Source: Escherichia coli
GTDB lineage: Bacteria > Pseudomonadota > Gammaproteobacteria > Enterobacterales > Enterobacteriaceae
Assembly (NCBI RefSeq): GCF_036507355.1
Contig: NZ_AP027877.1
DNA length: 64,000 bases
Reading direction: 5' to 3' (one strand)
In this document: positions 1-64,000 of the stretch, one piece after another
Layout: the number at the start of each line of letters is the position of its first letter
Position numbering within the stretch: position 1 is the stretch's first letter
Notes under the pieces: model-generated
Database searches by the model: none
What the model was told of the DNA's origin: nothing
The model's input: only the letters and a program-made list of their open reading frames with translations
Program-made: the position numbers and the translations under genes

Positions 1-357
1 GGTGCTCTGACGCGGGTCACGCGGCAACGCTTCGTAATCCGCCCAGTTTTTTTCCGCCTGTTTCAGCGAAATACTGGCACTCTCCATCAGCTCAGCAACG
101 GTTGAACCGCTACCAATATTATTCTGATCCATCATGTAGCGGATACCCGCGCGGTTGAGGGTGTTACGCGTCTGCAACAACGCGACCCAGCTGCCATTCA
201 GCGTGGATTGCTGCTGGCGAATGGTTTGTAAAACAGTGAAATTTTCTTTGTCATTCTTTAAGGCATTAAAGAACAGACCGCCTGATGTCAGTTGTAAAAG
301 GCCAAAAACGGCCAAAACCAGCAGTAAGCTGGTCACAATTTTGATACGTTTTAACAT
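1..357 (-). CDS. tsr: Methyl-accepting chemotaxis protein I (serine chemoreceptor), N-terminal 119 codons; gene continues beyond the window start
   Basis: Reverse-strand translation from the ATG at 357 gives [36 protein letters not shown]..., which matches my memory of the Tsr N-terminus. Not in the ORF track because the stop lies outside the window. Confidence 0.85.
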
Positions 358-569
358 GGTTTCTCTTTCCTGTGGACCGATGCAAGATTTTCGGCCAGGA
401 AAGGAAAAACTTTATGAATATCCCGCGGAGATTACGCCGAGTAATTTTATTCACACTCTGAATTTAAAAAGCCATTATTTACATAAATTACTCACAATAT
501 AAATATGTGATATGAATCACATATTTATCGTCACTTAAACGACGCCTTTGCCGCTCAACCGCAAAACTG

Positions 570-598
570 ACCGCTTACATCCCTAAAATAACCACTCA
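570..598 (+). promoter_or_regulatory. Putative BtsR (YehT) binding site upstream of btsT: direct repeat ACCGCTTA-N13-ACCACTCA
   Basis: Direct repeat with 13-nt spacer seen in the tsr-btsT intergenic region; matches the ACC[G/A]CT[C/T]A-N13 motif as I recall it for the yjiY promoter. Confidence 0.45.
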
Positions 599-733
599 GT
601 TATTTACCTTACTTTACGCGCGCGTAACTCTGGCAACATCACTACAGGATAGCGGTCAATTTACCTCCTCAAACGCAACGCAAACCTAGAACGGCTTCGG
701 CCAACTATTAATCAATACATGCCAGGTTTTACT

Positions 734-2884
734 ATGGATACTAAAAAGATATTCAAGCACATACCCTGGGTGATTCTCGGAATCATCGGTGCATTCTGCC
801 TCGCGGTAGTTGCATTACGTCGGGGGGAGCACGTCAGCGCCCTGTGGATCGTGGTCGCCTCTGTGTCGGTGTATCTGGTGGCGTATCGCTACTACAGTCT
901 GTACATCGCCCAGAAGGTGATGAAACTCGACCCCACGCGCGCGACGCCTGCGGTTATTAACAACGACGGTCTGAACTACGTTCCGACCAACCGTTACGTG
1001 TTGTTTGGTCACCACTTCGCCGCTATCGCCGGTGCTGGTCCGCTGGTGGGTCCGGTTCTCGCCGCGCAGATGGGCTACCTGCCTGGCACGCTGTGGCTGC
1101 TGGCGGGGGTCGTGCTGGCCGGTGCGGTTCAGGACTTTATGGTGCTGTTTATCTCCTCTCGCCGTAATGGCGCATCTCTTGGTGAGATGATCAAAGAAGA
1201 GATGGGACCAGTACCGGGGACTATCGCGCTGTTTGGCTGTTTCTTAATCATGATCATCATCCTCGCCGTCCTGGCGCTGATTGTGGTTAAAGCCCTGGCC
1301 GAAAGTCCGTGGGGTGTCTTCACCGTTTGCTCAACCGTACCGATTGCGCTGTTTATGGGTATCTACATGCGCTTTATCCGTCCGGGGCGTGTGGGTGAAG
1401 TCTCTGTCATTGGTATCGTGCTGCTGGTTGCCTCTATCTACTTCGGTGGCGTGATTGCTCACGATCCGTACTGGGGTCCGGCACTGACCTTTAAAGACAC
1501 CACCATTACCTTCGCGCTGATTGGCTATGCGTTTGTTTCCGCACTGCTGCCGGTGTGGCTGATCCTCGCACCGCGCGACTATCTGGCAACCTTCCTGAAA
1601 ATCGGCGTTATCGTCGGCCTGGCGCTGGGTATCGTGGTGCTGAACCCGGAACTGAAAATGCCTGCGATGACCCAGTACATTGACGGTACTGGCCCGCTGT
1701 GGAAAGGCGCTCTGTTCCCGTTCCTGTTCATCACCATCGCCTGTGGTGCGGTATCTGGCTTCCACGCGCTGATCTCTTCCGGTACGACGCCGAAACTGCT
1801 GGCTAACGAAACCGACGCGCGTTTCATTGGCTACGGCGCAATGCTGATGGAGTCCTTCGTGGCGATTATGGCGCTGGTTGCTGCGTCCATCATCGAACCG
1901 GGTCTTTACTTCGCGATGAATACCCCGCCTGCGGGCCTTGGCATCACCATGCCTAACCTGCATGAAATGGGTGGCGAGAACGCGCCGATCATCATGGCGC
2001 AGCTGAAAGACGTTACCGCACACGCGGCGGCGACCGTCAGCTCCTGGGGCTTCGTGATTTCGCCAGAGCAGATCCTGCAAACCGCGAAAGACATTGGTGA
2101 GCCTTCTGTCCTGAACCGTGCAGGTGGTGCGCCGACGCTGGCGGTAGGTATCGCTCATGTGTTCCACAAAGTGCTGCCGATGGCTGACATGGGCTTCTGG
2201 TATCACTTCGGTATTCTGTTCGAAGCCCTGTTCATCCTGACCGCGCTGGATGCGGGTACCCGTTCTGGCCGCTTTATGCTGCAAGACCTGCTGGGTAACT
2301 TCATCCCGTTCCTGAAAAAAACCGACTCTCTGGTTGCCGGTATCATCGGTACTGCGGGCTGTGTGGGTCTGTGGGGCTACCTGCTGTATCAGGGCGTGGT
2401 CGATCCGCTGGGCGGCGTTAAGAGCCTGTGGCCGCTGTTCGGTATCTCCAACCAGATGCTGGCAGCCGTAGCGCTGGTACTGGGCACCGTTGTGCTGATT
2501 AAGATGAAGCGCACCCAATACATCTGGGTAACTGTTGTTCCGGCTGTATGGCTGCTTATCTGCACCACCTGGGCGCTGGGTCTGAAACTGTTCAGCACCA
2601 ACCCGCAGATGGAAGGCTTCTTCTACATGGCAAGCCAGTACAAAGAGAAGATTGCTAACGGTACTGACCTGACGGCGCAGCAGATTGCCAACATGAACCA
2701 CATCGTTGTGAACAACTACACCAACGCGGGCCTGAGTATTCTGTTCCTGATTGTGGTGTACAGCATCATCTTCTACGGTTTCAAAACCTGGCTTGCGGTG
2801 CGTAACAGCGACAAACGTACTGACAAAGAAACACCGTACGTTCCAATCCCGGAAGGCGGCGTGAAGATCTCTTCGCACCACTAA
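734..2884 (+). CDS. btsT: Pyruvate/H+ symporter, CstA family
   Basis: 721-aa ORF; from MDTKKIFKHIPWVILG it matches my memory of YjiY/BtsT. Start moved to the internal ATG. Confidence 0.9.
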   Translation: MDTKKIFKHIPWVILGIIGAFCLAVVALRRGEHVSALWIVVASVSVYLVAYRYYSLYIAQKVMKLDPTRATPAVINNDGLNYVPTNRYVLFGHHFAAIAGAGPLVGPVLAAQMGYLPGTLWLLAGVVLAGAVQDFMVLFISSRRNGASLGEMIKEEMGPVPGTIALFGCFLIMIIILAVLALIVVKALAESPWGVFTVCSTVPIALFMGIYMRFIRPGRVGEVSVIGIVLLVASIYFGGVIAHDPYWGPALTFKDTTITFALIGYAFVSALLPVWLILAPRDYLATFLKIGVIVGLALGIVVLNPELKMPAMTQYIDGTGPLWKGALFPFLFITIACGAVSGFHALISSGTTPKLLANETDARFIGYGAMLMESFVAIMALVAASIIEPGLYFAMNTPPAGLGITMPNLHEMGGENAPIIMAQLKDVTAHAAATVSSWGFVISPEQILQTAKDIGEPSVLNRAGGAPTLAVGIAHVFHKVLPMADMGFWYHFGILFEALFILTALDAGTRSGRFMLQDLLGNFIPFLKKTDSLVAGIIGTAGCVGLWGYLLYQGVVDPLGGVKSLWPLFGISNQMLAAVALVLGTVVLIKMKRTQYIWVTVVPAVWLLICTTWALGLKLFSTNPQMEGFFYMASQYKEKIANGTDLTAQQIANMNHIVVNNYTNAGLSILFLIVVYSIIFYGFKTWLAVRNSDKRTDKETPYVPIPEGGVKISSHH

Positions 2885-2892
2885 CCGTGTTT

Positions 2893-2920
2893 AGCCCCGC
2901 TTCGGCGGGGCTTTGTTCTT
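2893..2920 (+). terminator. Rho-independent terminator after btsT
   Basis: GC hairpin AGCCCCGC-TTCG-GCGGGGCT followed by a T-rich tract. Confidence 0.6.
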
Positions 2921-2933
2921 ATCAGAGTGAACT

Positions 2934-3137
2934 ATGTTTGGTAACTTAGGACAGGCAAAAAAATATCTCGGCCAGGCGGCAAAGATGTTGATTGGCATTC
3001 CAGACTACGACAACTACGTCGAGCATATGAAGACCAACCATCCCGACAAGCCGTACATGAGCTATGAAGAATTCTTCCGCGAACGCCAGAACGCGCGCTA
3101 CGGCAGCGATGGTAAAGGCGGTATGCGCTGTTGTTAA
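2934..3137 (+). CDS. yjiX: Small DUF466-family protein, partner of BtsT
   Basis: 67-aa [36 protein letters not shown]...; matches my memory of YjiX. Confidence 0.85.
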
Positions 3138-3147
3138 TGGAGAGAGC

Positions 3148-4104
3148 ATGAACCCGATTGCAGTTACCCTACTCACCGGTTTTTTAGGCGCGGGAAAAAC
3201 CACCCTGCTGCGCCATATTCTTAACGAACAACACGGCTACAAGATTGCCGTGATTGAAAACGAATTCGGCGAAGTCTCCGTTGATGATCAACTAATTGGC
3301 GACCGCGCCACGCAGATCAAAACGCTGACCAACGGCTGCATCTGCTGTTCGCGCTCCAACGAGCTGGAAGACGCACTACTCGACCTGCTGGATAATCTCG
3401 ACAAGGGCAATATTCAGTTTGACCGTCTGGTCATTGAATGCACCGGCATGGCCGATCCCGGCCCGATTATTCAGACCTTTTTCTCCCATGAGATTTTATG
3501 CCAGCGTTACCTGCTGGACGGTGTGATTGCGCTGGTGGATGCGGTACATGCCGACGAGCAGATGAACCAGTTCACCATCGCCCAGTCCCAGGTTGGCTAC
3601 GCCGACCGTATTCTGCTGACCAAAACCGACGTCGCAGGCGAAGCAGAAAAACTGCGTGAACGCCTGGCGCGCATCAACGCCCGTGCACCGGTCTACACCG
3701 TCACCCACGGCGACATCGACCTGGGCCTGCTGTTCAACACCAACGGTTTTATGCTGGAAGAGAACGTCGTCAGCACCAAACCGCGTTTCCACTTTATCGC
3801 GGATAAACAAAACGATATTTCGTCGATTGTGGTGGAACTGGATTACCCGGTAGATATCAGCGAAGTTTCCCGGGTGATGGAAAACCTGCTTCTGGAATCG
3901 GCAGATAAACTGCTGCGTTACAAAGGGATGCTGTGGATTGACGGCGAACCTAACCGCCTGCTGTTCCAGGGCGTCCAGCGCCTCTACAGCGCCGACTGGG
4001 ACCGCCCGTGGGGCGATGAAAAACCGCATAGCACAATGGTGTTTATCGGGATTCAGTTGCCGGAGGAAGAGATTCGGGCAGCGTTTGCGGGGTTGAGGAA
4101 GTAA
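3148..4104 (+). CDS. yjiA: CobW/HypB-family GTPase (zinc-binding)
   Basis: From MNPIAVTLLTGFLGAGKTT: P-loop GxxGxGK and a CICC motif. The track ORF starts 28 codons upstream; I prefer the internal start. Confidence 0.85.
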   Translation: MNPIAVTLLTGFLGAGKTTLLRHILNEQHGYKIAVIENEFGEVSVDDQLIGDRATQIKTLTNGCICCSRSNELEDALLDLLDNLDKGNIQFDRLVIECTGMADPGPIIQTFFSHEILCQRYLLDGVIALVDAVHADEQMNQFTIAQSQVGYADRILLTKTDVAGEAEKLRERLARINARAPVYTVTHGDIDLGLLFNTNGFMLEENVVSTKPRFHFIADKQNDISSIVVELDYPVDISEVSRVMENLLLESADKLLRYKGMLWIDGEPNRLLFQGVQRLYSADWDRPWGDEKPHSTMVFIGIQLPEEEIRAAFAGLRK

Positions 4105-4115
4105 TTTTGGATGAT

Positions 4116-4147
4116 GGCCGCCATGTGGCGGCCTGAATTATTTTTTG
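4116..4147. terminator. Hairpin plus T-tract between convergent yjiA and the antitoxin gene; possibly bidirectional
   Basis: GGCCGCCATGTGGCGGCC stem-loop followed by TTATTTTTTG. Confidence 0.5.
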
Positions 4148-4440
4148 TTCTGATCGCGCAGCATCGCTTCACGTAAAATTGCGTTCAGGCGAGTTTGATA
4201 GCCTTTACCTGGTCGCTTCAACCATTCCATCACATCAGCATCAATACGCACCGAAGCCTGAGTTTTCAATGGCCGATAAAACTTACCGCGTTCGGCGTTA
4301 GACCATTGCTCATCGCTGGAAGGTGGGATATCACTGTAATCAATATCTTCGTCGGATTTATTCGCCAGCGCCTTCAGTTCGGCCTCATGCTGCACATCGA
4401 GTGTAGAGGAGGTCCCTCGTTTATGTTTAACCATGCTCAT
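4138..4440 (-). CDS. BrnA-like antitoxin
   Basis: C-terminal ...GKGYQTRLNAILREAM resembles BrnA-family antitoxins. Start taken at the internal Met (MSMVKHK); the track ORF extends further upstream and overlaps the toxin gene. Confidence 0.55.
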   Translation of the reverse strand: MSMVKHKRGTSSTLDVQHEAELKALANKSDEDIDYSDIPPSSDEQWSNAERGKFYRPLKTQASVRIDADVMEWLKRPGKGYQTRLNAILREAMLRDQNKK

Positions 4441-4714
4441 AGCGATTCCTCTCTTTACGATCTGCTTTTCGTGCACTGATGATTCGAATAATTTCATTTC
4501 CGCTTTCGAAACGGATGGTATGCGCAACCAGAATAACCACGATGCCGTAAACCAGGCCGATTGTCTGCCAGCGATACTCACCGTTTTCTATGCGTTCTTG
4601 CTGTGACAAATGTTGTGGATCATCAAACAATAACACCGCATCTTCAAAGCGGATGCCATGTTTCACCCGATTACTTTTGGCCTTGTTTTCATCCCATTCA
4701 AACTCCATTGGCAT
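4427..4714 (-). CDS. BrnT-like toxin (DUF497)
   Basis: MEFEWDENKAKSNRVKHGIRFEDAVLLFDDP...IRIISARKA matches the BrnT pattern as I recall it. Toxin gene lies upstream of and overlaps the antitoxin gene. Confidence 0.65.
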   Translation of the reverse strand: MPMEFEWDENKAKSNRVKHGIRFEDAVLLFDDPQHLSQQERIENGEYRWQTIGLVYGIVVILVAHTIRFESGNEIIRIISARKADRKERNRYEHG

Positions 4715-4912
4715 AATTGCCATCCCTAATTGTATATACAAAAATGTATCTACAATTATTCTGCAATTATAGCGTTGATGTTGGAAATAGCATCACGTTT
4801 CGAATAATCAACCATGAAATTGACAATGAGTAAGTTGGACTTGATTCATCCAATAGAATTTCTCGCCTGACATGGCACACTAAACACCTCGCTGTCGGGT
4901 AATGACTCCAAC

Positions 4913-5415
4913 TTACTGATAGTGTTTTATGTTCAGATAATGCCCGATGGCCTTGTCATGCAGCTCCACCGATTTTGAGAACGACAGTGACTTCCGTCCC
5001 AGCCTTGCCAGATGTTGTCTCAGATTCAGATTATGTCGCTCAATGCGCTGAGTGTAACGCTTGCTGATAACGTGCAGCTTTCCCTTCAGGCGTGATTCAT
5101 ACAGCGGCCAGCCATCCGTCATCTATACTACGACCTCAAAGGCCGACAGCAGGCTCAGAAGACGCTCCAGTGTGGCCAGAGTGCGTTCACCGAAGACGTG
5201 GCCACAACCGTCCTCCGTATCCTGTCATACGCGTAAAACAGCCAGCGCTGACGTGATTTAGCACCGACGTAGCCCCAATGTTCGTCCATTTCAGCGCAGA
5301 CAATCACATCACTGCCCGGTTGTATGCGCGAGGTTACCGACTGCGGCCTGAGTTTTTTAAGTGACGTAAAACCGTGTTGAGGCCAACGCCCATAATGCGT
5401 GCACTGGCGCGACAT
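4913..5415 (-). pseudogene. insB: IS1 insB broken into two ORF fragments (4913-5122 and 5155-5415)
   Basis: Copy 2 has a continuous 167-aa InsB ORF; here the same protein is split across two frames. Confidence 0.6.
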
Positions 5416-5609
5416 CCGACGCCATTCATGGCCATATCAATGATTTTCTGGTGCGTACCGGGCTGAGAGGCGGTGTAAGTGAACTGCAGTTGCCATGTTT
5501 TACGGCAATGAGAGCAGAGATAGCGCTGATGTCCGGCAGTGCTTTTGCCGTTACGCACCACGCCTTCAGTAGCGGAGCAGGAAGGACATCTGATGGAAAT
5601 GGAAGCCAC
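5334..5609 (-). CDS. insA: IS1 InsA
   Basis: 91-aa [46 protein letters not shown]... Confidence 0.85.
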
Positions 5610-5923
5610 GCAAGCACCTTAAAATCACCATCATACACTAAATCAGTAAGTTGGCAGCATTACCAAATTTTAATTACACTTAAGGTGTATATTTTCTATG
5701 CAAGCCATCAATTAAAGAGGTGTAATGTGCTGATGACTATTTGTAATCGTTATACATTCTGACCTGGAGTCAGAAGGTATTTCTCTGTCTGTGTATTCGC
5801 AGGCAGTGTGGTTGATTACATGAAATTCAGTACATTTGTCCTTCTCGCCTGCCTTTCGTCATTACCGACGGTATTGAATTTCGTTTTCCCCATTGGGGTT
5901 CTCCGGACAAGGAGTTGTTTGTT

Positions 5924-7156
5924 ATGCCACGTTTTTTTGCCCGCCATGCCGCCACGCTGTTTTTCCCGATGGCGTTGATTTTGTATGACTTTGCTGCGTA
6001 TCTGTCGACGGACCTGATCCAGCCAGGGATCATTAATGTGGTCCGTGATTTTAATGCCGATGTCAGTCTGGCCCCGGCTGCCGTCAGTCTCTATCTCGCT
6101 GGAGGCATGGCATTGCAGTGGCTGCTGGGGCCGCTTTCCGACAGGGTTGGCCGCAGGCCGGTGCTGATTACCGGGGCGCTAATATTTACCCTTGCCTGTG
6201 CTGCGACAATGTTCACAACGTCTATGACACAGTTTCTTATCGCGCGTGCAATTCAGGGCACCAGTATCTGTTTTATTGCCACCGTTGGTTATGTCACGGT
6301 GCAGGAGGCGTTCGGACAGACAAAAGGGATCAAGTTGATGGCGATTATCACCTCCATCGTACTGATTGCGCCGATTATTGGCCCGCTTTCCGGCGCAGCT
6401 CTGATGCACTTTGTGCACTGGAAAGTCCTTTTTGCCATCATTGCGGTTATGGGTTTTATCTCATTTGTTGGCTTACTGCTGGCGATGCCAGAGACGGTGA
6501 AGCGCGGCGCGGTTCCATTTAGCGCCAAAAGCGTCTTGCGCGATTTTCGTAATGTCTTTTGCAATCGGCTGTTCCTCTTTGGCGCAGCAACCATCTCTTT
6601 AAGCTATATCCCCATGATGAGTTGGGTGGCTGTCTCGCCGGTGATCCTGATCGACGCGGGCGGCTTAACAACTTCGCAGTTCGCCTGGACACAGGTTCCG
6701 GTGTTCGGCGCGGTGATTGTCGCGAATGCCATCGTGGCGCGTTTCGTTAAAGATCCGACCGAACCGCGCTTTATCTGGCGTGCCGTACCCCTTCAACTGG
6801 TTGGCCTCGCGCTGTTGATTATCGGCAATCTGCTGTCACCGCACGTCTGGCTGTGGTCGGTGCTGGGCACCAGTCTGTATGCTTTCGGGATTGGTTTGAT
6901 TTTCCCGACCTTATTCCGCTTTACGCTGTTTTCCAATAACTTACCGAAAGGGACCGTCTCCGCATCGCTGAATATGGTGATCCTGATGGTGATGTCTGTC
7001 TCGGTCGAAATCGGCCGCTGGCTGTGGTTTAACAGCGGTCGCTTGCAGTTTCATCTGTTAGCCGTTGTGGCAGGCGTTATCGTCGTTTTCACCCTGGCCG
7101 GATTGCTTAATCGCGTGCGCCAACATCAGGCTGCCGAGCTGGCGGAGGAGCGGTGA
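5924..7156 (+). CDS. mdtM: MFS multidrug efflux transporter
   Basis: From [35 protein letters not shown] matches my memory of MdtM; hydrophobic multi-TM profile. Confidence 0.9.
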
Positions 7157-7196
7157 TTTTTGCGCGATCCTGCCGTCAGGCTCTATTCTTAACATT

Positions 7197-8477
7197 ATGA
7201 ATAAACTCATTGAACTCAGACGCGCCAAAATGTTGGCGCTCTCTTTACTGCTTATCGCCGCTGCTACCTTTGTCGTTACGCTGTTTTTGCCGCCTAATTT
7301 TTGGGTGAGCGGCGTGAAGGCGATTGCTGAAGCGGCGATGGTCGGCGCGCTGGCGGACTGGTTTGCGGTGGTGGCGCTGTTTCGCCGCGTGCCGATTCCG
7401 ATCATTTCTCGTCATACGGCGATTATTCCGCGTAATAAAGACCGGATTGGCGAAAATCTCGGCCAGTTCGTGCAGGAAAAATTTCTCGATACCCAATCGC
7501 TGGTGGCATTGATTCGACGTCACGAACCGGCGTTGTTGATTGGCAACTGGTTTAGTCAGCCAGAAAACGCCCGCCGCGTTGGTCAGCATCTGTTGCAGAT
7601 CATGAGCGGTTTTCTTGAACTAACCGATGATGCGCGTATTCAGCGCCTGCTTAAGCGCGCGGTCCACCGGGCGATTGATAAAGTCGATCTTTCTGGCACC
7701 AGTGCGTTGATGCTGGAGAGTATGACTAAAAACGATCGTCATCAGGTGCTGCTGGATACGCTGATCGCACAGTTGATCGCCCTTCTCCAGCGCGATAAAT
7801 CGCGCAAGTTTATTGCCCAGCAAATTGTTCGCTGGCTGGAGAGCGAGCATCCACTGAAAGCCAAAATTTTGCCCACTGAATGGCTGGGCGAACATAGCGC
7901 GGAGTTGGTTTCTGACGCGGTGAATTCTTTGCTTGATGATATCAGCCGCGATCGTGCGCATCAGATCCGCCATGCGTTTGATCGCGCTACCTTCGCCCTG
8001 ATCGAGAAACTGAAAAACGATCCGGAAATGGCGGCGCGAGCCGATGCCGTAAAAAGCTATCTGAAAGAAGATGAAGCTTTTAACCGCTATCTCAGTGAAT
8101 TGTGGGGGGATTTACGGGAATGGCTGAAAGCGGATATCAACAGTGAAGATTCTCGTGTGAAAGAACGTATCGCGCGGGCTGGTCAATGGTTTGGCGAAAC
8201 GTTAATTGCCGATGATGCCTTGCGGGCGTCGTTAAATGGTCATCTGGAACAAGCCGCACACCGCATTGCGCCTGAGTTTTCCGCATTCCTGACTCGCCAT
8301 ATCAGCGACACGGTAAAAAGCTGGGACGCACGGGATATGTCGCGGCAAATCGAGTTAAATATCGGCAAAGATCTCCAGTTTATCCGTGTCAACGGTACGC
8401 TGGTTGGCGGTTGTATTGGACTTATTTTGTATTTGCTGTCGCAGCTCCCGGCCTTGTTCCCCCTCGGCAATTTATAG
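7197..8477 (+). CDS. yjiN: DUF445 inner-membrane protein
   Basis: From [27 protein letters not shown]; the ATG at 7197 was checked in the sequence. The track ORF carries a 44-codon N-terminal extension that overlaps mdtM. Confidence 0.8.
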
Positions 8478-8592
8478 AAATCCATGAAAAACTAAGTGGC
8501 TAACCGCGAGAGAGATCAAATAAACCACACTAAAAGAATGGTAATAATGTGGCCTCTTTTCATTATCTCCCGTGGTACGGGGAAGGAAAATC

Positions 8593-9254
8593 ATGTCACT
8601 TGTCACCGATCTACCCGCCATTTTCGATCAGTTCTCTGAAGCTCGCCAGAAAGGCTTTCTCACCGTCATGGATCTCAAGGAGCGCGGCATTCCGCTGGTT
8701 GGCACCTACTGCACCTTTATGCCGCAAGAGCTCCCGATGGCAGCCGGTGCGGTTGTGGTTTCGCTATGTTCCACCTCTGATGAAACCATTGAAGAAGCCG
8801 AGAAAGATCTGCCGCGCAACCTCTGCCCGCTGATTAAAAGCAGCTACGGCTTCGGCAAAACCGATAAATGCCCCTACTTCTACTTTTCTGATCTGGTGGT
8901 CGGTGAAACCACCTGCGACGGCAAAAAGAAAATGTATGAATACATGGCGGAGTTTAAGCCCGTTCATGTGATGCAACTGCCAAACAGCGTTAAGGACGAT
9001 GCCTCGCGTGCATTATGGAAAGCCGAGATGCTGCGCTTGCAAAAAACGGTAGAAGAACGTTTTGGGCACGAGATTAGCGAAGATGCTCTGCGCGATGCCA
9101 TTGCGCTGAAAAACCGCGAACGTCGCGCACTGGCCAACTTTTATCATTTGGGGCAGTTAAATCCTCCAGCGCTTAGCGGCAGCGACATTCTGAAAGTAGT
9201 CTACGGCGCAACCTTCCGGTTCGATAAAGAGGCGTTGATCAATGAACTGGATGC

Positions 9255-9258
<4 letters not shown>
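8593..9258 (+). CDS. yjiM: 2-hydroxyacyl-CoA dehydratase component (HgdB-like), N-terminal ORF of a split yjiM
   Basis: MSLVTDLPAIFDQFSEARQKGFLTVMDLKERGIPLVGTYCTFMPQE...; ends ...ELDA at a TGA that overlaps the next ATG. Confidence 0.7.
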
Positions 9259-10520
<1,262 letters not shown>

Positions 10521-10691
10521 AAGAGTATCTGTTTTTATTTCACTCCACGGTCGGCGTCATACAAACCCGCAAGGCGTTGCAGGCAGCGGGCATGACTTTT
10601 CGCGTCAGCGATATTCCCCGTGATTTACGCGGCGGCTGCGGGTTATGCATTTGGCTGACCTGTCCGCCTGGCGAGGAAATTCAATGGGTGA

Positions 10692-11699
<1,008 letters not shown>

Positions 11700-11766
11700 C
11701 AGGCTGGCATGTTTCACCTTTTTGTTATTAACTTGTTAACAACAAAAATGACAAACAAGGTTAAAC

Positions 11767-12945
11767 ATGCCTTCGCCCTCGCATCCCGTAGAACGCTTTT
11801 CTTTCAGCACCGCGCTTTTCGGGATGCTGGTTCTGACCTTAGGTATGGGTTTAGGCCGCTTCCTTTATACGCCTATGTTGCCCGTCATGATGGCGGAAGG
11901 ATCGTTTTCATTTAGCCAGCTCTCGTGGATTGCCAGCGGCAACTATGCGGGGTATCTGGCTGGCAGTCTGCTATTTTCGTTTGGCGCATTTCACCAGCCA
12001 TCGCGCCTGCGCCCATTTCTGTTGGCTTCTGCCCTGGCGAGCGGGTTGTTGATCCTCGCAATGGCATGGTTGCTGCCATTTATTCTGGTGTTATTGATTC
12101 GCGTCCTGGCGGGTGTCGCCAGCGCCGGTATGCTGATTTTTGGTTCGACGCTGATTATGCAGCACACGCGCCATCCTTTTGTGCTGGCAGCTTTGTTTTC
12201 TGGCGTTGGCATTGGCATCGCACTGGGCAATGAATATGTTCTGGCAGGCCTGCATTTTGACCTCTCCTCGCAAACGTTATGGCAAGGCGCCGGGGCGCTT
12301 TCTGGCATGATGCTGATTACACTTACGCTTTTAATGCCCTCGAAAAAACACGCCATCACACCAATGCCATTGGCAAAAACGGAGCAACAGATAATGAGCT
12401 GGTGGTTACTGGCTATTCTGTACGGCCTGGCGGGATTTGGTTATATCATCGTCGCGACTTACCTGCCGCTCATGGCGAAAGATGCAGGCTCACCATTGTT
12501 AACCGCCCATCTCTGGACGTTAGTCGGCTTATCAATTGTGCCTGGTTGCTTTGGCTGGCTATGGGCAGCAAAACGTTGGGAGGCTTTGCCCTGCCTGACG
12601 GCGAATTTGCTGGTGCAGGCTATCTGTGTGCTGCTTACTCTCGCCAGCGACTCGCCTCTCTTGCTTATCATCAGCAGTCTTGGTTTTGGCGGTACCTTTA
12701 TGGGCACGACATCTCTGGTGATGACTATCGCCCGCCAACTGAGCGTACCGGGAAATCTCAATCTTTTAGGCTTTGTGACGCTCATTTACGGCATTGGACA
12801 AATCCTCGGCCCGGCGCTGACCAGTATGCTCGGCAATGGAACATCGGCGCTTGCCGGCGCCACTCTCTGCGGCGCGGCGGCGTTGTTTATTGCTGCGCTT
12901 ATCAGCACAGTACAATTATTTAAGCTGCAAGTGGTCACTTCATGA
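11767..12945 (+). CDS. yjiJ: MFS-type transporter (DUF1228)
   Basis: 392-aa hydrophobic ORF in the K-12 position of yjiJ. Confidence 0.8.
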
Positions 12946-12957
12946 GGAGTGTTTCCC

Positions 12958-13512
12958 TTACCACTCAAGAAATTCGACCGCAACAGTTGATGTCAGCCAG
13001 ACCCCGTTTTCCGCTTGCCAGAAAGGGAGGCCTCGTTTCGCCATTTCCTGTGCTTTGACGGTTAAAATAACCGGCGATCCGTGTCTTGCTCCCACTTTGC
13101 GTGCCGTTGCTTCATCAGCAGAGAGATGTACGTAGTGACGCTCACCTGCAATCAGCCCCTGTTTTTTTATCTCGTCAAGGAAACGGCTTGCCGTACCGTG
13201 GTAGAGAAACTGTGGCGGTGTTTTTTCGGCAAAGGAAATAGCGACCTGCGAAGTCGAATGCCCCTGAACCGCGCGGATGCACCTACCATCACTGGAATAA
13301 CTAAAACGCTTTTTATCGCTGGTGGCAACCACGGTATCCAGCAATGCACGGGTTAACCGCTTGCCCGCTTTTTGGGCACAAAGTATGAGCTTATCGATAT
13401 CCGCCCATCCTTCACGGTCCAGTACGATACCAATCGCCTCCGGTTTGTGTCGGAGGACAAAACTTAAAAACTTGCTCGTATCCGCCAGCTCTTTTTCGTT
13501 GTACTTTGCCAT
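12958..13512 (-). CDS. kptA: RNA 2'-phosphotransferase (Tpt1/KptA)
   Basis: 184-aa [45 protein letters not shown]... matches my memory of KptA. Confidence 0.85.
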
Positions 13513-13749
13513 CGCGTTTTCGTCCCTGGATTATCTGTTTTTTATTTACTATGTCATTGTCACTGGGTTTATGAATTTTCTGCAACTCAATCCTGCGTAG
13601 AACCTTTTCCACACAGCGTAATTTTACCGCTATGCAAAAAACGCATAGTCAGAAACATACTTGCATTTTCCCCATACCCACATGGCTGATAAGGTTTTTC
13701 AGCTCCAGGAATTTTCCTGGCTCAAGCAACACACAAACACAAAAAAACA

Positions 13750-14439
13750 ATGGGGATTGTTATGACACAACAAGGGGATGCTGTAGCCGGGGAGCTGGCG
13801 ACAGAAAAAGTGGGCATTAAAGGGTATCTGGCTTTTTTTCTCACCATAATCTTTTTTTCCGGTGTTTTTTCCGGGACAGACAGTTGGTGGCGCGTTTTTG
13901 ATTTTTCCGTTCTGAACGGATCGTTTGGGCAACTGCCTGGTGCGAACGGAGCCACCACCTCGTTTCGCGGCGCGGGTGGCGCGGGGGCTAAAGATGGCTT
14001 TCTCTTTGCGCTGGAGCTGGCACCGTCAGTCATTCTCTCTCTGGGGATTATTTCAATTACCGATGGTCTTGGCGGATTACGCGCCGCGCAGCAGTTAATG
14101 ACGCCAGTGCTAAAACCGTTGTTGGGCATTCCAGGGATCTGCTCGCTGGCGCTGATCGCTAACCTGCAAAACACCGATGCCGCCGCAGGTATGACCAAAG
14201 AGCTGGCGCAGGAAGGTGAAATTACCGAACGCGATAAAGTGATTTTCGCCGCATATCAAACCAGCGGTAGCGCCATTATCACCAACTACTTCTCTTCCGG
14301 CGTCGCGGTGTTTGCCTTTCTGGGCACGTCCGTAATCGTACCTTTAGCAGTCATCCTGGTGTTTAAATTTGTCGGAGCCAACATTTTGCGCGTCTGGCTT
14401 AACTTCGAAGAACGTCGCAACCCAACGCAAGGAGCGTAA
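13750..14439 (+). CDS. yjiH: Nucleoside-recognition-domain membrane protein
   Basis: 229-aa membrane ORF in the K-12 position; exact start uncertain. Confidence 0.75.
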   Translation: MGIVMTQQGDAVAGELATEKVGIKGYLAFFLTIIFFSGVFSGTDSWWRVFDFSVLNGSFGQLPGANGATTSFRGAGGAGAKDGFLFALELAPSVILSLGIISITDGLGGLRAAQQLMTPVLKPLLGIPGICSLALIANLQNTDAAAGMTKELAQEGEITERDKVIFAAYQTSGSAIITNYFSSGVAVFAFLGTSVIVPLAVILVFKFVGANILRVWLNFEERRNPTQGA

Positions 14440-14441
14440 GC

Positions 14442-14903
14442 ATGACAACTCAGGTCCGCAAAAACGTCATGGATATGTTTATCGATGGTGCGCGCCGTGG
14501 CTTTACTATCGCCACGACCAACCTGCTGCCAAACGTGGTGATGGCGTTTGTCATCATTCAGGCGCTGAAAATTACCGGCCTGCTCGACTGGGTGGGGCAT
14601 ATCTGTGAACCCGTAATGGCGCTGTGGGGATTACCCGGTGAAGCGGCAACCGTCCTTTTAGCCGCATTAATGAGTATGGGTGGCGCAGTCGGTGTTGCCG
14701 CCAGTCTGGCAACCGCTGGCGCATTAACCGGTCACGATGTCACCGTTTTACTGCCCGCGATGTATTTAATGGGCAACCCGGTGCAAAATGTCGGTCGCTG
14801 CCTGGGGACAGCCGAAGTGAATGCCAAATATTACCCGCATATCATTACGGTCTGCGTGATTAACGCATTGCTGTCGATCTGGGTTATGCAGCTTATTGTT
14901 TAA
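14442..14903 (+). CDS. yjiG: SpmB-like inner-membrane protein
   Basis: 153-aa membrane ORF immediately after yjiH, as in K-12. Confidence 0.8.
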   Translation: MTTQVRKNVMDMFIDGARRGFTIATTNLLPNVVMAFVIIQALKITGLLDWVGHICEPVMALWGLPGEAATVLLAALMSMGGAVGVAASLATAGALTGHDVTVLLPAMYLMGNPVQNVGRCLGTAEVNAKYYPHIITVCVINALLSIWVMQLIV

Positions 14904-14915
14904 CAAGGAGTTACC

Positions 14916-16088
14916 ATGATTGATTATACCGCAGCCGGTTTTACCCTACTGCAGGGAGCGCATTTGTATGCGCCGGAAGATCGGGGAATTTGCGATGTCC
15001 TCGTCGCTAACGGCAAAATTATCGCCGTTGCCAGTAATATCCCTTCTGACATTGTACCGGACTGCACGGTTGTCGATCTCAGCGGGCAGATCCTCTGCCC
15101 AGGTTTTATTGATCAACACGTCCATTTGATTGGCGGTGGCGGCGAAGCAGGTCCCACGACGCGCACGCCGGAAGTGGCGTTAAGTCGTCTGACGGAAGCA
15201 GGCGTCACGTCAGTGGTTGGTCTGCTGGGCACCGACTCTATCTCTCGCCACCCGGAATCCCTGCTCGCCAAGACCCGTGCGCTCAATGAAGAAGGCATCA
15301 GCGCCTGGATGCTGACCGGCGCTTATCATGTCCCTTCCCGCACTATTACGGGTTCCGTGGAAAAAGACGTGGCGATTATCGATCGCGTGATTGGCGTGAA
15401 ATGCGCCATCTCTGATCACCGTTCTGCCGCACCGGACGTTTATCACCTGGCTAATATGGCGGCGGAATCCCGCGTTGGCGGTTTGCTCGGCGGTAAACCT
15501 GGCGTCACCGTGTTCCACATGGGCGACAGCAAAAAGGCGTTACAGCCTGTCTATGACCTGCTGGAAAACTGCGATGTGCCGATTAGCAAGTTGCTGCCGA
15601 CCCACGTTAACCGCAACGTTCCGTTGTTTGAGCAGGCGCTGGAGTTCGCGCGCAAAGGCGGCACCATCGATATCACCAGCAGCATTGACGAACCAGTCGC
15701 CCCTGCCGAAGGTATTGCCCGCGCCGTTCAGGCGGGTATTCCGCTGGCACGCGTCACCCTCAGCTCCGACGGCAACGGTAGCCAGCCGTTCTTCGATGAC
15801 GAAGGGAATTTAACCCATATCGGTGTTGCCGGTTTTGAAACGTTGCTGGAAACCGTGCAGGTGCTGGTCAAAGATTATGATTTCAGTATCAGCGATGCCC
15901 TGCGCCCGCTCACCAGTAGCGTAGCCGGTTTCCTTAACCTGAGCGGGAAAGGCGAAATTCTGCCAGGCAATGACGCAGACTTACTGGTCATGACGCCAGA
16001 ATTACGCATTGAGCAGGTATACGCTCGCGGCAAGCTGATGGTCAAAGACGGCAAAGCCTGCGTGAAAGGAACGTTTGAAACGGCATAA
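14916..16088 (+). CDS. iadA: Isoaspartyl dipeptidase
   Basis: 390-aa ORF with amidohydrolase features (HxH in FIDQHVHLIGGGGE). Confidence 0.9.
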   Translation: MIDYTAAGFTLLQGAHLYAPEDRGICDVLVANGKIIAVASNIPSDIVPDCTVVDLSGQILCPGFIDQHVHLIGGGGEAGPTTRTPEVALSRLTEAGVTSVVGLLGTDSISRHPESLLAKTRALNEEGISAWMLTGAYHVPSRTITGSVEKDVAIIDRVIGVKCAISDHRSAAPDVYHLANMAAESRVGGLLGGKPGVTVFHMGDSKKALQPVYDLLENCDVPISKLLPTHVNRNVPLFEQALEFARKGGTIDITSSIDEPVAPAEGIARAVQAGIPLARVTLSSDGNGSQPFFDDEGNLTHIGVAGFETLLETVQVLVKDYDFSISDALRPLTSSVAGFLNLSGKGEILPGNDADLLVMTPELRIEQVYARGKLMVKDGKACVKGTFETA

Positions 16089-16091
16089 ACG

Positions 16092-16140
16092 GTTGTCAGC
16101 CGCCCGAATGGACGTAGAATGCCCGCAAGGGCGGCTGACA
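16092..16140 (+). terminator. Stem-loop after iadA
   Basis: TGTCAGCCGCCC ... GGGCGGCTGACA inverted repeat with a long loop; weak T-tract. Confidence 0.35.
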
Positions 16141-16152
16141 GAGTAAAACGTA

Positions 16153-17064
16153 ATGGATGACTGTGGTGCGGTTTTGCATAATATTGAAACTAAATGGCTT
16201 TATGATTTTCTGACCCTGGAAAAATGCCGCAATTTTTCCCAGGCAGCAGTCAGTCGCAACGTCTCGCAACCGGCATTCAGCCGCCGCATCCGTGCGCTGG
16301 AACAGGCGATTGGCGTTGAATTGTTTAACCGCCAGGTGACGCCGCTGCAACTCTCGGAACAAGGTAAAATATTCCATTCGCAGATCCGCCATCTGTTGCA
16401 ACAGTTAGAGAGCAACCTTGCAGAACTCCGTGGTGGCAGCGATTACGCGCAACGCAAAATTAAAATAGCCGCTGCACACTCTCTTTCCCTCGGGCTGTTA
16501 CCGTCCATTATCAGCCAGATGCCGCCGCTCTTTACCTGGGCAATTGAAGCTATTGATGTCGATGAAGCGGTTGATAAACTGCGTGAAGGGCAAAGTGACT
16601 GTATTTTTTCCTTTCACGACGAAGATTTGCTGGAAGCGCCGTTTGACCACATTCGCTTATTTGAATCTCAATTGTTCCCCGTTTGCGCCAGTGACGAACA
16701 CGGAGAAGCACTTTTTAACCTCGCGCAGCCACACTTTCCGTTACTGAATTACAGCCGCAACTCCTACATGGGGCGATTGATTAATCGCACCCTGACGCGC
16801 CACAGTGAGTTAAGTTTCGGCACCTTTTTTGTCTCTTCGATGAGCGAGCTTTTAAAGCAGGTTGCCCTCGACGGCTGTGGGATTGCCTGGCTACCGGAAT
16901 ACGCCATCCAACAAGAAATTCGCAGCGGGCAGCTCGTTGTACTGAATCGGGACGAACTGGTGATCCCGATTCAGGCCTATGCATACCGGATGAATACCCG
17001 CATGAATCCAGTTGCCGAACGCTTCTGGCGTGAACTGCGCGAGCTGGAGATTGTGCTTAGCTGA
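16153..17064 (+). CDS. hypT: LysR-family regulator (hypochlorite-responsive HypT)
   Basis: 303-aa ORF with an N-terminal LysR helix-turn-helix; K-12 yjiE position. Confidence 0.85.
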
Positions 17065-17449
17065 CATTCTCCAGCGTCGCACTGCGCCAACCGCCATTAT
17101 CCCAGACCAGATCAAACGTTAGCGATTCATCGTCGTGATACAGCATTATCTCAAGGCTGATCGCCAGAGTGTGGCAGTACGCTTCTTTCAAATTAACCTG
17201 CAACGCCGCAATCCGTGGCTCATGAAATAACAGTGCAGAACGCAGCTGACGGCAATACCAGCTCTGGAGATGTTTGTCGCTCGGGTTATGCACTTGCCAC
17301 TCGGGCATGCCTGAAACAAGTAATGACGGTAATGCCGAATGAGGAGAATTAAAAAGAGTGAGGAGATCGCTGCATACTGATTTACGCAGCGGTGACGTTT
17401 TATTGCCTGAAATTTCAGGTAAAACAGCCTGAAGTGATTGGCGCATCAT
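17057..17449 (-). CDS. iraD: Anti-adapter protein IraD
   Basis: From [25 protein letters not shown]; overlaps the hypT 3' end as in K-12. Confidence 0.8.
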
Positions 17450-18120
17450 TTTGCGCACTCCTGACGTTTAGCAACATATGCGGCTTGCCCTGAACACCGG
17501 GCACCACTGTATTGATGCTCATTTTCCATAGCCATTCCCTTTTGTTCATTACATCCATGTCAGTCTGAGACAGGCCTGAATCCTGTCAGCAAAGTATAAA
17601 ACCTTACTTGCCTATGAATATCTACTGACTTTTCAGGAAAAAAGTCATGATTTGATAAAAATCATCAAACTCAAAAAAAAACCGCTAGTATATTCTGAAT
17701 ATTCCGAATAGTTACGTAGATGAAAATACTTGTCACCACCGCTACTTAATTCCGGTGGGAAATTATTTATTTCCGCATAATCAGCCATGTATTATTTAAA
17801 ACAATTAGTTTGTAAATAATATAAATTGATAACATATCAAATACATCAAAAATACCATTCACAGGCATTATTAATATAGACATCAATATAGCAACATCAA
17901 ATTCCAATTAGTAATAAGATATGCTTTTAAATTGCATGCAAATAATTTTAAATGAGCGTTTTTTGATACTTTAGAGTGTTTCCCACCATTTAATATCACT
18001 GTGTAGAGTTGATATCACTACAACAGAAACATGCATGTCATTTGTTTACTTCTCTTTTTACTACAGAAAAATTTATCTATTTTTCTAAGCATCAGTGAAA
18101 TACTCATAAAGGTAACTATT

Positions 18121-18951
18121 ATGTCTATGCCATTAAGCAATGCCCTTCAGAGTCAAATTATTACAGATAATCACTTCCTTCATCATCCAAAAGTCGACAG
18201 TGAGTTAACACGTAAACATGAACGTGCACGCATGGATACGGAAAATATCTATCTTCCGCCTCTTGCTCGTGGCAATAACCATAATTACGATGGAAAAAGC
18301 GTTGTCGAAATTAGAAAACTTGATATTAGTAAAGAGTCCTGGCCATTTAATTATGTGACAGAAACATGCAGAGAATTCAATGGTATTACAACAACAGGAC
18401 GTATGCTCTATCGAAACTTGAAAATCACCTCAGCTTTAGACGAAATATATGGTGGTATATGTAAAAAGGCGCATGCTGCCACAGAGTTAGCAGAAGGATT
18501 ACGGCTAAATTTATTTATGAAAAGCCCTTTCGATCCTGTTGAGGACTATACAGTTCATGAAATAACATTAGGCCCTGGTTGCAATGTTCCTGGTTATGCC
18601 GGAACCACGATAGGATATATTTCAACCCTTCCAGCTTCTCAGGCAAAAAGATGGACCAATGAGCAGCCAAGGATTGATATCTATATTGATCAGATAATGA
18701 CGGTAACAGGGGTAGCAAATTCTTCCGGATTCGCCCTTGCCGCATTACTTAATGCTAATATTGAGTTGGGTAATGACCCAATAATTGGTATAGAAGCCTA
18801 TCCCGGTACCGCGGAGATCCATGCAAAAATGGGATATAAAGTTATCCCGGGTGATGAAAATGCACCACTCAAACGTATGACTCTGCAACCGTCATCTCTT
18901 CCAGAACTGTTTGAATTAAAAAATGGTGAATGGAATTATATTGGTAAATAA
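18121..18951 (+). CDS. yjiC: Uncharacterised protein YjiC
   Basis: From MSMPLSNALQSQIITDNHFLHH (ATG at 18121 checked); preceded by about 650 bp of AT-rich sequence. Confidence 0.7.
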   Translation: MSMPLSNALQSQIITDNHFLHHPKVDSELTRKHERARMDTENIYLPPLARGNNHNYDGKSVVEIRKLDISKESWPFNYVTETCREFNGITTTGRMLYRNLKITSALDEIYGGICKKAHAATELAEGLRLNLFMKSPFDPVEDYTVHEITLGPGCNVPGYAGTTIGYISTLPASQAKRWTNEQPRIDIYIDQIMTVTGVANSSGFALAALLNANIELGNDPIIGIEAYPGTAEIHAKMGYKVIPGDENAPLKRMTLQPSSLPELFELKNGEWNYIGK

Positions 18952-19091
18952 CTACCAGGAAGAATGAGTACTAACATTCAGGTTATACAGATAGCTAAAC
19001 AATCCCCTGCAATTTACAAAGTAATACTCATTGCGACTTCTTAATTTAAGAAAGCGCAAGGAACGTTTACCCTTGCGCTTATTATAATAAG

Positions 19092-19865
19092 TCAGGCGTC
19101 GACTTTATCCAGCGGCCATGAATCAAACAGATAGCCATCAAAATAAATATCGTCAACGTTCGAGAATTCCAGCAGACGTTGCTTAACGTTTTCCAGATGC
19201 TGCCACATTGCCAGCTTCGCCGCTCGGGCATCTTTTTTGATTAACGCGGCGAGGATCTGTTTGTGATCGCCCAACCACTCTTTGCGATACAGGCTGTCAT
19301 CCAGATGGCTGTGCAACTGGATCCACATTGGATTGTTTTCCCGCCACTGCCAGGACTGACGGAACAGCTCCACCAGCATGCTGTTATGCGTTGCTTCGGC
19401 AATAGCGAGATGGAACTGCATGTCACCGCTTTCGCTGCTGCCCGGCGCACTGGAAGCCAGTTCACGCTCTTCCAGTTGCAATGCCTGACGCATTTTGACG
19501 ATATCTTCGCGGGTAGCCTGCAGGGCGGCAAACTCGGCGATGTTGCTCTCAAGAAGCTGTCGCGCCTGCAACAGCTCAAAAGGACCCGCATCATTGCAAA
19601 CGTTGGCATCCGGACTGTCTGTGTTGTGGCTGCCTGAGCTATCAAGAACATAGATACCGGCACCCCGGCGCACTTCCACCAGCCCTTTGATCTCCAGCAT
19701 GATCAGCGCTTCACGTACCACCGTCCGCGTGACATCAAGCATTTCTGCAATTTCACGCTCCGGCGGCAACCGTTCGCCAGGATTGTACGGCGTCTTTATG
19801 ATCAGATCGCGGATCATCGCCCCGACTTCCTGGTAAGGTCTTTGCGCAGAGGTGGCAGATTTCAT
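19092..19865 (-). CDS. uxuR: GntR-family repressor of the uxu operon
   Basis: 257-aa ORF MKSATSAQRPYQEVGAMIRDLIIKTPYNPGERLPPEREIAEMLDVTRT... Confidence 0.9.
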   Translation of the reverse strand: MKSATSAQRPYQEVGAMIRDLIIKTPYNPGERLPPEREIAEMLDVTRTVVREALIMLEIKGLVEVRRGAGIYVLDSSGSHNTDSPDANVCNDAGPFELLQARQLLESNIAEFAALQATREDIVKMRQALQLEERELASSAPGSSESGDMQFHLAIAEATHNSMLVELFRQSWQWRENNPMWIQLHSHLDDSLYRKEWLGDHKQILAALIKKDARAAKLAMWQHLENVKQRLLEFSNVDDIYFDGYLFDSWPLDKVDA

Positions 19866-19901
19866 GGTGTTGTGTCCGTTAGGTGCGGTTAATCAAATTT
19901 T

Positions 19902-19937
19902 TGCCGGATGCGGCGTGAACGCCTTATCCGGCCTACA
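19902..19937. repeat. REP element
   Basis: GCCGGATGCGGCGTGAACGCCTTATCCGGCCTAC palindromic unit. Confidence 0.7.
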
Positions 19938-20079
19938 ACGGGCAATTTTACGGCACCCGTTAATCTCAAACTATACCATTAGCACTGGAAGTTGGCACGT
20001 ACAGGTGGGCAAAAAAACGAAAACTGGTCAACCAAATATCAGTTTGATTGACCAGTAAGTCTGTAGGGTAATCAGTTAG

Positions 20080-21540
20080 TTACAGCGCAGCCACACACTC
20101 GCGCGCACCGCGTTCGCACAGCTGCTGATATGCCGCCGTCACCGCGCCAACAAAGTCGGCATTCTGCGGCAGATCATCGGCAAAAATACCGCTCAGGCCC
20201 AGCAGCGCTTTCACGCGGTCTGCGCCCTGATACTGCGCGTTAATCTTCTGGAACTCGGCCAGCATCGGGTCGACCACGTCAATGGCATTACCCTGCTCAT
20301 CCACGCCCTGGGTGTAACGCATCCAGCCAGCCACGCCCAGCGCCAGGTGACGCCAGCTGCCGCCGTTTTGCAGGTGCAGACGCACCGGATCCAGCAGACG
20401 CTGCGGTAACTTCTGGCTGCCGTCCATCGCAATCTGCCAGGTACGGTGACGCAGAGACGGGTTGCTGAAACGCTCGATCAGCAGCGTCGCATAGGCGTTC
20501 AGGTCCGTACCTTCCGGCATCGACAGCGTTGGCGCTTGTTCCTGCATCATCAGGGCAAAGGCCGCTTTGCGATAATCCGGGTTAGTCATGGTGTCGGCAA
20601 TAGTTTCATAGCCGCCGAGGTAACCGAGGTATGCCAGGAAAGAGTGGCTGCCGTTCAGCATACGCAGCTTCATCATTTCGAACGGCACAACGTCTGCAAC
20701 GAACTGTGCGCCCACTTTATCCCAGTCCGGACGACCATTAACGAAGTTATCTTCAATCACCCACTGACGGAACGGTTCGCAGGCAATGGCGCACGGGTCA
20801 TAAACACCCAGCTGGTCAGCAATTTCCTGTAAGGTTTCTGGCGTCGCCGCCGGAACGATGCGGTCAACCATGGTGCACGGGAAGGTGACGTTCTCTTCAA
20901 TCCATGCCGCCAGCTGCGGGTCACGCGCCTGAGCCAGCCCCAGTACCGCGACCTTCGCCACATGACCGTTTTCACGCACGTTATCGCAGGACATCACCGT
21001 AAACGCTTTCAGCCCTTTTTCACGACGCAGACGCAGGGCTTCGACGATGTAACCAATCGCAGACTTCGGCGCAGTCGGGTTTTCCAGATCGTGCTTGATC
21101 AGCGGGTTATTGAGATCCAACTGACCGCTTGCCGCATCAGCGCAGTAGCCTTTTTCCGTGACCGTCAGAGAGACAATCGCCGTCTGCGGACGCGCCATCG
21201 CGTTGAGAATACCTTCGCAGCCGTCGATTTCCGGATGCAGCGCTTCTTTCATCGAACCGATAATTTTCAGTTCGGTGCTTTCCGCGCCTTTTTCCGCCAC
21301 GGTGTACAGCAGTTGCTGTTTTTTCAGGTTTTCAATCAGCACACGGTCGTTACCTGGCATCAGGTTAACTTCGCAGATACCCCAGTCGCTGTCGGTGCTT
21401 TCCAGCAGATGATGGGTATACAGCGCCTGGTGCGCGCGGTGAAACGCCCCGCAACCGAGATGCACAATGCGTGATTCCAGACGAGAATGCTCCCATGACG
21501 GGCGGGCAACCGGCAGATTGCTGTCAACAATAGTAGTCAT
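20080..21540 (-). CDS. uxuB: D-mannonate oxidoreductase
   Basis: 486-aa ORF in the uxuA-uxuB-uxuR arrangement. Confidence 0.9.
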   Translation of the reverse strand: MTTIVDSNLPVARPSWEHSRLESRIVHLGCGAFHRAHQALYTHHLLESTDSDWGICEVNLMPGNDRVLIENLKKQQLLYTVAEKGAESTELKIIGSMKEALHPEIDGCEGILNAMARPQTAIVSLTVTEKGYCADAASGQLDLNNPLIKHDLENPTAPKSAIGYIVEALRLRREKGLKAFTVMSCDNVRENGHVAKVAVLGLAQARDPQLAAWIEENVTFPCTMVDRIVPAATPETLQEIADQLGVYDPCAIACEPFRQWVIEDNFVNGRPDWDKVGAQFVADVVPFEMMKLRMLNGSHSFLAYLGYLGGYETIADTMTNPDYRKAAFALMMQEQAPTLSMPEGTDLNAYATLLIERFSNPSLRHRTWQIAMDGSQKLPQRLLDPVRLHLQNGGSWRHLALGVAGWMRYTQGVDEQGNAIDVVDPMLAEFQKINAQYQGADRVKALLGLSGIFADDLPQNADFVGAVTAAYQQLCERGARECVAAL

Positions 21541-21620
21541 CGTAAACTCCAGAATCCGTCTTCAGAGAGTGACGGCAAGGAAGAAGGAACCGGCACGGCG
21601 CGCAGCCATGCCGGTGGATA

Positions 21621-22805
21621 TTAACGGCTAAAGAAAGCGCGCTGGATCGCCAGTTCGACACCGCGAACTTCGGCCAGGCCTTTCAGACGACCAATTGCGG
21701 AGTAACCTGGGTTAGTTTTCTTCTTCAGGTCGTCCAGCATCTGATGACCGTGGTCCGGACGCATCGGGATCAGGTCTTCTTTGCCTTCCGCTTTACGACG
21801 GTGTTCCTCTTCAACAATCGCTTTCACCACTTCGTACATATCAACGTCACCGTTCAAGTGCGCCGCTTCGTGGAAGGTTTTCGGGTTATCTTCACGCATG
21901 GTGGAGCGCAGATGGGTGAAGTAAATACGCGGACCGAACTGCTTGATCATATCAACCAGATCGTTGTCAGCACGCACGCCGTAGGAACCGGTGCACATGG
22001 TGAAACCGTTCGCCATGCTGTTTACGGTATCAACCATCCACTGCATATCTTCAATGGTGGAAACAATGCGCGGCAGGCCGAGGATCGGGCGCGGCGGATC
22101 GTCCGGGTGAACAGCCATACGGACGCCAACTTCTTCGGCAACCGGAATAATCGCTTTCAGGAAGACGGCAAAGTTTTCGCGCAGTTTGGCTTTGTCGATA
22201 TCTTTATATAGCTCCAGGTGCTTACGGAACTGGTCGAGGGTGTACCCTTCTTCCGCGCCCGGAAGACCAGCAATGATGTTACGGGTCAGACGCGCTTTGT
22301 CTTCGTCGCTCATAGTGGCGAAGCGAACAGCTGCCTGAGCAATTTCTTCTTCGGTGTAATCCGCTTCCGCGCCTGGACGTTTCAGGATATGCATTTCGAA
22401 TGCAGCGAATTCGATCTGGTCAAAGCGCAGAGCTTTGGAGCCGTCTGGCAGCACGTATTCGAGGTCAGTACGGGTCCAGTCGAGCACCGGCATGAAGTTG
22501 TAGCACACGGTGCGAATGCCGCACTGCGCCAGGTTGCGCAGAGTCTGCTGATAGTTAGCGATCCACTGCTCATAGTTGCCAGTGTGGGTTTTGATATCTT
22601 CGTGAATTGGCACGCTTTCTACGACAGACCATACCAGGCCTGCGTCTTCAACGATCGCCTTGCGTTTGAGGATCTCTTCAACGGACCATACTTCGCCGTT
22701 CGGGATATGGTGCAGCGCGGTAACCACGCCAGTTGCGCCCGCCTGACGGACATCAGCTAAAGAAACCGGATCGTTTGGGCCGTACCAGCGCCAGGTCTGT
22801 TCCAT
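21621..22805 (-). CDS. uxuA: D-mannonate dehydratase
   Basis: From [28 protein letters not shown]; the track ORF carries a 12-codon extension. Confidence 0.9.
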
Positions 22806-23144
22806 GATTTTTCCTCTTTCACATAGTGGGTTCCACAGCAAAGAGACGCGGAACCCTGGAGTTGTTTAGGTATCCGGATGAACAACCAGACCGCAGCCGT
22901 GGCGTTGCATCGGATGAGATGGCGTATAAGTTCTACCTTTTGGTAATACATGTCAACCCGAATTCTAAAATTGGTTAACCACATCACAAGAATTTCACTC
23001 TCCTGGTTGTTGCTGCAAATTGCAGCAAAGGGTAATCGATGGTTATTGATCAGAGGATGTGACATTCATCGCAACAATGGTTGACCAATTTACATAACAT
23101 GTCGCCCAAAATAACAACGGTTCAACCAGGTAAGGTAAAACGTT

Positions 23145-24488
23145 ATGCATGTGCTTAACATTCTCTGGGTGGTATTCGGCATTGGTCTGATGCTGGTACT
23201 GAATTTGAAGTTCAAAATCAATTCAATGGTGGCTTTGTTGGTGGCGGCGCTGTCCGTCGGGATGCTGGCGGGCATGGATTTGATGTCGCTGCTGCACACC
23301 ATGAAAGCGGGCTTCGGCAACACGCTGGGGGAACTGGCTATCATCGTGGTGTTCGGTGCGGTCATCGGTAAATTGATGGTCGACTCCGGCGCGGCTCACC
23401 AGATAGCACATACGCTGCTGGCACGTCTCGGTCTGCGCTATGTACAGCTGTCGGTGATTATCATCGGCCTGATTTTTGGTCTGGCGATGTTCTATGAAGT
23501 GGCCTTTATCATGTTAGCGCCGCTGGTTATTGTCATTGCCGCCGAAGCTAAAATTCCGTTCCTGAAACTGGCGATCCCGGCAGTAGCAGCTGCCACTACC
23601 GCACATTCACTGTTCCCACCGCAGCCGGGTCCTGTGGCGCTGGTGAATGCTTATGGCGCAGATATGGGGATGGTTTATATCTATGGCGTACTGGTGACGA
23701 TCCCAAGTGTAATCTGCGCTGGTCTGATCCTGCCGAAGTTCCTCGGCAATCTTGAGCGCCCAACGCCATCATTCCTGAAAGCAGATCAACCGGTAGATAT
23801 GAACAATCTGCCCTCTTTCGGCGTTTCGATTCTGGTGCCGCTGATCCCGGCGATCATTATGATCTCCACCACCATCGCCAATATCTGGCTGGTAAAAGAT
23901 ACCCCTGCCTGGGAAGTGGTTAACTTTATCGGTTCCTCGCCGATTGCAATGTTTATTGCGATGGTGGTTGCATTCGTACTCTTTGGCACCGCACGTGGTC
24001 ATGACATGCAGTGGGTGATGAACGCTTTTGAAAGTGCGGTGAAAAGCATTGCAATGGTGATTCTGATCATCGGTGCGGGTGGCGTGTTGAAGCAAACTAT
24101 CATCGACACCGGCATTGGCGACACCATCGGCATGTTGATGTCCCACGGCAATATCTCGCCCTACATTATGGCATGGCTGATCACTGTGCTAATTCGTCTG
24201 GCGACGGGTCAGGGTGTCGTTTCGGCGATGACCGCCGCCGGGATTATCAGTGCTGCAATCCTTGATCCAGCAACCGGTCAGCTGGTTGGCGTGAATCCGG
24301 CGCTGCTGGTGCTGGCGACGGCTGCGGGTTCCAACACCCTCACCCACATTAATGATGCCTCATTCTGGCTGTTCAAAGGTTACTTTGACCTGTCGGTAAA
24401 AGACACGTTGAAAACCTGGGGACTGCTGGAGCTGGTCAACTCCGTGGTTGGGCTGATTATTGTGTTGATTATCAGCATGGTAGCGTAA
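23145..24488 (+). CDS. gntP: GntP-family gluconate/fructuronate transporter
   Basis: 447-aa hydrophobic ORF between uxuA and fimH, as in K-12. Confidence 0.9.
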
Positions 24489-24553
24489 AAGAACACCAGA
24501 GCCTGCCAATGGCGGGCTCTGTTCGGATTGTCGGCAAAGTGCGCTTTGTTTAT

Positions 24554-24592
24554 GCCAGATGCGACGCTGACGCGTCTTATCTGGCCTACAAA
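24554..24592. repeat. REP element
   Basis: GCCAGATGCGACGCTGACGCGTCTTATCTGGCCTAC. Confidence 0.7.
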
Positions 24593-24661
24593 GGGCTAAC
24601 GTGCAGGTTTTTAGCTTCAGGTAATATTGCGTACCTGCATTAGCAATGCCCTGTGATTTCT

Positions 24662-25564
24662 TTATTGATAAACAAAAGTCACGCCAATAATCGATTGCAC
24701 ATTCCCTGCAGTCACCTGCCCTCCGGTACGTGCGTAATTTGCCGTTAATCCCAGACTTACCGCCGAAGTTCCTACTGCTCCTAACGATACCGTGTTATTC
24801 GCTGGAATAATCGCACCGTTGCGCGTCAACTGTACGCCGACGCCCTGCGCTGGTGAAAACGACGCGGTATTGGTGAAAATCGAGTTGCCCGCATCTGCGG
24901 TTGTGCCGGAGAGGTAATACCCCAGGTTTTGGCTTTTCGCACAATAAACGGTAAGAGGAATTGGCACTGAACCAGGGTAGTCCGGCAGAGTAACGGTGAC
25001 ATCACGAGCAGAAACATCACAGCCGCCAGTGGGCACCACCACATCATTATTGGCGTAAATATTCCACACAAACTGGAAATCATCGCTGTTATAGTTGTTG
25101 GTCTGTCGCAAAATAAGCACGGCAATTAATGAGCCAGCTTTAATCGCCACCCCGCCCGCACTGCTCACAGGCGTCAAATAAAGCGCCACCGGCCACGGCT
25201 TATCCGTTCTCGAATTATAAACAACCCGCGGCGTTTCGCTGGTGGTCGGAAATGGATAGCTACTGCCACTATATTTTACGGTCCCGGAAAAATTAGATAA
25301 CACGCCGCCATAAGCCGAGCCTCGTTGCAGTGTGACATAGTCTGTAATGGTTTCCGGATAATCGTTATGGCAAAAGATTTGCGTCGAAAGATCTACGACC
25401 AGGTTTTGCCCCACATTCACGGCAGGCGCAAGGTTTACATAAACATTAGCGCTGCCACCACCAATAGGGATAGCGGTACCATTGGCGGTTTTACAGGCGA
25501 ATGACCAGGCATTTACCGACCAGCCCATCAGCAGTACAGCAAACAGGGTAATAACTCGTTTCAT
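24662..25564 (-). CDS. fimH: Type 1 fimbrial adhesin
   Basis: 300-aa ORF MKRVITLFAVLLMGWSVNAWSFACKTANGTAIPIGGGSANVYVNLAP... Confidence 0.9.
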   Translation of the reverse strand: MKRVITLFAVLLMGWSVNAWSFACKTANGTAIPIGGGSANVYVNLAPAVNVGQNLVVDLSTQIFCHNDYPETITDYVTLQRGSAYGGVLSNFSGTVKYSGSSYPFPTTSETPRVVYNSRTDKPWPVALYLTPVSSAGGVAIKAGSLIAVLILRQTNNYNSDDFQFVWNIYANNDVVVPTGGCDVSARDVTVTLPDYPGSVPIPLTVYCAKSQNLGYYLSGTTADAGNSIFTNTASFSPAQGVGVQLTRNGAIIPANNTVSLGAVGTSAVSLGLTANYARTGGQVTAGNVQSIIGVTFVYQ

Positions 25565-25583
25565 TACAATTATCTCTTCGGGT

Positions 25584-26087
25584 TCAGCTGTAGGTATAGG
25601 TGATGCTAATCACTGCCTGAATGGTTCCCTGAGTGGCTCCGCCATTTACCGTCAATGCTCTGACCTGTAACGGGAAGTGCGCTGATTGTGAGGAATCATC
25701 CACCTGAACTGTTTTGGTTGCGCCAGTATTCAATGTGTTGCCACTGTCATCCTGTAGCTCTAACTGGATGTTTTGCGCGGTCCCCTGGTTTTTATAATAT
25801 CCGGTATTGTCGGCTGCCCCGCTGAAGCTGGCAGTGACCCTCGACGTTCCCACCGGACAATTAGTCAACTCAAGCGCAACATCATGCCAGGCCGATGCCG
25901 CCCCGGCAGACATCAGACTGAAAGAATAAAGATCGCCGAGATCAACCGTGGCATTGGTGGTGGAAACTGTGCACGGTTTGGCGACGACCTTACCGTTCAC
26001 CGTGATGGTGACATCGGCTGCCTGTATCGTCGCACTTGCGAGCGCCAATATTGCCGCCAATAAATACCCACGTTTGCGCCATTTCAT
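25584..26087 (-). CDS. fimG: Type 1 fimbrial minor subunit
   Basis: Pilin-like ORF with signal peptide; start taken at MKWRKRGYLL. Confidence 0.85.
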   Translation of the reverse strand: MKWRKRGYLLAAILALASATIQAADVTITVNGKVVAKPCTVSTTNATVDLGDLYSFSLMSAGAASAWHDVALELTNCPVGTSRVTASFSGAADNTGYYKNQGTAQNIQLELQDDSGNTLNTGATKTVQVDDSSQSAHFPLQVRALTVNGGATQGTIQAVISITYTYS

Positions 26088-26099
26088 GAGCATCTCCAG

Positions 26100-26630
26100 T
26101 TACTGATATTCAAGAGTGAAGGTAGCCGTGGCATTGATATGCCCCGCAGTGACAGGCACCTGTGTCGCCATTAGCCGGGCGTAAAAATTCAACGTATTTG
26201 GTTTACCCGGCGTCAGGGTCGTCCACGAAATCGCGGACGATGGAGCATTAAGGGGTATCTGATTTTGCTGCTCATTCAGAAGCTGTATTCCCAATCCCGA
26301 AGCCGCTGACACCGTATTTTCAAGTGCAAGCAGGTTGGCATTGTGGCTATCTGCAACACCGGTAAACCCAACCTTTACGGCAGAAAGGGCGTTACCACAG
26401 GGTGACAGCAAAATACGAAATGGAACGACAGGAGTCGTTGCGCCAATGTTGTTAAATTGCTTCGCCGCGTTTTCCATCAGATCAACAGTAAAATTGGTTG
26501 ATTCAGCGGCCACACTACAGCCGTTATCTCTGACATAGCCGCGGATAGTAATCGTGCTATCCGCAGCCAAAACGCGACTTACCGCCAGCCACAAAAAAGC
26601 GCACAGAAGATAAAAAGGTTTGTTTCTCAT
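26100..26630 (-). CDS. fimF: Type 1 fimbrial minor subunit
   Basis: From [17 protein letters not shown]...; pilin-like. Confidence 0.85.
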
Positions 26631-26639
26631 CACGCCCCC

Positions 26640-29276
26640 TTAACGACATTCAGCTGATAGCTGGGTTAATAACTGCTGCTGACTCTCTGGTGGCAGTTGA
26701 TAATTGGCGATACAGTGAGCATTTTCCTCTTCTCCCCATTTCACCTGAACTTTTCCCGCTAGAGGCATTCCGCTGAGGTAAACCTGACCATTATCCGCAA
26801 CAATGCCGCTACTCTGGCTACTCTCTGATGTCACCATCGCCCCAAACGGCAGCGGCTTATTATTGTGGGTTAGCGTCATGAGCAGTTTTATCCCAACGCG
26901 CGCTTTAAACTCTGCTCGCACGATCGCCCCACGAGTGGGAACAACGTTAGCGACCGCGTTATCTAAATCGACGTTATCAGCCAGGGTATTGGTATCCAGC
27001 GCCACTCTGTTTTCCCGATATTCGGTGGCATAAGGCAGCACGGCATAACCGCGCCAGTCGGTACGCACCCCCGTCTGGTTTTCGACTTTTGCATCTTTTG
27101 CGCCAGGCGCTTTAACAAGTACCACCGTATCGTTTAACGGCTGCCCCAGCGTTACACCATTGGCATGAGCCAGTACCCCACCGCTGACTCCGTAATAGAG
27201 CTGCTTAATATCATCGCTATGGCTGTAACCGATATTGGCATTGCCGTAACCACCGCGATAATTCAGCGTGGCGTAGCCTGTACTTCCGCTATTACCATCA
27301 CCTCCCCCGGCATAGCCGGTTTGCACGCAATAGCTGAGGTTGTTGTCTTCCAGCAACGTACCGTATACACCAGCCAGATTGGTCATCCGACCGTTGAGAT
27401 CGTGTGACATGCTGTAGCTGGCACTGGCATGTCGCCACTGAGATTTACTGTCAGAACGCAGCCAGTGGCTGAAAGGAATATTGACGTTAAGCGCTAACAT
27501 CTGATCACGTCCTTTTTGCCAGGCGTTTTTCGTCAGGCTATAGCTGAGCGTCCAGTTGATATCTTCGAACGCAGTATTTAAACCAGCCTGGAATTGCTCA
27601 TCGACATTACTCGTTCCCCAATAAGTTTGATGGCTACCACTCAAATACAGTGTTGATGAGCGCCCGAGTTGCTGAGTAACGGTGAGTTGTAATTTCCCGC
27701 GTTTGTTATAAGCGAGGTTGTAATAGTCGGTGAATTTCGGCTTAACCTGAATAACTCCATCCTGTGTTTCGATGTTGTAGCCATTCATTCGACTGTATGT
27801 TGTATCAGCGAAATTAAAATATCCGCTGGTCGAATAACGGTAACCCACTAACTGAATATTCGTGCCTGACTCATTGAGCGATTTGTTATAGAGAAAACGC
27901 ACCGATTGTCCGTCATGCTGACTGTCATCGGGAAGTGTGGAATTAGCCTGAGTCATATCCACAGACAGAGCGCCCAGTGCCCCCATATTTTTCCCGATAC
28001 CAAAATTAAAAGCACGATAACGATCTGCCAGTTGCGTTCCACCATATATTGTCCAGCCAGCCGGAAGGCCGTGGAGTAATGTACTTTGGAAAAAGCGGGG
28101 TTTTTCCTGTTGCGCATTTCCACTACGGTATTCTCCTGCCATAATGGAATAACGAGTATGCCCTTCACGTTGCAAAAGCGGGACTGACGAATAGGGTACG
28201 GTAAAAATCTGCGTGCTGCCGTCAGCCTCTTTAATCGTTACCTGCAAGTCACCACTATTACCTGCGGCATAGATATCGTTGATGGTAAAAGGCCCCGGCG
28301 GCACCGTACTATTATAAATGTCATACCCATTTTGTTTAATAGTGACCTGTGCAGTACCACGAGCAATACCGTGGATCACCGGGGCAAATCCTCTTTGGCT
28401 ATCGGGTAACATATTGTCATCTGAGGCCAATTGTGCGCCGCGAAAGTTAATACCATCGAAAATATCGCCCTGAGTATAACCATCACCCAGCGTCAGCCGG
28501 GAACGTAACGGTATTATGTCTCGCTCAAGCCAGGTATTGATATGCTGCCATTTATTTTTGCTATTTGATGAACTGTCGCTACTGTTATAACTCCAGCTGG
28601 TATTGTCGCGTAAACGCCACGCACCAATATTTAACCCACTCTGTAGGTTTAAATATGCATAATGGCTGTTACCCCCAATCCGATTCTGTACACTATTTCC
28701 GCTGAAATTATAATTGAGCAATCCGGCATTAATACCGGGATCCCATAACTCAGGAGGAATATAACCACGCGCGCGATTACTCATAAATGCCTGAGGGATC
28801 GTCAGGTTGAGTCGCTGCTGACCAACATCTAAATGCGCAGTAGCGTCCTGGACCATTGTGGTTAATGGCACGCAGGCATCATCCGCCAGCAGATTCATAC
28901 CGGAGACAGAAGCCGTATTCAGCCCCATACTGGCAAGTTGCGCGCGTGTCAGGCAGGGAACAATCCCTTGTTCGCTGTCGCCCGTATTAAATGTGACATC
29001 ACGCGTTGCCATATAACCATTATTCAAATAGATATCGACGCGATACGTCCCTGGCGGTAATTCTTGCCCATTTTCAAAACGCGATAAATCGGCCACAGCC
29101 TGGGGATCATCCGCTAAAAAACGCGGGTTAAAATAGAGTTCGGCAGATGACAAAGGTGCCTGTGCGGCAAAAGCACAGGCGACAACGAGCCGGACAAAAA
29201 AACCAGCCAAACGATGCTTACGAATATGCAAGCATTGTGTGTTTCGCTGGTAAAGTCTTAAATTCAGATATGACAT
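26640..29276 (-). CDS. fimD: Fimbrial usher
   Basis: 878-aa outer-membrane usher ORF. Confidence 0.9.
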   Translation of the reverse strand: MSYLNLRLYQRNTQCLHIRKHRLAGFFVRLVVACAFAAQAPLSSAELYFNPRFLADDPQAVADLSRFENGQELPPGTYRVDIYLNNGYMATRDVTFNTGDSEQGIVPCLTRAQLASMGLNTASVSGMNLLADDACVPLTTMVQDATAHLDVGQQRLNLTIPQAFMSNRARGYIPPELWDPGINAGLLNYNFSGNSVQNRIGGNSHYAYLNLQSGLNIGAWRLRDNTSWSYNSSDSSSNSKNKWQHINTWLERDIIPLRSRLTLGDGYTQGDIFDGINFRGAQLASDDNMLPDSQRGFAPVIHGIARGTAQVTIKQNGYDIYNSTVPPGPFTINDIYAAGNSGDLQVTIKEADGSTQIFTVPYSSVPLLQREGHTRYSIMAGEYRSGNAQQEKPRFFQSTLLHGLPAGWTIYGGTQLADRYRAFNFGIGKNMGALGALSVDMTQANSTLPDDSQHDGQSVRFLYNKSLNESGTNIQLVGYRYSTSGYFNFADTTYSRMNGYNIETQDGVIQVKPKFTDYYNLAYNKRGKLQLTVTQQLGRSSTLYLSGSHQTYWGTSNVDEQFQAGLNTAFEDINWTLSYSLTKNAWQKGRDQMLALNVNIPFSHWLRSDSKSQWRHASASYSMSHDLNGRMTNLAGVYGTLLEDNNLSYCVQTGYAGGGDGNSGSTGYATLNYRGGYGNANIGYSHSDDIKQLYYGVSGGVLAHANGVTLGQPLNDTVVLVKAPGAKDAKVENQTGVRTDWRGYAVLPYATEYRENRVALDTNTLADNVDLDNAVANVVPTRGAIVRAEFKARVGIKLLMTLTHNNKPLPFGAMVTSESSQSSGIVADNGQVYLSGMPLAGKVQVKWGEEENAHCIANYQLPPESQQQLLTQLSAECR

Positions 29277-29342
29277 TATTCCTCCGGTTTAAAATCACCC
29301 GGCAGTCAATTCTTTTTATTCAGGCGAAAAATTCCCCCTGCG

Positions 29343-30068
29343 TTATTCCATTACGCCCGTCATTTTTGGGGTAAGTGCACCATAATCATTTATTGTTCGG
29401 TAAGTAATATTGCTTCCTGCATCAGAAGGCAATTTAACCGTGCTTTCGCCCATTGGAGGCACCAAGGCATTTTCAAGAACCCGTGCTCCGGCATTCAACT
29501 CTGTTACCGTCAGGTAATAGGGTGTCGGGTTAATCAGCGTCAGAGAATTCGCGCTACGACGAAATCTTAATTTTTCTGCGGCCTGATCGGGTGGCAACGC
29601 TAATTTAGCCGGACGATAGTACAGTTTAATGCGGCTGATAATTGCGAGCTGTAGCGTATTCTCAGTCAATTTTGATTTATCCATTGACGGAATCGCTTTA
29701 ACGTTCATCCAGAATAAACTTTCCCGGTCCTGTGGCAAGTGGTTATTTGTTGCATCAAGAATACGTAAGGTATTCTCTTTTTTTCCCTTCATCGCAAACA
29801 GAGGAGGCGTCACGATAAAACGACCATCCTTTACACCATCGGCATTTTCCACCCATGATTGAATTAAATAGGTACTATTTTCATCATTATTTGTCACGGC
29901 AAGTTGCACTTGTTTTTGCCCTGCCGGATAAATTACGCGAGTCGCACCTAAGGCCACTCCCGCTTCAGCGCGTCCGGCAACCATCATTGCCATGAACATC
30001 AGGATACCTGCCAGCAAGCAGAATGTTATTTCCTGCGATTTCCTTACATTGACGTTTTTATTACTCAC
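29343..30068 (-). CDS. fimC: Fimbrial periplasmic chaperone
   Basis: 241-aa PapD-like chaperone ORF. Confidence 0.9.
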   Translation of the reverse strand: MSNKNVNVRKSQEITFCLLAGILMFMAMMVAGRAEAGVALGATRVIYPAGQKQVQLAVTNNDENSTYLIQSWVENADGVKDGRFIVTPPLFAMKGKKENTLRILDATNNHLPQDRESLFWMNVKAIPSMDKSKLTENTLQLAIISRIKLYYRPAKLALPPDQAAEKLRFRRSANSLTLINPTPYYLTVTELNAGARVLENALVPPMGESTVKLPSDAGSNITYRTINDYGALTPKMTGVME

Positions 30069-30104
30069 TGTCCTGTTCCTGTTATCACATTATCTGCTGA
30101 ACAA

Positions 30105-30644
30105 TTACTGATAGGTTAAAGAGAACCAGGCCTGGGCATTGGCGATGCCGCCAGTAACCCGATGCCCGGTAGCACGATATTTGGCGATGAAATGTAGCGA
30201 AGTAGAGCCTGAGTAAAGCCGTTTCCAGTTTGCTGGAGGACGATTAATCGGTACGAGGTTTCCTTCATCATCAAACAACGCTACGCCAATATTGGTGGCT
30301 ATCCCTGGCCCCTCTCCCACGGAAAGCACATCCGGATTTTTACCATCCGCGACACCGTGAAACGCCACACCTACACGTTCGCTCACCACCGTGCTACATT
30401 CCCGTAAATGAATAACAAAAGGCACCGGTGCGCTATCTTCCCCTACCGCATGAAACCGGTTACTGCTGATTTGCCCCATATTGACCGTCATTTGTTTATC
30501 ACCGGCTTCAATCCGGCAAGTTTCCGCAATAATGACGCCCTGAAATTGCATATTTCCGCCGGGCAACGTGGTATTCCATTTATTTCCGGCCAGAGCAAAC
30601 ATTGGCAGCAACGACGCTAATAGAAATAATCTCTTCCTTTTCAT
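30105..30644 (-). CDS. fimI: Fimbrin-like protein
   Basis: Start taken at [16 protein letters not shown]; the track extension overlaps fimA. Confidence 0.8.
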
Positions 30645-30708
30645 CGTTATTTTTATCGCACAAGGGTGGGCATCCCTGCCCGTAATAACGTCCCTGAACC
30701 TGGGTAGG

Positions 30709-31263
30709 TTATTGATACTGAACCTTGAAGGTCGCATCCGCATTAGCTGCGCCAGGGGTTGCGACACCGGTTGCATAATAACGCGCCTGGAACGGAATGG
30801 TGTTAGTACCGTTATTCAGGGTTGTTTGCTCACTGAATGTCGCACCATCCAGCGTCAGCGCAGCACCCGTTCTGTCCAGGATCTGCACACCAACGTTTGT
30901 TGCACTACCTGCAGCAGAACTCTGCAGAGCCAGTACTTTAGGATGAGCACTGTCAATCGCAGTCCCCAAGAAGGCAACAGCGGCTTTTGTGGCAACACTG
31001 GTATCGCAATCATTCAGCTGAATGTTAAAACCGACAGCAGAGCTGGTTGCTCCAGTCTGCTTCAGACTAGCGGTACGAACCTGGCCCAACTGAACGGTTT
31101 CATCAACAGAGCCTGCATCAACTGCGCAAGCGGCGTTAACAACTTCCCCTTTAAAGTGAACGGTCCCACCATTTACCGTCGTGGGTGTAGTTTCAGCCAG
31201 AGCCGCTGTAGAACTCAGGGACAGAGCCGACAGAACAACAATTGCCAGAGTTTTAATTTTCAT
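30709..31263 (-). CDS. fimA: Type 1 fimbrial major subunit
   Basis: [23 protein letters not shown]...ATFKVQYQ. Confidence 0.9.
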
Positions 31264-31382
31264 ACTGCTTTCCTTTCAAAAAACTATTTCTAAATCGACA
31301 TGGGCAGTCGTTCCGTACACTTTGTTTTGTCAACGAGTTTGACTGCCAACACTGCACAGTTTCCCCCCAAAAGATGAAACAT

Positions 31383-31696
31383 TTGGGGCCATTTTGACTC
31401 ATAGAGGAAAGCATCGCGCACAAACTTTTTCAGTTTATTTGTTGGCTTGATATTCTATTGTTATCTTTATTTATAGATTTTTATATTGCATGAGGTGGTT
31501 TTTGGAGAGAAGAATGAGGAAGTTGCTTCGAGACACAGAAACGTTAGCTTTACATTTAGCGGAGGTGATGTGAAATTAATTTACAAGAGAAATGATTTAC
31601 ATATCAAACAGTTAGATGCTTTTTGTCGTTTTATAATATTTTTATGCTTGAGAAAAAATACGTAACTTATTTATGATATGGACAGTTTTGGCCCCA
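31383..31696. promoter_or_regulatory. fimS: fimS invertible promoter element, 314 bp, bounded by 9-bp inverted repeats TTGGGGCCA / TGGCCCCAA
   Basis: Inverted repeats read at 31383-31391 and 31688-31696; sits between fimE and fimA; contains a TTGAGA-N18-TATGAT promoter-like element on the + strand (31648-31677). Confidence 0.8.
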
Positions 31697-31744
31697 ATTG
31701 TCTTGTATTTATTTGTTTTTTACCTTTACTATCAATAAGTTAAA

Positions 31745-32341
31745 TTAAACCTCTTCTCTTTTTAATTTTTCGTTTATGAGATTATTTCTTTCCCATAATC
31801 CGGCAAAACGAGCAGCATTACTGGTGGTATAACGCACAGTATGGCGAATATTTCGATGCCCGAGATAATCCTGAATTAAACGGGTATCTGCACCACGCTC
31901 CGCCAGTTCATAACCGCAAGCATGCCTTAACATATGAGGATGAGTCTGCGTTACGGTTCCAGCTTCAATACCGGCATCACGAATAATGCGATAGGCCTGC
32001 TGGCGAGAAAGCCGACTCCCGCGGCGAGAAATAAATATGGCGTCGGTCCGGTCAGCGCCTTTCCAGTTAGCACGTTCCAGGGTCCAGCGTTCCACAGCTT
32101 CACGCTCATCAAAACGTAACGGGTGAACGGTAGAAAATCCGTTCTTCAGTCGGCGAATATTTATTCGACCTTCATTAAGGTCAAGATCCTGATAATGCAG
32201 ATCAAGCAGTTCACTAATACGCATCCCATGCCGATATGCCAACAGAATAAGACAATAATCTCTGGCTCCCGTTGCCCCGTAACAAACCGCCTGCATCATG
32301 GCCTGAACTTCTTTACCGGTAAGATAACGACGTTTACTCAC
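31745..32341 (-). CDS. fimE: Fim-switch tyrosine recombinase (ON-to-OFF)
   Basis: 198-aa ORF with a ...HMLRHACGYELAERG...LGHRNIRHTVRYT tyrosine-recombinase C-terminus. Confidence 0.9.
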   Translation of the reverse strand: MSKRRYLTGKEVQAMMQAVCYGATGARDYCLILLAYRHGMRISELLDLHYQDLDLNEGRINIRRLKNGFSTVHPLRFDEREAVERWTLERANWKGADRTDAIFISRRGSRLSRQQAYRIIRDAGIEAGTVTQTHPHMLRHACGYELAERGADTRLIQDYLGHRNIRHTVRYTTSNAARFAGLWERNNLINEKLKREEV

Positions 32342-32818
32342 AATAGTAGTACTCCTAACTGAGATATATTTGAATGAATACCTATAGGAAACCTCAATCG
32401 GTCAAAATTAGCCCAATAGATAAAAAGATAACCACACACGAAGTGATGTGGCTATCAGTCAATTACATTAAATATCATACAAAAATAAAATATCACTGAT
32501 GTGATAACATCTATTTTCATTGATTTGATTCAATATAACAATAGATTGCAGTGGATTAACTTCCAGTTGCTTAAAAAATAAAGGAAAAAGTGCAGAAACA
32601 GGAGAGTTTAAGTGATGTGTAAATTTATGAATGATTTTGTTTATTTATTTTGAAGAACATAAACCATTGTATTTTGTATGGATATGGTTAACTTAATGTT
32701 TATTATGATAATTAAGAATCATACTTACAATAACATCAATTAATAAATGGTTAATCATTTTTGATATATCGTAAGAATAATGTAGTTTTTAACACCATCC
32801 CTGGTATCTCAACTATCT

Positions 32819-33421
32819 CTATAAAACAGCGTGACGCTGTCGTCCTCTGGCTCTATCCCAGATGCCGTAAAAACGCCCTGCATTGCTGGCGGTATACCAG
32901 ACAGTATGACGAATATTGCGATGCCCAAGATAATCCTGGATAAGTCGCGTATCTATTCCCATATTCGCCAAAGCAAAACTACACGAATGGCGTAACATGT
33001 GCGGATGAATCTCCAGTGACAACCCGGCATTACCACCGGAAGTCGAGATAATATGGTAAAACTGTTGCCGAGAAAGCGGATTCCCCTTACGCGATAAAAA
33101 TACCCACTCGCTCTCAGCATGCGGGTACGAAGTACGGATACTCAACCAGTTTTTTAAAGCCTGAACTTCTTTATTCAATAGCGGGTGCGTTGTTGAAAAG
33201 ACTTTTTTTAATCGATGGATATATATACACTTTGCCTTAAGATCAATATCCGAAATCCTCAATCGACAAATTTCACTCGCCCGGAAACCATGAATAAAAC
33301 AAAGCAAAGTCAGACAATAATTACGTGCTGCATGAGGCCCGGTATTTGCTGCTTTAAGGAGTGATTCGATTTCACTATGGGTCAGGAAGTTCCTTTTTTT
33401 GTTATCAGCCTTATTCTTCAT
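32819..33421 (-). CDS. fimB: Fim-switch tyrosine recombinase
   Basis: From MKNKADNKKRNFLTHSEIESLLKAAN; paralogue of fimE. Confidence 0.9.
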   Translation of the reverse strand: MKNKADNKKRNFLTHSEIESLLKAANTGPHAARNYCLTLLCFIHGFRASEICRLRISDIDLKAKCIYIHRLKKVFSTTHPLLNKEVQALKNWLSIRTSYPHAESEWVFLSRKGNPLSRQQFYHIISTSGGNAGLSLEIHPHMLRHSCSFALANMGIDTRLIQDYLGHRNIRHTVWYTASNAGRFYGIWDRARGRQRHAVL

Positions 33422-34436
33422 CGTTTTTCCCTTATAATTACAGACGCGCACTAGCTGTGCTGGGTTAGCAATAATCCAACATTTTTATCCTGATTATGTT
33501 TATAAAAGCGAACGTTTGCTTAATAACTAACGTAAGTGGACCAGTTCTTCTGAGTGAACTTAAATGGAGTAGCAACAGTTAATTATAATAACGTTGCCAT
33601 ACAAACGCCATGCTCTTGCATGCTATGTACCTTTATATATTTATCAATCGGATACGAATCTAATAATAACCCTCATCATTAATGCAACTAATCTTATCTA
33701 TATATCATGTGATATGTTCTGTAACAAGTAAAATCAACATAAAAAATTCAGCAAAATTTAATATTCGTTCAACTAGCCGTCTCACATATGACATTATTAG
33801 TCAACTCCATTTGCCACAAAATGGCTATTTCATGGAGCGCAGTAATTTCTTAGTGGCTATTATCATGCTAATTCTTAGGTCCCTAGCGATTATTCCTGGC
33901 TGATTCGTCAGCTTACGCCATGAGATTGTTACATTCATTTTTATCCTGGAGATATGGGGGAACGCAGGAGATGATTTTTTCATCTACATTCGTTGGTAAA
34001 TATAGCTTTGGTCACTACGACTTAAACCTTCCTCAATCACAGCCATTCGCCGGGCGATACGGCAAACAAACTAAGTGAAACATCATCCTGAAAACACCAA
34101 CATCAACAAGCCTCTCCAGATCGACTTCAGAAGTGACCAGTTACAAGCCACAAACCAAGAAACATATTTCATGATGAGAATTATGCTCAGCCTGATGGCG
34201 GGTAAACACTGATTTTCACCAAGCTCACGGAGTTAGCTTGCAAAGCTTTCCTTGTTTAGACTATAAATAAATTATTTATAAAACAAATAGTTAAACGAAG
34301 ATCTTTAGTTTTTGAAGACCACCGCAAGTGTTCGTCTGGCTTCACATGGCATCTTCCTCTTAGAAAAATATCGACATATTTTGTGACACGAATTGCAAAT
34401 CTGGTTTTGTTGTATGGATTGCGTGATTTTTGTTCT

Positions 34437-34460
34437 GGTATAACAGGTATAAAGGTGCAC
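34437..34460. promoter_or_regulatory. Putative NanR operator (GGTATA repeats) in the fimB-nanC intergenic region
   Basis: GGTATAACAGGTATAAAGGT seen; resembles the NanR GGTATA-repeat operator as I recall it. Confidence 0.4.
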
Positions 34461-34875
34461 CAAGATAGTCAATGAGACAGGGCATCTTGCAATCTATGGC
34501 AAACATCACTTCAGTTCTTTCTCATCGGGTGATGAAAACGCACTTCAGTCTGAAAGGAATATGAAAATGAGATCAACAGACACTCTATTTTATGACTCCG
34601 GGTAAAATGGATTGAGTAAGTGATATAGCTTACGAACATTCAAATCAATTAAACATCAGAAGAGATTTTATACTCAGGTATTTAATCTGGATCTCTGTTT
34701 ATTTAAATAATGTGAAACGAGAATTTTCACAGGAGACCTTATACAAAAAATATAAAATACAGTTACCCGTTGCCAAAGACACTATAAGCCTGGCAAAAAA
34801 TATTACACAACATAAATGCTAATTGTTTATGCGGGCTTTGTATTGCTTTCTGTATCCTACAAATGAGTGAAATTT

Positions 34876-35592
34876 ATGAAAAAGGCTAAAATACTTTCTG
34901 GCGTATTATTACTGTGCTTTTCGTCCCCATTAATTTCTCAGGCTGCGACACTGGACGTACGTGGTGGATATCGTAGTGGAAGCCACGCCTATGAGACTCG
35001 ACTCAAAGTCAGTGAGGGATGGCAAAATGGATGGTGGGCAAGCATGGAAAGTAATACCTGGAATACCATTCATGATAATAAAAAGGAAAATGCCGCACTC
35101 AATGATGTTCAGGTTGAAGTTAATTACGCGATTAAACTTGATGATCAATGGACGGTGCGCCCGGGAATGTTAACGCATTTTAGCAGCAACGGCACACGCT
35201 ACGGACCCTACGTAAAACTGTCCTGGGACGCGACAAAAGATCTTAATTTTGGCATTCGCTATCGTTACGACTGGAAAGCTTACCGACAACAAGACTTATC
35301 TGGTGATATGTCTCGTGATAACGTTCATCGTTGGGATGGATATGTCACTTACCATATTAATAGTGATTTCACCTTCGCATGGCAAACGACGCTATACAGT
35401 AAACAGAACGATTATCGCTATGCAAACCATAAGAAATGGGCGACGGAAAATGCATTTGTTCTACAATACCATATGACGCCCGATATTACGCCATACATAG
35501 AATATGACTACCTTGACCGTCAGGGTGTTTACAACGGCAGAGATAATTTATCGGAAAACAGTTATCGCATTGGTGTGTCATTTAAACTGTAG
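34876..35592 (+). CDS. nanC: N-acetylneuraminic acid outer-membrane channel
   Basis: From MKKAKILSGVLLLCFSSPLISQAATLDVRGGY. Confidence 0.85.
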   Translation: MKKAKILSGVLLLCFSSPLISQAATLDVRGGYRSGSHAYETRLKVSEGWQNGWWASMESNTWNTIHDNKKENAALNDVQVEVNYAIKLDDQWTVRPGMLTHFSSNGTRYGPYVKLSWDATKDLNFGIRYRYDWKAYRQQDLSGDMSRDNVHRWDGYVTYHINSDFTFAWQTTLYSKQNDYRYANHKKWATENAFVLQYHMTPDITPYIEYDYLDRQGVYNGRDNLSENSYRIGVSFKL

Positions 35593-35611
35593 TAGACAGG
35601 AGACAGTCACA

Positions 35612-36718
35612 ATGAATAAAACAATAACGGCGCTTACTATCATAATGGCTTCATTTGCCGCAAACGCGTCTGTATTACCGGAAACTCCTGTGCCATTTAA
35701 AAGTGGTACCGGAGCAATTGATAACGACACTGTCTACATTGGTTTAGGTAGCGCAGGTACGGCATGGTACAAGCTGGATACACAGGCCAAAGATAAAAGA
35801 TGGACAGCGTTAGCTGCATTCCCTGGCGGACCGAGAGATCAAGCAACCTCTGCATTTATTGATGGCAATCTGTATGTGTTTGGCGGCATTGGCAAAAACA
35901 GCGAGGGCTTGACTCAGGTATTTAATGACGTACACAAATACAACCCCAAAACCAATAGCTGGGTTAAATTGATGTCGCACGCGCCGATGGGCATGGCGGG
36001 CCATGTGACTTTTGTACACAACGGCAAGGCTTATGTTACTGGCGGTGTTAACCAGAATATCTTCAATGGCTATTTTGAAGATCTCAACGAAGCTGGAAAA
36101 GATTCAACCGCTATAGATAAAATCAACGCCTACTATTTTGACAAAAAAGCAGAAGATTATTTCTTCAATAAGTTTCTGTTGTCTTTTGATCCCTCAACAC
36201 AGCAATGGAGTTACGCTGGCGAATCTCCCTGGTACGGAACGGCTGGTGCGGCGGTTGTGAATAAAGGTGATAAAACCTGGCTTATTAATGGCGAAGCCAA
36301 ACCAGGATTGCGAACGGATGCCGTATTTGAACTTGACTTCACCGGTGATAATTTAAAATGGAATAAGCTTGATCCCGTCTCATCACCAGATGGCGTCGCT
36401 GGCGGTTTTGCGGGGATAAGCAATGATTCTCTTATATTTGCTGGAGGGGCCGGATTCAAAGGTTCACGAGAAAATTACCAGAACGGTAAGAACTATGCGC
36501 ATGAAGGCCTGAAAAAATCATATAGCGCTGATATTCATCTTTGGTATAACGGGAAATGGGATAAATCGGGTGAATTATCGCAAGGTCGGGCCTACGGAGT
36601 ATCATTGCCCTGGAATAATAGTTTATTAATTATTGGCGGTGAAACTGCAGGCGGCAAAGCAGTGATGGATTCAGTTTTAATTTCTGTGAAGGATAATAAA
36701 GTCACAGTACAAAACTAA
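35612..36718 (+). CDS. nanM: N-acetylneuraminate mutarotase (Kelch-repeat propeller)
   Basis: From MNKTITALTIIMASFAANA (signal peptide); repeated GG motifs. Confidence 0.85.
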   Translation: MNKTITALTIIMASFAANASVLPETPVPFKSGTGAIDNDTVYIGLGSAGTAWYKLDTQAKDKRWTALAAFPGGPRDQATSAFIDGNLYVFGGIGKNSEGLTQVFNDVHKYNPKTNSWVKLMSHAPMGMAGHVTFVHNGKAYVTGGVNQNIFNGYFEDLNEAGKDSTAIDKINAYYFDKKAEDYFFNKFLLSFDPSTQQWSYAGESPWYGTAGAAVVNKGDKTWLINGEAKPGLRTDAVFELDFTGDNLKWNKLDPVSSPDGVAGGFAGISNDSLIFAGGAGFKGSRENYQNGKNYAHEGLKKSYSADIHLWYNGKWDKSGELSQGRAYGVSLPWNNSLLIIGGETAGGKAVMDSVLISVKDNKVTVQN

Positions 36719-36723
36719 CGCTT

Positions 36724-36747
36724 CAGGGCCCCGGTAAAGGGGCCCTG
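36724..36747 (+). terminator. Hairpin after nanM
   Basis: CAGGGCCCC-GGTAAA-GGGGCCCTG. Confidence 0.5.
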
Positions 36748-36782
36748 CTATCAATTTGTCATTTCAATTACGCGAAATTTAT

Positions 36783-37763
36783 ATGAACGCAATAATATCG
36801 CCTGATTATTACTATATTCTTACCGTTGCTGGTCAGTCTAATGCCATGGCGTATGGCGAAGGACTGCCATTACCGGACAGGGAAGATGCGCCTCATCCCA
36901 GAATTAAACAATTAGCGAGATTTGCGCATACGCATCCCGGAGGCCCGTCATGTCACTTTAACGACATTATTCCACTGACTCACTGCCCACACGATGTTCA
37001 GGATATGCAGGGTTATCACCATCCTCTGGCAACGAATCATCAAACACAGTACGGCACCGTTGGCCAGGCACTGCATATAGCACGGAAATTACTGCCCTTT
37101 ATTCCTGATAATGCAGGGGTTCTCATCGTTCCGTGTTGCCGTGGCGGATCGGCTTTTACCGCGGGCAGCGAAGGGACATATTCAGAACGGCACGGAGCCA
37201 GCCATGATGCTTGTCGTTGGGGAACGGATACTCCGCTATACCAGGATTTAGTCAGCAGAACGCGAGCCGCACTGGCAAAAAATCCGCATAACAAATTCCT
37301 CGGCGTATGCTGGATGCAAGGCGAATTTGACTTAATGACCAGTGACTACGCGTCACACCCTCAACACTTTAATCATATGGTTGAAGCCTTTCGTAGGGAT
37401 CTAAAACAATACCATTCTCAGCTTAATAATATTACTGACGCACCGTGGTTTTGCGGCGATACCACCTGGTACTGGAAAGAAAATTTCCCTCATGCGTATG
37501 AAGTTATTTATGGCAATTATCAAAATAATGTTTTAGCCAATATTATTTTCGTCGACTTCCAGCAACAAGGTGAAAGAGGACTGACGAACGCGCCTGATGA
37601 AGACCCGGACGATTTAAGCACGGGATATTACGGTTCAGCGTACCGGTCACCGGAGAACTGGACGACGGCACTGCGAAGCAGTCATTTCAGCACGGCAGCC
37701 CGTCGGGGGATTATTTCTGACAAGTTTGTAGAAGCAATTTTGCAGTTTTGGCGCGAAAGGTGA
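36783..37763 (+). CDS. nanS: 9-O-acetyl-N-acetylneuraminate esterase
   Basis: From MNAIISPDYYYILTVAGQSNAMAYG. Confidence 0.85.
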   Translation: MNAIISPDYYYILTVAGQSNAMAYGEGLPLPDREDAPHPRIKQLARFAHTHPGGPSCHFNDIIPLTHCPHDVQDMQGYHHPLATNHQTQYGTVGQALHIARKLLPFIPDNAGVLIVPCCRGGSAFTAGSEGTYSERHGASHDACRWGTDTPLYQDLVSRTRAALAKNPHNKFLGVCWMQGEFDLMTSDYASHPQHFNHMVEAFRRDLKQYHSQLNNITDAPWFCGDTTWYWKENFPHAYEVIYGNYQNNVLANIIFVDFQQQGERGLTNAPDEDPDDLSTGYYGSAYRSPENWTTALRSSHFSTAARRGIISDKFVEAILQFWRER

Positions 37764-37770
37764 GCGTTCA

Positions 37771-38025
37771 TTAATTTGATTTATTCGCATCCATCAGCGC
37801 TTTTAACTGCTCCGGCGTAAACGGTGGTTTGCGTCGGTGCAACATCGCATGGCAATTAGGGTACACAGGCAGCAAATCATTAACTGGATCCAGCTGGTAA
37901 TCCTCTTTAATGGCTGACAGCGGCACCAGGTGATGCACATGGATAAAGCCTTCAGCGATATCACCATAGATCTTCACCAGATCAACACCGCATATTCCGT
38001 ATGAACCATACGGAGATTTAACCAT
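37771..38025 (-). CDS. Short HNH-nuclease-motif protein (84 aa), possibly a truncated gene
   Basis: HVHHLVPLS...NCHAMLH motif; its start overlaps the divergent next gene on a CATG. Confidence 0.45.
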   Translation of the reverse strand: MVKSPYGSYGICGVDLVKIYGDIAEGFIHVHHLVPLSAIKEDYQLDPVNDLLPVYPNCHAMLHRRKPPFTPEQLKALMDANKSN

Positions 38026-38593
38026 GACCTACAAATACAACCCCTTCTGGCAGCAACGTATTCGTGAGACGGTGCGGCACGCACTGAATGTTCATCCCCG
38101 CCTGACGGCATTGCGGGTTGACCTGCGTCTCCCGGATGTACCGGCAGCAACGGACGCAGCTGTGATATCCCGCTTCATCAATGCCCTGAAAGCCCGAATC
38201 GACGCTTACCAGAAACGTAAGCATCGGGAAGGTAAACGCGTGCATCCCACAACCCTGCATTACGTCTGGGCCCGGGAGTTTGGGGAGTGCAAAGGTAAAA
38301 AACACTATCACCTGATGCTGCTGGTCAACCGGGATACCTGGTGTCGTGCCGGTGATTACCGCGCTCCGGAGTCTCTGGCCGGGATGATTAAACAGGCGTG
38401 GTGCAGTGCCCTGGGAGTGGATGTCGGGTGCCATGCCACGCTGGTGCATTTTCCGGCCTGGCCGGCGGTGTGGCTGGCGCGTAATGATGACACCGGCTTT
38501 CAGCAAGTGCTGGAACGTGCTGACTATCTGGCGAAGGAGTATACCAAAGCTCACTGCACCGGTGAGCGCAATTTTGGCTGTAGCCGGAGTTGA
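38024..38593 (+). CDS. YagK/YfjJ-family (inovirus Gp2-like) island protein
   Basis: 189-aa ORF MTYKYNPFWQQRIRETVRHALNVHPRLTALRVDLRLPD...; family assignment from memory only. Confidence 0.4.
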   Translation: MTYKYNPFWQQRIRETVRHALNVHPRLTALRVDLRLPDVPAATDAAVISRFINALKARIDAYQKRKHREGKRVHPTTLHYVWAREFGECKGKKHYHLMLLVNRDTWCRAGDYRAPESLAGMIKQAWCSALGVDVGCHATLVHFPAWPAVWLARNDDTGFQQVLERADYLAKEYTKAHCTGERNFGCSRS

Positions 38594-38852
38594 GCACGAC
38601 TGGCGCGCCAATATCCGGCAAACCAAAAGTATGGGTTGTTGTCTGGCGGCAACGATGTATCCACTCGCCCACTGACTGTTTTTTACGTCAGTGTTCCATT
38701 GTGTGACAACCACAGTGCTGTAACAGCAACCAGCCTGCTTTACCCAAACTCCAGTCCAGATTTTAACTGAACCGCCATTCACACCCTGACCACGCTGCCC
38801 GTACCGGGACGGCTGTTGCCTGCGTGTCGTCTGGCGGCTAAGGAATATGACT

Positions 38853-39254
38853 ATGTACGCAAAATCCTTTATCGCTCTTGATGGCAACGGACGTCTGACG
38901 GGCGCCCGTACTGCACAGGCCGCACCTTATGCTCACTACACCTGCCACTTGTGTGGCAGTGCACTCAGATACCATCCGCAATACGACACTGAACTTCCCT
39001 GGTTTGAACACACTGACGACAGGCTGACAGAGCACGGTCAACAGTGCCCTTATGTCAGGCCGGAGCGCAGAGAAATACAGTTGATTAAACGTCTGCAGCA
39101 ATTCGTACCGGATGCCTTACCCGTGGTGCGTAAAGCCAGCTGGCACTGCAGACAATGTCACCACGATTATTATGGGGAGCAGTACTGCACACACTGCCAG
39201 ACCGGAGGATTCAGTATTCCCCGGACAACTCAGGAGGAAATATGCGAATTCTGA
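38853..39254 (+). CDS. Cys-rich (double CxxC) hypothetical protein, paralogue A
   Basis: CHLCG...PWFEH...CRQCHHDYYGEQYCTHCQTG; RBS-like AAGGAA upstream of the ATG at 38853. Confidence 0.45.
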   Translation: MYAKSFIALDGNGRLTGARTAQAAPYAHYTCHLCGSALRYHPQYDTELPWFEHTDDRLTEHGQQCPYVRPERREIQLIKRLQQFVPDALPVVRKASWHCRQCHHDYYGEQYCTHCQTGGFSIPRTTQEEICEF

Positions 39255-39676
39255 ACTGTTATATGGCGAATGACAGCAAAGGCCATTTTGTTACGGCGAA
39301 AGAAGCTGCGAAGCACAACCGACAGGACGTTTTGTGCTGTGTGTCCTGTGGATGCCCGTTAACACTTCAGCGGGGCAATGACGGACAACCACCGTGGTTT
39401 GAACATGACCAGATGACTGTCGCTGAAAAAATCCTGCTGCGATGTACCTGGCTTGACCCGGCGGAGAAAGAGGCCCGTCGTTTGCATCTGCAGGGCATGA
39501 CGGTTCCGGATTATACGGTGAAGGTGAGAAAGTGGTTTTGTGTGATGTGTGACGAAGATTATGAGGGGGAAAAGTGCTGCCCACGCTGCGGTACCGGGGT
39601 ATACAGCAGGGCGTGGGGGCGGCAGGAGGTGCCGTCGGAAGATGCCAGGGCTGATAATCCGTTACAGAGGCTGTAA
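39242..39676 (+). CDS. Cys-rich (double CxxC) hypothetical protein, paralogue B
   Basis: CVSCGCP...PWFEH...CVMCDEDYEGEKCCPRCGTG; AGGAGG RBS inside the 3' end of paralogue A; 13-bp overlap. Confidence 0.45.
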   Translation: MRILNCYMANDSKGHFVTAKEAAKHNRQDVLCCVSCGCPLTLQRGNDGQPPWFEHDQMTVAEKILLRCTWLDPAEKEARRLHLQGMTVPDYTVKVRKWFCVMCDEDYEGEKCCPRCGTGVYSRAWGRQEVPSEDARADNPLQRL

Positions 39677-40030
39677 TGGTTGCCTCCGGAGCAGTTTGCG
39701 GTGATGCCTTTCCCGGGAATGGATTGCCAGTGCGGGGACTGTGGAGCTTAATTCCGGTGTTGGTGGCCTTTCCGTTGATTTTATGCCAACAGCCCCCTGT
39801 GACTGACAGGCTGCCTCGTCATTCCATTCGTATCTCCAGTAACAGGGGGTTGTATTGTATTTTATTGTGCCGGTTCAGGTGTGCGTTTCCCGGCGCGTCT
39901 GCACCGGCTTAACCAAATTCAACAGGGATAAAATAGTGGTAAGCGTACAGCCTGAACCGTCTGGTCAGAATCTGACGAATTAGACAAAGTGGTGTCCACC
40001 AAATAAGTAGTGGGAACCAAAGTGTCAGAT

Positions 40031-40411
40031 ATGCAGAAAAATGTGACTCCCGGCAGGCGAAAAGGCTGCCCTAATTATCCTCCCGAATTTAAACAGCTGC
40101 TCGTTGCTGCCTCCTGTGAACCCGGGATATCCATCTCAAAACTTGCTCTTGAAAATGGCATTAACGCCAATCTGTTGTTCAAATGGCGACAACAATGGCG
40201 CGAGGGAAAGCTGCTATTACCTTCTTCAGAGAGCCCCCAGCTACTTCCTGTGACTCTCGATGCAGCTGCCGAACAGCCAGAATCGCTCGCAGAGGACCCG
40301 GAAACCCTCAGTATCAGCTGTGAGGTAACGTTCCGGCACGGGACGCTCCGCTTCAATGGCAATGTCAGCGAAAAGCTCCTGACTCTGCTGATACAGGAAC
40401 TGAAGCGATGA
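40031..40411 (+). CDS. IS66 accessory protein (orfA)
   Basis: MQKNVTPGRRKGCPNYPPEFKQLLVAASCEPGISISKLALENGINANLLFKWRQQW (helix-turn-helix-like). Confidence 0.7.
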   Translation: MQKNVTPGRRKGCPNYPPEFKQLLVAASCEPGISISKLALENGINANLLFKWRQQWREGKLLLPSSESPQLLPVTLDAAAEQPESLAEDPETLSISCEVTFRHGTLRFNGNVSEKLLTLLIQELKR

Positions 40412-40755
40412 TCCCGTTACCTTCCGGGACCAAAATTTGGCTGGTTGCCGGTATCACCGATATGAGAAATGGCTTCAACGGCCTGGCTGCGAAAGTACAA
40501 ACGGCGCTGAAAGACGATCCCATGTCCGGCCATGTTTTCATTTTCCGGGGCCGCAGCGGCAGTCAGGTTAAACTGCTGTGGTCCACCGGTGACGGACTGT
40601 GCCTCCTGACCAAACGGCTGGAGCGTGGGCGCTTCGCCTGGCCGTCAGCCCGTGATGGCAAAGTGTTCCTTACGCAGGCGCAGCTGGCGATGCTGCTGGA
40701 AGGTATCGACTGGCGACAGCCCAAGCGGCTGCTGACCTCCCTGACCATGCTGTAA
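40408..40755 (+). CDS. IS66 TnpB-like protein (orfB)
   Basis: MIPLPSGTKIWLVAGITDMRNGFNGLAAKVQ...; ATGA overlap with orfA. Confidence 0.75.
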   Translation: MIPLPSGTKIWLVAGITDMRNGFNGLAAKVQTALKDDPMSGHVFIFRGRSGSQVKLLWSTGDGLCLLTKRLERGRFAWPSARDGKVFLTQAQLAMLLEGIDWRQPKRLLTSLTML

Positions 40756-40804
40756 ATCTCTTTATCCTGGTTGTCACAGAATAAGCCCGGTAAAATACGG
40801 GCTT

Positions 40805-42190
40805 ATGAACGACATCTCTTCTGACGACATCTTCCTGCTAAAACAGCGCCTGGCCGAACAGGAAGCGCTGATCCACGCCCTGCAGGAAAAGCTGAGCAAC
40901 CGGGAGCGCGAAATAGACCATCTGCAGGCGCAGCTGGATAAACTCCGCCGGATGAACTTCGGCAGTCGTTCCGAAAAAGTCTCCCGCCGTATCGCACAAA
41001 TGGAAGCCGATCTGAACCGGCTTCAGAAAGAGAGCGATACGCTGACTGGTAGGGTGTATGACCCGGCAGTACAGCGTCCGTTGCGTCAGACCCGCACCCG
41101 TAAGCCGTTCCCTGAATCACTACCCCGTGACGAAAAGCGACTGTTGCCTGCGGCGCCGTGCTGCCCGAACTGCGGCGGTTCACTGAGCTATCTGGGCGAG
41201 GATACCGCCGAACAGCTGGAGTTGATGCGTAGCGCCTTCCGGGTTATCCGGACGGTACGGGAAAAACATGCCTGTACTCAGTGCGATGCCATCGTGCAGG
41301 CACCTGCACCTTCGCGGCCCATCGAGCGGGGTATCGCCGGACCGGGGCTGCTGGCCCGCGTGCTGACCTCGAAGTATGCAGAGCACACCCCGCTGTATTG
41401 CCAGTCAGAAATATACGGCCGGCAAGGTGTGGAGCTGAGCCGTTCACTGCTGTCGGGCTGGGTGGATGCATGCTGCCGGCTGCTGTCTCCGCTGGAAGAG
41501 GCGCTTCATGGCTATGTCATGACTGACGGCAAACTCCATGCCGATGATACCCCGGTCCAGGTACTGCTGCCGGGTAATAAGAAGACGAAGACCGGGCGGT
41601 TGTGGGCGTATGTTCGTGATGACCGCAATGCCGGGTCAGCGTTGGCACCTGCAGTGTGGTTCGCTTACAGCCCGGACAGAAAAGGCATCCATCCGCAGAC
41701 TCATCTTGCTTGCTTCAGCGGTGTGCTGCAAGCGGATGCGTACGCCGGGTTCAACGAGCTGTATCGCAATGGTGGGATAACGGAAGCTGCCTGCTGGGCT
41801 CATGCCCGCCGAAAGATCCACGATGTGCACGTCCGCATCCCGTCAGCACTGACGGAAGAAGCCCTAGAGCAGATCGGTCAGTTGTACGCCATAGAGGCGG
41901 ATATAAGGGGAATGCCGGCAGAGCAGCGGCTTGCTGAACGTCAGCGAAAAACGAAACCGCTGTTGAAATCCCTGGAAAGCTGGTTGCGTGAAAAGATGAA
42001 GACCCTGTTCTTCGGCTCTGGCCATGGTGGTGAGCGGGGAGCGCTACTGTACAGCCTGATCGGGACGTGCAAACTGAATGACGTGGATCCAGAAAGCTAC
42101 CTTCGCCATGTGCCTGGCGTCATAGCAGACTGGCCGGTCAACCGGGTCAGCGAACTGCTTCCGTGGCGCATAGCACTGCCAGCTGAATAA
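40805..42190 (+). CDS. IS66-family transposase (orfC)
   Basis: 461-aa ORF with an N-terminal coiled coil and a CxxC...CxxC zinc-ribbon region. Confidence 0.75.
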   Translation: MNDISSDDIFLLKQRLAEQEALIHALQEKLSNREREIDHLQAQLDKLRRMNFGSRSEKVSRRIAQMEADLNRLQKESDTLTGRVYDPAVQRPLRQTRTRKPFPESLPRDEKRLLPAAPCCPNCGGSLSYLGEDTAEQLELMRSAFRVIRTVREKHACTQCDAIVQAPAPSRPIERGIAGPGLLARVLTSKYAEHTPLYCQSEIYGRQGVELSRSLLSGWVDACCRLLSPLEEALHGYVMTDGKLHADDTPVQVLLPGNKKTKTGRLWAYVRDDRNAGSALAPAVWFAYSPDRKGIHPQTHLACFSGVLQADAYAGFNELYRNGGITEAACWAHARRKIHDVHVRIPSALTEEALEQIGQLYAIEADIRGMPAEQRLAERQRKTKPLLKSLESWLREKMKTLFFGSGHGGERGALLYSLIGTCKLNDVDPESYLRHVPGVIADWPVNRVSELLPWRIALPAE

Positions 42191-42428
42191 CACATCCCCG
42201 TCAATACGGCCCTCGCTGTACGCTTACTTTTGTTCGGACTGCTTATGGCCTTTTTCCACTGGTGTAGCAGGAAAGTTAACCGGCTGCCACCATGAGATGA
42301 CGTGTAAACCGTGCAGGCATGTTTTCACGTGGTGACGCTTTCATTGGGGGTCTACGCCGGAACCCCAATATTGTTCACATACATGAATTTGAAAAACTAA
42401 GCGATACTGCTGTCCGTACCTTATAAAC

Positions 42429-43787
42429 TTATTTCAACGCTTCCGGCAGCGTCACAATCCACAGTTCACTGTCAGACTCCGGTTTCTCCAGTGGCTTCAC
42501 TCTGAGGGTCGTTTCAACCTGCTTGTCGTCAAGCGTCAGCTTTCCTTCCGCGTTCACCCGATAATCCTTGAATGTCTTGCCCTCGACCGGATGTTGCATC
42601 GCCACCTTCACGCCAAAGTCGTTATCGTTCGCCACCGCCAGCGTTTTGCTGTCGATCAGCGCCAACCCTTCAGCCTTCTCCTGCTGCCAGCCCAAGGAGC
42701 GCAGATCAACAACCTGCGTTTTCTGCGCAAGGGTAATGCCGCGCTGTGACAGGGTTTTCTCATCATCAAACTCCGGATACTCACCCGGCTTGTCGAAGCC
42801 TGACAGGTCGCTCGCCTTATTGAGATCGACCTCGTAAATCAGGTTACGCATTCTGTTGTTTTTATCTCTTCCCTGTTCGATCAGCAGGATGTGCTGGTTA
42901 TCGAGCGCCACGATGTCTCCGATTTTAGCGTCGCTGTTTTTGCTGTAGGCCGCGCTGTCGATAGGATAACCGTACATCGCGGTTTTTCCGCTTGCCGGAT
43001 CGAAGCTCACCAGACGCGTAAACAGCGCCTTTTTCTTGCTCTTAGCGTCGATATCCAGCGTACTTTGCACGGCGACAATAATACGCCCGTCCGGCATACG
43101 GGTGAGGCCTTCAAAGCCGCGGTTCGCCTGACGCCATTTGAGGATATTTGGCAAACCGCCCGCAATCGCTTTTTCCCCTTCCGCCGCCTGCGGACCGTGG
43201 ATTGCCAGGATTTTCCCTTTACTGTCGATGTTAATCAGGAACGGGCCATACTCATCGCACAGCCAGTAACCTCCTTTACCATCCGGAGTGATCCCTTCCG
43301 TATCCAGCCCGCGATTATCCCCCTTCAGTCTATGTAACGTGTCGCTGAAGGCCACTTCATTGGTGGAGCCAATCACGTCGCTTGCCAGCGGCAGACCGTT
43401 GATCGCGCCTTTATCGTCATGCAGAGGACGGGGATCGATGGCCTCCGCTTTGCCGTTTTGTACACGAATCGTCATCAGCAGCGGCGCGAAATCTGGCGTA
43501 ACGAAAATTTTAGTTTCGTTTTTCCCCTCTTTCGGTGAATCCGCGTTCGGACCGCGATCGGTAATGGTTGCGAATGTCAGGGCATCGCCCTGTTTACCGG
43601 TGAACAGCAGGCCAGAACCTATCCCAACCGGAAGGCCGTTCGGGAATGCACTGGCAAATGCGCCGGCGTAGTTCACGTGCGTGCCTTCTGGAAAACTGAC
43701 GACATAGCGCTCAGCCGTAGGTTGTGCCGCCAGGGCAGAGAAAGAGAGCGTACAACCGATTAGCACGGGAATAATTTTTCTTTTCAT
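42429..43787 (-). CDS. Secreted beta-propeller protein, phytase-like esterase family (tentative)
   Basis: Signal peptide MKRKIIPVLIGCTLSFSALAA; repeated blades with TEGI / FEGL / AEGL and DEYGP motifs. Confidence 0.45.
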   Translation of the reverse strand: MKRKIIPVLIGCTLSFSALAAQPTAERYVVSFPEGTHVNYAGAFASAFPNGLPVGIGSGLLFTGKQGDALTFATITDRGPNADSPKEGKNETKIFVTPDFAPLLMTIRVQNGKAEAIDPRPLHDDKGAINGLPLASDVIGSTNEVAFSDTLHRLKGDNRGLDTEGITPDGKGGYWLCDEYGPFLINIDSKGKILAIHGPQAAEGEKAIAGGLPNILKWRQANRGFEGLTRMPDGRIIVAVQSTLDIDAKSKKKALFTRLVSFDPASGKTAMYGYPIDSAAYSKNSDAKIGDIVALDNQHILLIEQGRDKNNRMRNLIYEVDLNKASDLSGFDKPGEYPEFDDEKTLSQRGITLAQKTQVVDLRSLGWQQEKAEGLALIDSKTLAVANDNDFGVKVAMQHPVEGKTFKDYRVNAEGKLTLDDKQVETTLRVKPLEKPESDSELWIVTLPEALK

Positions 43788-44071
43788 ATTGTTAGCATCC
43801 ATAAAGTGAAGATCACACTACACCATAAAGAAGAAACGAGTCAGGAAAATGACATCGAATGGCAACATGCGCGGGCCTGAGGCCAAAGAAATGTAAAACA
43901 CTGTTGTTATTTGTAACAACGGAAACATTTACGGAAATTATTTGTCTTTCTTCGTGATCAAAAATGCTGTGTCTTGTTGGATTGGAGTGATGAGGGCTGC
44001 GTTTAGGAAACGCCCTATATTGTACGGTTGCATTATCGCGGTAGGGGTAATGCACGTGTCAGTATGATGAG

Positions 44072-44200
44072 CTGACCACACTCACGTGGGTGGACTGGTA
44101 TAACAATCGACGATTGCTGGAAAGGCAGGGCCATATCCCACCGGCAGAAGCAGAAAAAGCTTATTATGCTTCCATCGGAAACGATGATCTGGCAGCCTGA
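44072..44200 (+). pseudogene. C-terminal remnant of a DDE (rve-type, IS3-like) transposase
   Basis: Translates to ...WVDWYNNRRLLERQGHIPPAEAEKAYYAS...*, a typical transposase C-terminus; no upstream body. Confidence 0.4.
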
Positions 44201-44298
44201 GTTCACAGATAAAACACTCTCCAGGAAACCCGGGGCGGTTCACTTAGCCGCGTGTCCATTATTGCTGGATAAGATCATAACGAGGTAATGACTCCAAC

Positions 44299-44802
44299 TT
44301 ATTGATAGTGTTTTATGTTCAGATAATGCCCGATGACTTTGTCATGCAGCTCCACCGATTTTGAGAACGACAGCGACTTCCGTCCCAGCCGTGCCAGGTG
44401 CTGCCTCAGATTCAGGTTATGCCGCTCAATTCGCTGCGTATATCGCTTGCTGATTACGTGCAGCTTTCCCTTCAGGCGGGATTCATACAGCGGCCAGCCA
44501 TCCGTCATCCATATCACCACGTCAAAGGGTGACAGCAGGCTCATAAGACGCCCCAGCGTCGCCATCGTGCGTTCACCGAATACGTGCGCAACAACCGTCT
44601 TCCGGAGCCTGTCATACGCGTAAAACAGCCAGCGCTGGCGCGATTTAGCCCCGACATAGCCCCACTGTTCGTCCATTTCCGCGCAGACGATGACGTCACT
44701 GCCCGGCTGTATGCGCGAGGTTACCGACTGCGGCCTGAGTTTTTTAAGTGACGTAAAATCGTGTTGAGGCCAACGCCCATAATGCGGGCTGTTGCCCGGC
44801 AT
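44299..44802 (-). CDS. insB: IS1 InsB (transposase frame)
   Basis: 167-aa ORF ...[42 protein letters not shown]... Confidence 0.85.
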
Positions 44803-44996
44803 CCAACGCCATTCATGGCCATATCAATGATTTTCTGGTGCGTACCGGGTTGAGAAGCGGTGTAAGTGAACTGCAGTTGCCATGTTTTACGACAGTGAGA
44901 GCAGAGATAGCGCTGATGTCCGGCGGTGCTTTTGCCGTTACGCACCACCCCGTCAGTAGCTGAACAGGAGGGACAGCTGATAGAAACAGAAGCCAC
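44721..44996 (-). CDS. insA: IS1 InsA
   Basis: 91-aa [46 protein letters not shown]... Confidence 0.9.
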
Positions 44997-45065
44997 TGGA
45001 GCACCTCAAAAACACCATCATACACTAAATCAGTAAGTTGGCAGCATCACCGGCCTCGCATTTAA

Positions 45066-45911
45066 TTATTCATTTAAAGATTCAAGAAATGTCCAGCCTT
45101 TATGAGTAACATAATACATTTGTCCTTTTGCCCCTCTTTCAATCACAAAATCAAAGGATAACAGTTCGTTAAGTGCGCCCTCCCAACGGGCTACCTCTCT
45201 AGCCGAACTTCCACCAAAGGATTGATTTCCCGCTTGAATATCCGTGCCACCTAAATGCCTTATCACATAAATTGTTCCGCTATCATCGACACATGCCAAT
45301 TTCAGCAAACTGAGTGCATCGGCGGACAAATTACTTTCTGGCAAAGATTGACTTGTATTCGCATCAGGAGAATTGTTAATGGTAGATATAAGAGAAGACA
45401 AATAAGGGCTACTAGAAATAATTATCGAAAGTTGCCTACGGACTTTGTCTTTGAAATCAGATAAGTCATTAAAAGACTCTATCAATCCCTTTTGCATGCA
45501 CTCAATTTTGAACAATTTAAGAGACTCATATTGTTCTCTATCAAGGCTTTCAGGGGCAACAGGCTTTGAGGAAAAGTAAATCATTGCCGGTTTTCCCGCA
45601 TTCAAATGACGGTGAATTTCTTCGACTGTTCCGCTGGCCTCGTTCCCAGTCGGTGAGCCTAGACGAGTCCAAAACACACCGATTAATAAATCACAATCTA
45701 CTAATAATCTTTGATTAATCAACTCCTGAGGCCTAACTCCTAATTCGGGTGATGTATGAGTTTCCCATCCAATTGGTGTCAACATTACTTTTGAACGAGC
45801 TGAATTTATATCATTCCACTCATGGATCATTTCACGAATGACTTGTCTCTCTTCAGCGACATCACCAGGAGAAGCAATCATTACAGGGATAACAGTTGCT
45901 GTGTAAGCCAT
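45066..45911 (-). CDS. Hypothetical protein with DUF4062-like N-terminal domain and an uncharacterised C-terminal domain
   Basis: N-terminus VMIASPGDVAEERQVIREMIHEW ... DCDLLIGVFWTRLGSP ... SGTVEEIHRHLNAGKPAMIYF resembles the DUF4062 pattern as I recall it; GGAGAG RBS 6 nt upstream; visibly AT-rich. Confidence 0.45.
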   Translation of the reverse strand: MAYTATVIPVMIASPGDVAEERQVIREMIHEWNDINSARSKVMLTPIGWETHTSPELGVRPQELINQRLLVDCDLLIGVFWTRLGSPTGNEASGTVEEIHRHLNAGKPAMIYFSSKPVAPESLDREQYESLKLFKIECMQKGLIESFNDLSDFKDKVRRQLSIIISSSPYLSSLISTINNSPDANTSQSLPESNLSADALSLLKLACVDDSGTIYVIRHLGGTDIQAGNQSFGGSSAREVARWEGALNELLSFDFVIERGAKGQMYYVTHKGWTFLESLNE

Positions 45912-45924
45912 AAACTCTCCATAT

Positions 45925-46485
45925 TCAATCGGTAATAGCTGCTACAGTCGCTCTTGAAACGCCATATTGACGCGCTAACGCACTGATACTCAAACCGCTA
46001 TTCTTTTTCTCTAAAATCTCTCTACGGGCTTCTGACGCGATTTTAGGAGGTCTGCCCAATTTCTTACCTTCGGCTTTTGCTCGTGATAGTCCCGCCTGAG
46101 TGCGCTCAATCAGCAGATCACGCTCCATCTCCGCAACCGCGGCGAGCATAGATAATAGCAACTTCCCAGCGGCAGAAGTGAGATCTGTGTTACCAAGCTG
46201 GTGGACAAGAACCTTGATATTACGGTCAGCCAGCGCCCTTACCGTTTGCAGGACGTCAATCGCATCACGCCCCAGACGATCAAGCTTCGCTACCACCAAC
46301 GTTTCACCATCGCGGATTTTATTGAGCATTTCAGAAAATGCTTTACGTTGCATTGCCGGAACCTTCCCGCTAACAACATCGGCAAACCAGTAATCAATTT
46401 GCCACCCAGCCTGCCCAAGCTCCAGCCGTTGGTTCTCAGTATCCTGCTGCGATGTCGAAACACGTCCGTAGCCAAAAGTTGCCAT
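45925..46485 (-). CDS. Small serine recombinase (resolvase/invertase family), about 186 aa
   Basis: From MATFGYGRVSTSQQDTENQ (catalytic Ser region) with a C-terminal helix-turn-helix (LSISALARQYGVSRATV); GGGGAG RBS upstream of the ATG at 46485. The track ORF carries a 23-codon extension. Confidence 0.8.
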   Translation of the reverse strand: MATFGYGRVSTSQQDTENQRLELGQAGWQIDYWFADVVSGKVPAMQRKAFSEMLNKIRDGETLVVAKLDRLGRDAIDVLQTVRALADRNIKVLVHQLGNTDLTSAAGKLLLSMLAAVAEMERDLLIERTQAGLSRAKAEGKKLGRPPKIASEARREILEKKNSGLSISALARQYGVSRATVAAITD

Positions 46486-46507
46486 TGTTATCTCCCCATC
46501 TGACCCC

Positions 46508-46605
46508 TGCCAGAAAACGAGGCCAACATTAGGATGGCCTGCCAGAAAAGCCAAGGCTATTTTTCCAACAGTGTGAAAGCGTGCGATTGGGAGGTGCCAG
46601 AAAAC
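46508..46605. promoter_or_regulatory. Three direct copies of TGCCAGAAAA(C/G) upstream of the recombinase gene, plus a short GGCCA...TGGCC palindrome; candidate recombinase binding or regulatory site
   Basis: Copies read at 46508, 46540 and 46595; the GGCCAACATTAGGATGGCC palindrome lies between the first two. Confidence 0.35.
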
Positions 46606-47460
46606 GGTCGATTGATGACACCATCAAACACTAACAGTGTGCCCCGGCAACGCGCGCCTGCAACGGTTGTCTCGGATGAGCAAAATCTTAGGGTTTTCTC
46701 AGCGACCCCTGACGCGCGGGCACGCACATGCTCACGGGGGCGCGGGCGAGCTATACAGTTGAGGGAGGGGCAACCATAAGCGTGCAATTTTTCAAGCCGG
46801 GGATTCAGCTATAGGCTAACGGTAGAATGCGGCTTGTAGAGGGTTGTGCGCACATACCCAGTACAATCGCATTACTCCACGCGCACAAACCCCGGAGAGC
46901 CGCTTGCGGTGGGGGTTTAAGAGGTACAATTTTTGGTTCGGGTCATAAAGGACTTTTGAGAGCTGACTTAGCTTATTTAAACTGCATTCGTCTTGGCTAT
47001 GGAGACACGAGGCAGCTCAAGTTTTGTTCAAAACTTTGCAATATTTTGGTTCGATCTCATGTTCTCGTGCTAAAGAAATCAGCACTCGATCAAATTTTCA
47101 TTTTTTTTCTGAAACATTGACATACAGCCTAAGCCTTAAGGCACGTAGGGTTGGTCGAAATTTCCCTTTGACAACCTCAATTTAACCTCAAAATCAACCC
47201 TTGTACTGCAAAGAATCCTAACTAGAATGCTGAACATGTAGGGGGGAATCTTATTAACACACCCTATATGTTGTGCTCATGTATAAATGATGGGCATAAA
47301 AAAACCGGAGTCACCTGCGTGAATCCGGTCTATGAAGCATGACCGCCATGAGTCTGCAAACTCATAACGATTGTTAGCCTCACTATCGTTTCTAACGGCT
47401 CGATTGTGCCCGGCTTGGTTGGTTATGTAAACAGTAAGATAAAATCAAAAGGAACGATCC

Positions 47461-48375
47461 ATGCTTATTCAGAAAAAGCGTATTCGAAATATTGATAATT
47501 ACATACCTAACTTTGATGGCCGTGATATCTACATTGCACATTCTTTGCCAGATGCGGGGAAAACGGACTCTATTGGTTTCTCAAGTCAAAGAGCTTTAGG
47601 TGAAGAAGTCCTCCCCAAGATTTTAGGGCCAATAACCAGATTCAATGCTAATGGCAAATCAGTACCTGACAAAACAGCACCTAAAGAAACTGCATACAGA
47701 CAAATTTCATGGACTAGAAAGCAATGGATCGGAGGGGGCGCAACTCAAGAAGTTACTGACACTCGTGAAATTGAGTATAAGCGCTACAAGAGAATCCTCA
47801 CCCCTCCACCAAGCATAGAGTTAAAGATTGTAGAGAATCTTCAAGGGGAGAAGTTGATCATCTCTCCAAAGCTAAGTTTGACAGCTAACAACAAAGAGTT
47901 AGTGGCTCACTGCATTAATCTTTTTTTAGAGCTTTTTGGGTTGTGCGAAACTGTTGACGACCAACTTAATACCATCGTTAAAAGTAAATCTATAAAACTA
48001 AACTGGAGCCTCCTGCCTCAGGGTCAACAGCCTTGGAGTACTATCGGTTCAAAAATCCTTTCAGCTATTAAGATCAGGGGAAAGGGCAATACCGCTGTTG
48101 TTGAAGGCAGACTTGAACTTATCAATAGTAAAAAACCAGATTTCGTAGCGGTTGGGCAAGCTGGGTTCCAAGGCTACGTGATATTTGGGTTCACAGGCCA
48201 AAACATTTACGTGCTAGAAAGCTCACAATGTAATAACGCAACTTATATACTTAACAATAATTGGCAGCAGTTATCCCAGCTAACTAAAGCCGAAATACTA
48301 GACGGAAACTTGCACCATGCCCGTGTCATCCACCGTGTAAACTGGGCAGCAGAAATACTTAAATACTTACCATAA
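47461..48375 (+). CDS. Hypothetical protein (304 aa), no domain recognised
   Basis: ATG preceded by an AAGGAA RBS at about 8-nt spacing; visibly AT-rich; no homologue recognised by eye. Confidence 0.5.
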   Translation: MLIQKKRIRNIDNYIPNFDGRDIYIAHSLPDAGKTDSIGFSSQRALGEEVLPKILGPITRFNANGKSVPDKTAPKETAYRQISWTRKQWIGGGATQEVTDTREIEYKRYKRILTPPPSIELKIVENLQGEKLIISPKLSLTANNKELVAHCINLFLELFGLCETVDDQLNTIVKSKSIKLNWSLLPQGQQPWSTIGSKILSAIKIRGKGNTAVVEGRLELINSKKPDFVAVGQAGFQGYVIFGFTGQNIYVLESSQCNNATYILNNNWQQLSQLTKAEILDGNLHHARVIHRVNWAAEILKYLP

Positions 48376-48888
48376 AGCGCCGGACGCGCGGGAATGAACC
48401 CCCGCGCACTTTCAAACATACCGCAATAGAATCCATAAAGCCCCGTTGGTGGTAAGACAACAAGCGGAGCCTCTGGCGACTACATCACAGTTATGTCAGT
48501 TAGTGAGGCTTATCAGGATGACCATGTACCCAAGGGGAGCGAGGCCGAACCGCTGGCAGAGCTTGCATATGGTCTGCAAGTACCGTGACCACCATAAACC
48601 TGTTTATCCCCTGCGGCGTCTCGCGACAGCGGCAGAACGGGGGCATCGGGCTAAAATGCGCTTCACTAAAAGTTTTTGGGATTGTTTAGAGACAGTGGCT
48701 ACGTCATAGCTTTCAAGTTGAGTCAGTACGTGTTTGACGCTTGGAACTACACGCCGCTATGAGTTAACATCCCAATTACCACTATCAACCACAGCGGCTT
48801 TTTCAAGGGACATAACAGAGCATTTCTTACAGGCAAAAGAGACAGATTTTATTGTCTAACTACCTGTATTGTAAGGAATTTAGTGACT

Positions 48889-48973
48889 TGGTGCCGAAGG
48901 CCGGACTCGAACCGGCACGTATTTCTACGGTTGATTTTGAATCAACTGCGTCTACCGATTTCGCCACTTCGGC
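48889..48973 (-). tRNA. leuX: tRNA-Leu (leuX type, CAA anticodon)
   Basis: Reverse complement reads GCCGAAGTGGCGAAATCGGTAGACGCAGTTGATTCAAAATCAACCGTAGAAATACGTGCCGGTTCGAGTCCGGCCTTCGGCACCA, a cloverleaf with a long variable arm and CCA end. Confidence 0.9.
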
Positions 48974-49168
48974 ACTGAAGAGGTATGCGGAAAACGTTGT
49001 GGATTATACCTGTCGCACGCCACCATGCAAGCGCCAGCTTGCTCGCACCTCGCTAAGTGCTGAAATTTTCAGCATTGCATACAGCGATGTGTAACCTTTG
49101 TCACACTCCAGGCACCCCGCCCTGCCATGCTCTACACTTCCCAGACAACACCAGAGAAGGACCAAAAA

Positions 49169-50188
49169 ATGTCGATGATAAAAAGCTATGCCGCAAAAGA
49201 AGCAGGCGGCGAACTGGAAGTTTATGAGTACGATCCCGGTGAACTGAAGCCACAAGATGTTGAAGTGCAGGTGGATTACTGCGGGATCTGCCATTCCGAT
49301 CTGTCGATGATCGATAACGAATGGGGATTTTCACAATATCCGCTGGTTGCCGGGCATGAGGTGATTGGTCGCGTGGTGGCGCTCGGGAGCGCCGCGCAGG
49401 ATAAAGGTTTGCAGGTCGGTCAGCGTGTCGGGATTGGCTGGACGGCGCGTAGCTGCGGGCATTGCGATGCCTGTATTAGCGGTAATCAGATCAACTGTGA
49501 GCAAGGTGCGGTGCCGACGATTATGAATCGCGGTGGCTTTGCCGAGAAGTTGCGTGCGGACTGGCAATGGGTGATTCCACTGCCAGAAAATATTGATATC
49601 GAGTCCGCCGGGCCGCTGTTGTGCGGTGGTATCACGGTCTTCAAACCACTGTTAATGCACCATATCACTGCCACCAGCCGCGTTGGGGTAATTGGTATTG
49701 GCGGGCTGGGGCATATCGCTATAAAACTTCTGCACGCAATGGGATGCGAGGTGACAGCCTTTAGTTCGAATCCGGCGAAAGAGCAGGAAGTACTGGCGAT
49801 GGGTGCCGATAAAGTGGTGAATAGCCGCGATCCGCAGGCACTGAAAGCACTGGCGGGGCAGTTTGATCTCATTATCAACACCGTCAACGTCAGCCTCGAC
49901 TGGCAGCCTTATTTTGAAGCGCTGACGTACGGCGGTAATTTCCATACGGTCGGTGCGGTTCTCACGCCGCTGTCTGTTCCGGCCTTTACGTTAATTGCGG
50001 GCGACCGCAGCGTCTCTGGTTCTGCTACCGGCACGCCTTATGAGTTGCGTAAGCTGATGCGCTTTGCCGCCCGCAGCAAGGTTGCGCCGACTACCGAATT
50101 GTTCCCGATGTCGAAAATTAACGACGCCATTCAGCATGTACGCGATGGTAAAGCGCGCTACCGAGTGGTCCTGAAAGCCGACTTCTGA
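49169..50188 (+). CDS. ahr: NADPH-dependent aldehyde reductase (zinc alcohol dehydrogenase family)
   Basis: From [26 protein letters not shown]...GHEVIG...GIGGLGH. Confidence 0.9.
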
Positions 50189-50317
50189 TCCCTTTGCCGG
50201 GTGCCTGTCGCCCGGCACTTAAATCTCTTTGGAAGGCGTCTCGCAATCTGCTGAATTTAGCGGTGAAGAGTGCGCAGCCGTTGCCTATACTCCAGGCAGG
50301 AAACTGGAGGAAATCTC

Positions 50318-51820
50318 ATGAGCGAACCCCTGTTAATTGCCCGCACGCCGGACACAGAACTATTTTTACTGCCGGGAATGGCTAACCGTCACGGGCTGAT
50401 TACTGGCGCAACGGGGACGGGTAAAACTGTCACGCTGCAAAAACTGGCGGAGTCTCTATCGGAAATCGGTGTTCCGGTGTTTATGGCCGATGTGAAAGGC
50501 GATCTGACCGGCATCGCGCAGGCAGGAACGGCGTCGGAAAAACTGCTCGCAAGGCTTAAAAATATCGGCGTCAATGACTGGCAACCGCATGCCAATCCGG
50601 TGGTGGTGTGGGATATCTTTGGCGAGAAAGGCCATCCGGTGCGGGCGACGGTTTCGGATCTGGGGCCGCTGTTGTTGGCGCGGCTGTTGAATCTCAACGA
50701 TGTGCAGTCTGGCGTGCTGGATATCATCTTCCGCATTGCTGACGATCAGGGGCTGTTACTGCTCGACTTTAAAGATTTGCGGGCGATTACCCAGTACATC
50801 GGCGATAACGCCAAATCTTTCCAGAATCAGTACGGAAATATCAGTAGCGCATCGGTTGGTGCCATCCAGCGCGGGCTGTTGTCGCTGGAACAGCAAGGCG
50901 CAGCACACTTCTTTGGTGAGCCGATGCTGGATATCAAAGACTGGATGCGCACCGATGCCAACGGTAAAGGCGTTATCAATATCCTCAGCGTCGAGAAGCT
51001 TTATCAGATGCCGAAACTGTATGCCGCCAGCCTGTTGTGGATGCTCTCGGAGTTGTATGAACAATTGCCGGAAGCGGGCGATCTGGAGAAACCAAAACTG
51101 GTGTTTTTCTTCGACGAGGCACATCTGCTGTTTAACGATGCACCGCAGGTACTGCTGGATAAGATTGAGCAGGTGATAAGGCTTATTCGCTCAAAAGGCG
51201 TGGGCGTCTGGTTCGTTTCGCAAAATCCGTCCGATATTCCGGATAACGTGCTCGGCCAGCTCGGTAATCGCGTTCAACACGCTTTGCGAACTTTTACGCC
51301 CAAAGATCAGAAAGCGGTAAAAGCTGCGGCGCAAACCATGCGGGTCAATCCGGCATTTGATACCGAAAAGGCGATTCAGGAACTGGGCACCGGCGAGGCG
51401 TTGATCTCTTTTCTGGATGCGAAAGGAAGCCCTTCTGTGGTGGAACGGGCGATGGTGATTGCGCCTTGTTCGCGGATGGGACCGATGACGGAAGATGAGC
51501 GTAATGGCTTGATTAATCACTCTCCGGTGTATGGCAAGTACGAGGATGACGTGGACCGGGAATCCGCCTATGAGATGTTGCAAAAAGGCGTACAGGCAAG
51601 CGCCGAGCAGCAAAATAATCCTGCCGTGAAAGGGAAAGAGGTGGCGGTGGATGACGGCATTCTTGGTGGATTGAAGGATATTTTGTTTGGCACTACCGGA
51701 CCACGCGGCGGGAAGAAAGATGGTGTGGTGCAAACAATGGCGAAAAGCGCCGCCCGCCAGGTGACGAATCAGATTGTACGTGGGATGTTGGGGAGTTTGC
51801 TGGGGGGAAGAAGAAGGTAA
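50318..51820 (+). CDS. yjgR: DUF853 P-loop NTPase
   Basis: From [37 protein letters not shown] (Walker A). Confidence 0.85.
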
Positions 51821-51840
51821 GTCAGGCGCGATTTGTCTTT

Positions 51841-51879
51841 GCCTGATGCGACGCTGGCGCGTCTTATCATGCCTACACC
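51841..51879. repeat. REP element
   Basis: GCCTGATGCGACGCTGGCGCGTCTTATCATGCCTAC. Confidence 0.7.
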
Positions 51880-51980
51880 ACTGCAATATATTGGATTTTC
51901 ATGATTTTTCAGGCATGAACGAAGCACACTTTGCTAACAATAATAAAGGGAGCTTTCGCTCCCTTTATTCGTTCATTCGG

Positions 51981-53063
51981 TTACGATTTTCTCATTAACA
52001 GCCACAGGCTGATTAAGAAGAAGCTGGCGCTTGGCAACAGTGCGCCGATGATCGGCGGGATGCCATAAACCAACGTCAGCGGGCCGAAGATCTGGTCCAG
52101 TACATAGAAGACAAAACCGAAGCTGATACCGGTGACCACACGCACACCCATCGGTACGCTACGCAGTGGGCCAAAGATGAACGACAGCGCCATCAGCATC
52201 ATCACCGCCACGGATAGCGGCTGGAAGATTTTGCTCCACATGTTGAGCTGATAACGTCCGGCATCCTGACCGCTCGATTTCAGATACTTCACATAGTTGT
52301 GCAAACCGCTGATAGAGAGTGCATCCGGATCCAGCGCCACCACGCCCAGTTTGTCAGGCGTGAGGTTGGTTTTCCAGGTGCCGCTCACCGTCTGCGAACC
52401 GGTGATCTGTTTCGGATTGGTCAGATCAGATTCATCAATCTGCGACAGACGCCAGACTTTATGTTCCGGGTCAAACTTCGCGGTAGCGGCATAGCGTACG
52501 GATTGCAGACGACGATTCTCGTTAAAGGCATAAATACTGATGCCACCTAACTCTTCGTCACCTTTAACCCGCTCAATGTAGACGAAGTTGTTGCCATCTT
52601 TCGCCCATAAACCTTGCTGGGTAGAGAGCAACGAGCCGCCGTACATCGCCTGCGCACGGTAGTTACGCGCCATCTGCTCGCCCTGCGGCGCGACCCATTC
52701 GCCAATCGCCATCGTCAGCAAGACCAGCGGAATGGCGGTTTTCATCACCGACAGCGCCACCTGCATACGGGTAAAACCAGAAGCCTGCATCACCACCAGT
52801 TCGCTGCGCTGCGCCAGCATCCCAAGACCAAGCAACGCCCCAAGCAAAGCCGCCATCGGGAAGAATATTTGCACATCTTTCGGCACGCTCAGCAAGGTAT
52901 ACATTCCTGCGCCTAACGCGTCGTAGCTCCCCTGCCCGGCTTTTTTCAACTGATCGACAAATTTGATAATGCCCGACAGCGACACCAGCATGAACAGCGT
53001 CATCATGATGGTGGTGAAAATAGTTTTACCGATATAGCGGTCAAGTACGCCAAAAGGTTGCAT
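51981..53063 (-). CDS. lptG: LPS export ABC permease
   Basis: From MQPFGVLDRYIGKTIFTTIMMTLFMLVSL. Confidence 0.9.
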   Translation of the reverse strand: MQPFGVLDRYIGKTIFTTIMMTLFMLVSLSGIIKFVDQLKKAGQGSYDALGAGMYTLLSVPKDVQIFFPMAALLGALLGLGMLAQRSELVVMQASGFTRMQVALSVMKTAIPLVLLTMAIGEWVAPQGEQMARNYRAQAMYGGSLLSTQQGLWAKDGNNFVYIERVKGDEELGGISIYAFNENRRLQSVRYAATAKFDPEHKVWRLSQIDESDLTNPKQITGSQTVSGTWKTNLTPDKLGVVALDPDALSISGLHNYVKYLKSSGQDAGRYQLNMWSKIFQPLSVAVMMLMALSFIFGPLRSVPMGVRVVTGISFGFVFYVLDQIFGPLTLVYGIPPIIGALLPSASFFLISLWLLMRKS

Positions 53064-54163
53064 CACACCGCTCCTTTACGCGAAAAACTGGCGCGCAGGC
53101 GGCGGACCGGCACAGTGTCCCAAAGGTTGAGAACAATCGCCAAAGCCAGATAAATCAGGTTAACGGTCCACATCCACAGCGTCGGGTCCAGCTTACCTTT
53201 ACCGCCGTTCGATTTCAGGGAGGTCTGGATCAGGAAGAAAAGTAGATACAGCAGCATGGCTGGCAGCATCGACAGTACGCGTCCCTGACGCGGGTTAACC
53301 ACGCTCAACGGTACAACCATAAGTGCCATCATAAACACGGTGAATACCAACGTGATACGCCAGTTCAGTTCTGCGCGGGCACGATCGGTGTCAGTGTTCC
53401 ACAATGTGCGCATGTCCATCTGGTCGGTATCGTTCGGGTCGAGCGCCACCGCCTGGTGACCAATGATCGCCTGATAATCCTGGAAATCCGTAATGCGGAA
53501 ATCACGTAACAGTGCAGTGCCTTCGAAGCGCGTTCCCTGGTTGAGAGTGACGACCTGGGAGCCGTCGCGCAGCTGGGTTAAATGTCCGGAATCGGCCACC
53601 ACCACAGAAGGTCGTGCATTACCTTTTGGTCGAATTTGTGCGAGGAACACATCTTTGAAATCGCTGCCGTCAACGCTTTCGATGAACAGCACCGAGCTGC
53701 CATTAGTCGCTTGCTGGAATTGCCCTTGCGCCAGCGCCGCCATGCCAGGGTTCGCTTTCGCTTCTGCTAACACTTCATCCTGATGACGCGATGACCACGG
53801 TCCCGCCCACATCACGTTAACCGCCGCGACGATTGCCGTGAATACCGCAAGGATCATTGCCGCTTTCACCAGAACCGCTTTGCTCAGGCCGCAGGCATGC
53901 ATTACCGTAATTTCACTTTCGGTATACAGTTTGCCCAGCGTCATCAGCAGCCCGAGGAACAGGCTTAATGGCAGGATAAGCTGCGCCATTTCCGGCACGC
54001 CCAACCCGAGAAGGGAGAGCACCAGATTCGCCGGAATATCGCCGTCAACCGCTGCGCCGAGGATCCTCACTAACTTTTGACAGAAGAAGATCAAAAGCAA
54101 GATGAAGAGTATCGCCAGCTGGCTTTTGAGCGTCTCCCGCACCAGATATCTTATGATTATCAC
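53063..54163 (-). CDS. lptF: LPS export ABC permease
   Basis: MIIIRYLVRETLKSQLAILFILLLIFFCQK... Confidence 0.9.
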   Translation of the reverse strand: MIIIRYLVRETLKSQLAILFILLLIFFCQKLVRILGAAVDGDIPANLVLSLLGLGVPEMAQLILPLSLFLGLLMTLGKLYTESEITVMHACGLSKAVLVKAAMILAVFTAIVAAVNVMWAGPWSSRHQDEVLAEAKANPGMAALAQGQFQQATNGSSVLFIESVDGSDFKDVFLAQIRPKGNARPSVVVADSGHLTQLRDGSQVVTLNQGTRFEGTALLRDFRITDFQDYQAIIGHQAVALDPNDTDQMDMRTLWNTDTDRARAELNWRITLVFTVFMMALMVVPLSVVNPRQGRVLSMLPAMLLYLLFFLIQTSLKSNGGKGKLDPTLWMWTVNLIYLALAIVLNLWDTVPVRRLRASFSRKGAV

Positions 54164-54426
54164 TTTAAATACGCCCGTAAAAACTCGTCTTTTGCAGGAT
54201 TTTAGCTTGTTTCATGGCTTAAACGTCATTTATTCTCTTGAGTCGTCGAAATCGTCGCTAAGATAATTATACTCAACGGATTCACCTCTCAGATTTTGTT
54301 CTGACGTGCCAATGCCGTAATAACGTTAAGATTAACACGAAGTCATCGCAACAGCGGACATGAGTTACGAAAGCTTGCAATTCTATCTGTAGCCACCGCC
54401 GTTGTCTTTAAGATTCAGGAGCGTAG

Positions 54427-55941
<1,515 letters not shown>

Positions 55942-55944
55942 TTG

Positions 55945-56275
<331 letters not shown>

Positions 56276-56296
56276 CCACCACAAGAAGCCCCATTT

Positions 56297-56740
56297 ATGA
56301 AAAACGCGACGTTCTACCTTCTGGACAATGACACCACCGTCGATGGCTTAAGCGCCGTTGAGCAACTGGTGTGTGAAATTGCCGCAGAACGTTGGCGCAG
56401 CGGTAAGCGCGTGCTCATCGCCTGTGAAGATGAAAAGCAGGCTTACCGGCTGGATGAAGCCCTGTGGGCGCGTCCGGCAGAAAGCTTTGTTCCGCATAAT
56501 TTAGCGGGAGAAGGACCGCGCGGCGGTGCGCCGGTGGAGATCGCCTGGCCGCAAAAACGCAGCAGCAGCCCGCGCGATATATTGATTAGTCTGCGAACAA
56601 GCTTTGCAGATTTTGCCACCGCTTTCACAGAAGTGGTAGACTTCGTTCCTTATGAAGATTCTCTGAAACAACTGGCGCGCGAACGCTATAAAGCCTACCG
56701 CGTGGCTGGTTTCAACCTGAATACGGCAACCTGGAAATAA
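56297..56740 (+). CDS. holC: DNA polymerase III chi subunit
   Basis: 147-aa [36 protein letters not shown]... Confidence 0.9.
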
Positions 56741-59595
56741 TGGAAAAGACATACAACCCACAAGATATCGAACAGCCGCTTTACGAGCACTGGGAAAAGC
56801 AGGGCTACTTTAAGCCTAATGGCGATGAAAGCCAGGAAAGTTTCTGCATCATGATCCCGCCGCCGAACGTCACCGGCAGTTTGCATATGGGTCACGCCTT
56901 CCAGCAAACCATCATGGATACCATGATCCGCTATCAGCGCATGCAGGGCAAAAACACCCTGTGGCAGGTCGGTACTGACCACGCCGGGATCGCTACCCAG
57001 ATGGTCGTTGAGCGCAAGATTGCCGCAGAAGAAGGTAAAACCCGTCACGACTACGGCCGCGAAGCTTTCATCGACAAAATTTGGGAATGGAAAGCGGAAT
57101 CCGGCGGCACCATTACCCGTCAGATGCGCCGTCTCGGCAACTCCGTGGACTGGGAGCGTGAACGCTTCACGATGGACGAAGGCCTGTCCAATGCGGTGAA
57201 AGAAGTTTTCGTTCGTCTGTATAAAGAAGACCTGATTTACCGTGGCAAACGCCTGGTAAACTGGGACCCGAAACTGCGCACCGCTATCTCTGACCTGGAA
57301 GTGGAAAACCGCGAATCAAAAGGTTCGATGTGGCACATCCGCTATCCGCTGGCTGACGGCGCGAAAACCGCAGACGGCAAAGATTATCTGGTGGTTGCGA
57401 CTACCCGTCCGGAAACCCTGCTGGGCGATACCGGCGTGGCCGTTAACCCGGAAGATCCGCGTTACAAAGATCTGATTGGCAAATATGTCATTCTGCCGCT
57501 GGTTAACCGTCGTATTCCGATCGTTGGCGACGAACACGCCGACATGGAAAAAGGCACCGGCTGCGTGAAGATCACTCCGGCACACGACTTTAACGACTAT
57601 GAAGTCGGTAAACGTCACGCCCTGCCGATGATCAACATCCTGACCTTTGACGGCGATATCCGTGAAAGCGCCCAAGTGTTCGATACCAAAGGTAACGAAT
57701 CTGACGTTTATTCCAGCGAGATCCCCGCAGAATTCCAGAAACTGGAGCGTTTTGCTGCACGTAAAGCAGTCGTTGCCGCAGTTGACGCGCTCGGCCTGCT
57801 GGAAGAAATTAAACCACATGACCTGACCGTTCCTTATGGTGACCGTGGTGGCGTGGTCATCGAACCGATGCTGACCGACCAGTGGTACGTGCGTGCCGAT
57901 GTCCTGGCGAAACCGGCAGTTGAAGCGGTTGAGAATGGCGACATTCAGTTCGTACCGAAGCAGTACGAAAACATGTACTTCTCCTGGATGCGCGATATTC
58001 AGGACTGGTGTATCTCTCGTCAGCTGTGGTGGGGTCACCGTATCCCGGCATGGTACGACGAAGCGGGTAACGTTTATGTTGGCCGCAACGAAGACGAAGT
58101 GCGTAAAGAAAATAACCTCGGTGCCGACGTTGCCCTGCGTCAGGACGAAGACGTTCTCGACACCTGGTTCTCTTCTGCGCTGTGGACCTTCTCTACCCTT
58201 GGCTGGCCGGAAAATACCGACGCCCTGCGTCAGTTCCACCCAACCAGCGTGATGGTATCTGGTTTCGACATCATCTTCTTCTGGATTGCCCGCATGATCA
58301 TGATGACCATGCACTTCATCAAAGATGAAAATGGCAAACCGCAGGTGCCGTTCCACACTGTTTACATGACCGGTCTGATTCGTGACGACGAAGGCCAGAA
58401 GATGTCCAAATCCAAGGGTAACGTTATCGACCCGCTGGATATGGTTGACGGTATTTCGCTGCCAGAACTGCTGGAAAAACGTACCGGCAATATGATGCAG
58501 CCGCAGCTGGCGGACAAAATCCGTAAGCGCACCGAGAAACAGTTCCCGAACGGCATTGAGCCGCACGGTACCGATGCCCTGCGCTTCACCCTGGCGGCGC
58601 TGGCGTCTACCGGTCGTGACATCAACTGGGATATGAAGCGCCTGGAAGGTTACCGTAACTTCTGTAACAAGCTGTGGAACGCCAGCCGCTTTGTGCTGAT
58701 GAACACAGAAGGTCAGGATTGCGGCTTCAACGGCGGCGAAATGACGCTGTCGCTGGCGGACCGCTGGATTCTGGCGGAGTTCAACCAGACCATCAAAGCG
58801 TACCGCGAAGCGCTGGACAGCTTCCGCTTCGATATCGCCGCAGGCATTCTGTATGAGTTCACCTGGAACCAGTTCTGTGACTGGTATCTCGAGCTGACCA
58901 AGCCGGTAATGAACGGTGGCACCGAAGCAGAACTGCGCGGTACTCGCCATACGCTGGTGACTGTACTGGAAGGTCTGCTGCGCCTCGCGCATCCGATCAT
59001 TCCGTTCATCACCGAAACCATCTGGCAGCGTGTGAAAGTACTTTGCGGTATCACTGCCGACACCATCATGCTGCAACCGTTCCCGCAGTATGATGCATCT
59101 CAGGTTGATGAAGCGGCGCTGGCCGACACCGAGTGGCTGAAGCAGGCGATCGTTGCGGTACGTAACATCCGTGCAGAAATGAACATCGCGCCGGGCAAAC
59201 CGCTGGAGCTGCTGCTGCGTGGTTGCAGCGCGGATGCAGAACGTCGCGTAAATGAAAACCGTGGCTTCCTGCAAACCCTGGCGCGTCTGGAAAGCATCAC
59301 CGTGCTGCCTGCCGATGACAAAGGTCCGGTTTCCGTTACGAAGATTATCGACGGCGCAGAGCTGCTGATCCCGATGGCTGGCCTCATCAACAAAGAAGAT
59401 GAGCTGGCGCGTCTGGCGAAAGAAGTGGCGAAGATCGAAGGCGAAATCAGCCGCATCGAGAACAAGCTGGCGAATGAAGGCTTTGTCGCCCGCGCACCGG
59501 AAGCGGTCATCGCGAAAGAGCGTGAGAAGCTGGAAGGCTATGCGGAAGCGAAAGCGAAGCTGATTGAACAGCAGGCTGTTATCGCCGCGCTGTAA
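56740..59595 (+). CDS. valS: Valine--tRNA ligase
   Basis: 951-aa ORF with HIGH-type ([14 protein letters not shown]) and KMSKS motifs. Confidence 0.95.
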
Positions 59596-59615
59596 TCAAC
59601 ACCGTGATGAAAACG

Positions 59616-59645
59616 AAGGCCGGAGCATGCTCCGGCCTTTTTTAT
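59616..59645. terminator. Terminator between convergent valS and yjgN, likely bidirectional
   Basis: AAGGCCGGAGCATGCTCCGGCCTT hairpin followed by TTTTT. Confidence 0.7.
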
Positions 59646-59648
59646 CTC

Positions 59649-60845
59649 TTACAGAAATGGTAAAGAAGGCATAATTCCCCGTGAAATACTGGCTAAGAAG
59701 CCTTTATCTGGTTGTTCTTCTTTATTGATTAAAGGAAGGTCATCCAAATCGCCCAGCAAATACGTATTTTTTGCCTGCCAGTCAATCATCCATATTTTCA
59801 GCAGTGGATAAGCCAGACCGCCCGTAATCCCGGATATCACCACCAACGCACACATGCGATAAAGCATACCGTGGTATGTTAAAGTTGAGCGAAAACGAAT
59901 ACGCCCATCATTCAGTGACAGGTTGCTCATAAAATGATTTCGCAACGACACCGTTAAATAACTGGTGCTAACAGCAATCCCAAAATAATAGATTAACTGC
60001 GCGATTATCATTTTACGTTGCATTTCCATAAATTGCTGTAAATTCTCAATATCATCATTTGCATACACAGAACTATCATACGCATTTAATATTTGATCGA
60101 AGATAATATAACCAGCAACAGCGAGAAAAGGTAATAAAGCTAAAAATGCGAGAATGGCATATTTTATACAATACGTAGTATCTAATTTCACCTTGAAACG
60201 ATGTATACCGAAACTGGTATTGCTCCAGAGAAAACTCATTACCAGACTATATAAAGTACCATTAAAAATACCAATGGAAACAATACCAACTATTGCCATC
60301 AGAACCACAGATATAATAACACTACTTGAACTATTGGCATGTAGCATCTTTGTCGAGATAAAGAAAACAGTCCCCATCCCAATGGCCATTAAAATCGGCA
60401 AGAAAAAGGTTACCCACCAGAACCCTTTCAAAGAGCAATTAAAACTAAATCTTACGCCGTTGAGACTAGTCATCAAGGCCTGATAACGCAGTCCTTTTGC
60501 TGCCATAAATATAAGCAAAACCAACAGTGACAAAGTCAAAACACAGTCAACAAGCGGCATATCTGCTGACACTGTCATTAAGATTGCGAAATAGAAAAAA
60601 ACAAAAACAAGACAACTAACAAAAACATTCCCACCGGTAATCCCATAAGAAAATCGTTGTCCGTTAACTTCCATATTAGCATAGAGATAACGCTTACATT
60701 TCATTAATGCCCATGGTAAATAGATACCTAGCGTTATAATCGTTAACAACACATTCACCACACAAATAAGAAAATATCTCTCACCTGTACCATGAAAAAC
60801 AAACGAATGGGACGGAACATCCATTTCATTAATAATTTGAGCCAT
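59649..60845 (-). CDS. yjgN: DUF898 inner-membrane protein
   Basis: Hydrophobic ORF; start taken at MAQIINEMDV. Confidence 0.8.
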   Translation of the reverse strand: MAQIINEMDVPSHSFVFHGTGERYFLICVVNVLLTIITLGIYLPWALMKCKRYLYANMEVNGQRFSYGITGGNVFVSCLVFVFFYFAILMTVSADMPLVDCVLTLSLLVLLIFMAAKGLRYQALMTSLNGVRFSFNCSLKGFWWVTFFLPILMAIGMGTVFFISTKMLHANSSSSVIISVVLMAIVGIVSIGIFNGTLYSLVMSFLWSNTSFGIHRFKVKLDTTYCIKYAILAFLALLPFLAVAGYIIFDQILNAYDSSVYANDDIENLQQFMEMQRKMIIAQLIYYFGIAVSTSYLTVSLRNHFMSNLSLNDGRIRFRSTLTYHGMLYRMCALVVISGITGGLAYPLLKIWMIDWQAKNTYLLGDLDDLPLINKEEQPDKGFLASISRGIMPSLPFL

Positions 60846-61037
60846 AAAAATTCCCTGAATTAAAAAATTCATTGATATAATTTATAGATACAGACAGTAA
60901 AATGTTCTGCCACGTTACAATACTCTTATCAGTAATAGGCTGGCAAAAACTTTATTGCTTTATAAGACGCTTGCGCACGTAAGAAGAGAGTGGTATTAAA
61001 CAAATGTATAATTACTTTATTTTTATTGGGTTAAACT

Positions 61038-61541
61038 ATGAATAACATTGCGCCGCAATCACCTGTAATGCGTCGCCTGACGTTGCAGGATAATCCTGCT
61101 ATCGCCCGCGTCATTCGTCAGGTATCCGCCGAATACGGTCTTACCGCTGATAAAGGCTACACCGTCGCCGATCCGAATCTTGACGAGCTGTATCAAGTGT
61201 ATAGTCAGCCTGGTCATGCATATTGGGTGGTTGAGTACGAGGGTGAAGTGGTCGGCGGCGGTGGGATTGCGCCATTAGCAGGTAGTGAATCGGACATTTG
61301 CGAACTGCAAAAGATGTATTTTCTTCCGGCTATTCGCGGTAAAGGGCTGGCGAAAAAACTGGCCTTAATGGCGATGGAGCAAGCACGAGAGATGGGCTTC
61401 AAACGCTGCTATCTGGAAACGACCGCTTTTTTAAAGGAAGCCATTGCGCTTTATGAGCATTTGGGCTTTGAGCATATCGACTATGCGCTTGGCTGCACGG
61501 GCCATGTCGATTGTGAAGTGCGGATGCTACGCGAACTCTAA
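61038..61541 (+). CDS. yjgM: GNAT-family N-acetyltransferase
   Basis: 167-aa ORF with GNAT-like ...[20 protein letters not shown]... Confidence 0.8.
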
Positions 61542-61586
61542 AAAAATGCCCGCTAGTGTGTGCTATCGGGCATTTTAATCAATTAA

Positions 61587-62003
61587 TTAGTGGCGAACAC
61601 CGTCATCGTCTTCATCGACAAAATCTTCATCGTCGCCGTCTTCGCCATTGGGATCTTCAAAGTAAGTGCCCCAACCGTCGTACTCAACGTCAAATTTCTC
61701 CGCCAGCGTCATCAGTTGTTCAACCTGGGCATCGATCAGATCGGCATTCAACGCGCACTCGCTGAGGATGTCGCAGCAAATCACGATATCACCATCTTCA
61801 ACTTCCAGCTCTTCTGGATCGGTCACTTCGTAACCGAGTTTAAACGCTTCAACTGCTGCTTTTTCCAGGGTTTCCAGATCGTCTGCGGAAAGATGGTGTT
61901 CGATGGTGTACAGCGCGTCCGGATCGCTGCCATCTTCCAGTAATTCTTCAATAATCAAACGTGTTTCTTCACGCTGTTCTTCCAGTTGTTCCGGGTTTGC
62001 CAT
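61587..62003 (-). CDS. rraB: RNase E regulator RraB
   Basis: 138-aa acidic [40 protein letters not shown]... Confidence 0.85.
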
Positions 62004-62097
62004 GGCTCATTCCTCTTAATGTCCTGCCGATACTCTTATTGTCACACACCACTGACATTGCCTCCACCTTTGTGACAAAGATTTATGCTTTAGACTT

Positions 62098-62140
62098 GCA
62101 AATGAATAATCATCCATATAAATTGAATTTTAATTCATTG
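62098..62140 (+). promoter_or_regulatory. Tandem ARG boxes (ArgR operator) upstream of argI
   Basis: AATGAATAATCATCCATATAAATTGAATTTTAATTCATTG contains two TGAAT...ATTCA-type boxes. Confidence 0.55.
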
Positions 62141-62164
62141 AGGCATTAGCCACAGGAGGGATCT

Positions 62165-63169
62165 ATGTCCGGGTTTTATCATAAGCATTTCCTGAAATTA
62201 CTCGATTTCACGCCAGCTGAACTCAACACCTTGTTGCAGTTAGCCGCGAAGCTGAAAGCCGATAAGAAAAGCGGTAAAGAAGAAGCTAAACTCACTGGTA
62301 AAAACATCGCGCTCATCTTCGAAAAAGACTCGACTCGTACCCGATGCTCTTTCGAAGTTGCCGCATATGACCAGGGTGCTCGTGTTACTTATCTCGGCCC
62401 AAGCGGCAGCCAGATTGGTCATAAAGAGTCGATTAAAGACACTGCCCGCGTGCTTGGTCGCATGTATGACGGTATTCAGTATCGCGGCTATGGTCAGGAG
62501 ATTGTCGAAACACTGGCGGAATACGCTGGCGTGCCGGTATGGAACGGCCTGACCAATGAGTTTCACCCCACGCAGCTGCTGGCGGATCTCCTCACCATGC
62601 AGGAGCATTTGCCCGGTAAAACATTCAACGAAATGACGCTGGTCTATGCAGGTGACGCACGTAACAACATGGGCAATTCGATGCTCGAAGCTGCGGCGCT
62701 TACCGGTCTGGATTTGCGTCTGGTCGCGCCACAGGCATGCTGGCCGGAAGCTGCGCTGGTTACGGAATGCCGCGCTCTGGCACAGCAAAATGGCGGGAAT
62801 ATTACGCTGACGGAAGATGTAGCCAAAGGAGTAGAAGGTGCTGACTTTATCTATACCGATGTGTGGGTGTCGATGGGGGAAGCAAAAGAGAAATGGGCGG
62901 AACGAATTGCATTGCTGCGTGATTATCAGGTGAATAACAAGATGATGCAGTTGACCGGTAACCCGGAGGTCAAATTCCTCCACTGCCTGCCCGCGTTTCA
63001 TGACGACCAAACGACGCTTGGCAAGAAAATGGCGGAAGAGTTTGGCCTACATGGCGGAATGGAAGTGACTGATGAGGTCTTCGAATCTGCCGCCAGCATT
63101 GTATTTGATCAGGCGGAAAACCGCATGCATACCATCAAAGCGGTGATGGTCGCGACGCTCAGTAAATAA
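62165..63169 (+). CDS. argI: Ornithine carbamoyltransferase
   Basis: 334-aa ORF with STRTR and HCLP motifs; called argI rather than argF from the rraB/yjgM context. Confidence 0.85.
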
Positions 63170-63185
63170 TTGATATCGCTATAAA

Positions 63186-63217
63186 GATGCCGGGAAATAC
63201 AAAACTATCCCGGCATC
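63186..63217. terminator. Hairpin between convergent argI and yjgL
   Basis: GATGCCGGGAAATACAAAACTATCCCGGCATC inverted repeat. Confidence 0.5.
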
Positions 63218-63225
63218 ACATTATT

Positions 63226-64000
63226 TTATGCAGTGATAGGTCTATTCTTCCACCCAATTTTTTCTATTGCAGAACGTAAATCTTGCGGTGGATTTAATTT
63301 TTCTAACTGTTTTTCATTAATATAATCATATATATTGATTTTCCCATCCCGCAGGGTTTCCATCTTTCTTGTTCTAATTTTTAATTCATTATCGATCTTT
63401 TCTTCAAAAATCTTAACGACATAACCCGGAAGTTTATTTACAATTTCTTTTGTTTTTTCTTCATCACCATAAACATATCCTAACTCATTAAGATACATCT
63501 GTTCTCCCTCATAACTCTTAAGTAATTGATAGAAGTACCACTTAGCAAAATCAGGTTGCTTCATGAAAAAATCCTTCAAAAAAATATCATTCACTAAAAT
63601 ACTGAGAGGCACTTTATCAAAAACCAATTTAACATCATCAAATAGCCTTAGTATTAAGCGCGATTTTTCTTGATTACTTAAATTAAAATCATTGACATAT
63701 ACAACCAACTTCTCCCAAATCAATTCCTGTAACTCAGGGCTGTTTTTATAGGGTTCTTTATTGAGGTTGAAAAATAATGTCTCAGCTATTTTAGACTGAT
63801 CGCAGTTAAAATCAATATGATCGATCACGGAGCGGGCATGCTTTATCTTTGTAGTATCATGAGAATATTGCATACTTTGATTAAAACACCACTCCAGAAT
63901 TTTTACATCATTAATATATGGCAATTTTAAAAAAGTCTTCAACATCGAATCGATGACCTTTTCGAGATTAACTTTTGCATCATCTAAGGAATCAATAAGA
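63226..64000 (-). CDS. yjgL: Uncharacterised AT-rich protein, C-terminal part; reading frame stays open to the window edge
   Basis: I translated upstream of the track's first Met and found no stop before position 64000; K-12 position of yjgL. Confidence 0.55.
   Translation of the reverse strand, partial: LIDSLDDAKVNLEKVIDSMLKTFLKLPYINDVKILEWCFNQSMQYSHDTTKIKHARSVIDHIDFNCDQSKIAETLFFNLNKEPYKNSPELQELIWEKLVVYVNDFNLSNQEKSRLILRLFDDVKLVFDKVPLSILVNDIFLKDFFMKQPDFAKWYFYQLLKSYEGEQMYLNELGYVYGDEEKTKEIVNKLPGYVVKIFEEKIDNELKIRTRKMETLRDGKINIYDYINEKQLEKLNPPQDLRSAIEKIGWKNRPITA

Follow-up and report, generated by a model that had tools for sequence, protein, structure and literature searches.

Tandem accretion of integrative elements leaves integrase-less, att-flanked remnants, the 'CIME' type known from streptococcal ICEs. 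In Escherichia coli K-12, the KpLE2 phage-like element (the intB island) is inserted at the 3′ end of leuX and has nanS as its other flank. It is heavily IS-ridden and carries an intB pseudogene adjoining leuX and, among others, the fec, sgc and yjh genes; a search of 46 kb there detected no distal leuX repeat. Relatives at the same site retain such repeats. ATCC 25922-type genomes carry an att-flanked element in which int636, a 636-aa DUF6538-type tyrosine recombinase, adjoins leuX; the order in ATCC 25922 and DJH_183 is leuX, int636, NIPSNAP, DUF1643', recombinase, DUF4062, membrane protein, HTH, leuX', an RNA-like motif described below, and AbiJ. ST648-type genomes have a 5.6-kb segment that runs from leuX to an exact 25-nt copy of the leuX 3′ end and lies ahead of a truncated K-12-type intB. 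The order there (ST648/GTEN_23) is leuX, motif, 304-aa gene, recombinase, DUF4062, membrane protein, HTH, 25-nt repeat (12240-12264 of that locus, L003) and an intB remnant matching IntB residues 1-124 at 100% identity. This state is like that of the 'CIME' type, with an integrase-less segment between two att copies before an older truncated integrase. leuX also anchors hotspot #37 among the E. coli defence islands (Hochhauser et al. 2023, PMC10121019; review, PMC12707154), a locus of hypervariable content with recombinase genes but without other mobility genes, where a recognisable mobile element is often absent.

We analysed 64 kb of E. coli contig NZ_AP027877.1 (assembly GCF_036507355.1; hereafter the window) containing the same insertion point. 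On either side, the core genes run collinear with those of K-12. nanS ends at 37763, and K-12 homology breaks off at 37766 next to nanS and at 48888 next to leuX. The segment that differs from K-12 (37767-48887) confirms to within 3 nt the boundaries given by an earlier sequence-only reading, 37764-48888. From nanS to leuX the interval spans 11.1 kb, against 40.1 kb in K-12, where that reading had rightly placed a much larger integrase-bearing element. GC content across the interval ranges from 0.40 to 0.62, and the single item shared with the K-12 island is an IS1 (90% identity). Content was assigned by Pfam, NCBIfam and PGAP annotation carried over from near-identical DNA, and it matches the earlier gene list:

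37771..37994, minus: HNH endonuclease gene fragment, C-terminal ~74 codons (Pfam HNH E 0.0021, under the curated threshold)
37993..37994: deletion junction, 4,943 bp absent relative to strain 14EC007 (L005 16232-21174)
38024..38593, plus: YagK/YfjJ-family ('inovirus Gp2 family') gene (Pfam YagK_YfjJ_C E 9.7e-48; PGAP)
38847-39254 and 39242-39676, plus: two overlapping paralogous Cys-rich genes, each with DUF7828 (E 2.5e-31 / 1.5e-30) and Zn_ribbon_11 (E 8.6e-09 / 2.3e-18); PGAP coordinates transferred from L001
39939..42227, plus: IS66-family element, with tnpA 40010-40411, tnpB 40408-40755 and tnpC 40805-42190 (NCBIfam transpos_IS66 E 1.1e-105; IS66 TnpA E 6.6e-27)
42429..43787, minus: secreted phytase-like protein, 'esterase-like activity of phytase' (Pfam Phytase-like E 4.6e-43; PGAP WP_000823243.1 on identical DNA)
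44069..44277, plus: IS3-family remnant, last transposase codons and terminal inverted repeat, ending ...GGATAAGATCA at 44277 ('IS3 family transposase, partial' by PGAP at this position in L001)
44284..45051, minus: IS1, 768 bp, with 23-nt terminal repeats and insA/insB on the minus strand
45066..45911, minus: 281-aa protein with an N-terminal DUF4062 domain (Pfam E 7.8e-05, just under the curated cutoff)
45925..46485, minus: small serine recombinase of resolvase/invertase type, 186 aa (Pfam Resolvase E 1.3e-36, HTH_7 E 1.2e-05)
46486..46617: region upstream of the recombinase gene, with three direct copies of TGCCAGAAAA (46508, 46540, 46597)
46618..47460: non-coding junction stretch, no Pfam signal in six frames
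47461..48375, plus: 304-aa protein, no Pfam domain
48421..48684, minus: conserved structured RNA-like motif, paired core 48439-48652, same sense as leuX
48685..48888, minus: 204-nt spacer separating the motif from the tRNA 3′ end
48889-48973, minus: leuX, tRNA-Leu(CAA), intact, 3′ end facing the interval

Like the K-12 island, this islet is rich in insertion sequences and has no detectable distal leuX repeat; unlike it, the islet has no integrase. With IntB of K-12 and the 636-aa integrase found at leuX in other strains as queries, tblastn gave no tyrosine integrase match in the interval, and the sole weak matches in the window lie outside it (~15.6 kb, and in the fim region, 31.8-33.0 kb). 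Scanning every unassigned stretch in six frames against Pfam, a method of low sensitivity for short fragments, found nothing, and where other genomes have homologous DNA, its PGAP annotation includes no integrase pseudogene; fragments under ~40 codons could escape the integrase search. The att core, the last 25 nt of leuX (48889-48913), is duplicated in relatives and single here: the search for a direct repeat proposed by the sequence-only reading returned one copy in the 64-kb window, and relaxing it to 3-6 mismatches or to shorter pieces added none. Its statement that no integrase adjoins the tRNA is thus borne out, and neither of the findings it named as contrary, an integrase gene or att repeats inside the interval, turned up. 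The absence is real but not exceptional. A missing integrase at leuX is not unusual, because the same integrase-less 466-bp flank directly adjoins leuX in 621 of 5426 complete E. coli genomes and no mobile element is detectable in 68% of the cases in which hotspot #37 is occupied (PMC10121019); leuX is accompanied by an intB-like gene in 2071 genomes.

Other E. coli share the left 6.3 kb (37993-44283) at 99.5-99.95% identity, as a block that in many of them runs via IS remnants into fecIRABCDE and then onward to leuX. Its close relatives are strains whose nanS-proximal end is of the McrBC, HNH or phosphorothioate-dependent REase version. Against strain HUM3355, identity is 99.95% over 37993-44277 and homology stops exactly at 44277. 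The HNH fragment, called 'HNH endonuclease' by PGAP on homologous DNA and matching a PADLOC type IV REase profile (E 0.0018), has an open reading frame that extends to an accidental ATG at 38025. Strain 14EC007 has the full-length gene (216 aa), and homology to its locus (L005) stops at 37994: L005 1-16231 aligns with window 21760-37994, and 21175-27447 with 37993-44283. On this alignment the 37993/4 junction is a clean 4.9-kb deletion relative to 14EC007, removing the HNH N-terminus, a phosphorothioate-dependent REase fragment, DUF4942/DUF957/DUF5983 remnants and an IS3. The IS66-family element ends in 22-nt imperfect terminal inverted repeats and shows no target-site duplication, the 8-mers on its two sides being different (AAATAGTG / TTTTGTTC).

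The islet consists of two unrelated halves that meet at IS1 (44284-45051). This IS1 shares 99.1% identity with the IS1A copy in HUM3355 and is flanked by the 9-mers TCATAACGA and GGCCTCGCA, hence without target-site duplication. Beyond it lies the right 3.8 kb (45052-48888), which matches the tRNA-proximal part of the ST648-type 5.6-kb segment at 99.8-99.9% identity and is intact beside leuX in 84 genomes. The 5.6-kb segment is in turn a fusion of two modules. One (45052-46617: DUF4062 gene, recombinase and upstream region) is part of the widespread att-flanked leuX element in which int636 normally adjoins the tRNA; 45054-46617 is 99.6% identical to the ATCC 25922 element and homology to that element in ATCC 25922 and DJH_183 stops at 46617/46618. 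The 58 bp just before this breakpoint (46560-46617) match several hundred E. coli genomes, and most of the 753 genomes matching 46560-48400 match just these 58 bp. The following 140 bp (46618-46757) match neither parent module. The other module (46758-48888: 304-aa gene and RNA-like motif) is separate and 98% identical in Enterobacter; DNA of Enterobacter chuandaensis spanning leuX, motif and 304-aa gene is 98.2% identical to window 46758-49060.

No complete known defence system is called by PADLOC in the interval, whereas hotspot #37 is a defence locus; the only defence-like matches are the HNH fragment and a domain-level one, residues 8-167 of the DUF4062 protein against the N-terminus of the candidate defence protein PDC-S60 (E 1.7e-26). 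The 304-aa protein belongs to no family in Pfam, PADLOC or NCBIfam searches and no solved structural relative was found. It had been labelled an orphan, wrongly: it has >720 homologues (42-88% identity) in Enterobacterales, Thermotogota, cyanobacteria and archaea, and the Methanobacterium homologue adjoins SIR2_2, HATPase_c_3 and integrase genes. Judged by the domain match to a candidate system and by gene neighbourhood, the remaining DUF4062 protein, 304-aa protein and HNH fragment are most likely defence-type cargo typical of hotspot #37. What had been called unusual cargo rather fits the defence-hotspot character of the locus.

The 240 nt nearest leuX form an unannotated, structurally conserved RNA-like element common to many tRNA-anchored islands. 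Its covariation is strong: RNAalifold places 34 pairs in nine helices within ~240 nt, including long-range helices with compensatory changes; in pair counts 97.8% are paired, versus 86.8% in shuffles and 32-50% when slid, and compensatory cells number 110 versus 37. The window holds one copy (nhmmer E 2.5e-68). In >12 enterobacterial genera a copy begins 187-317 nt beyond a gene for tRNA-Leu, Gly, Thr or Ala, and plasmids carry the motif too. The intervening spacer is not conserved in sequence between island types but is conserved in length (187-317 nt in 32 loci, mostly 204-248). Motif and tRNA together form a conserved anchor, and the gene directly beyond varies among strains and genera. In its multi-helix fold, size and fixed position the motif is like known structured RNAs associated with mobile elements; it differs from the families of Rfam 15, none of which matches it at E<=0.1, or six further copies at E<=1. 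There was no match among 50,697 phage records.

Very probably the interval is a composite, now immobile, that arose as tRNA-targeted elements inserted one after another at the leuX 3′ end and that later deletions stripped of integrases and att repeats. These deletions would have been IS-associated and of other kinds, and would have removed every integrase gene and distal att repeat. The earlier view of a decayed or remodelled island is supported and can be reconstructed from the att repeats, truncated intB and int636 element of relatives. A KpLE2-like island with intB would have occupied leuX, further elements would later have integrated at the regenerated leuX, and an internal deletion may then have fused two of them and taken out their integrases. 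Finally, IS1 would have inserted beside the DUF4062 gene, and an IS1-mediated adjacent deletion or IS1-IS1 recombination would have removed the membrane-protein gene, HTH gene, attR repeat, intB remnant and all else up to the IS3 remnant. The membrane-protein gene, HTH gene and 25-nt attR, kept in both ST648- and ATCC 25922-type elements, are indeed absent after the IS1-abutted module, as is the intB remnant of relatives; the ATCC 25922 element also keeps the 636-aa integrase that the window is without. No immediate precursor genome, with IS1 at 45052 and both flanks intact, was found, and a few relatives, rather than a phylogeny, underlie the proposed order of events. The same end state would result if imported DNA had replaced the region by homologous recombination. 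Here the window differs from 'CIME'-type elements: the att-flanked state is gone and mobilisation in trans is therefore no longer possible, and the islet would no longer be able to excise.

It is unlikely that the region is instead non-mobile and variable, with conserved flanks (ahr-leuX-motif and, opposite, nanS/fim) between which homologous recombination exchanges the content, and with the integrase-less condition as its normal working state and not a product of decay. The anchor of motif and tRNA with varied cargo behind it would suit such exchange, as would the 621 genomes with the integrase-less flank, the 68% of occupied cases without a mobile element (PMC10121019) and the leuX, motif and 304-aa gene block shared with Enterobacter. 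However, relatives have genuine att repeats and truncated integrases at leuX, so site-specific integration built the locus, and the lack of target duplications at the IS1, IS66 and IS3 junctions points to rearrangement. Such exchange is compatible with the composite as a later mode of turnover, but is no substitute for it.

Very unlikely is a functional mobile element in the right module, integrated at leuX by the small serine recombinase rather than a tyrosine integrase, with the motif as part of a recombination or regulatory apparatus. A homologous recombinase is the motif's commonest protein-coding neighbour (8 of 33 loci within ~3 kb, in either orientation), adjoins it on an IncX5 plasmid and in a Pantoea leuX island, and the 46617 breakpoint lies 132 bp upstream of the recombinase gene beside the three TGCCAGAAAA repeats. 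Yet the recombinase is missing from many motif-bearing loci, a tyrosine integrase adjoins one repeat in the relatives with att repeats, the window has no second att copy, and no inverted repeats bound an invertible segment. The protein (WP_000190110.1 in other genomes, start taken from PGAP) is of resolvase/invertase type; at 186 aa, without the large C-terminal domains, it was rejected as a large serine integrase, and all NCBIfam equivalogs score far under their cutoffs against it.

An assembly artefact joining two loci through a collapsed IS1 copy is extremely improbable: although the whole arrangement occurs in 0 of 5426 complete E. coli genomes (the best covers 65%) and the join sits at an IS1 with a second copy at 4898-5667, leuX-nanS island material lies on both sides of it in the expected order and orientation, the core genes beyond are collinear with K-12, the two IS1 copies are different variants (90% and 98.7% identical to K-12 IS1F), and like IS1 junctions at the DUF4062 gene exist in independent finished genomes. 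Two other genomes carry independent IS1 insertions <= ~45 bp from the same spot, and one of them, ET745, has a deletion that extends to fimE.

Alignment of the K-12 leuX-fimB region to the window showed that K-12 homology stops at 37766 on the nanS side (nanS itself ends at 37763) and at 48888 on the leuX side, within 3 nt of the island coordinates proposed in the sequence-only reading. Both flanks, ahr-leuX and nanS, are collinear with K-12, and the only sequence that the intervening islet shares with K-12 is an IS1, at 90% identity. ARAGORN calls a single tRNA in the window, tRNA-Leu(CAA), on the minus strand; its 3′ end therefore faces the islet, and the islet abuts it directly, the tRNA 3′-end insertion of P4-like or intB-type islands. 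GC content across the interval ranges from 0.40 to 0.62. Searches with Pfam, NCBIfam and PADLOC, together with PGAP gene calls on near-identical DNA from other genomes, bore out every gene listed in the sequence-only reading, and its statement that K-12 carries a larger, integrase-bearing element is correct: the K-12 island is 40.1 kb long, with an intB pseudogene first. The features needed below are as follows.

37993-44283: left half of the islet
39939-42227: IS66-family element
44284-45051: IS1 between the two halves
45052-48888: right half of the islet
47461-48375 (+): gene for a 304-aa protein
48421-48684 (-): RNA-like motif of about 240 nt
48889-48973 (-): leuX, tRNA-Leu(CAA)

The absence of a tyrosine integrase, claimed from inspection of the islet, stands. 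In tblastn searches the interval contained no match to K-12 IntB or to the 636-aa integrase of the leuX element of strains ATCC 25922 and DJH_183; weak matches were confined to other parts of the window, around 15.6 kb and within the fim region (31.8-33.0 kb). A six-frame Pfam scan of the unassigned stretches, insensitive to short fragments, found no match either; the same scan missed the IS3 remnant and the HNH fragment, the latter scoring E 0.0021 if scanned alone yet absent from the six-frame output, so that this negative weighs little alone. A search of the 64 kb for the att core, the 25-nt leuX 3′ end, detected no second copy, whether 3-6 mismatches were tolerated or 16-20-mers were used, and the observation thus holds by both refuting conditions named in the sequence-only reading. 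The repeat was found in relatives (loci L002, L003 and L006). Neither an integrase beside the tRNA nor a distal attR, both features of P4-like or intB-type islands, is present in the window.

leuX anchors hotspot #37, which is described as being occupied more often than any other E. coli defence island (PMC12707154), and 68% of occupied cases of this hotspot have no detectable mobile genetic element, though integrase or recombinase genes are often present (PMC10121019). The islet fits this description: its variable content lies between conserved core genes, with leuX as the anchor. Among 5426 complete genomes, leuX is followed by an intB-like gene in 2071, and the integrase-less flank of the window, 466 bp directly beside leuX, occurs in 621. 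Since integrase-less flanks are common and the locus has the character of hotspot #37, the islet represents an ordinary state of a locus already known to be hypervariable, even if this particular arrangement is unique; in island structure it adds one more example to a familiar kind. The initial interpretation as a decayed or remodelled island is thus supported, and it is sharpened by tracing the pieces to the DNA of relatives; its description as unusual is dropped, given how frequent such flanks are and that the cargo, most likely of defence type, suits the hotspot.

The whole arrangement is found in none of the 5426 genomes (best coverage 65%), and each half is common separately. On the left, strain HUM3355 matches 37993-44277 at 99.95% identity, and strains 14EC007 and YJ3 match 37993-44283 at 99.5%; in these three strains the block runs on via IS remnants and ykiE into fecIRABCDE. 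Relative to 14EC007, 4,943 bp are missing from the window, and the HNH fragment is joined directly to the YagK-family gene at junction 37993/4. The IS66-family element carries tnpA-tnpB-tnpC (NCBIfam) and 22-nt terminal inverted repeats at 39939 and 42227, without an 8-bp target-site duplication (flanks AAATAGTG and TTTTGTTC).

The IS1 at the junction of the halves is a 768-bp element with intact 23-nt terminal inverted repeats and insA/insB. It lacks a 9-bp target-site duplication, and its flanking 9-mers, TCATAACGA and GGCCTCGCA, are unrelated, which indicates a deletion or IS1-IS1 recombination and not a non-IS1 identity. Its left flank is the end of the IS3-family remnant (terminal repeat ending at 44277), and its right flank is intergenic DNA shortly past the end of the DUF4062 gene. 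Independent IS1 insertions lie within ~45 bp of the same spot in two further finished genomes; one is a simple insertion, and the other, in ET745, is linked to deletion of everything up to fimE. AT-rich sequence at the 3′ side of the DUF4062 gene has thus received independent IS1 insertions in three genomes, at these positions.

Window, 45052-45100
Comparison locus L006, 12295-13110
Comparison locus L007, 12331-13100

Candidate precursor genomes, with IS1 at the same position and intact flanks, were rejected: their matches, extending to query position 7288, had been assembled from IS1 copies elsewhere joined into one match. The islet IS1 shares 90% identity with IS1F but 99.1% with the IS1A copy of HUM3355; a second IS1 in the window (4898-5667) is a different variant, 98.7% identical to K-12 IS1F.

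The right half is 99.8-99.9% identical to leuX-abutting DNA in 84 genomes. In ST648 and GTEN_23 this DNA continues into a membrane-protein gene, a Cro/C1-type HTH gene and an exact copy of the 25-nt leuX 3′ end, and codons 1-124 of a K-12-type IntB, at 100% identity, start 261 bp past the repeat. This state is the classic signature of an element that inserted later, at a regenerated att site, ahead of an older intB island. ATCC 25922 and DJH_183 carry an element with leuX on one side and leuX′ on the other. Its distal part is made up of the recombinase, DUF4062, membrane-protein and HTH genes; its tRNA-proximal part holds the gene for the 636-aa tyrosine integrase (DUF6538 + Phage_integrase), NIPSNAP and a DUF1643 gene with a frameshift. 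Homology of this element to the window stops at 46617, 132 bp upstream of the recombinase gene, and in most of the 753 genomes matching 46560-48400 only 58 bp before this breakpoint match. Beyond leuX′ in the same two strains come the 466 bp that adjoin leuX in the window and then an AbiJ gene; in E. coli C only the 466 bp lie between leuX and AbiJ.

The simplest history that we infer from these comparisons would start with two elements in tandem, accumulated at the regenerated leuX att site; a deletion would then have taken out the integrases and fused what was left into the right half. Insertion of IS1, then an adjacent deletion or IS1-IS1 recombination, would have removed the membrane-protein and HTH genes, attR and the intB remnant, along with whatever lay between the DUF4062-side point and the IS3 remnant. 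The islet may thus be taken as a worked example of a tRNA-anchored island losing mobility, and accretion, fusing deletion and IS1-associated attR loss would together account for the many leuX “defence islands” that show no mobility genes. This history refines the known picture and is no surprise.

Within the islet, PADLOC reports only PDC-S60, a candidate system of that database whose N-terminal domain the DUF4062 protein matches (E 1.7e-26), and a weak type IV restriction endonuclease match on the HNH fragment. The serine recombinase (186-209 aa) has Resolvase and HTH_7 domains only and is of the resolvase/invertase type; it has neither the size (>400 aa) nor the recombinase plus zinc-ribbon C-terminal domains of a large serine integrase, and XisF and Ccr models hit only its catalytic domain, far below cutoffs. 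An invertible promoter switch between the recombinase gene and the 304-aa gene, driven by the recombinase itself, was considered and rejected, no convincing inverted repeats flanking the segment. A short way upstream of the recombinase gene, TGCCAGAAAA occurs three times in direct orientation (46508, 46540 and 46597, in the stretch 46506-46606); the copies end ~10 bp before the 46617 breakpoint and could be a res-like or regulatory site. A non-coding junction stretch of ~160 bp (46755-46917), containing a 23-nt imperfect inverted repeat, recurs at 92-95% identity at unrelated chromosomal sites in other E. coli and may be a small repeat element.

The gene nearest leuX, on the opposite strand from it, encodes the 304-aa protein and had been labelled an orphan. 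That label no longer applies: more than 720 full-length homologues (42-88% identity) range from Enterobacterales to Kosmotoga, cyanobacteria and Methanobacterium, with no relative in Pfam, NCBIfam, PADLOC or PDB. In Methanobacterium the homologue adjoins SIR2_2, HATPase_c_3 and integrase genes, a defence-like neighbourhood, which suggests that the 304-aa gene may be an uncharacterised defence gene. A 2.3-kb module spanning leuX, the spacer, the motif and this gene (46758-49060) is 98.2% identical to Enterobacter chuandaensis (locus L039, 6124-8424), versus 78.6% for another flanking stretch (window 61581-63159); this difference indicates a probable recent transfer of the module between genera.

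The motif between this gene and leuX merits more follow-up than the islet itself, and its importance could be greater. About 16% of complete E. coli genomes carry it, E. coli C among them, and so does ATCC 25922. Homologues of the 466 bp (73-81%) occupy the same position by glyU in strains D3, NT1F34, TW10573 and EC24 and by thrW in 2016C-3878, with unrelated cargo behind them in each case, and one homologue lies on a plasmid. A pattern scan of one genome per species yielded 25 motif loci in Pantoea, Serratia, Kluyvera, Enterobacter, Kosakonia, Buttiauxella, Cedecea, Klebsiella, Raoultella, Citrobacter and others; in total, tRNA-linked copies span more than 12 enterobacterial genera, and copies at 60-80% identity lie on 63 plasmids of enterobacteria. 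At 32 of 46 loci the motif begins 187-317 nt (mostly 204-248) past the 3′ end of a tRNA gene for Leu(CAA), Gly(CCC), Thr(CGU) or Ala(GGC) that is read in the same direction, and most exceptions are plasmid copies, copies after a partial tRNA repeat or loci with too little upstream sequence. It is usually followed, at 68-90 nt, by the start of a co-oriented, highly variable gene encoding AbiJ, HNH, DUF4145 or unknown proteins; the commonest further neighbour is a small serine recombinase. In the glyU island of E. coli D3 (locus L013, 17226-30652), 13.3 kb lie between 22-nt tRNA-Gly repeats, with the motif at the tRNA end and, at the far end beside the repeat, a tyrosine integrase that shares the DUF6538 + Phage_integrase architecture of the 636-aa integrase of ATCC 25922.

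An alignment of 28 distinct copies supports a nine-helix consensus with long-range helices. Consensus pairs are formed in 97.8% of cells, compared with 86.8% in shuffles and 32-50% when partners were slid, and 13 of 34 pairs show double compensatory changes. Compensatory cells number 110 versus 37 expected from shuffles, a count reached by 0 of 500 shuffles, with fewer independent events than these cell counts suggest because the copies fall into few clades. The window copy by itself is no more stable than shuffled sequence (z = +0.62 for the motif strand, +0.07 for the other). One-nucleotide indels and the compensatory changes mark the motif as non-coding. Three column pairs (168-273, 180-205 and 250-262) are predominantly G.U, so that the structure can form only on the tRNA-sense strand; this strand specificity would favour an RNA role over a DNA-level one.

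A hok/sok-type toxin locus, prompted by a plasmid copy just downstream of relBE, was dismissed, as the sequence contains no Hok-like ORF. A role in single-stranded DNA may be an alternative: the motif may resemble a cos site, an oriT nick region, given that it contains ATCCTG, or a single-stranded DNA priming signal, while the G.U pairs weigh towards RNA. The likeliest roles would be those of a leader or processed RNA heading the cargo slot, possibly through read-through from the tRNA promoter; only weak promoter-like sites occur just after leuX, and no terminator is called between leuX and the motif. Neither Rfam 15 nor the phage database contains a match to the motif, and no described RNA at its position was found in the literature, which is weak negative evidence.

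We tentatively propose, as a reading that is plausible but somewhat short of probable, that the motif is a previously undescribed structured RNA at the tRNA-proximal, integrase-distal end of leuX, glyU, thrW and Ala-tRNA islands across Enterobacterales and plasmids. With transcription coming from the tRNA side, such a cis-acting leader or processed RNA would control or insulate the cargo slot and form the conserved “anchor” of defence islands without recognisable mobility genes. How islands of this kind are organised, and how they are exchanged when no mobile-element genes are detectable, is a question raised by Hochhauser et al. 2023 (PMC10121019), on which a functional RNA at the island boundary would offer a handle. 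In three comparison loci (L038, 2039-2130; L055, 7496-7557; L061, 2981-3041), a partial second copy of the motif (E about 1e-12) lies 1-2 kb from the full one.

Follow-up and report, generated by a model that had tools for sequence, protein, structure and literature searches.

Two open reading frames that start head-to-head on the same four bases raise the question of whether such an arrangement is a compact module kept by selection or the trace of an accident. The case at hand lies in a stretch of 64,000 nucleotides of the Escherichia coli chromosome, here called the window, in which the gene order reads uxu/gntP/fim, nanC-nanM-nanS, a short island, leuX, yjgR, pepA and valS. The original prediction, made from the letters of the window alone, had placed the start codons of a small HNH-motif ORF on the minus strand and of a YagK-like ORF on the plus strand on a shared CATG. 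These coordinates are exact, and the bases AT within the CATG belong to both ATGs. We conclude that the head-to-head CATG very probably arose incidentally, through a single large deletion in the island that leuX anchors on this E. coli chromosome. The features on which the argument rests are listed here; L003 and L004 denote the corresponding loci of strains 2017.18.02CC and HCM-25C-3.

36783..37763, plus strand: nanS (sialate O-acetylesterase), last gene of nanC-nanM-nanS (Pfam SASA; MS1665 annotation, 981 nt)
37771..38025, minus strand: remnant ORF of 84 aa (MVKSPYGSYGICGVDL...HVHH...NCHAMLH)
37771..37994, minus strand: 3' remnant of an McrA-like HNH endonuclease gene, 224 of 651 nt, codons 144-216 and stop (match to L003)
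37995..38025, minus strand: accidental 5' extension of the remnant, consisting of the ATG, nine codons and the first base of the junction codon (matches island DNA of L002 and L003)
37993..37994: deletion junction with the 2-bp microhomology TA (window against L001 and L002; BLAST end points 37994 and 37993)
37996..38014, plus strand: perfect 8-bp hairpin TCCGTATG-AAC-CATACGGA, native to the leader of the Gp2-family gene, with a 3' arm that overlaps the Shine-Dalgarno sequence
38012..38015, plus strand: Shine-Dalgarno sequence GGAG of the Gp2-family gene, 8 nt before the ATG (sequence reading)
38023..38026: CATG common to both divergent start codons (sequence reading)
38024..38593, plus strand: intact YagK/YfjJ ('inovirus Gp2 family') gene, 189 aa (Pfam PF11726; HYH and DYLAK motifs)
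38853..39676, plus strand: two DUF7828/zinc-ribbon genes after the Gp2-family gene (Pfam; annotation of L002 and L003)
48889..48973, minus strand: tRNA-Leu(CAA) gene leuX, anchor of the island (ARAGORN)

Overlapping divergent starts had been called uncommon, and within the window this holds: the mechanical ORFs of 60 aa or more in the 64 kb (115 on the plus and 123 on the minus strand) include just one divergent pair with overlapping start codons, 37771..38025 and 38024..38593. Such a CATG overlap is nevertheless cheap to arise by accident. Of the 25 plus-strand ORFs in the window that start with ATG and have at least 150 aa, 11 carry a C at position -1, which turns the start codon into CATG. 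In the minus-strand frame a TAG occupies 38029-38031, two codons upstream of the ATG of the 84-aa ORF, and this ATG is therefore merely the first start codon past that stop. The same strand also carries a TTG-start ORF of 289 aa (38018-38887) that runs antisense to the entire Gp2-family gene and the spacer following it; no matching annotation was found for it in related genomes and it is probably a shadow ORF.

The first thing to establish is the position at which the window ceases to resemble one set of genomes and begins to resemble another. In a three-way comparison the sequence of the HNH side matches up to 37994 and that of the island side from 37993, so that the joint reads CACCGCA-TA-TTCCGTATG with the 2 bp TA common to both parents. 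Left of this point lie nanS and the last 73 codons of a 216-aa McrA-like HNH endonuclease gene, and right of it follows island DNA that starts 30 nt upstream of the ATG of the Gp2-family gene. The original prediction, a junction left by recombination or deletion beside a truncated HNH gene, was thus right about the break and the truncation and wrong about the site, because the junction is not at the CATG but 30 nt to its left, within the minus-strand ORF. A megablast query of 1.2 kb (window 37600-38800) has matches in 5,251 of 5,426 complete E. coli genomes, and every match in this collection begins or ends at 37993/37994, the left parts being annotated in RefSeq as nanS/HNH endonuclease and the right parts as 'inovirus Gp2 family protein'. 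In none of the 5,426 complete E. coli genomes, which do not include the source strain, is at least 80% of this query covered, and a 301-bp megablast query across the junction likewise gave 0 of 5,426. Exact 30-mer scans for the junction were negative in the JGI metagenomes and in the GTDB species representatives, and a look-up of the exact 84-aa product among the gene products called in public assemblies found no entry. A conserved pair of two full-length genes, the outcome that would have spoken for a native arrangement, is not what the comparison returned: the HNH gene is truncated and the arrangement occurs in none of the complete genomes.

The truncation of the HNH gene had been suspected from the overlap of the start codons, and the full-length homologue bears this out. 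WP_001037966.1 has 216 aa, of which the window retains residues 144-216, preceded by MVKSPYGSYG and the junction codon; the native start codon and 143 of the 216 residues at the N-terminus are missing, and the native upstream region of the gene is lost from the window as well. The ten leading codons MVKSPYGSYG, ATG included, are the reverse complement of the leader of the Gp2-family gene, and the start codon of the HNH ORF is therefore accidental. The only purine-rich run upstream of it, AGGGG, lies 15 nt away, too far to serve as a Shine-Dalgarno sequence for the 84-aa ORF. The product, as translated from the window, reads MVKSPYGSYGICGVDLVKIYGDIAEGFIHVHHLVPLS...NCHAMLHRRK... and keeps the HNH core residues (His...Asn...His) in HVHH...NDLLPVYPNCHAMLH, which aligns with the HNH domain of EcoKMcrA. 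Its match to the Pfam HNH profile (PF01844) reaches 18.6 bits, below the cut-off of 21.4, over profile positions 13-47 of 47; the full-length parent, named 'HNH endonuclease' in RefSeq, scores 17.9 bits over positions 1-47. The structural zinc site is incomplete, since of the CNVC pair of the parent the window retains just the second Cys, in GICG. As what is left of this gene, the 84-aa ORF is a pseudogene. As the His and Asn of the core are kept, some residual activity of the peptide is conceivable.

Further details of the HNH gene may be recorded here. At 37825-37842 on the minus strand the window and 2017.18.02CC read VYPNCH, where the EPEC allele has VCPNCH and EcoKMcrA has LCPNCH, so that in this allele, full-length copies included, Tyr takes the place of one Cys of the second zinc-binding pair. 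A 29-codon ORF at 37682-37771 on the minus strand, antisense to the 3' end of nanS, corresponds to an annotated YthB/'hypothetical protein'; the overlap of its ATG with the stop codon of the HNH gene (TAATG) suggests that translation of the two is coupled in strains with an intact HNH gene. In other strains the parent gene has a phosphorothioate-dependent restriction enzyme and McrBC as neighbours and hence sits in a defence-gene neighbourhood.

The other partner of the pair is not truncated. The ATG and the length of 570 nt are as annotated in CV839-06, 2017.18.02CC, A19 and K_EC180 (e.g. WP_000221545.1), and the 189-aa protein aligns with K-12 YfjJ from the first residues (MTY...) onwards, which together identify the YagK-like gene as complete. 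It matches the Pfam profile YagK_YfjJ_C over all its positions (1-170 of 170; E=9.7e-48, 162.7 bits against a cut-off of 25.8). HYH and DY(L/M)xK are invariant in a four-sequence alignment that includes K-12 YfjJ and YagK, and a match to Pfam REP_ORF2-G2P is borderline (26.4 bits, cut-off 27.8). By sequence, no relatives of the protein were found in the PDB, and neither NCBIfam nor PADLOC gave a match for this gene or for the first zinc-ribbon gene. The Gp2 module is a multi-copy component of complete E. coli genomes and occurs at a median of 2 places per genome, and at 7 at the most.

What lies between the two ends in other strains tells how they came together. Window positions 35000-37994 correspond to 863-3857 of L003 at 99.9% identity, and 37993-41395 to 18847-22259 at 99.2%, both collinear and in the same orientation as in 2017.18.02CC. 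The 14,991 bp in between (L003 3858-18848) are missing from the window; measured against HCM-25C-3 the gap is 9,193 bp. Since no close parent genome is available, the best complete genome being only 99.0% identical to the window over the left 24 kb (14000-37994), the size of the deletion varies with the comparator between 9 and 15 kb. By the annotation of L003 the missing stretch comprises the first 143 HNH codons, a fragment of a phosphorothioate-dependent restriction endonuclease gene, DUF957 and DUF5983 proteins, a CbtA/YeeU toxin-antitoxin pair, DUF987, JAB (JAB/RadC), antirestriction, DUF932 and DUF905 proteins, Ag43, a YeeP-type GTPase, small regulators including Hha, and a small minus-strand ORF. 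These include the usual CbtA/CbeA, Ag43, YeeP and Hha island genes. The full HNH gene is covered to 80% or more in 1,239 of the 5,426 genomes, and at least 80% of the leader and start of the Gp2-family gene in 3,435 of the 3,573 genomes that carry the leader, which also aligns across paralogues. Because the joint cuts both a widespread HNH gene and a widespread leader, the state of the window is the derived one, and we are dealing with a deletion here and not with an insertion elsewhere. The joint has the features of a deletion scar: collinear flanks, a missing interior, a few shared bases and no mobile element. As a separate matter, the 3 kb adjoining the junction are 99.9% identical to 2017.18.02CC, despite at most 99.0% for any complete E. 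coli genome in RefSeq over window 14000-37994, and the region is mosaic.

Seen from its leuX anchor, the island ends at the junction, next to nanS. The stop codon of nanS (37761-37763) is separated by 7 nt from that of the HNH remnant, with which it is convergent. The island now spans about 11 kb (37994-48973) and holds the Gp2-family gene, the DUF7828/zinc-ribbon pair, an IS66, a phytase-like esterase, an IS1 and a resolvase; among its ORFs of at least 150 aa no integrase was found. It is a decayed, heavily reduced island. Inside its IS66 transposase gene the alignment to both L003 and L004 breaks at 41395-41489, where about 93 nt of the window have no counterpart in these strains; tnpC is annotated there as frameshifted, while the window has an ORF of 461 aa.

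Truncated copies of the HNH gene beside nanS are not confined to the window. In other E. coli lineages a common remnant of 106 nt occupies the same place after nanS, and in MS1665 105 of these 106 nt are annotated by RefSeq as a pseudogene (M9O79_RS19275, 'incomplete; missing N-terminus'). O157-type strains keep 48 nt at this locus and K-12 has no HNH remnant there. The window resembles the MS1665-type remnants in the gene concerned, in its position beside nanS and in the 5' truncation that leaves a 3' remnant. It differs in the length kept, 224 nt compared with 106 or 48 nt, and in the partner sequence, which is the leader of the Gp2-family gene in the window and a phosphorothioate-dependent restriction gene or a transposase fragment in the other lineages. 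Judged by these alignments, the truncations in other lineages are independent events. The end of the leuX island that adjoins nanS is thus a boundary that has been eroded repeatedly, with at least four truncation states of the HNH gene in E. coli.

For the Gp2-family gene the deletion had consequences outside the coding sequence. The gene is complete and has kept its Shine-Dalgarno sequence and the hairpin, and it has lost about 170 nt of conserved leader. In L003 this deleted part of the leader contains a promoter-like site, TTTACA-16-GAAAAT, at 18714-18741. Promoter and terminator scans, which report consensus matches only, gave neither a sigma-70-like promoter nor a terminator-like site between 37763 and 38024. 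The earlier remark that the shared CATG leaves no room for independent promoters agrees with this absence of a sigma-70-like site, and the native upstream regions are in the deleted stretch. The gene would now be silent or transcribed only by read-through from nanCMS, a source that we infer because no terminator-like site separates nanS from it.

The hairpin that remains deserves a description of its own. The RNA is predicted to fold with -9.9 kcal/mol (z = -4.2), the DNA that carries it reads TCCGTATGAACCATACGGA, and it occurs once in the window. Among paralogues the arms are conserved and the loop varies, with 3 or 8 nt. An Rfam search over 37400-39000 with E values up to 1 gave no RNA family match. 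Strong inverted repeats stand immediately 5' of the ATG in three Gp2/YagK subfamilies, and they are unrelated to one another: the window type, TCCGTATG-AAC-CATACGGA at -28; the yagK type (L011, upstream of K-12 yagK), TACGGTCT-GCTAT-AGACCGTA at -43; and the 'Gp2-B' type (L025, about 1820-1853), a bulged TTCTTCCTGTGTT-ACAG-AACACGAGGAAGAA that ends at the ATG. In the window type and the Gp2-B type the repeat covers the Shine-Dalgarno sequence. These inverted repeats may represent a family-wide translational or operator element. A scan of viral contigs for YagK relatives returned 12 loci; a test of the hairpin for covariation would need more of them, and ones less close to the K-12 types. In two other strains the window-type block of leader, hairpin, Shine-Dalgarno sequence and ATG survives without the gene, at 2501-2578 of L025 (MB06171) and 2501-2545 of L024 (NRZ14408). 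In these islands 46 nt take the place of 626 nt that contain all of the coding sequence following the ATG, and the block stands downstream of a different Gp2-type gene and upstream of zinc-ribbon genes. Its place among other genes makes the block a mosaic boundary in other islands.

How else could the arrangement be explained? One might regard it as selected, with a mini-HNH nuclease and a Gp2 gene forming a divergent and compact two-gene module. Both ORFs are open, the shorter one retains HVHH...N...NCH...H, and the pair is the only one of its kind in the window. However, a module that is found in none of 5,426 genomes, whose nuclease would begin with ten codons of antisense leader, would have neither a Shine-Dalgarno sequence at working distance nor a promoter-like site, and would lack the first Cys of the CxxC pair together with the entire N-terminal domain, has next to no likelihood, all the more as the native arrangement of both genes is a different one and is widespread. 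The uniqueness of the junction, which was found only in this window among all collections searched, could also be read as a sign of an error in assembly or sequence construction, namely a misjoin through the multi-copy Gp2 island module, whose copy number per genome would provide the opportunity. Yet a misjoin would be expected at the edge of a repeat, and the break is not at such an edge: paralogues share the leader well upstream of -30, and the left break falls within a single-copy gene. The flanks are moreover collinear and oriented as in related strains, as a simple deletion predicts, and natural truncations of this HNH gene, arisen independently, occur commonly. A misassembly at the junction is, on these alignments, unlikely, and we assign this reading only a very small probability.

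A different proposal concerns not the deletion itself but the choice of its end point, which the hairpin might have set, either through breakage during replication or because the HUH-like Gp2-family protein nicked a cognate site beside its own gene. Only 2 nt separate the end point from the base of the perfect 8-bp hairpin, HYH and DYLAK in the protein resemble HUH and YxxK motifs and add to its borderline REP_ORF2-G2P match, and in other islands a mosaic boundary coincides with the hairpin block. But no recurrent break at this place is seen among the listed best matches (best place per genome) in the 3,573 leader-bearing genomes, other mosaic boundaries lie elsewhere (L003 18803 and 18880), and the joint shows a microhomology of just 2 bp, while the HNH side has no structure to match the hairpin. 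Nicking by this family is putative, a literature search on YagK/YfjJ having found nothing on function, and a single event cannot establish a mechanism. That the hairpin set the end point therefore seems extremely improbable. A broader form of the proposal holds that the 30 nt kept, hairpin and Shine-Dalgarno sequence, would be a self-contained cis element of HUH-like Rep-type proteins, and that DNA breakage directed to this place by the hairpin or by the protein would account for a deletion ending 2 nt from the base of the stem. The inverted repeats of the three subfamilies, the survival of the block without its gene and its role as a mosaic boundary would fit, and the element, if real, would be either a translational switch that sequesters the Shine-Dalgarno sequence or a nick or origin site. 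We nevertheless regard this as highly improbable.

Our preferred reading, a single large deletion, runs as follows. An ancestor like 2017.18.02CC or HCM-25C-3 carried nanS, the convergent 216-aa HNH gene, 9-15 kb of island DNA and the Gp2-family gene with its leader. Illegitimate recombination then joined HNH codon 143/144 to leader position -30 via the TA microhomology. The leftover HNH frame is by chance open through 31 nt of antisense leader and ends at CAT, the complement of the bases that precede and overlap the ATG of the Gp2-family gene (C-ATG). We also considered a deletion via CATACG, a 6-nt repeat with one copy at the parental left break point and another in the hairpin's right arm. 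This candidate was rejected: the joints predicted by recombination at CATACG, or by the stem with the left arm, would read ...CCGCATACGGAG... or ...CACCG joined to AACC..., and the observed joint differs from them. For annotation it follows that 37771-37994 should be entered as an HNH endonuclease pseudogene fragment missing its N-terminus and not as a gene, and that the YagK/YfjJ gene should be marked as having lost its promoter. Wider curiosity is limited to the conserved hairpin over the Shine-Dalgarno sequence before Gp2/YagK-family genes.

The two genes and the scar can each be placed beside known systems. The 216-aa parent of the remnant resembles McrA-type enzymes, i.e. modification-dependent Type IV enzymes, by sequence, and every one of its matches to them lies below curated thresholds: it aligns weakly with the head domain of ScoMcrA (PDB 5zmm; residues 24-86, E about 1e-3) and with the HNH domain of EcoKMcrA (PDB 6ghc; residues 123-198, E about 0.02), and PADLOC gives weak mREase_IV (Type IV restriction) matches. 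The N-terminal domain is entirely missing from the window copy. The Gp2-family gene corresponds to the YagK/YfjJ family of CP4-type cryptic elements and E. coli pathogenicity islands, with the full domain, the same start and the usual downstream partners present. Elsewhere the family has a small minus-strand ORF and Hha upstream as well as the conserved leader, and all of these are missing from the window because of the deletion. Microhomology-mediated (illegitimate) deletions erode genomic islands and cryptic prophages. The scar described here shares with them the 2-bp microhomology, the loss of a contiguous block, the collinear flanks and a junction free of IS elements, and nothing distinctive sets it apart. 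It is ordinary island decay by illegitimate recombination, already known in kind.

Follow-up and report, generated by a model that had tools for sequence, protein, structure and literature searches.

Among described systems, the SRL PAI of Shigella flexneri, whose original description is reportedly that of Luck et al. in 2001, resembles the locus studied here in its gene order. Small Cys4 zinc proteins that likewise occur in P4-related elements as duplicated units are known from the Ogr/Delta activators of P2 and P4; in P4 Delta, two Ogr-like units are joined covalently in tandem. A further point of comparison is CoiA, a PD-(D/E)XK enzyme that resolves the transformation D-loop in Bacillota. 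It has been described as a structure-specific endonuclease acting on DNA, whose N-terminus holds a putative C2H2 zinc finger (bioRxiv 10.1101/2024.02.06.579203). In the SRL PAI, a phytase-like esterase gene (orf34) is followed by IS66 genes (orf35-37), an ORF with 'no similarity' (orf38), a YfjJ/Gp2 gene (orf39), Hha and Vis/AlpA (PMC6980539). A related class of islands has been described from Pseudomonas, with integrase, AlpA, Gp2-like and RadC genes as its core (bioRxiv 10.1101/2024.08.29.610337).

We analysed two small overlapping genes of Escherichia coli, ZnR-A and ZnR-B, which lie in a stretch of 64,000 nucleotides of contig NZ_AP027877.1, hereafter the window. Starting at the esterase gene and going leftward, the window follows the gene order of the SRL PAI (orf34-orf46), its counterpart there being orf34-39. 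The two loci differ at two points: the SRL PAI annotation has one hypothetical ORF where the window resolves two overlapping genes, and the window is without the island portion left of Gp2.

The overlapping pair, its leader and its neighbours

A sequence-only reading of this locus had described two adjacent paralogues of 133 and 145 amino acids, overlapping by 13 bp, with the ribosome binding site of the second inside the first. The length of ZnR-A and the overlap were as described, while the figure of 145 for ZnR-B included the stop codon, the protein having 144 residues. The Shine-Dalgarno sequence of ZnR-B was indeed located within ZnR-A (Table 1). For ZnR-A, a second candidate ATG is present at position 38847. 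We placed the start at 38853 because the spacing of the AAGGA sequence suits this codon alone and because the orthologues all open with M[YF]AKSF; the RefSeq start is the same, and the AAGG 5' of the gene is kept in an alignment of the upstream regions. An identical 13-nt overlap was found in Salmonella (L002), Siccibacter, Superficieibacter, Tenebrionibacter and on a Klebsiella plasmid (L035), loci L013-L017 included. The proposed translational coupling thus fits both the overlap with its internal Shine-Dalgarno sequence and the recurrence of the overlap across genera. When the two proteins were aligned with each other by BLASTP, as the same reading had suggested, they showed 31% identity over 125 amino acids (E 2e-15). 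This similarity is far above chance and identifies the two sequences as paralogues.

Table 1. Positions in the window of the gene pair, its translation signals, its leader and the flanking genes
Feature	Position	Strand	Size or match	Remarks
HNH endonuclease fragment	37771-38025	-		truncated gene
Gp2-family (YagK/YfjJ) gene	38024-38593	+	189 aa	Pfam YagK_YfjJ_C, E 1.1e-47
Conserved non-coding leader	38764-38846	+		directly 5' of ZnR-A; cross-genus nucleotide alignment
Leader core	38806-38827	+		GGGACGGCTGTTGCCTGCGTGT
AAGGA, Shine-Dalgarno-like, of ZnR-A	38840-38844	+		read off sequence; 8 nt before ATG 38853
ZnR-A	38853-39254	+	133 aa	ORF
AGGAGG, Shine-Dalgarno of ZnR-B	39232-39237	+		within ZnR-A; read off sequence; 4 nt before the ZnR-B ATG
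Overlap of ZnR-A stop region with ZnR-B start	39242-39254	+	13 nt
ZnR-B	39242-39676	+	144 aa	ORF
IS66 tnpA	40031-40411			downstream of ZnR-B
IS66 tnpB	40408-40755			downstream of ZnR-B
IS66 tnpC	40805-42190			downstream of ZnR-B
Phytase-like esterase gene	42429-43802

The DNA directly upstream of ZnR-A contains a conserved leader of about 80 nt. Each locus has a single copy of its core, GGGACGG-N-CTG-N-TG, which is always placed some 45 nt upstream of the ZnR-A start. The leader is not coding, since its reading frame relative to ZnR-A is not kept. It could be a promoter or operator, possibly activator-dependent, or a DNA site for proteins of the island module described below. A search of 37700-40100 for a sigma-70 consensus promoter was negative, and so was an Rfam scan of 37000-40500. 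The leader holds a small conserved hairpin (CTGCCC-loop-GGG). A structured RNA was considered and rejected for now, as RNAalifold gave -5.9 kcal/mol with almost no covariation and RNAfold a z-score of -0.73.

Nucleotide identity of the leader with its counterparts in Klebsiella, Superficieibacter, Serratia, Siccibacter and Yersinia was 75-92%. Between genera it is better conserved than the ZnR genes, whose synonymous sites are saturated.

The sequence-only reading had also placed the pair in an island, next to a YagK/YfjJ-like gene and an HNH fragment, and both neighbours were found. The first is annotated in RefSeq as 'inovirus Gp2 family protein'. Besides its main Pfam match, it has a weaker one to REP_ORF2-G2P, a rolling-circle family (E 2.5e-5), and an HUH-like motif (HYHLMLLV) together with a YLAKEY motif can be read off its sequence. 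Homology with the islands sets in at 37993/37994, which is 30 nt upstream of the Gp2 start codon, with nanS and the truncated HNH gene to the left; this junction was absent from all 5,426 complete E. coli genomes searched. Downstream of ZnR-B, IS66 occupies the place where other genera have Gp2b and DUF2913. The module of the window is therefore a remnant, in which AlpA, Gp2b and DUF2913 are missing and Gp2 is without its native upstream DNA, but in which ZnR-A, ZnR-B and the upstream leader are intact.

The truncation of the island at this junction and the presence of IS66 raise the question of whether the two genes are themselves in decay and now without function in this genome, all the more so as many island copies elsewhere are split or truncated, which indicates that the ZnR genes are dispensable to the host. 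We consider such decay very unlikely. Both ORFs are intact. A 100%-identical E. coli match bears WP_000270962 and WP_001221615 at the corresponding coordinates, and 1,786 records contain the pair region with an identity of at least 99%. Across genera, purifying selection acts on both genes (omega about 0.13-0.36 where it could be estimated; dN/dS of ZnR-B about 0.23-0.36), and the overlap, the Shine-Dalgarno sequence and the leader are all conserved.

The C-terminal tail of ZnR-B, past about residue 128, is allele-specific, the alleles diverging at about position 39628. The end of IS66 was considered as the source of this tail and rejected, as 39540-39800 is single-copy DNA.

Domain architecture and the relationship to CoiA

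The family to which both proteins belong is already known from Pfam (DUF7828 and Zn_ribbon_11) and RefSeq and is not new as an object. The RefSeq entry for ZnR-A, WP_000270962, is named 'putative zinc ribbon protein' and that for ZnR-B, WP_001221615, 'zinc-ribbon domain-containing protein'. UniProt names for the family are Ybl85, DUF3279 or, wrongly, 'DNA-directed RNA polymerase beta subunit'. The sequence-only reading knew of no function for it, and our searches agreed. The two proteins had no match in NCBIfam or PHROGs, and no significant one in PDB sequence searches made with single sequences and with a profile. No paper on the family came to light in a literature search on DUF3279, DUF7828, Zn_ribbon_11, Ybl85 and both WP accessions. 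The ZnR family is small: when 1.84 billion representative proteins were scanned exhaustively with HMMER, 288 clusters were obtained at E <=1e-3, many of them fragments. The K-12 genes yoeG and yoeH were considered as fragments of the family and rejected, as no tblastn match was obtained.

DUF7828 (PF25165) was matched by ZnR-A with an E value of 2.4e-31 (residues 2-87, model positions 1-87 of 87) and by ZnR-B with 9.3e-31. The corresponding values for Zn_ribbon_11 (PF11682, formerly DUF3279) were 8.4e-9 and 1.7e-18, and both proteins combine this HMM match with four conserved cysteines in the arrangement CxxC-x9-CxxC. Among 44 diverse aligned family members, all matched DUF7828 and 43 matched Zn_ribbon_11. 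In ZnR-A, the DUF7828 domain (residues 2-87, with C31, C34, W50-F-E-H53 and C65) is followed by a helix and by a C4 ribbon (C99, C102, C112, C115); ZnR-B has the same two-domain architecture. Residues C31, C34, H53 and C99 are invariant in the 44 members, and F51, C65, W97, C102, Y106, G108, C112, C115 and G118 are conserved in at least 90% of them.

The architecture proposed from the sequence alone, a CxxC pair followed by a PWFEH motif and a second cluster, was thus found in both genes and throughout the 44 members, with conserved spacing of the cysteines and of PWFEH. The spacing within the second cluster had been slightly misstated and reads W-x-C-x2-C-x2-DY-x-GE-x2-C-x2-C-x-TG in both genes. 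The same reading had suggested two zinc ribbons. This holds for the C-terminal half, which is a C4 zinc ribbon, whereas the N-terminal CxxC...PWFEH region corresponds to a CoiA_N-like zinc finger. A confident AF2 model of ZnR-A based on the 44-sequence alignment (mean pLDDT 90, pTM 0.62) was made up of a beta/alpha domain at the N-terminus (residues 1-87) and a three-stranded zinc ribbon at the C-terminus. When this model was compared with AFDB50 by Foldseek, the top 50 matches were all family members. Zinc binding by both proteins is predicted from these residue patterns, and the near-invariant C65 is a plausible candidate for the fourth zinc ligand of the N-terminal finger.

Several comparisons connect the N-terminal domain with CoiA. 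Sub-threshold Pfam matches to CoiA_N were present in eight of the 44 members and to DUF7830 in seven. Conversely, genuine streptococcal (pneumococcal) CoiA N-terminal fragments have precomputed matches both to CoiA_N (PF25164) and to DUF7828 (PF25165). Alignment by hhalign of the family profile with real CoiA N-termini gave a probability of 94.5% and an E value of 7.4e-8, residues 5-55 of ZnR-A pairing with residues 1-49 of CoiA; in this pairing PWFEH lies opposite THFAH and the CxxC pairs coincide. By sequence comparison, the PWFEH domain is a CoiA_N-like zinc-finger domain homologous to the N-terminus of CoiA.

The resemblance ends with this domain. In CoiA the finger is followed by the PD-(D/E)XK nuclease, whereas in the ZnR proteins it is followed by a helix and the C4 zinc ribbon. 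The CoiA nuclease domain (PF06054) was matched neither by ZnR-A or ZnR-B nor by any of the 44 members, and since the rest of their short chains is taken up by the helix and the ribbon, the two proteins are not members of the CoiA family. Within the finger itself, the first His of the CoiA HFAH motif is replaced by Trp in ZnR-A and ZnR-B, which in turn have the conserved C65. The settings differ as well, CoiA belonging to competence regulons of Bacillota and the ZnR family to islands of Enterobacterales. By analogy, the CoiA finger would carry over little mechanistic detail. Nucleic-acid binding by the two proteins is putative but plausible. Their calculated pI is near neutral and varies between orthologues, which is atypical of avid DNA binders and does not indicate a simple or non-specific electrostatic binding to DNA.

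The island module across Enterobacterales

The survey of homologues and their neighbours proposed with the sequence-only reading was carried out by ORF calling and HMM/phmmer searches, and gave a gene-order table of the window plus 33 loci from at least 15 genera (E. coli, Salmonella, Serratia, Klebsiella (plasmid), Siccibacter, Superficieibacter, Tenebrionibacter, Trabulsiella, Buttiauxella, Citrobacter, Yersinia, Budvicia, Leclercia, Enterobacter and Enterobacillus). The genes form a same-strand module in the order Gp2 (HUH Rep-like) - AlpA - ZnR-A - ZnR-B - Gp2b - DUF2913. Wherever the flank was long enough, a Gp2-family gene was present upstream on the same strand; the one exception was L031, where the ZnR gene is a 56-aa fragment and no neighbour was detected. 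In most genera AlpA is placed between this Gp2 gene and ZnR-A. At most loci ZnR-A is followed by a second ZnR gene, the junction being the 13-nt overlap, a 4-nt overlap or a gap of 60-90 nt. A divergent Gp2-like gene (Gp2b) lies downstream of the ZnR genes, with DUF2913 in addition at several loci. The cleanest module was found on a Klebsiella IncFIB/HI1B plasmid, which carries Gp2 - AlpA - ZnR - ZnR - 'inovirus-type Gp2' - DUF2913.

ZnR-A and ZnR-B are therefore backbone genes, not cargo, of AlpA/P4-integrase-type islands in Enterobacterales, the island type being that of the Shigella SRL PAI and of E. coli Ag43/CP4-44-like islands. Also found in the E. coli islands with the pair, as seen in complete genomes, are Ag43, a YeeP-like GTPase, YfjI, an AlpA-like HTH gene, an antirestriction gene, DUF932 and RadC/YeeS. 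A match was present in at least 3,786 of the 5,426 complete E. coli genomes, almost always on the chromosome, and the pair occurs in many other Enterobacterales. Named matches and all loci retrieved were overwhelmingly from this order, the few remaining labels being MAG contigs or single fragments. The family was detected in 33 of 72,556 plasmid records and in none of 50,697 phage records.

In most genera the ZnR genes follow directly after AlpA, a regulator, which suggests another function for these small, non-enzymatic zinc proteins. They may be zinc-finger transcription factors of the island, or co-factors of AlpA, that contact RNA polymerase or promoter DNA and so switch on genes of the island or of a helper, with no part in DNA processing; the highly conserved non-coding leader before ZnR-A suggests tight regulation and would agree with this. 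The Ogr/Delta activators offer a parallel in logic, but they show no sequence or profile match to ZnR-A or ZnR-B and the fold of the N-terminal domain differs. Ogr_Delta was not among the Pfam matches of the two proteins (E up to 10) or of any of the 44 members, nor was any other DNA-binding transcription-factor family matched. A similarity to RPB9 that appeared in the PDB search (E 0.013) was rejected as driven by cysteines, similarity to RPB9 and RPB12 being at the level of chance for Cys-rich sequences, and no two-ribbon RNA polymerase subunit of the RPB9 or TFIIS-like kind gave a significant match to both ribbons. As the best-supported homologue, CoiA, is moreover a DNA-processing enzyme, we regard a role in transcription as unlikely.

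The surroundings of the module suggest in turn that the pair may be conflict genes, acting in defence, anti-defence or competition between elements, for instance as a nuclease-less decoy that blocks a CoiA-like or another DNA-processing enzyme, be it the host's or an invader's. Defence genes lie beside the module (SIR2_2 and DUF4365 in Serratia; dnd and BREX near E. coli copies), the pair stands at the edge of the backbone where it adjoins variable cargo, and a functional screen for defence systems in E. coli has yielded a protein with a CoiA domain (PMC9519451). The pair itself, however, belongs to the conserved backbone with its fixed neighbours and not to the variable cargo, and neither protein has an effector domain. 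The component models of PADLOC-DB v2 gave no match for ZnR-A, ZnR-B or Gp2, and the family is absent from phage genomes. In addition, changes at synonymous sites (0.65-0.86 differences per site, saturated) far exceed those at non-synonymous sites (0.19-0.46), and the N-terminus of A-type proteins is nearly unchanged between genera, unlike what is seen in fast-evolving conflict genes. A conflict function thus appears quite improbable.

A possible role in island DNA processing

The reading that we favour, and hold tentatively as possible but short of probable, is that ZnR-A and ZnR-B form a non-catalytic recognition pair serving the AlpA/Gp2 DNA-processing module of the island. The overlap and the internal Shine-Dalgarno sequence would allow co-translation, and thereby matched amounts of the two paralogues, which would act together, probably as a hetero-oligomer. 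An AF2 prediction of ZnR-A joined to ZnR-B by a flexible linker, made with an alignment of 8 paired sequences, was of low confidence (pLDDT 54.5, pTM 0.33) and lends no support to heteromer formation. The family as a whole does not depend on a heteromer, since islands of Serratia marcescens have a single ZnR copy.

The pair may be a zinc-dependent recognition or adaptor unit, whose target would be DNA in single-stranded or branched form, or else partner proteins. Having no catalytic domain, the two proteins would act by recognition; DNA as the target is suggested by the parallel with CoiA, a structure-specific nuclease with a similar finger. The invariant neighbours point to AlpA and Gp2 for the process served, which would be the control of island excision, replication or mobilisation; HUH-like Gp2 proteins may plausibly carry out nicking for replication or mobilisation.

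The islands in which the pair resides hold genes for adhesins, iron uptake, resistance and defence, and how such islands replicate or move following AlpA-driven excision is, to our knowledge, poorly understood. The fixed module, together with the link to the finger of a structure-specific nuclease, provides a concrete and testable entry point. What the present analysis adds to the earlier description is the homology, as judged from sequence, of the PWFEH domain with the CoiA N-terminal zinc finger, the identification of the C-terminal half as a C4 zinc ribbon, the definition of the conserved module and the conserved leader element. The outcome is a refined annotation of a catalogued DUF and not a new kind of system.

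A more ambitious version of the recognition role, which we regard as a long shot, would take the two ZnR proteins and the two Gp2 paralogues as an unrecognised DNA-processing machine that initiates rolling-circle replication or mobilisation of excised AlpA/P4-integrase-type islands. In such a machine a structured DNA site, for which the leader with its small, highly conserved hairpin is a candidate, would be recognised by the CoiA_N-like fingers, which would deliver the HUH nickase there. An HUH-like motif is present in one of the two Gp2 paralogues and absent from the other.

Gene content downstream of the ZnR pair

The paralogues ZnR-A and ZnR-B, each with a CoiA_N-like zinc finger followed by a C4 zinc ribbon, are followed in other genera by Gp2b, a second Gp2-like gene, and DUF2913. 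In Gp2b of L014, L002 (Salmonella) and L035 (Klebsiella plasmid), the HUH-like HYH motif seen in the upstream Gp2 is missing, with ERKILLL or TGRMLLL at the position of HYHLMLL. On these sequences, the module therefore combines one possibly active and one possibly inactive Rep-like paralogue. In the window, an IS66-family element occupies the place of Gp2b and DUF2913, and orf34-39 of the Shigella SRL PAI, an island of the same type, show the same arrangement of ZnR, IS66 and phytase-like esterase genes.

The second ZnR position also varied. Buttiauxella and Enterobacter carry a third ZnR subtype there, indicating that the conserved A-type protein has an exchangeable partner. In Serratia sp. 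Ag1, five ZnR-family ORFs or fragments with an interleaved Gp2b-type gene suggest that the module was repeatedly duplicated and decayed.

Coordinates of the features (window unless a locus is named)
Feature	Position	Strand	Remarks
Gp2b	L014 7906-8454; L002 8810-9391; L035 8900-9466		3' of ZnR-B; Pfam UCP030791 type
Third ZnR subtype	L020 7453-7896; L028 6498-6932		N-terminus MQFRTIRTA...
Multi-copy ZnR locus	L019 1592-4234		Serratia sp. Ag1
Truncated HNH gene	37771-38025	-	84-aa ORF
Junction	37993-38025		nanS/HNH-endonuclease DNA // island DNA
Antisense ORF	38018-38887	-	289 aa; antisense to Gp2 and ZnR-A leader
Leader	38764-38846; core 38806-38827		non-coding; immediately 5' of ZnR-A
ZnR-B tail	~39628-39676		allele-divergent
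Inverted repeat	39789-39853		17-nt arms, 88% complementary; 31-nt spacer
IS66-family element	40031-42190		tnpA 40031-40411, tnpB 40408-40755, tnpC 40805-42190
Phytase-like esterase gene	42429-43802	-	

Leader and left junction

The leader is more conserved than the genes themselves, with 75-92% identity across genera, and occurs as a single copy per locus, constantly about 45 nt upstream of the ZnR-A start codon. A small hairpin within it is conserved; searches of the leader revealed neither a convincing RNA structure nor a consensus promoter. This segment may serve as an operator, as a promoter that depends on an activator, or as a site of DNA processing. Database searches yielded no support for the antisense ORF, which is probably spurious.

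At the left junction, where Gp2 of the window has lost its native upstream region, each flank taken separately showed 100% identity to E. coli genomes; a search of 5,426 complete E. coli genomes revealed no case of the nanS/HNH side joined to the island side.

The 3' end of ZnR-B

Alleles of ZnR-B diverge sharply beyond about residue 128, right after the zinc ribbon, and in many E. coli genomes the match ends at about 39627. The divergent tail consists of single-copy DNA, thus ruling out that it is an IS end. The inverted repeat is located about 110 nt 3' of ZnR-B and overlaps a weak terminator-like site (39832-39850).

Follow-up and report, generated by a model that had tools for sequence, protein, structure and literature searches.

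The window, by which we mean the whole 64-kb stretch of Escherichia coli DNA analysed here, contains a degraded island at the tRNA-Leu(CAA) gene leuX. From the left, the order is uxuB-gntP-fim-nanCMS, an HNH fragment, Gp2, two zinc-ribbon genes and a deleted copy of the insertion sequence ISEc8; to the right of ISEc8 lie a DUF6404 remnant, a phytase-like gene, an IS3-family remnant, IS1, three ORFs and leuX, followed by ahr, yjgR and lptFG. An Rfam scan of 37000-49500 returned the leuX tRNA only. One of the three ORFs between IS1 and leuX encodes a serine recombinase. The features that matter for what follows are these:

39931..39938, no strand: left flanking 8-mer, AAATAGTG, in leuX-island backbone
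39939..42227, plus strand: ISEc8 copy (IS66 family), 2289 bp
39939..39960, plus strand: left inverted repeat of ISEc8 (IRL), GTAAGCGTACAGC perfect, 18/22 against the right repeat
40031..40411 (RefSeq annotation), plus strand: tnpA (orfA), 126 aa, WP_001171523.1, Pfam HTH_Tnp_1 (1.9e-11)
40408..40755, plus strand: tnpB (orfB), 115 aa, WP_000612591.1, Pfam TnpB_IS66 (1.2e-38)
40805..42190, plus strand: tnpC (orfC), open 461-aa frame, WP_000998019.1, protein 51 aa short
42004..42008, plus strand: joint of a 153-bp deletion, CCTGT, a 5-bp microhomology found at both endpoints in full-length ISEc8
42206..42227, plus strand: right inverted repeat of ISEc8 (IRR), ending ...GCTGTACGCTTAC
42228..42235, no strand: right flanking 8-mer, TTTTGTTC, inside DUF6404 coding sequence
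42230..42307, plus strand: 3' remnant of a DUF6404 gene, final ~26 codons, interrupted by a stop in this copy
42429..43802, minus strand: phytase-like gene (esterase-like activity of phytase), which travels with the IS
44069..44242, plus strand: IS3-family right-end remnant, 95% identical to the right end of IS1203
44282-45052: IS1
48889-48973, minus strand: leuX

The element opens with GTAAGCGTACAGC and closes with GCTGTACGCTTAC, the closing 13-mer being the exact reverse complement of the opening one. The terminal inverted repeats are thus perfect over 13/13 positions, match at 18/22 when extended, and begin with GTAAGCG, as is characteristic of the IS66 family. Fourteen related loci, and copies inserted elsewhere, have the same ends. 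Taken alone, the 13-mer is statistically ordinary (at least two matches in 31/100 shuffles with two mismatches allowed); here it forms an exact inverted pair that encloses three IS66 genes, tnpA-tnpB-tnpC, consecutive and on the same strand. The orfC product carries the Pfam domains LZ_Tnp_IS66, zf-IS66, DDE_Tnp_IS66 (3.4e-77) and the IS66 C-terminal element. The original prediction of an IS66-family element with 13-bp terminal inverted repeats is borne out by the Pfam domains and the exact 13-bp pair. Its extent had been given as 39938-42227; the right end is correct, and position 39938 proved to be the last flanking base, which places the true start at 39939.

The 2289 bp match thousands of places at at least 99% identity in complete E. 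coli genomes. We aligned them with a full-length copy of 2442 bp that RefSeq annotates as 'IS66-like element ISEc8 family' (locus L012, 6006-8447). Nucleotide identity was 99.5% over IS positions 1-2070 and 98.7% over positions 2066-2289, and the cluster to which TnpC belongs bears the name 'IS66-like element ISEc8 family transposase'. ISEc22/ISEc23-type TnpC proteins in the fetched loci were only ~64-67% identical. WP_000612591.1 is also annotated for the tnpB of an ISEc8 copy with full-length tnpC in strain Xuzhou21 (L002). The left end of that copy is cut by IS1203. On sequence grounds the element is ISEc8, a catalogued member of the IS66 family, present as an internally deleted copy. It has the ends, the tnpA-tnpB-tnpC order and the TnpB accession of the ISEc8 known from E. 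coli O157:H7 and many plasmids, and differs from it by a 153-bp deletion in tnpC, four missense changes and the lack of an 8-bp target duplication. IS679 and IS66 are the prototype three-ORF elements of the family and are reported to make 8-bp duplications; ISEc8 resembles them in its three-ORF layout, in ends of the GTAAGCG type and in the 8-bp duplications that flank its sister copies, although it is a different element.

All three reading frames had been described as complete. This holds for orfA and orfB, which are intact; orfC is open but lacks 51 of the 512 residues of full-length TnpC. A single in-frame deletion of 153 bp relative to full-length ISEc8 removes residues 402-452 (SRHSELAKAFAYALNQWPALTYYANDGWVEIDNNIAENALRAVSLGRKNFL). 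RefSeq copies annotated 'IS66-like element ISEc8 family transposase' span 681 bp, as against 528 bp here, and the window orfC covers only positions 1-222 of the 284 in the Pfam DDE_Tnp_IS66 profile. The full-length TnpC expected of ISEc8 was thus not found in the window copy. The missense changes against ISEc8 are S167P, R199C, D457G and L488P.

To judge the deletion, we aligned ISEc8 TnpC with 108 diverse full-length IS66-family TnpC proteins (109 sequences in all), the 108 being cluster representatives with a listed identity to ISEc8 of ~35-54%. Four acidic residues are near-invariant in this alignment: D247, D311, E364 and E438. The deleted stretch is the best-conserved block of TnpC (idNN..E...r....GRkN) and holds E438 (98% conserved) and N450 (98%) as well as A410 and Y413; R199, changed to cysteine in the window copy, is conserved in 100% of the 109 sequences. 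Because this block, with E438 and N450, is lost and R199C falls at an invariant position, the transposase of the window copy is very probably dead. The PDB copy that we searched contained no solved IS66 TnpC structure on which to place the catalytic residues, and a search of the literature on the mechanism or catalytic residues of ISEc8/IS66 returned nothing usable.

IS66-family elements are expected to be flanked by 8-bp duplications, and the original prediction reported that the two flanks of this copy do not match. The flanking 8-mers are exactly as it gave them, AAATAGTG (39931-39938) and TTTTGTTC (42228-42235), and agree at 2/8 positions. The 30-bp flanks have no k-mer of 5 bp or longer in common, and shifting each end by up to 6 bp does not reveal one. 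Sister copies behave differently. In strain CFSAN027343 (L003) and in CP028112 (L024), a copy lies in the core gene yehR and has GAACGGCA on both sides, reading ...GAACGGCA/GTAAGCG...CGCTTAC/GAACGGCA... (slashes mark the IS ends), and the full-length copy in L012 (2442 bp) is bordered by a perfect 8-bp duplication, GACTGTTG. The terminal bases of all these copies are identical to those of the window copy. Since independent sister insertions share its ends and have perfect 8-bp duplications, the window boundaries are right, and the absence of a duplication belongs to the locus, not to the element. That absence is real.

The yehR copies are the same deleted variant, with the identical 461-aa protein WP_000998019.1, and a yehR copy and a leuX-island copy coexist in one genome (L023/L024). 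A full-length-type tnpC, containing the 153-bp segment, is present in 2,255/5,426 complete genomes, and strain E2865 combines the deleted locus with 12 places that match the segment. The crippled copy has moved at least once, into yehR, presumably using TnpC supplied by a full-length ISEc8. Such mobilisation in trans would place it beside other non-autonomous IS derivatives, which it resembles in keeping both inverted repeats, in having a crippled transposase and in the identical yehR copy with a fresh 8-bp duplication; it differs from them in having kept tnpA and tnpB intact and a long open frame for TnpC.

Each side of the window copy leads to a different locus. The match to the empty left site stops precisely at 39938/39939, and that to intact DUF6404 genes precisely at 42227/42228. 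On the left, the flank is leuX-island backbone. In IS-free genomes AAATAGTG is followed directly by (T/C)AAATAACCGAAG..., and we write this site as AAATAGTG/TAAATAACC. Four loci without the IS (L004, L005, L006 and L015) read ...GGATAAAATAGTG(T/C)AAATAACCGAAG... or, over a longer stretch, ...CAACAGGGATAAAATAGTG(T/C)AAATAACCGAAGTATTAC.... Beyond the site the IS-free backbone continues with an ilvN-like pseudogene, a DeoR regulator, rbsK, fucP and an aldose epimerase gene. The uninterrupted left site occurs in 825 genomes, and the backbone downstream of it is absent from the whole 64-kb window.

On the right, homology to intact plasmid DUF6404 genes starts at the first base past the IS and extends over 118 bp (42228-42345, 85-92% nucleotide identity). 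The sampled records with an intact DUF6404 gene are all plasmids, of 69-214 kb, and read ...AGTGGTTTTTTGTTCGGACTG. The 5' part of the gene is absent from the whole 64-kb window. The adjacent phytase-like gene has ~85% nucleotide identity to Enterobacter chromosomal genes, limited to 42425-43942. Homologues in Enterobacter and other Enterobacterales are ~75-86% identical, with homology ending at the gene ends, and none was found to have DUF6404 as a neighbour. We therefore rejected the native Enterobacter context as a guide to the donor. An Enterobacter-like phytase gene without a DUF6404 neighbour implies that the DNA to the right of the IS was already mosaic. The suggestion that the element had taken part in a rearrangement within a mosaic island thus fits both flanks: the left one continues into different DNA in IS-free genomes, and the right one is a plasmid-type DUF6404 3' fragment.

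Both junctions are widely inherited. They were identical in 14/14 fetched loci of the leuX-island site, and the flanks are 99-100% conserved among thousands of genomes. The deleted tnpC together with the right junction was found in 2,161/5,426 complete genomes (~40% of E. coli). Of the full-coverage matches, 21/21 sampled were in a single piece, i.e. the deleted form; the sampled matches to full-length ISEc8 all stop at the IS end and so lie elsewhere. The left junction was present in 20/23 matches sampled from the 1,924 records covered to 80% or more, from which we estimate roughly 1,700 genomes with it. The rearrangement and the 153-bp deletion are both older than the spread of the module. 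Decay at the site has continued, with an IS1414 insertion in L008 and a further deletion and a frameshift in L013.

The joint belongs to a conserved block, 37993-44242, common to Nissle 1917 (L001), L013 and many others, with variable DNA on either side. Its right boundary is the IS3-family remnant, next to which the DNA differs between L008, L013 and the window. The module (ISEc8 deletion copy, DUF6404 remnant, phytase-like gene, IS3 remnant) is followed in L008 by ATTCGTAACTGGTAGAGTTACTACAACAAGCATGGGAGG, which in the uninterrupted backbone of the L015 type lies ~340 bp downstream of the AAATAGTG site. As the L008 backbone resumes ~340 bp past the site, the module is extra DNA replacing ~340 bp, not backbone brought close by a deletion. 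Its two boundaries are the ends of different IS elements.

Three processes typically leave an IS whose flanks come from two loci: inter-IS recombination, cointegrate formation and intramolecular transposition with loss of the neighbouring DNA. Probably, though we say so with considerable reserve, ISEc8 mediated the fusion of a DUF6404-bearing replicon to the chromosome, by inter-IS recombination or through a cointegrate, and the product was then trimmed. The first step would have been either RecA recombination between a plasmid ISEc8 within DUF6404 and a chromosomal ISEc8 at AAATAGTG, or a cointegrate-forming transposition; both routes would give IS copies with one flank from each partner. The IRL would still sit on the leuX-backbone site, AAATAGTG/TAAATAACC, and the IRR on plasmid-type DNA, that is, the DUF6404 3' end and then the phytase-like gene. 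In a second step, deletions, one of them ending at the IS3-family element, would have eliminated the other IS copy, along with the 5' part of DUF6404 and the remainder of the DNA that had come in. This would have been a single ancient event whose product is now inherited with leuX-type islands. In this history the exact ends, the missing duplication, the separate origins of the flanks, the deletion inside tnpC and the broad inheritance are shown, whereas the sequence of events, the cointegrate or crossover between IS copies and the inactivity of TnpC are deduced. We favour fusion because plasmid-type DNA makes up the right flank, the module adds DNA to the site and E. coli plasmids often carry ISEc8 (the 153-bp segment has matches at 2,736 plasmid places). 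A fusion of this kind would attach the foreign DNA and create the mismatched flanks in one step.

We searched the 5,426 complete genomes with synthetic queries for the two reciprocal junctions, IRR followed by AAATAGTG and TAAATAACC... and the DUF6404 5' part followed by TTTTGTTC and IRL, and obtained no full-length match to either; as exact 23-24-mers they were not found in metagenome contigs. Three matches with TTGTTC next to IRL (H223-H225) were set aside as chance matches, the two that were fetched being unrelated loci near lpxM and ykgJ. As no intermediate was found, the argument for cointegration is one of parsimony. An inversion within the window was rejected, since neither the DUF6404 5' part, nor the downstream backbone, nor a second ISEc8 copy is present in the 64 kb.

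The main alternative, which we regard as possible but rather unlikely, is an adjacent deletion: ISEc8 would have inserted at AAATAGTG with a normal duplication, and its right end would then have attacked DUF6404 on the same molecule, with loss of the right duplication and the intervening DNA. This, too, would keep the left junction as it was, create a right junction that begins exactly at the IS end and leave no reciprocal product, and deletions ending at IS ends are frequent in the locus, as the IS3-family remnant in L008, L013 and the window illustrates. However, only ~340 bp separate the AAATAGTG site from the point where the L008 backbone resumes, so that a prior, separate and unobserved insertion of DUF6404-phytase DNA would be needed, and intact E. 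coli DUF6404 genes were seen only on plasmids. Insertion of plasmid DNA into the 340-bp stretch followed by such a deletion would give the same final structure.

It is very improbable that IRL, the IS3-family right end and all the DNA between them transposed together, with the duplication to be expected at the outer ends. The module is indeed bounded by IS ends and replaces a short backbone stretch in L008, but the two ends come from IS families with different transposases. The IS3-family end is followed by ATTCGTAA in L008 and by CTTAGCCG in the window, neither of which repeats AAATAGTG; ~340 bp of backbone are missing where 8 bp should be duplicated; and among 10 de-duplicated contexts we did not see the module at another site with a duplication. 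That the boundaries are slightly wrong and a duplication lies at the true ends, as had been proposed, is refuted: only the a priori expectation for IS66-family elements speaks for it, whereas two independent insertions that end at identical bases have perfect 8-bp repeats, the shifted flanks share no k-mer of at least 5 bp, and homology breaks exactly at both ends. A normal duplication later eroded by point mutations can practically be discounted, for while the copy shows its age and decay in an internal deletion and four missense changes, its 8-mers match at only two positions, its flanks are almost unchanged among thousands of genomes and are each colinear with a different, unrelated locus, and no empty site with the two flanks contiguous was found.

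Fusion through ISEc8 remains our preferred reading, and the case as a whole is one of a known IS at an ancient rearrangement joint. Non-matching flanks that arise by inter-IS recombination, cointegrate formation or adjacent deletion are textbook observations, best documented for IS1, IS26 and IS6110. The window copy is like these in being a single IS with flanks from two loci and with its intervening or reciprocal products lost, and is unusual only in being fixed in ~40% of complete E. coli genomes. We suggest more tentatively, as a scenario that is quite possible but short of probable, that in a single capture ISEc8 welded plasmid-type DNA, comprising the DUF6404 fragment and the Enterobacter-like phytase gene, onto an island of the leuX type, that the product reached ~40% of E. 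coli, and that full-length ISEc8 can still move the IS at the joint in trans, as the copy in yehR suggests.

The finding has little import beyond annotation and points to neither a new kind of element nor a new mechanism. The appropriate label is an internally deleted ISEc8 with a defective tnpC, which has no duplication because it sits on a rearrangement joint. The copy is a useful and stable marker for the module Gp2-two zinc-ribbon genes-ISEc8 deletion copy-'DUF6404-phytase-like-IS3 remnant, which ~40% of complete E. coli genomes have in common, and the case illustrates how plasmid-type and Enterobacter-like DNA enters leuX-type islands.

The tnpC gene of the ISEc8 copy carries a 153-bp in-frame deletion with CCTGT microhomologies at its two endpoints. 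It also encodes an R199C substitution at a residue that is invariant across 109 IS66-family homologues. At the leuX-island locus, all sampled genomes had the deleted tnpC allele and none had full-length ISEc8.

Features of the window and of two comparison loci
40805–42190, tnpC, with the deletion joint at 42004–42008
44069–44242, right-end remnant of an IS3-family element, 95% identical to IS1203
44282–45052, IS1 copy, 39 bp past the IS3-family remnant
45066–48375, three ORFs between IS1 and leuX
4898–5668, second IS1 copy
2240–4528 of L003 and 3135–5423 of L024, deleted ISEc8 in yehR

To the left of the element, comparison with the related island L013 showed that the window island lacks the part carrying Ag43, CbtA and a GTPase (~9 kb), and that nanS and a short HNH-endonuclease ORF adjoin the Gp2 gene directly (37771–38025 / 37993). 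This arrangement marks a putative second deletion joint ~2 kb left of the ISEc8 copy.

To the right, the phytase-like gene (42425–43942) is ~85% identical at the nucleotide level to chromosomal genes of Enterobacter spp., and homology stops at both borders of the gene, which seems to have been acquired on its own from outside Escherichia. Beyond the IS3-family end, the window and the related islands L008 and L013 each continue into different DNA. The adjacent IS1 shares only ~90% identity with the IS1 of Nissle 1917, and the second IS1 copy is ~99% identical to that same Nissle copy. The first ORF of the IS1–leuX interval (281 aa) matches PDC-S60, a candidate defence model in PADLOC, over the model's N-terminal part (1.7e-26) and, weakly, DUF4062; the second is a serine recombinase of 209 aa. 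Pfam and PADLOC gave no match for the third (304 aa), and no tyrosine integrase ORF of at least 90 aa was found adjoining the leuX tRNA.

The segment comprising the right inverted repeat, DUF6404 remnant and phytase-like gene is also present on a 98-kb plasmid (NZ_CP100960.1; locus L010, from 7818 of that locus onward), and the module can therefore reside on plasmids too. There, ISEc8 is truncated on its left side, and the site equivalent to window position 43994/43995 holds a complete IS1203 insertion. One contig of 2971 bp (CAJKJS010000287.1), assigned by binning to 'uncultured Ruminococcaceae', shares 99.5% identity with the E. coli ISEc8/phytase junction and almost certainly represents mis-binned E. 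coli DNA.

A deleted ISEc8 identical to the window copy interrupts the core gene yehR in L003 and L024, and one genome with this insertion also has the leuX-island copy. The yehR insertion is flanked by a perfect 8-bp duplication, GAACGGCA. Taken together, these features suggest that the defective ISEc8 was mobilised in trans.

Follow-up and report, generated by a model that had tools for sequence, protein, structure and literature searches.

The IS1 element beside a DUF4062-family gene in the 64,000-nucleotide stretch of Escherichia coli DNA analysed here (the window) marks the site at which neighbouring DNA was lost, and the recombinase–DUF4062 gene pair next to it was left whole; this is an ordinary IS1 deletion, and the gene beside it is intact and belongs to a class of defence genes that was described only recently. 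The account as a whole, in which an islet remnant ends at an IS1-associated deletion and carries a complete operon with a stand-alone putative DUF4062 defence gene, is one that we regard as probable. In the preliminary description of this DNA it had been proposed that IS1 may have truncated the operon; the part of that proposal concerning loss of adjacent DNA proved real, while neither the operon nor the gene itself was cut short.

IS1 elements are about 768 bp long and end in imperfect terminal inverted repeats of about 23 bp. The element in question (IS1 copy 2, IS1A-like, 768 bp, 44284..45051, − strand) was delimited by reading its terminal inverted repeats directly: its termini in the window sequence are GGTAATGACTCC... 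/ ...GGCAGCATCACC, and both its length and its inverted repeats (GGTAATGACTCCAACTTA... and ...TAAGTTGGCAGCATCACC) are those of the IS1 family. It carries insA (44721-44996, − strand, ORF of 91 aa) and insB' (44299-44802, − strand, ORF of 167 aa), which overlap in the −1 frameshift arrangement of IS1, and it shares 99.7% identity with a copy annotated as IS1A in locus L002; a second IS1 in the window (4898-5664) has the same orientation and is about 91% identical to it. The insA-proximal end of copy 2 abuts the DUF4062 gene. The element ends at 45051 and the stop of the gene lies at 45066, as first described, and the spacing of ‘15 bp’ given then is the difference between these coordinates, the actual gap being 14 nt (45052..45065), which collinearity with IS1-free relatives identifies as leftover native 3' flank of the DUF4062 gene. 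A simple IS1 insertion is expected to give an 8–9 bp target-site duplication, and an independent IS1 in locus L006 does carry one of 8 bp (GAAATGTC). There is none around copy 2, which is bordered by ...TCATAACGA on the left and by GGCCTCGCA... on the right, so that the flanking 9-mers differ. The missing duplication points to a secondary deletion or recombination rather than to a different type of element.

Comparison with IS1-free relatives located the junctions. Rightwards of 45052 the window is collinear with hundreds of IS1-free E. coli genomes at >99.8% identity, and this collinearity starts exactly at 45052 (position 8001 of locus L001 and 43941 of locus L021), so that the deletion junction is 45051/45052. 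The IS1-free comparator L021 (strain CUVET21-37) keeps both flanks in the same order and orientation (window 42227-44283 corresponds to L021 1-2056 and window 45052-50112 to L021 43941-49001), and there they are 41,884 bp apart. Given this distance and the missing target duplication, DNA beside the gene pair has been lost: IS1 copy 2 marks a rearrangement by IS1-associated deletion, not a simple insertion. The size of about 41.9 kb is valid against one comparator, CUVET21-37; in other strains the interval between the flanks holds the fec operon, and its make-up of IS elements and cargo is mosaic and differs from strain to strain. Adjacent deletion, or deletion through recombination between two IS1 copies, is classical IS1 behaviour. 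As in such deletions, one IS1 is kept at the new joint with no 8–9 bp duplication, relatives have about 42 kb between the flanks, and IS elements are numerous in the region, which is also AT-rich. The product fits either a one-ended deletion on each side of the element or recombination of two copies. The window IS1 is only 94.5% identical to the IS1 within the comparator's deleted interval.

None of the 5,426 complete E. coli genomes searched with a 1.55-kb query and with 100-bp junction queries had the window's IS1 junction. Matches to the right junction at 86–90% identity lay in unrelated loci and those to the left junction were two-piece artefacts on plasmids, and neither were accepted as true junctions. 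All ten sampled contigs encoding the identical DUF4062 protein have the uninterrupted arrangement. Locus L007 was considered as an example of a nested IS1 deletion and rejected, as it keeps the native IS1 left flank and its deletion is not adjacent to IS1. Three independent IS events were seen within about 200 bp of the 3' end of the DUF4062 gene in different strains; this clustering suggests a local IS target or hot spot, with no wider consequence.

About 85 bp past the other end of IS1 lies the transposase C-terminal remnant that had been noted in the preliminary description, which is real and belongs to the IS3 family (44034..44201, + strand; a pseudogene fragment of the phytase-like/IS66 island). 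In tblastn the window at about 44034-44198 (+) aligned with residues 350–404 of a 404-aa IS3 transposase (74.5% identity, E = 8e-24), and the homologous stretch in other strains is labelled ‘IS3 family transposase, missing N-terminus’ in RefSeq; a Pfam search with the 43-aa remnant ORF gave no match. To the left of IS1 copy 2 this remnant is accompanied by a phytase-like gene and an IS66 element, and further left are ORFs that by their size only are candidate fim genes.

On the right-hand side the gene pair belongs to a small islet at leuX. The tRNA-Leu(CAA) gene leuX (48889..48973, − strand, found with ARAGORN) is the islet attachment site and is followed by ahr, yjgR and lptG (assigned by collinearity with annotated relatives), a setting that places the locus in the variable leuX island region. 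Window bases 48888-48913 form a 26-bp core from the 3' end of leuX, of which IS1-free relatives have a second, perfect copy at the distal boundary of the islet, just past the HTH gene (L001 6239-6264, L021 42179-42204). In these relatives the repeats bound a 5.6-kb islet with the order leuX, a gene for a 304-aa protein, a serine recombinase gene, the DUF4062 gene, a convergent gene for a 164-aa membrane protein, an HTH regulator gene and the distal repeat (attR). The window has the leuX copy of the repeat only and no attR, so the distal boundary of the islet has been deleted. The 304-aa hypothetical gene (47461..48375, + strand) occupies the same place in all sampled IS1-free relatives and gave no Pfam, NCBIfam or PADLOC match. 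It stands beside leuX in the window and in L001-type strains, where an integrase gene is absent from that position; L006- and L011-type islets have beside leuX a 636-aa protein with DUF6538 and Phage_integrase domains (a tyrosine integrase). Nissle 1917 likewise has the intact islet. The alleles of the variant islets are 84% (recombinase), 65% (DUF4062), 90% (membrane protein) and 99% (HTH) identical to the window type. When the two islet types are aligned, the HTH and membrane-protein genes show 92% DNA identity up to a point just inside the 3' end of the DUF4062 gene, and the rest of that gene is unalignable or, together with the recombinase gene, 76.5% identical. Such discontinuous divergence, with a break in identity near the 3' end of the DUF4062 gene, suggests that the two halves of the islet are modules that have been exchanged separately.

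The DUF4062-family gene (45066..45911, − strand) encodes 281 aa and is intact as judged from its ORF and the family alignment. Its match to Pfam DUF4062 (PF13271) is marginal, at E = 7.8e-5 and 23.2 bits over residues 10–99, below the gathering cut-off of 24.7; many members of the family have a precomputed match to PF13271, and Osinski et al. (bioRxiv 10.64898/2026.05.01.722283) state that only about half of the domain is spanned by the Pfam model. Despite that score the original label ‘DUF4062-like’ was a fair one, because residues 8–167, the N-terminal 160 residues, match positions 5–169 of the PADLOC profile PDC-S60 with E = 1.7e-26. This N-terminal domain is all that is shared with PDC-S60, a profile of 906 positions of which the remaining approximately 740 have no counterpart in the window protein, and on this profile comparison the protein is not a PDC-S60 member. 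A search for the family returned 2,158 matches at E ≤ 0.001, and the best 120 of these were mostly about 270–305 aa long with near-complete coverage. In an alignment of 30 sequences, with 52–65% identity to the window protein and drawn from Gamma-, Beta- and Deltaproteobacteria, the C-termini aligned and 55 positions were invariant. On these alignments the window protein has the full length of its family, which is widespread and has members of about 280 aa. Truncation of the DUF4062 gene itself was rejected on the end-to-end family alignment and the occurrence of the identical protein on 372 contigs.

A PDB sequence search with the DUF4062 protein found no relative. In an AF2 model (pLDDT 79.8) the protein is predicted to consist of an alpha/beta TIR/NDT-like N-terminal domain (residues 6–147), with the three-layer alpha/beta arrangement of that fold, two stalk helices (150–180), a disordered linker and a winged-helix-like C-terminal domain (197–280). 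The DUF4062 core and a C-terminal auxiliary domain thus sit in one polypeptide, and both parts are conserved across the family. Two adjacent glutamates, E97 and E98, are invariant in the 30 homologs, and one or other of them is a candidate catalytic Glu.

Whether the gene acts with partners was approached by all-against-all blastp of ORFs within ±4 kb at eight loci, including six outside E. coli. Across those six loci no neighbour family was shared other than the DUF4062 protein itself, and none had a recombinase near the DUF4062 homolog. The non-E. coli neighbours all differ and include a HEPN gene, a lambda Ea47-like gene and AbiE, AbiT and ThsB-TIR islands; the Kangiella homolog is alone among housekeeping genes. 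From this survey of neighbourhoods the DUF4062 gene behaves as a stand-alone gene with no obligatory partner. Within E. coli the 164-aa membrane protein and the HTH regulator accompany the gene pair in every sampled islet type, and co-travel of this kind makes it possible that a functional link has been lost here. The operon could then be intact and the system still functionally incomplete, if the deleted HTH gene and convergent membrane-protein gene were its working partners, for example as a repressor of the NADase or as a membrane co-effector, and their loss might then alter how the DUF4062 gene is regulated. Such a role would agree with co-inheritance of the four genes in three E. coli islet contexts inside one att-bounded islet, with the resemblance of the HTH protein to defence ‘control proteins’ and to CapH (PADLOC E = 1.3e-18 and 1.6e-10), and with the presence of a homolog of the membrane-protein gene, 78% identical in DNA, near an unrelated TIR-domain gene in locus L032. 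We nevertheless think it unlikely, since neither gene accompanies DUF4062-family homologs outside E. coli, the discontinuous divergence of the islet alleles suggests separately exchanged modules, strain FDAARGOS_1293 has lost most of the membrane-protein gene to ISEc52 and kept the pair, and the membrane-protein gene is also found without DUF4062, at other loci and on plasmids. The TIR-domain protein of L032 was considered as a relative of the window DUF4062 protein and discarded, there being no relatedness between the two.

A broader version of this idea, which strikes us as unlikely, would unite the four genes of the leuX islet (5.6–7.3 kb) for the recombinase, the DUF4062 protein, the membrane protein and the HTH protein in a single functional unit, in which the HTH and membrane proteins regulate or assist a putative NADase of the ~280-aa DUF4062 lineage and the recombinase helps the cassette to move. 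If it were true, the IS1 deletion would have given rise in nature to a ‘regulator-less’ variant that is deregulated or else silenced, and a system known up to now in single-gene form would have a multi-component version.

In IS1-free relatives the DUF4062 gene has its stop codon at the same position, a terminator-like hairpin follows 34 bp past it on the gene's own (−) strand (L001 7981..7956; 10-bp stem and T-rich tail), and past the hairpin come the convergent 164-aa membrane-protein gene and then the divergently transcribed Xre-type HTH gene. Among complete E. coli genomes the intact convergent junction between the DUF4062 and 164-aa genes was found in 381 (601-bp probe centred on the junction), as against 383 carrying the gene pair (at least 80% of its length). 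A co-transcribed set of downstream partners, removed by IS1 so as to leave the recombinase/DUF4062 operon an incomplete system, is therefore very unlikely. IS1 does lie 14 nt past the stop without a target duplication, and DNA was accordingly lost there, but what comes next in IS1-free relatives is a terminator-like hairpin and then a convergent gene, the DUF4062 gene is full length, its homologs elsewhere have no conserved downstream gene, and the published DUF4062 systems are single-gene. The preliminary suggestion that downstream partner genes had been lost from the operon thus essentially fails on the gene order of the relatives, in which the pair ends at the same point and only opposite-strand genes lie beyond; nor does an ‘incomplete system’ produced by truncation agree with a full-length protein whose homologs in six distant lineages share no neighbour gene. 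At the coding level, as read from the sequence, the recombinase–DUF4062 transcription unit is complete.

One element of the operon has gone. The native hairpin (L001 7956-7981) lies beyond the junction and is hence missing from the window, and on the − strand from the DUF4062 stop to the far end of IS1 no terminator-like site was found. With the operon terminator gone, transcription would be likely to read through from the DUF4062 gene into insA of IS1.

The upstream member of the pair is a small serine recombinase of the resolvase/invertase type (186 aa, 45925..46485, − strand; RefSeq WP_000190110.1, ‘recombinase family protein’), whose gene lies 13 nt upstream of the DUF4062 gene on the same strand, and the two are probably co-transcribed. 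The protein has the catalytic-Ser Resolvase domain (PF00239, E = 1.3e-36) with the motif YGRVSTSQQ and a C-terminal HTH (HTH_7, E = 1.2e-5). A DNA invertase of this kind might phase-vary DUF4062 expression, in which case IS1 could have removed one of its sites or an alternative cassette; the recombinase is of the right type, among NCBIfam models it matches the Mpi master-invertase family best, and it is encoded only 13 nt from the DUF4062 gene. The score for the Mpi equivalog is, however, 98 against a cut-off of 272 bits, and an inverted-repeat scan of an IS1-free relative (L001 5500-11900) revealed no convincing invertible segment with inverted sites, only short imperfect inverted repeats (14–25 nt, 72–88% complementary) that made no convincing site pair. 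A single orientation is found in all sampled genomes and distant DUF4062 homologs have no recombinase, all of which makes phase variation by this enzyme highly improbable. Least credible of all is the converse history, in which the window arrangement is ancestral, IS1 inserted simply and the approximately 41 kb present in other strains were gained later, for although that interval is a strain-variable mosaic of IS elements and cargo, this is nothing specific, and against it stand an IS1 without target duplication, the presence within the relatives' interval of the islet's own attR repeat and the operon terminator, and the occurrence of the window junction in none of 5,426 complete genomes compared with 381 that have the uninterrupted form.

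The likely activity of the gene can be judged from its resemblance to two recently described groups. A DUF4062 domain joined to an auxiliary domain constitutes a single-gene abortive-infection defence that depletes NAD+ (bioRxiv 10.64898/2026.05.01.722283; bioRxiv 10.64898/2026.06.25.731849). In Swarozyc (KpSwz, WP_202404386) a helical stalk and an auxiliary domain of HTH/winged type accompany the TIR-like core, and a phage portal protein activates the system; NAD+ hydrolase activity has been reported for KpSwz and TEP1, for which E97 and E1008 are the respective glutamates of interest, and the E. coli protein UPI0002A39D72 is another of the tested proteins (bioRxiv 10.64898/2026.05.01.722283); Evangelion (Eva01–04) combines, in a single gene, a DUF4062 core with diverse auxiliary regions (Ibarra-Chavez et al., bioRxiv 10.64898/2026.06.25.731849). 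Compared with KpSwz by description only, the window protein has the same succession of an N-terminal DUF4062 TIR-like domain of about 165 residues, a helical stalk and a C-terminal domain of HTH/winged-helix type, and its family has the invariant E97/E98 where KpSwz has its catalytic E97, a correspondence by residue number, not by alignment. The setting is also alike, namely a stand-alone gene on a mobile island among defence-type genes, with homologs in E. coli, Klebsiella and Yersinia. The two differ in that KpSwz residues D16, R18, D71, W176 and W238/Y239 do not map cleanly onto the window protein, in that the KpSwz constructs start at residue 15 or 16, which implies another numbering or another lineage, and in that the window gene in E. 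coli follows a serine recombinase. With Evangelion the window gene shares a conserved DUF4062 core with a diversified C-terminal auxiliary region (required for Evangelion defence) and its occurrence as a single gene on mobile elements, whereas Eva01 is plasmid-borne in S. aureus and has the motifs F11 and E87-Y88, its Glu lying 76 residues past the first strand's end as opposed to about 85 in the window family. We infer from these comparisons, made with the published descriptions of KpSwz and Eva, that the window gene is a candidate defence of the single-gene type, with a DUF4062 domain and an auxiliary domain.

Taken together, a small integrative islet probably survives in the window with the two thirds that lie nearest to leuX. 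An IS1-associated deletion has fused the site 14 nt beyond the DUF4062 stop with a remote position in the neighbouring phytase-like/IS66 island, the route being either IS1 adjacent deletion or recombination of two IS1 copies in direct orientation, with the order of events and the mechanism both conjectural. The DNA removed comprised the membrane-protein gene, the HTH gene, attR and the operon terminator hairpin, to which comparison with CUVET21-37 adds about 41 kb of other DNA from the island. As for the product that remains, its architecture and the 2026 literature suggest that the C-terminal winged-helix-like domain may act as a sensor that detects a phage component, and that sensing would release the TIR-like DUF4062 NADase, which would deplete NAD+ and lead to abortive infection.

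For annotation, the DUF4062 gene and the recombinase gene of the window strain should be treated as intact. What the strain is missing is the distal end of the leuX islet, together with about 41 kb of the island DNA next to it, and not a portion of the operon. This locus is a further example, chromosomal and from E. coli, of a gene combining DUF4062 with an auxiliary domain, a class whose members are shown in two 2026 preprints to be single-gene NADase anti-phage defences.

Insertion sequences have struck repeatedly at or near the 3′ end of the DUF4062 gene. In a comparison locus from E. coli DJH_183sputum (L006) a separate IS1 (6041–6808) lies within the final codons of the same gene, flanked by an intact 8-bp duplication (GAAATGTC, equivalent to 45086–45093 of the window) and only 34 bp from the window's own IS1 junction (45051/45052); here the membrane-protein and HTH genes are still present downstream of the DUF4062 gene. 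In FDAARGOS_1293 (L033) the membrane-protein gene is cut by ISEc52. When these two insertions are added to the window's junction, there are three separate IS events no more than about 200 bp from the 3′ end of the DUF4062 gene. In the probiotic strain E. coli Nissle 1917 (NZ_CP171242.1, 4370396–4370996) the DUF4062/membrane-protein junction is uninterrupted, which would make this strain a handy IS1-free source for experimental work.

At the other end of the recombinase/DUF4062 pair, E. coli NRZ101721 (L008, 6013–8333) carries an IS1F directly upstream of the recombinase gene, connecting the pair to ykiE-fecIRABC, so that in another lineage the same pair is bounded by IS1 on the opposite side. 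The window's other IS1 (copy 1, 4898–5664, 767 bp) has the same orientation as the copy next to the DUF4062 gene (copy 2) and is about 91% identical to it. No target duplication borders copy 1, which has TCGCTGTCG on its left and AAATTTTAA on its right. These flanking sequences show no match to those of copy 2, and copy 1, too, is likely to mark a rearrangement.

Adjoining leuX at the edge of the islet is a 304-aa ORF (47461–48375, + strand), separated from the recombinase gene by a long non-coding gap of about 975 bp (46486–47460) and without a match in Pfam, NCBIfam or PADLOC. Its position is taken in other islet types by tyrosine integrase, NIPSNAP and DUF1643 genes.

In a plasmid-like chromosomal region of E. 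coli O15:H12 2273-PO3 (L032, 4761–7622), two IS1 copies enclose a homologue of the 164-aa membrane protein, 78% identical at the DNA level, which sits a short way upstream of an unrelated TIR-domain protein of 287 aa. The pairing could be due to chance or could hint at an association of this membrane protein with TIR-type genes. Many members annotated as ‘recombinase family protein’ (76–197 aa) also appear in the 90%-identity cluster of a DUF4062 protein (cluster 2, representative P0001); the likely cause is an artefact of clustering that stems from the neighbouring genes, such as fused or mis-called ORFs.

Divergence between the window-type islet of L001 (6755–9434) and the variant islet of L011 (5427–8101) is very uneven, amino acid identity being 99% for the HTH protein, 90% for the membrane protein, 84% for the recombinase and 65% for the DUF4062 protein. 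That the DUF4062 gene has diverged most is as expected of a mosaic, or of a defence gene under diversifying selection.

Follow-up and report, generated by a model that had tools for sequence, protein, structure and literature searches.

What brings a small serine recombinase gene, a gene for a DUF4062-like protein and a divergent gene of 304 codons together beside a tRNA-Leu gene of Escherichia coli, and do the three act as one module? The question arises from a 64,000-nucleotide stretch of E. coli DNA (hereafter the window), for which an original prediction had proposed an uncharacterised accessory module, possibly recombinase-controlled or defence-related. Our analysis indicates that the region probably consists of two unrelated units joined to each other beside leuX, a resolvase/DUF4062 islet core and a leader/304-aa cassette, each with its own proposed role. 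Its features are the following (positions in the window):

44284-45051, minus strand: IS1 (768 bp), from its insA/insB ORFs and IS1 end sequences
45066-45911, minus strand: DUF4062 (TIR-like) protein of 281 aa; a helical stalk follows the N-terminal domain, and the C-terminus is predicted to be a winged helix
45925-46485, minus strand: small serine recombinase (resolvase/invertase family), 186 aa
46508-46620: three recombinase-type sites, found as repeats directly upstream of the recombinase gene
46508-46528: site A
46540-46570: site B
46595-46620: site C, which reads TGCCAGAAAACG-GT-CGATTGATGACA (12+2+12)
46621-47072, no strand: junction DNA (455 bp) between the recombinase sites and the conserved leader
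47073-47460, plus strand: conserved leader of the 304-aa gene (about 390-400 bp), from alignments
47201-47228: candidate leader promoter, TTGTAC (47201-47206), 16 nt, TAGAAT (47223-47228)
47298-47396, minus strand: candidate cis-antisense small RNA of about 100 nt, with a long hairpin, a terminator hairpin (47305-47328) and a U7 tail
47461-48375, plus strand: 304-aa protein of a large stand-alone uncharacterised family
48423-48888, no strand: non-coding stretch between the 304-aa gene and leuX
48889-48973, minus strand: tRNA-Leu(CAA), leuX, from ARAGORN and Rfam
48889-48913: attachment core (the 3' 25 bp of leuX), of which related genomes have a second copy, in direct orientation, at the distal end of the islet

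The three open reading frames stand where they had originally been placed, the recombinase being counted from its ATG, and they belong to conserved protein families, so that they are genes and not chance ORFs. The recombinase and 281-aa genes do lie on the same strand, but the gap between them, originally put at 10 bp, measures 13 nt from stop to start and contains a GGAGAG Shine-Dalgarno sequence belonging to the 281-aa gene. The spacer of about 980 bp upstream of the recombinase holds as a distance (975 bp from ATG to ATG) but not as untranslated spacer, since the recombinase sites, the junction DNA and the leader lie inside it. The adjacent tRNA-Leu gene was correctly recognised and is leuX, as its flanking genes ahr, yjgR and lptG/F indicate. 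The region forms that end of E. coli defence hotspot #37 which lies nearest to leuX, in agreement with the tRNA-linked defence position originally suggested. Many occupants of this hotspot carry integrase or recombinase genes alone (PMC10121019; PMC12707154). The leuX islands of Hochhauser et al. 2023 (PMC10121019) share with the present one their chromosomal position, small size, integrase and/or recombinase, defence cargo and otherwise the absence of mobility genes. In contrast to that description, one island family is resolved here into a backbone, two cargo slots, 25-bp repeats and a sister element at thrW, and the window copy is a derivative that lost the integrase and was then truncated by IS1.

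Perfect copies of the 25-bp leuX repeat occur in an ST648 genome (L001, 13240-13264 and 18838-18862) and also bound the element of locus L011, while no second copy was found in the window. IS1 is inserted 14 bp past the stop codon of the 281-aa gene; the match to uninterrupted genomes begins at 45052, and this strain lacks what would follow in the islet (membrane protein, HTH regulator and distal repeat). On the tRNA side, the non-coding stretch before leuX is 96.6% identical to L105 (4772-5236) and to L017, and 69-79% identical to L116 and L019. In ATCC 25922 this sequence borders the distal repeat of the integrase-bearing islet on its outer side; it is therefore older leuX-flanking DNA.

The recombinase is indeed a small serine recombinase, as first proposed. 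It carries the GYGRVSTSQQ catalytic motif (Ser10) and a C-terminal HTH (residues 155-184), and matches gamma-delta resolvase (E 1.4e-25) and Gin invertase (E 6.5e-23) over their full length as well as PHROG 125 (E 1e-55), the closest PHROG being a 'DNA invertase'. Its sister-islet copy is 84% identical. This gene is part of the backbone of a family of small tRNA-integrating islets with the order tyrosine integrase, NIPSNAP, cargo slot, res-like array and serine resolvase, second cargo slot, membrane protein and XRE-type HTH. Sister islets have both a tyrosine integrase and tRNA 3'-end direct repeats. The family and its cargo slots are seen in ATCC 25922, O157:H7 and a thrW islet, and relatives carry Gabija or genes without known function as slot cargo (Gabija in the thrW islet, GajA E 1.9e-282). 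A tblastn search identified neither an integrase nor its remnant between leuX and the recombinase gene in the window, and the islet copy seen here is a degenerate derivative.

The sequence and spacing of the three sites are kept in four islet variants with unrelated upstream DNA. No promoter passed a simple scan of the minus strand over 46486-46640. The arrangement resembles the res sites of Tn3 and gamma-delta: the gene of a serine recombinase of 186 aa, whose catalytic serine is N-terminal and whose HTH is C-terminal, is directly preceded by three putative binding sites over about 115 bp, the outermost being a 12+2+12 inverted pair, similar to a crossover site, at which homology between elements breaks. 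It differs from Tn3/gamma-delta in that the loci examined contain no transposase, that the gene resides in tRNA-integrating islets with a tyrosine integrase, and that the recombinase is as similar to invertases (Gin; PHROG 125) as to resolvases.

The same recombinase/DUF4062 allele is present in 387 of 5,426 complete E. coli genomes, and 760 of 780 matching places lie on chromosomes. In about 84-90 of the 387 the pair is joined by the 304-aa gene; in about 300 others this allele has an integrase arm at the position taken here by the 304-aa gene. Among the matches listed without the 304-aa gene, homology ends at query base 1552, which is position 46617 of the window and lies inside site C; homology to integrase-bearing islets also stops in site C. 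Matches over the full length of the junction DNA were limited to about 90 E. coli genomes that share the window arrangement, and tblastn detected no remnants of the integrase, NIPSNAP or DUF1643 genes in it. The junction of the two units falls on the central dinucleotide of site C, the outermost of the three. This homology breakpoint suggests that site-specific recombination there replaced the integrase arm of the islet.

Beyond E. coli, the pair was also found in Citrobacter and another enterobacterium. A recombinase neighbors the 281-aa homologue in 3 of 80 species-level loci, all from Enterobacteriaceae, and no related recombinase lies within 6 kb in the other 77. Homologues of the 281-aa protein are solo or otherwise partnered in Kangiella and Stutzerimonas. 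Among the 304-aa homologue loci of other genera, a DUF4062 homologue is adjacent in one Legionella contig only. The comparison of neighborhoods proposed with the original prediction thus shows co-occurrence in other genomes in part, and does not sustain a single three-gene cassette.

The DUF4062-like N-terminus of the 281-aa protein is upheld by profile searches. The Pfam match (PF13271) is weak for this protein alone (E 3e-4) and systematic across its family, in which all 29 members match at E<=0.1 and 19 of them at E<=1e-3; the PADLOC model PDC-S60 also matches the N-terminal part (E 1.7e-26). Alignment by hhalign of this lineage with one canonical DUF4062 protein reaches a probability of 34%, and identity to a canonical DUF4062 protein is 22%. 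Across 29 diverse homologues, residues W49, E50, E97 and E98 vary little or not at all, and the segment SGTVEE (93-98) aligns with SYTEKE of the canonical protein. Fold matches of the model include TIR domains (L6 and RRS1) and nucleoside deoxyribosyltransferases. In the AlphaFold2 model, helices (125-180) are followed by a helix/beta-hairpin/helix domain (197-281, pLDDT 82-92), which has a weak Pfam HTH_45 match. This C-terminal domain, originally left unrecognised, is now predicted to be a winged helix like the Swarozyc sensor domain. E. coli alleles of the protein are about 90% identical over the N-terminal 118 residues and about 48% in the C-terminal part, a pattern that would fit a conserved effector joined to a fast-evolving sensor.

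Swarozyc (KpSwz) and Evangelion (Eva01), described in two 2026 preprints, are single-gene DUF4062 NADase abortive-infection defences (10.64898/2026.05.01.722283; 10.64898/2026.06.25.731849). They combine DUF4062 with an auxiliary domain to form an anti-phage NADase, in which Glu97 of KpSwz is catalytic; the C-terminal auxiliary sensor domain is needed for defence and is in KpSwz an HTH/winged helix that binds the phage portal (10.64898/2026.05.01.722283). The KpSwz and EcSwz sequences are UPI001927123B and UPI0002A39D72, the latter denoting the E. coli protein that Osinski et al. tested. One member of the 281-aa cluster, ELG19830.1, has a deposition period that fits this tested protein and is noted as a lead only.

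The 281-aa protein shares with these systems a TIR-like N-terminus whose invariant E97/E98 align with the catalytic SYTExE glutamate, a W-E motif (W49-E50), and a helical stalk with an auxiliary C-terminal domain behind it, for which a winged helix like that of the KpSwz sensor is predicted. It is likewise encoded by a single gene (about 280 aa) that belongs to mobile defence islands of enterobacteria. By analogy with these demonstrated anti-phage NADases, the defence role suggested for the DUF4062 gene gains support, and the protein is predicted to be an NADase abortive-infection defence protein of the Swarozyc/Evangelion type. However, its lineage is divergent, as the Pfam score and the low identity to the canonical protein indicate, and its gene follows that of a resolvase, an arrangement that has not been reported for the characterised systems. 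Moreover, the portal-contacting W238/Y239 hairpin of KpSwz has no obvious counterpart, and the trigger may differ from the portal.

The 304-aa protein had been called an orphan, a label that does not apply: one search returned 722 homologues and another 2,012 clusters at 50% identity, from bacteria and archaea. Members are all about 305 aa long, about 40-45% identical over long distances and patchy in their spread. No model of PADLOC 2.0, PHROGs or NCBIfam matches the protein. Its structural model is confident and has no known fold. Homologues neighbor AbiU, AbiL together with CBASS, Thoeris and SIR2_2; one adjoins a 281-aa homologue in a Tn7-like element. Some other neighborhoods are uninformative. 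A further homologue sits inside a P2-like prophage, flanked there by baseplate-spike and tail-completion genes, in a slot that may correspond to the orf30 position of P2. As in the accessory slots of prophages and satellites (P2 old/tin, P4 hotspot; PMC9122126), this homologue is a single opposite-strand gene in the tail block, and a conserved leader bears an alternative DUF4062 cargo in another element; the slot differs from the gpA-gpQ hotspot of Rousset et al. 2022 (PMC9122126).

The leader itself is about 90% conserved over the block 47295-47440, and the leader-gene-tRNA arrangement is seen at three different tRNA genes. On a metagenomic contig (L115), the same leader precedes other cargo, an 88-aa ORF and a canonical DUF4062 protein. 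The antisense candidate within it has a predicted fold of -42.2 kcal/mol (z -4.8), and a promoter scan gave a promoter-like TTTACA-17-CACAAT at 47431-47403. Its structure is kept in 5 distinct sequences, but with only one compensatory pair. In enterobacteria the 304-aa family may, tentatively, represent swappable cargo behind a conserved 400-bp leader that encodes a cis-antisense small RNA, which would keep the cargo silent until infection. Since members of the family recur beside Abi, CBASS, Thoeris and SIR2 genes and a DUF4062 gene in one case replaces the 304-aa gene as cargo, the latter is a good candidate for a new defence gene.

Could recombinase, DUF4062 gene and 304-aa gene nevertheless form one module, with the recombinase switching its expression or orientation through an invertible promoter or gene? 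The invertase-like PHROG match, the syntenic clustering of the three genes within 3.3 kb in 84 complete E. coli genomes and the adjacent homologues in Legionella would be consistent with this. Yet the islet has no second site within 3 mismatches with which the array could pair to flank an invertible segment, the 5.6-kb ST648 islet contains no extra half-site at <=2 mismatches, and related islets have isolated single half-sites at most and in no case a second paired site. A Hin/Gin-type inverted pair of crossover sites is absent, and all 84 genomes are co-linear on one strand without any inverted arrangement. The integrase arm takes the place of the 304-aa gene beside the same allele in most genomes, other genera give the 304-aa gene other partners, and sister islets carry other cargo or none behind the recombinase. 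A single module switched by the recombinase is largely refuted and highly improbable. A narrower proposal unites only the recombinase and the DUF4062 protein in a two-component defence, the former being a DNA-binding regulator or sensor needed by the NADase. The two genes are co-oriented in close succession and kept together as two diverged alleles (protein identities of 84% and 65%), and they also occur side by side in Citrobacter and another enterobacterium; against this, nearly all species-level loci lack the recombinase, characterised DUF4062 defences act as single genes, and the same recombinase backbone occurs with unrelated cargo in convergent orientation (O157:H7) or without downstream cargo (thrW). 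We consider such a partnership quite unlikely.

The pair might also be a fragment of a Tn3-family transposon comprising res site, tnpR and passenger gene. The position of the array, the best solved-structure matches (gamma-delta and Tn3 resolvases) and the homology breakpoint at the outer site all recall such elements, and a breakpoint there is typical of res-mediated module exchange, as in Tn3/Tn21 mosaics. However, no DDE transposase gene lies beside the pair in any of five related loci (L001, L011, L105, L106 and L107), the elements that contain the pair end in direct repeats of the tRNA 3' end and have a tyrosine integrase on the tRNA side, and the places where the pair matches are overwhelmingly chromosomal, making this origin very unlikely. 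As for the 304-aa protein, it could be a solo restriction-type nuclease (modification-dependent or tolerated through host methylation) or a non-defence prophage accessory, and not of the abortive-infection or sensor type. Three homologues in the AlphaFold database are automatically named 'Restriction endonuclease', the family is stand-alone, patchy and divergent as restriction enzymes often are, and a methyltransferase and a helicase lie within 4 kb of the Kosmotoga homologue. A restriction endonuclease fold was sought and not found, with Pfam matches in 0 of 34 family members and no nuclease among the significant fold matches, and this reading appears rather unlikely.

We therefore favor two units of separate origin. 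The first (45066-46620) would be the central part of a small tRNA-integrating islet with the DUF4062 gene in the slot behind the resolvase. Judging from its characterised relatives, the DUF4062 protein would rest as an autoinhibited oligomer until its winged-helix domain binds a phage component; binding would free the TIR-like domain, with Glu97/98 as predicted catalytic residues, to hydrolyse NAD+, and the infected cell would die before phage release. The resolvase would bind the three sites upstream of its own gene, where it most likely represses its own promoter and hence read-through into the DUF4062 gene; it most likely resolves or recombines copies of the element and would take no part in the defence mechanism. 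The second unit (47073-48888) would be a leader-plus-cargo cassette; in other enterobacteria this cassette is found where phage-like elements border on the tRNA gene. The 304-aa protein encoded in it most likely acts on its own, as a single-gene anti-phage or exclusion factor, possibly restrained by the cis-antisense RNA. Replacement of the integrase arm would have come before the IS1 event that took out the distal arm.

The defence family to which the DUF4062 gene adds a divergent lineage has been known only since 2026. About 7% of complete E. coli genomes carry the gene, the reference strain ATCC 25922 among them, which makes it easy to test how far the NADase mechanism and its triggers extend. 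Most occupants of the leuX hotspot have no recognisable means of moving, and part of them is now given a structure: small islets bounded by repeats form a family that has an integrase, a resolvase and two cargo slots, and the resolvase site is suggested to be the place of module exchange. The 304-aa family provides a concrete, cloneable candidate for a new defence gene and is the most useful product of this analysis.

The leuX-proximal end of the window lies in hotspot #37 of Hochhauser et al. (PMC10121019). It is a mosaic of separate parts, not the one three-gene cassette of the original prediction. The positions first proposed for its three genes are those recovered here by ORF calling, and the features are as follows.

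44284-45051, complete IS1 (768 bp), ending 14 bp past the stop codon of the 281-aa ORF
45066-45911, minus strand, 281-aa ORF (ORF calling)
45925-46485, minus strand, 186-aa recombinase ORF (ORF calling)
47461-48375, plus strand, 304-aa ORF (ORF calling)
48889-48973, minus strand, tRNA-Leu(CAA)

The neighbouring genes ahr, yjgR and lptG/F identify the locus as E. coli leuX, reversed relative to the K-12 orientation. The G+C content is about 0.40 across the 281-aa and 304-aa genes versus about 0.53-0.56 in the core genes past leuX. Thirteen nucleotides, including a GGAGAG ribosome-binding site, separate the recombinase stop from the 281-aa start. An Rfam scan of 44000-49200 passed the tRNA alone, a weak potC-like match being attributed to chance, and the 975-bp gap between the recombinase and 304-aa genes yielded no retron or other known non-coding RNA. 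A 12-nt match of 47188-47199 to the leuX anticodon arm, together with other short repeats, is at chance level for 4 kb.

As originally proposed, the 186-aa protein belongs to the small serine recombinases. It carries a GYGRVS motif with Ser10 and a C-terminal HTH, and matches a PHROG 'DNA invertase' (E 1e-55), the gamma-delta resolvase (E 1.4e-25) and the Gin invertase (E 6.5e-23). Among 5,426 complete E. coli genomes, 756 contain DNA related to its gene. The ST648 islet spans 5.6 kb, from leuX at one end to a perfect 25-bp copy of the 3' end of leuX at the other. Its genes are those for an HTH regulator, a 164-aa membrane protein, the 281-aa protein, the recombinase and, across the 975-bp gap, the 304-aa protein. 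The recombinase/281-aa allele (99.5% identity) recurs in ATCC 25922 and about 300 other genomes, where the arm on the leuX side differs and encodes a 636-aa tyrosine integrase along with NIPSNAP and DUF1643 proteins. The O157:H7 islet has the same backbone and a recombinase gene with 81% DNA identity, behind which lie two unrelated genes in convergent orientation. At thrW, two tRNA-Thr copies enclose a sister islet (E. coli QA-1986 83, 3897-14607) with a complete Gabija system upstream of the recombinase (GajA E 1.9e-282, GajB E 1.8e-235); its downstream slot is empty. Comparison of these four islets indicates that the recombinase is a backbone gene with a cargo slot on each side.

Several members of these islets merit separate mention. 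In O157:H7 strain Rafaela_II, the slot behind the resolvase (4547-6788) is occupied by 257-aa and 438-aa genes without a PADLOC match, which are further defence candidates judged by position. The ST648 islet encodes at 13755-14219 a 154-aa HTH backbone protein, absent from the window, that resembles the C-proteins of restriction-modification systems and CapH (PADLOC Control_protein, E 1e-18) and may regulate cargo expression. The hypothetical protein at the far end of the thrW islet also measures 304 aa, yet is unrelated to that of the window.

Left of IS1, the window contains no continuation of the islet; the membrane-protein gene, HTH regulator and distal leuX repeat of ST648 have therefore been lost here. 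Strain ET745 has the same IS1 arrangement. An IS66-family transposase ORF (40805-42190) and a 457-aa secreted protein ORF (42429-43802), also left of IS1, appear to come from other parts of the leuX island.

Upstream of the recombinase gene, the motif TGCCAGAAAA is present three times within 46508-46604. When the whole 64-kb window is shuffled with its dinucleotide content preserved, about six one-mismatch matches to the motif are obtained. Alignment with three diverged islets resolves the repeats into three conserved putative sites with fixed spacing:

46508-46528, site A
46540-46570, site B, imperfect inverted pair about GCC-AA-GGC
46595-46620, site C, TGCCAGAAAACG-GT-CGATTGATGACA, a 12+2+12 inverted pair

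A res site ahead of the resolvase gene is the arrangement of Tn3 and gamma-delta, and the three-site layout of the islet appears similar. It had been suggested that the module may be recombinase-controlled. The PHROG and Gin matches of the protein are to invertases. However, the ST648 islet contains no further half-site at up to two mismatches, and related islets, searched for a second paired site, provided only isolated single half-sites. An invertible switch is not supported because neither ST648 nor the related islets searched have a second paired site. An inverted repeat (45128-45142 and 46759-46773) was discarded as an inversion site since it is not conserved and falls inside a coding region. 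Among the matches listed, the homology between the window and integrase-bearing islets stops at 46617, in site C, at its centre or in its distal half. Such a break is the expected trace of recombination at a crossover site, from which we infer that the integrase arm was probably swapped out at site C. An islet family that carries a resolvase, and a homology break at the resolvase site, add modest new detail to an already known phenomenon.

Beyond site C, 46621-47072 is a 455-bp non-coding and relatively G+C-rich segment, found at full length only in E. coli with this arrangement. About 57 other E. coli genomes share its bases 138-300, with 92-96% identity. Tblastn searches for integrase, NIPSNAP and DUF1643 remnants in 46486-47460 and 48376-48888 identified none. 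The stretch from 47073 to about 48487 shows about 73% homology to phage-like elements of other enterobacteria. This homology includes a 390-bp leader, in which the block 47295-47440 is about 90% conserved, exceeding the 304-aa gene itself. An origin of the leader in a P4 satellite was rejected: the backbone proteins are presumably unlike P4 Psu, Delta and Sid, and PHROGs indicate an O-like replication initiator together with a small integrase. The 466 bp from the 304-aa gene to leuX share 96.6% identity with DNA just outside the distal repeat of the ATCC 25922 islet and are therefore older leuX-flanking sequence.

The leader includes one further candidate feature:

47298-47396, minus strand, candidate cis-antisense RNA, about 100 nt long, facing the leader that precedes the 304-aa gene

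Its predicted minus-strand fold has a long hairpin and, behind it, a terminator hairpin with a U7 tail (dG -42.2 kcal/mol, z -4.8), with a promoter-like element at 47431-47403. The covariation check provided one compensatory pair, sequence diversity being too small for more, and the RNA is for this reason treated as a candidate.

The order leader, gene, 500 bp and tRNA is observed at three tRNAs: leuX in the window, thrW in another locus (L116) and tRNA-Gly in Serratia. In a metagenome contig (L115; Ga0153948_1000309, reverse-complemented), the same 400-bp leader (about 4790-5210) precedes a different cargo (5523-6545), an 88-aa ORF and a canonical 340-aa DUF4062 protein (Pfam E 4e-30), followed by a 454-aa tyrosine integrase. 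Judged by the shared leader, the contig and the window represent a cargo swap at one hotspot.

The 281-aa protein has a weak Pfam DUF4062 match (residues 10-99, E 3e-4). The match is systematic across its family, with E<=0.1 in 29/29 diverse homologues and E<=1e-3 in 19 of them, and the N-terminal 170 residues of the PADLOC defence candidate PDC-S60 match the protein at E 1.7e-26. The DUF4062-like N-terminus proposed earlier is thereby upheld. The family (2,158 hits) has a constant length of about 282 aa with about 55% identity between members, and is distributed among Proteobacteria, Desulfobacterota, Planctomycetota and others. Its invariant residues include W49, E97 and E98, and E50 is nearly invariant. 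The AlphaFold2 model (pLDDT 79.8) predicts three parts:

residues 6-114, flavodoxin/TIR-like alpha/beta domain
residues 125-180, long helices
residues 197-281, helix/beta-hairpin/helix domain behind a disordered linker

Foldseek matches of the N-terminal domain are to plant TIR domains and nucleoside 2-deoxyribosyltransferases, and in an alignment with a canonical DUF4062 protein, SGTVEE (93-98) falls on SYTEKE. DUF4062 was shown to be a TIR-like NADase (Osinski et al., 10.64898/2026.05.01.722283). Single-gene Swarozyc proteins, from Klebsiella and E. coli among other bacteria, act by abortive infection and shield E. coli from BASEL phages; in KpSwz, the catalytic residue is Glu97, and a helical stalk connects the TIR-like domain with a winged-helix auxiliary domain, whose binding to the phage portal switches the enzyme on (10.64898/2026.05.01.722283). 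In the related Evangelion systems, the catalytic Glu is conserved and there is a Q/W/E motif (Ibarra-Chavez et al., 10.64898/2026.06.25.731849). The 281-aa protein shares motifs and a predicted architecture with these characterised proteins, and its putative membership of the DUF4062 defence superfamily is supported. From the way the KpSwz constructs are numbered (15-C, 16-C), KpSwz would seem to belong to the canonical DUF4062 proteins, extended at the N-terminus, and to fall outside the exact 281-aa lineage. The latter is new and divergent, proteins of its kind having first been described in 2026. The recombinase adjoins the homologue in 3/80 species-level loci, all enterobacterial. The Kangiella homologue is a solo gene amid housekeeping genes and that of Stutzerimonas lies behind an HEPN gene.

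The 304-aa gene, previously considered an orphan, belongs to a large family. One search identified 722 homologues (about 45% identity) in Thermotogota, Methanobacterium, cyanobacteria and others. Clustered at 50% identity, the hits of an exhaustive profile search number 2,012, of which the best 150 are all stand-alone proteins of about 305 aa. Residues E76, R108, R111, H150, R217, E253 and K276 of the protein are invariant. None of 34 members has a Pfam domain and the protein itself matches no PADLOC, PHROG or NCBIfam model. A PD-(D/E)xK motif (PDF...ES) was rejected because the strand order of the predicted model does not fit.

One or two neighbourhoods of the homologues are uninformative. 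Others include defence or mobile-element genes: in Methanobacterium, an integrase gene beside those for SIR2_2 and HATPase proteins; ThiF, HNH and SIR2_2 genes elsewhere; a reverse transcriptase and an Eco57I-helicase gene in a conjugative element. Three viral contigs place the homologue right behind AbiU, flanked by an AbiL-like pair and a CBASS operon, and right ahead of Thoeris. In Proteus it is a lone opposite-strand gene of a P2-like prophage, between baseplate-spike and tail-completion genes; this slot is not the P2 hotspot of Rousset et al., which is gpA-gpQ (PMC9122126). A Legionella MAG (L035, 1265-3186) carries a homologue (35% identity) 180 bp upstream of a 281-aa homologue on the same strand, next to TnsA/TnsB-like genes of a Tn7-like element. 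Among the loci examined it is the only joint case of both families outside E. coli. Two unrelated contigs have a small DUF2188 ORF next to the homologue, upstream in one and downstream in the other (L123, 6625-6858; L125, 7957-8205). This ORF is absent from the window and could be a partner of the 304-aa protein in some lineages. These neighbourhoods and the cargo swap seen in L115 together make a strong guilt-by-association case for an anti-phage role of the 304-aa protein.

The leuX end thus has three parts. In a small leuX/thrW islet, a predicted DUF4062 NADase-type defence gene fills one cargo slot, the one behind the resolvase; a leader-plus-cargo unit with a candidate defence gene would have replaced the integrase arm at the outer site of the resolvase; and the distal arm has been removed by IS1. 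We put forward, tentatively, the possibility that the 304-aa proteins form a new and widespread defence family under antisense-RNA control.
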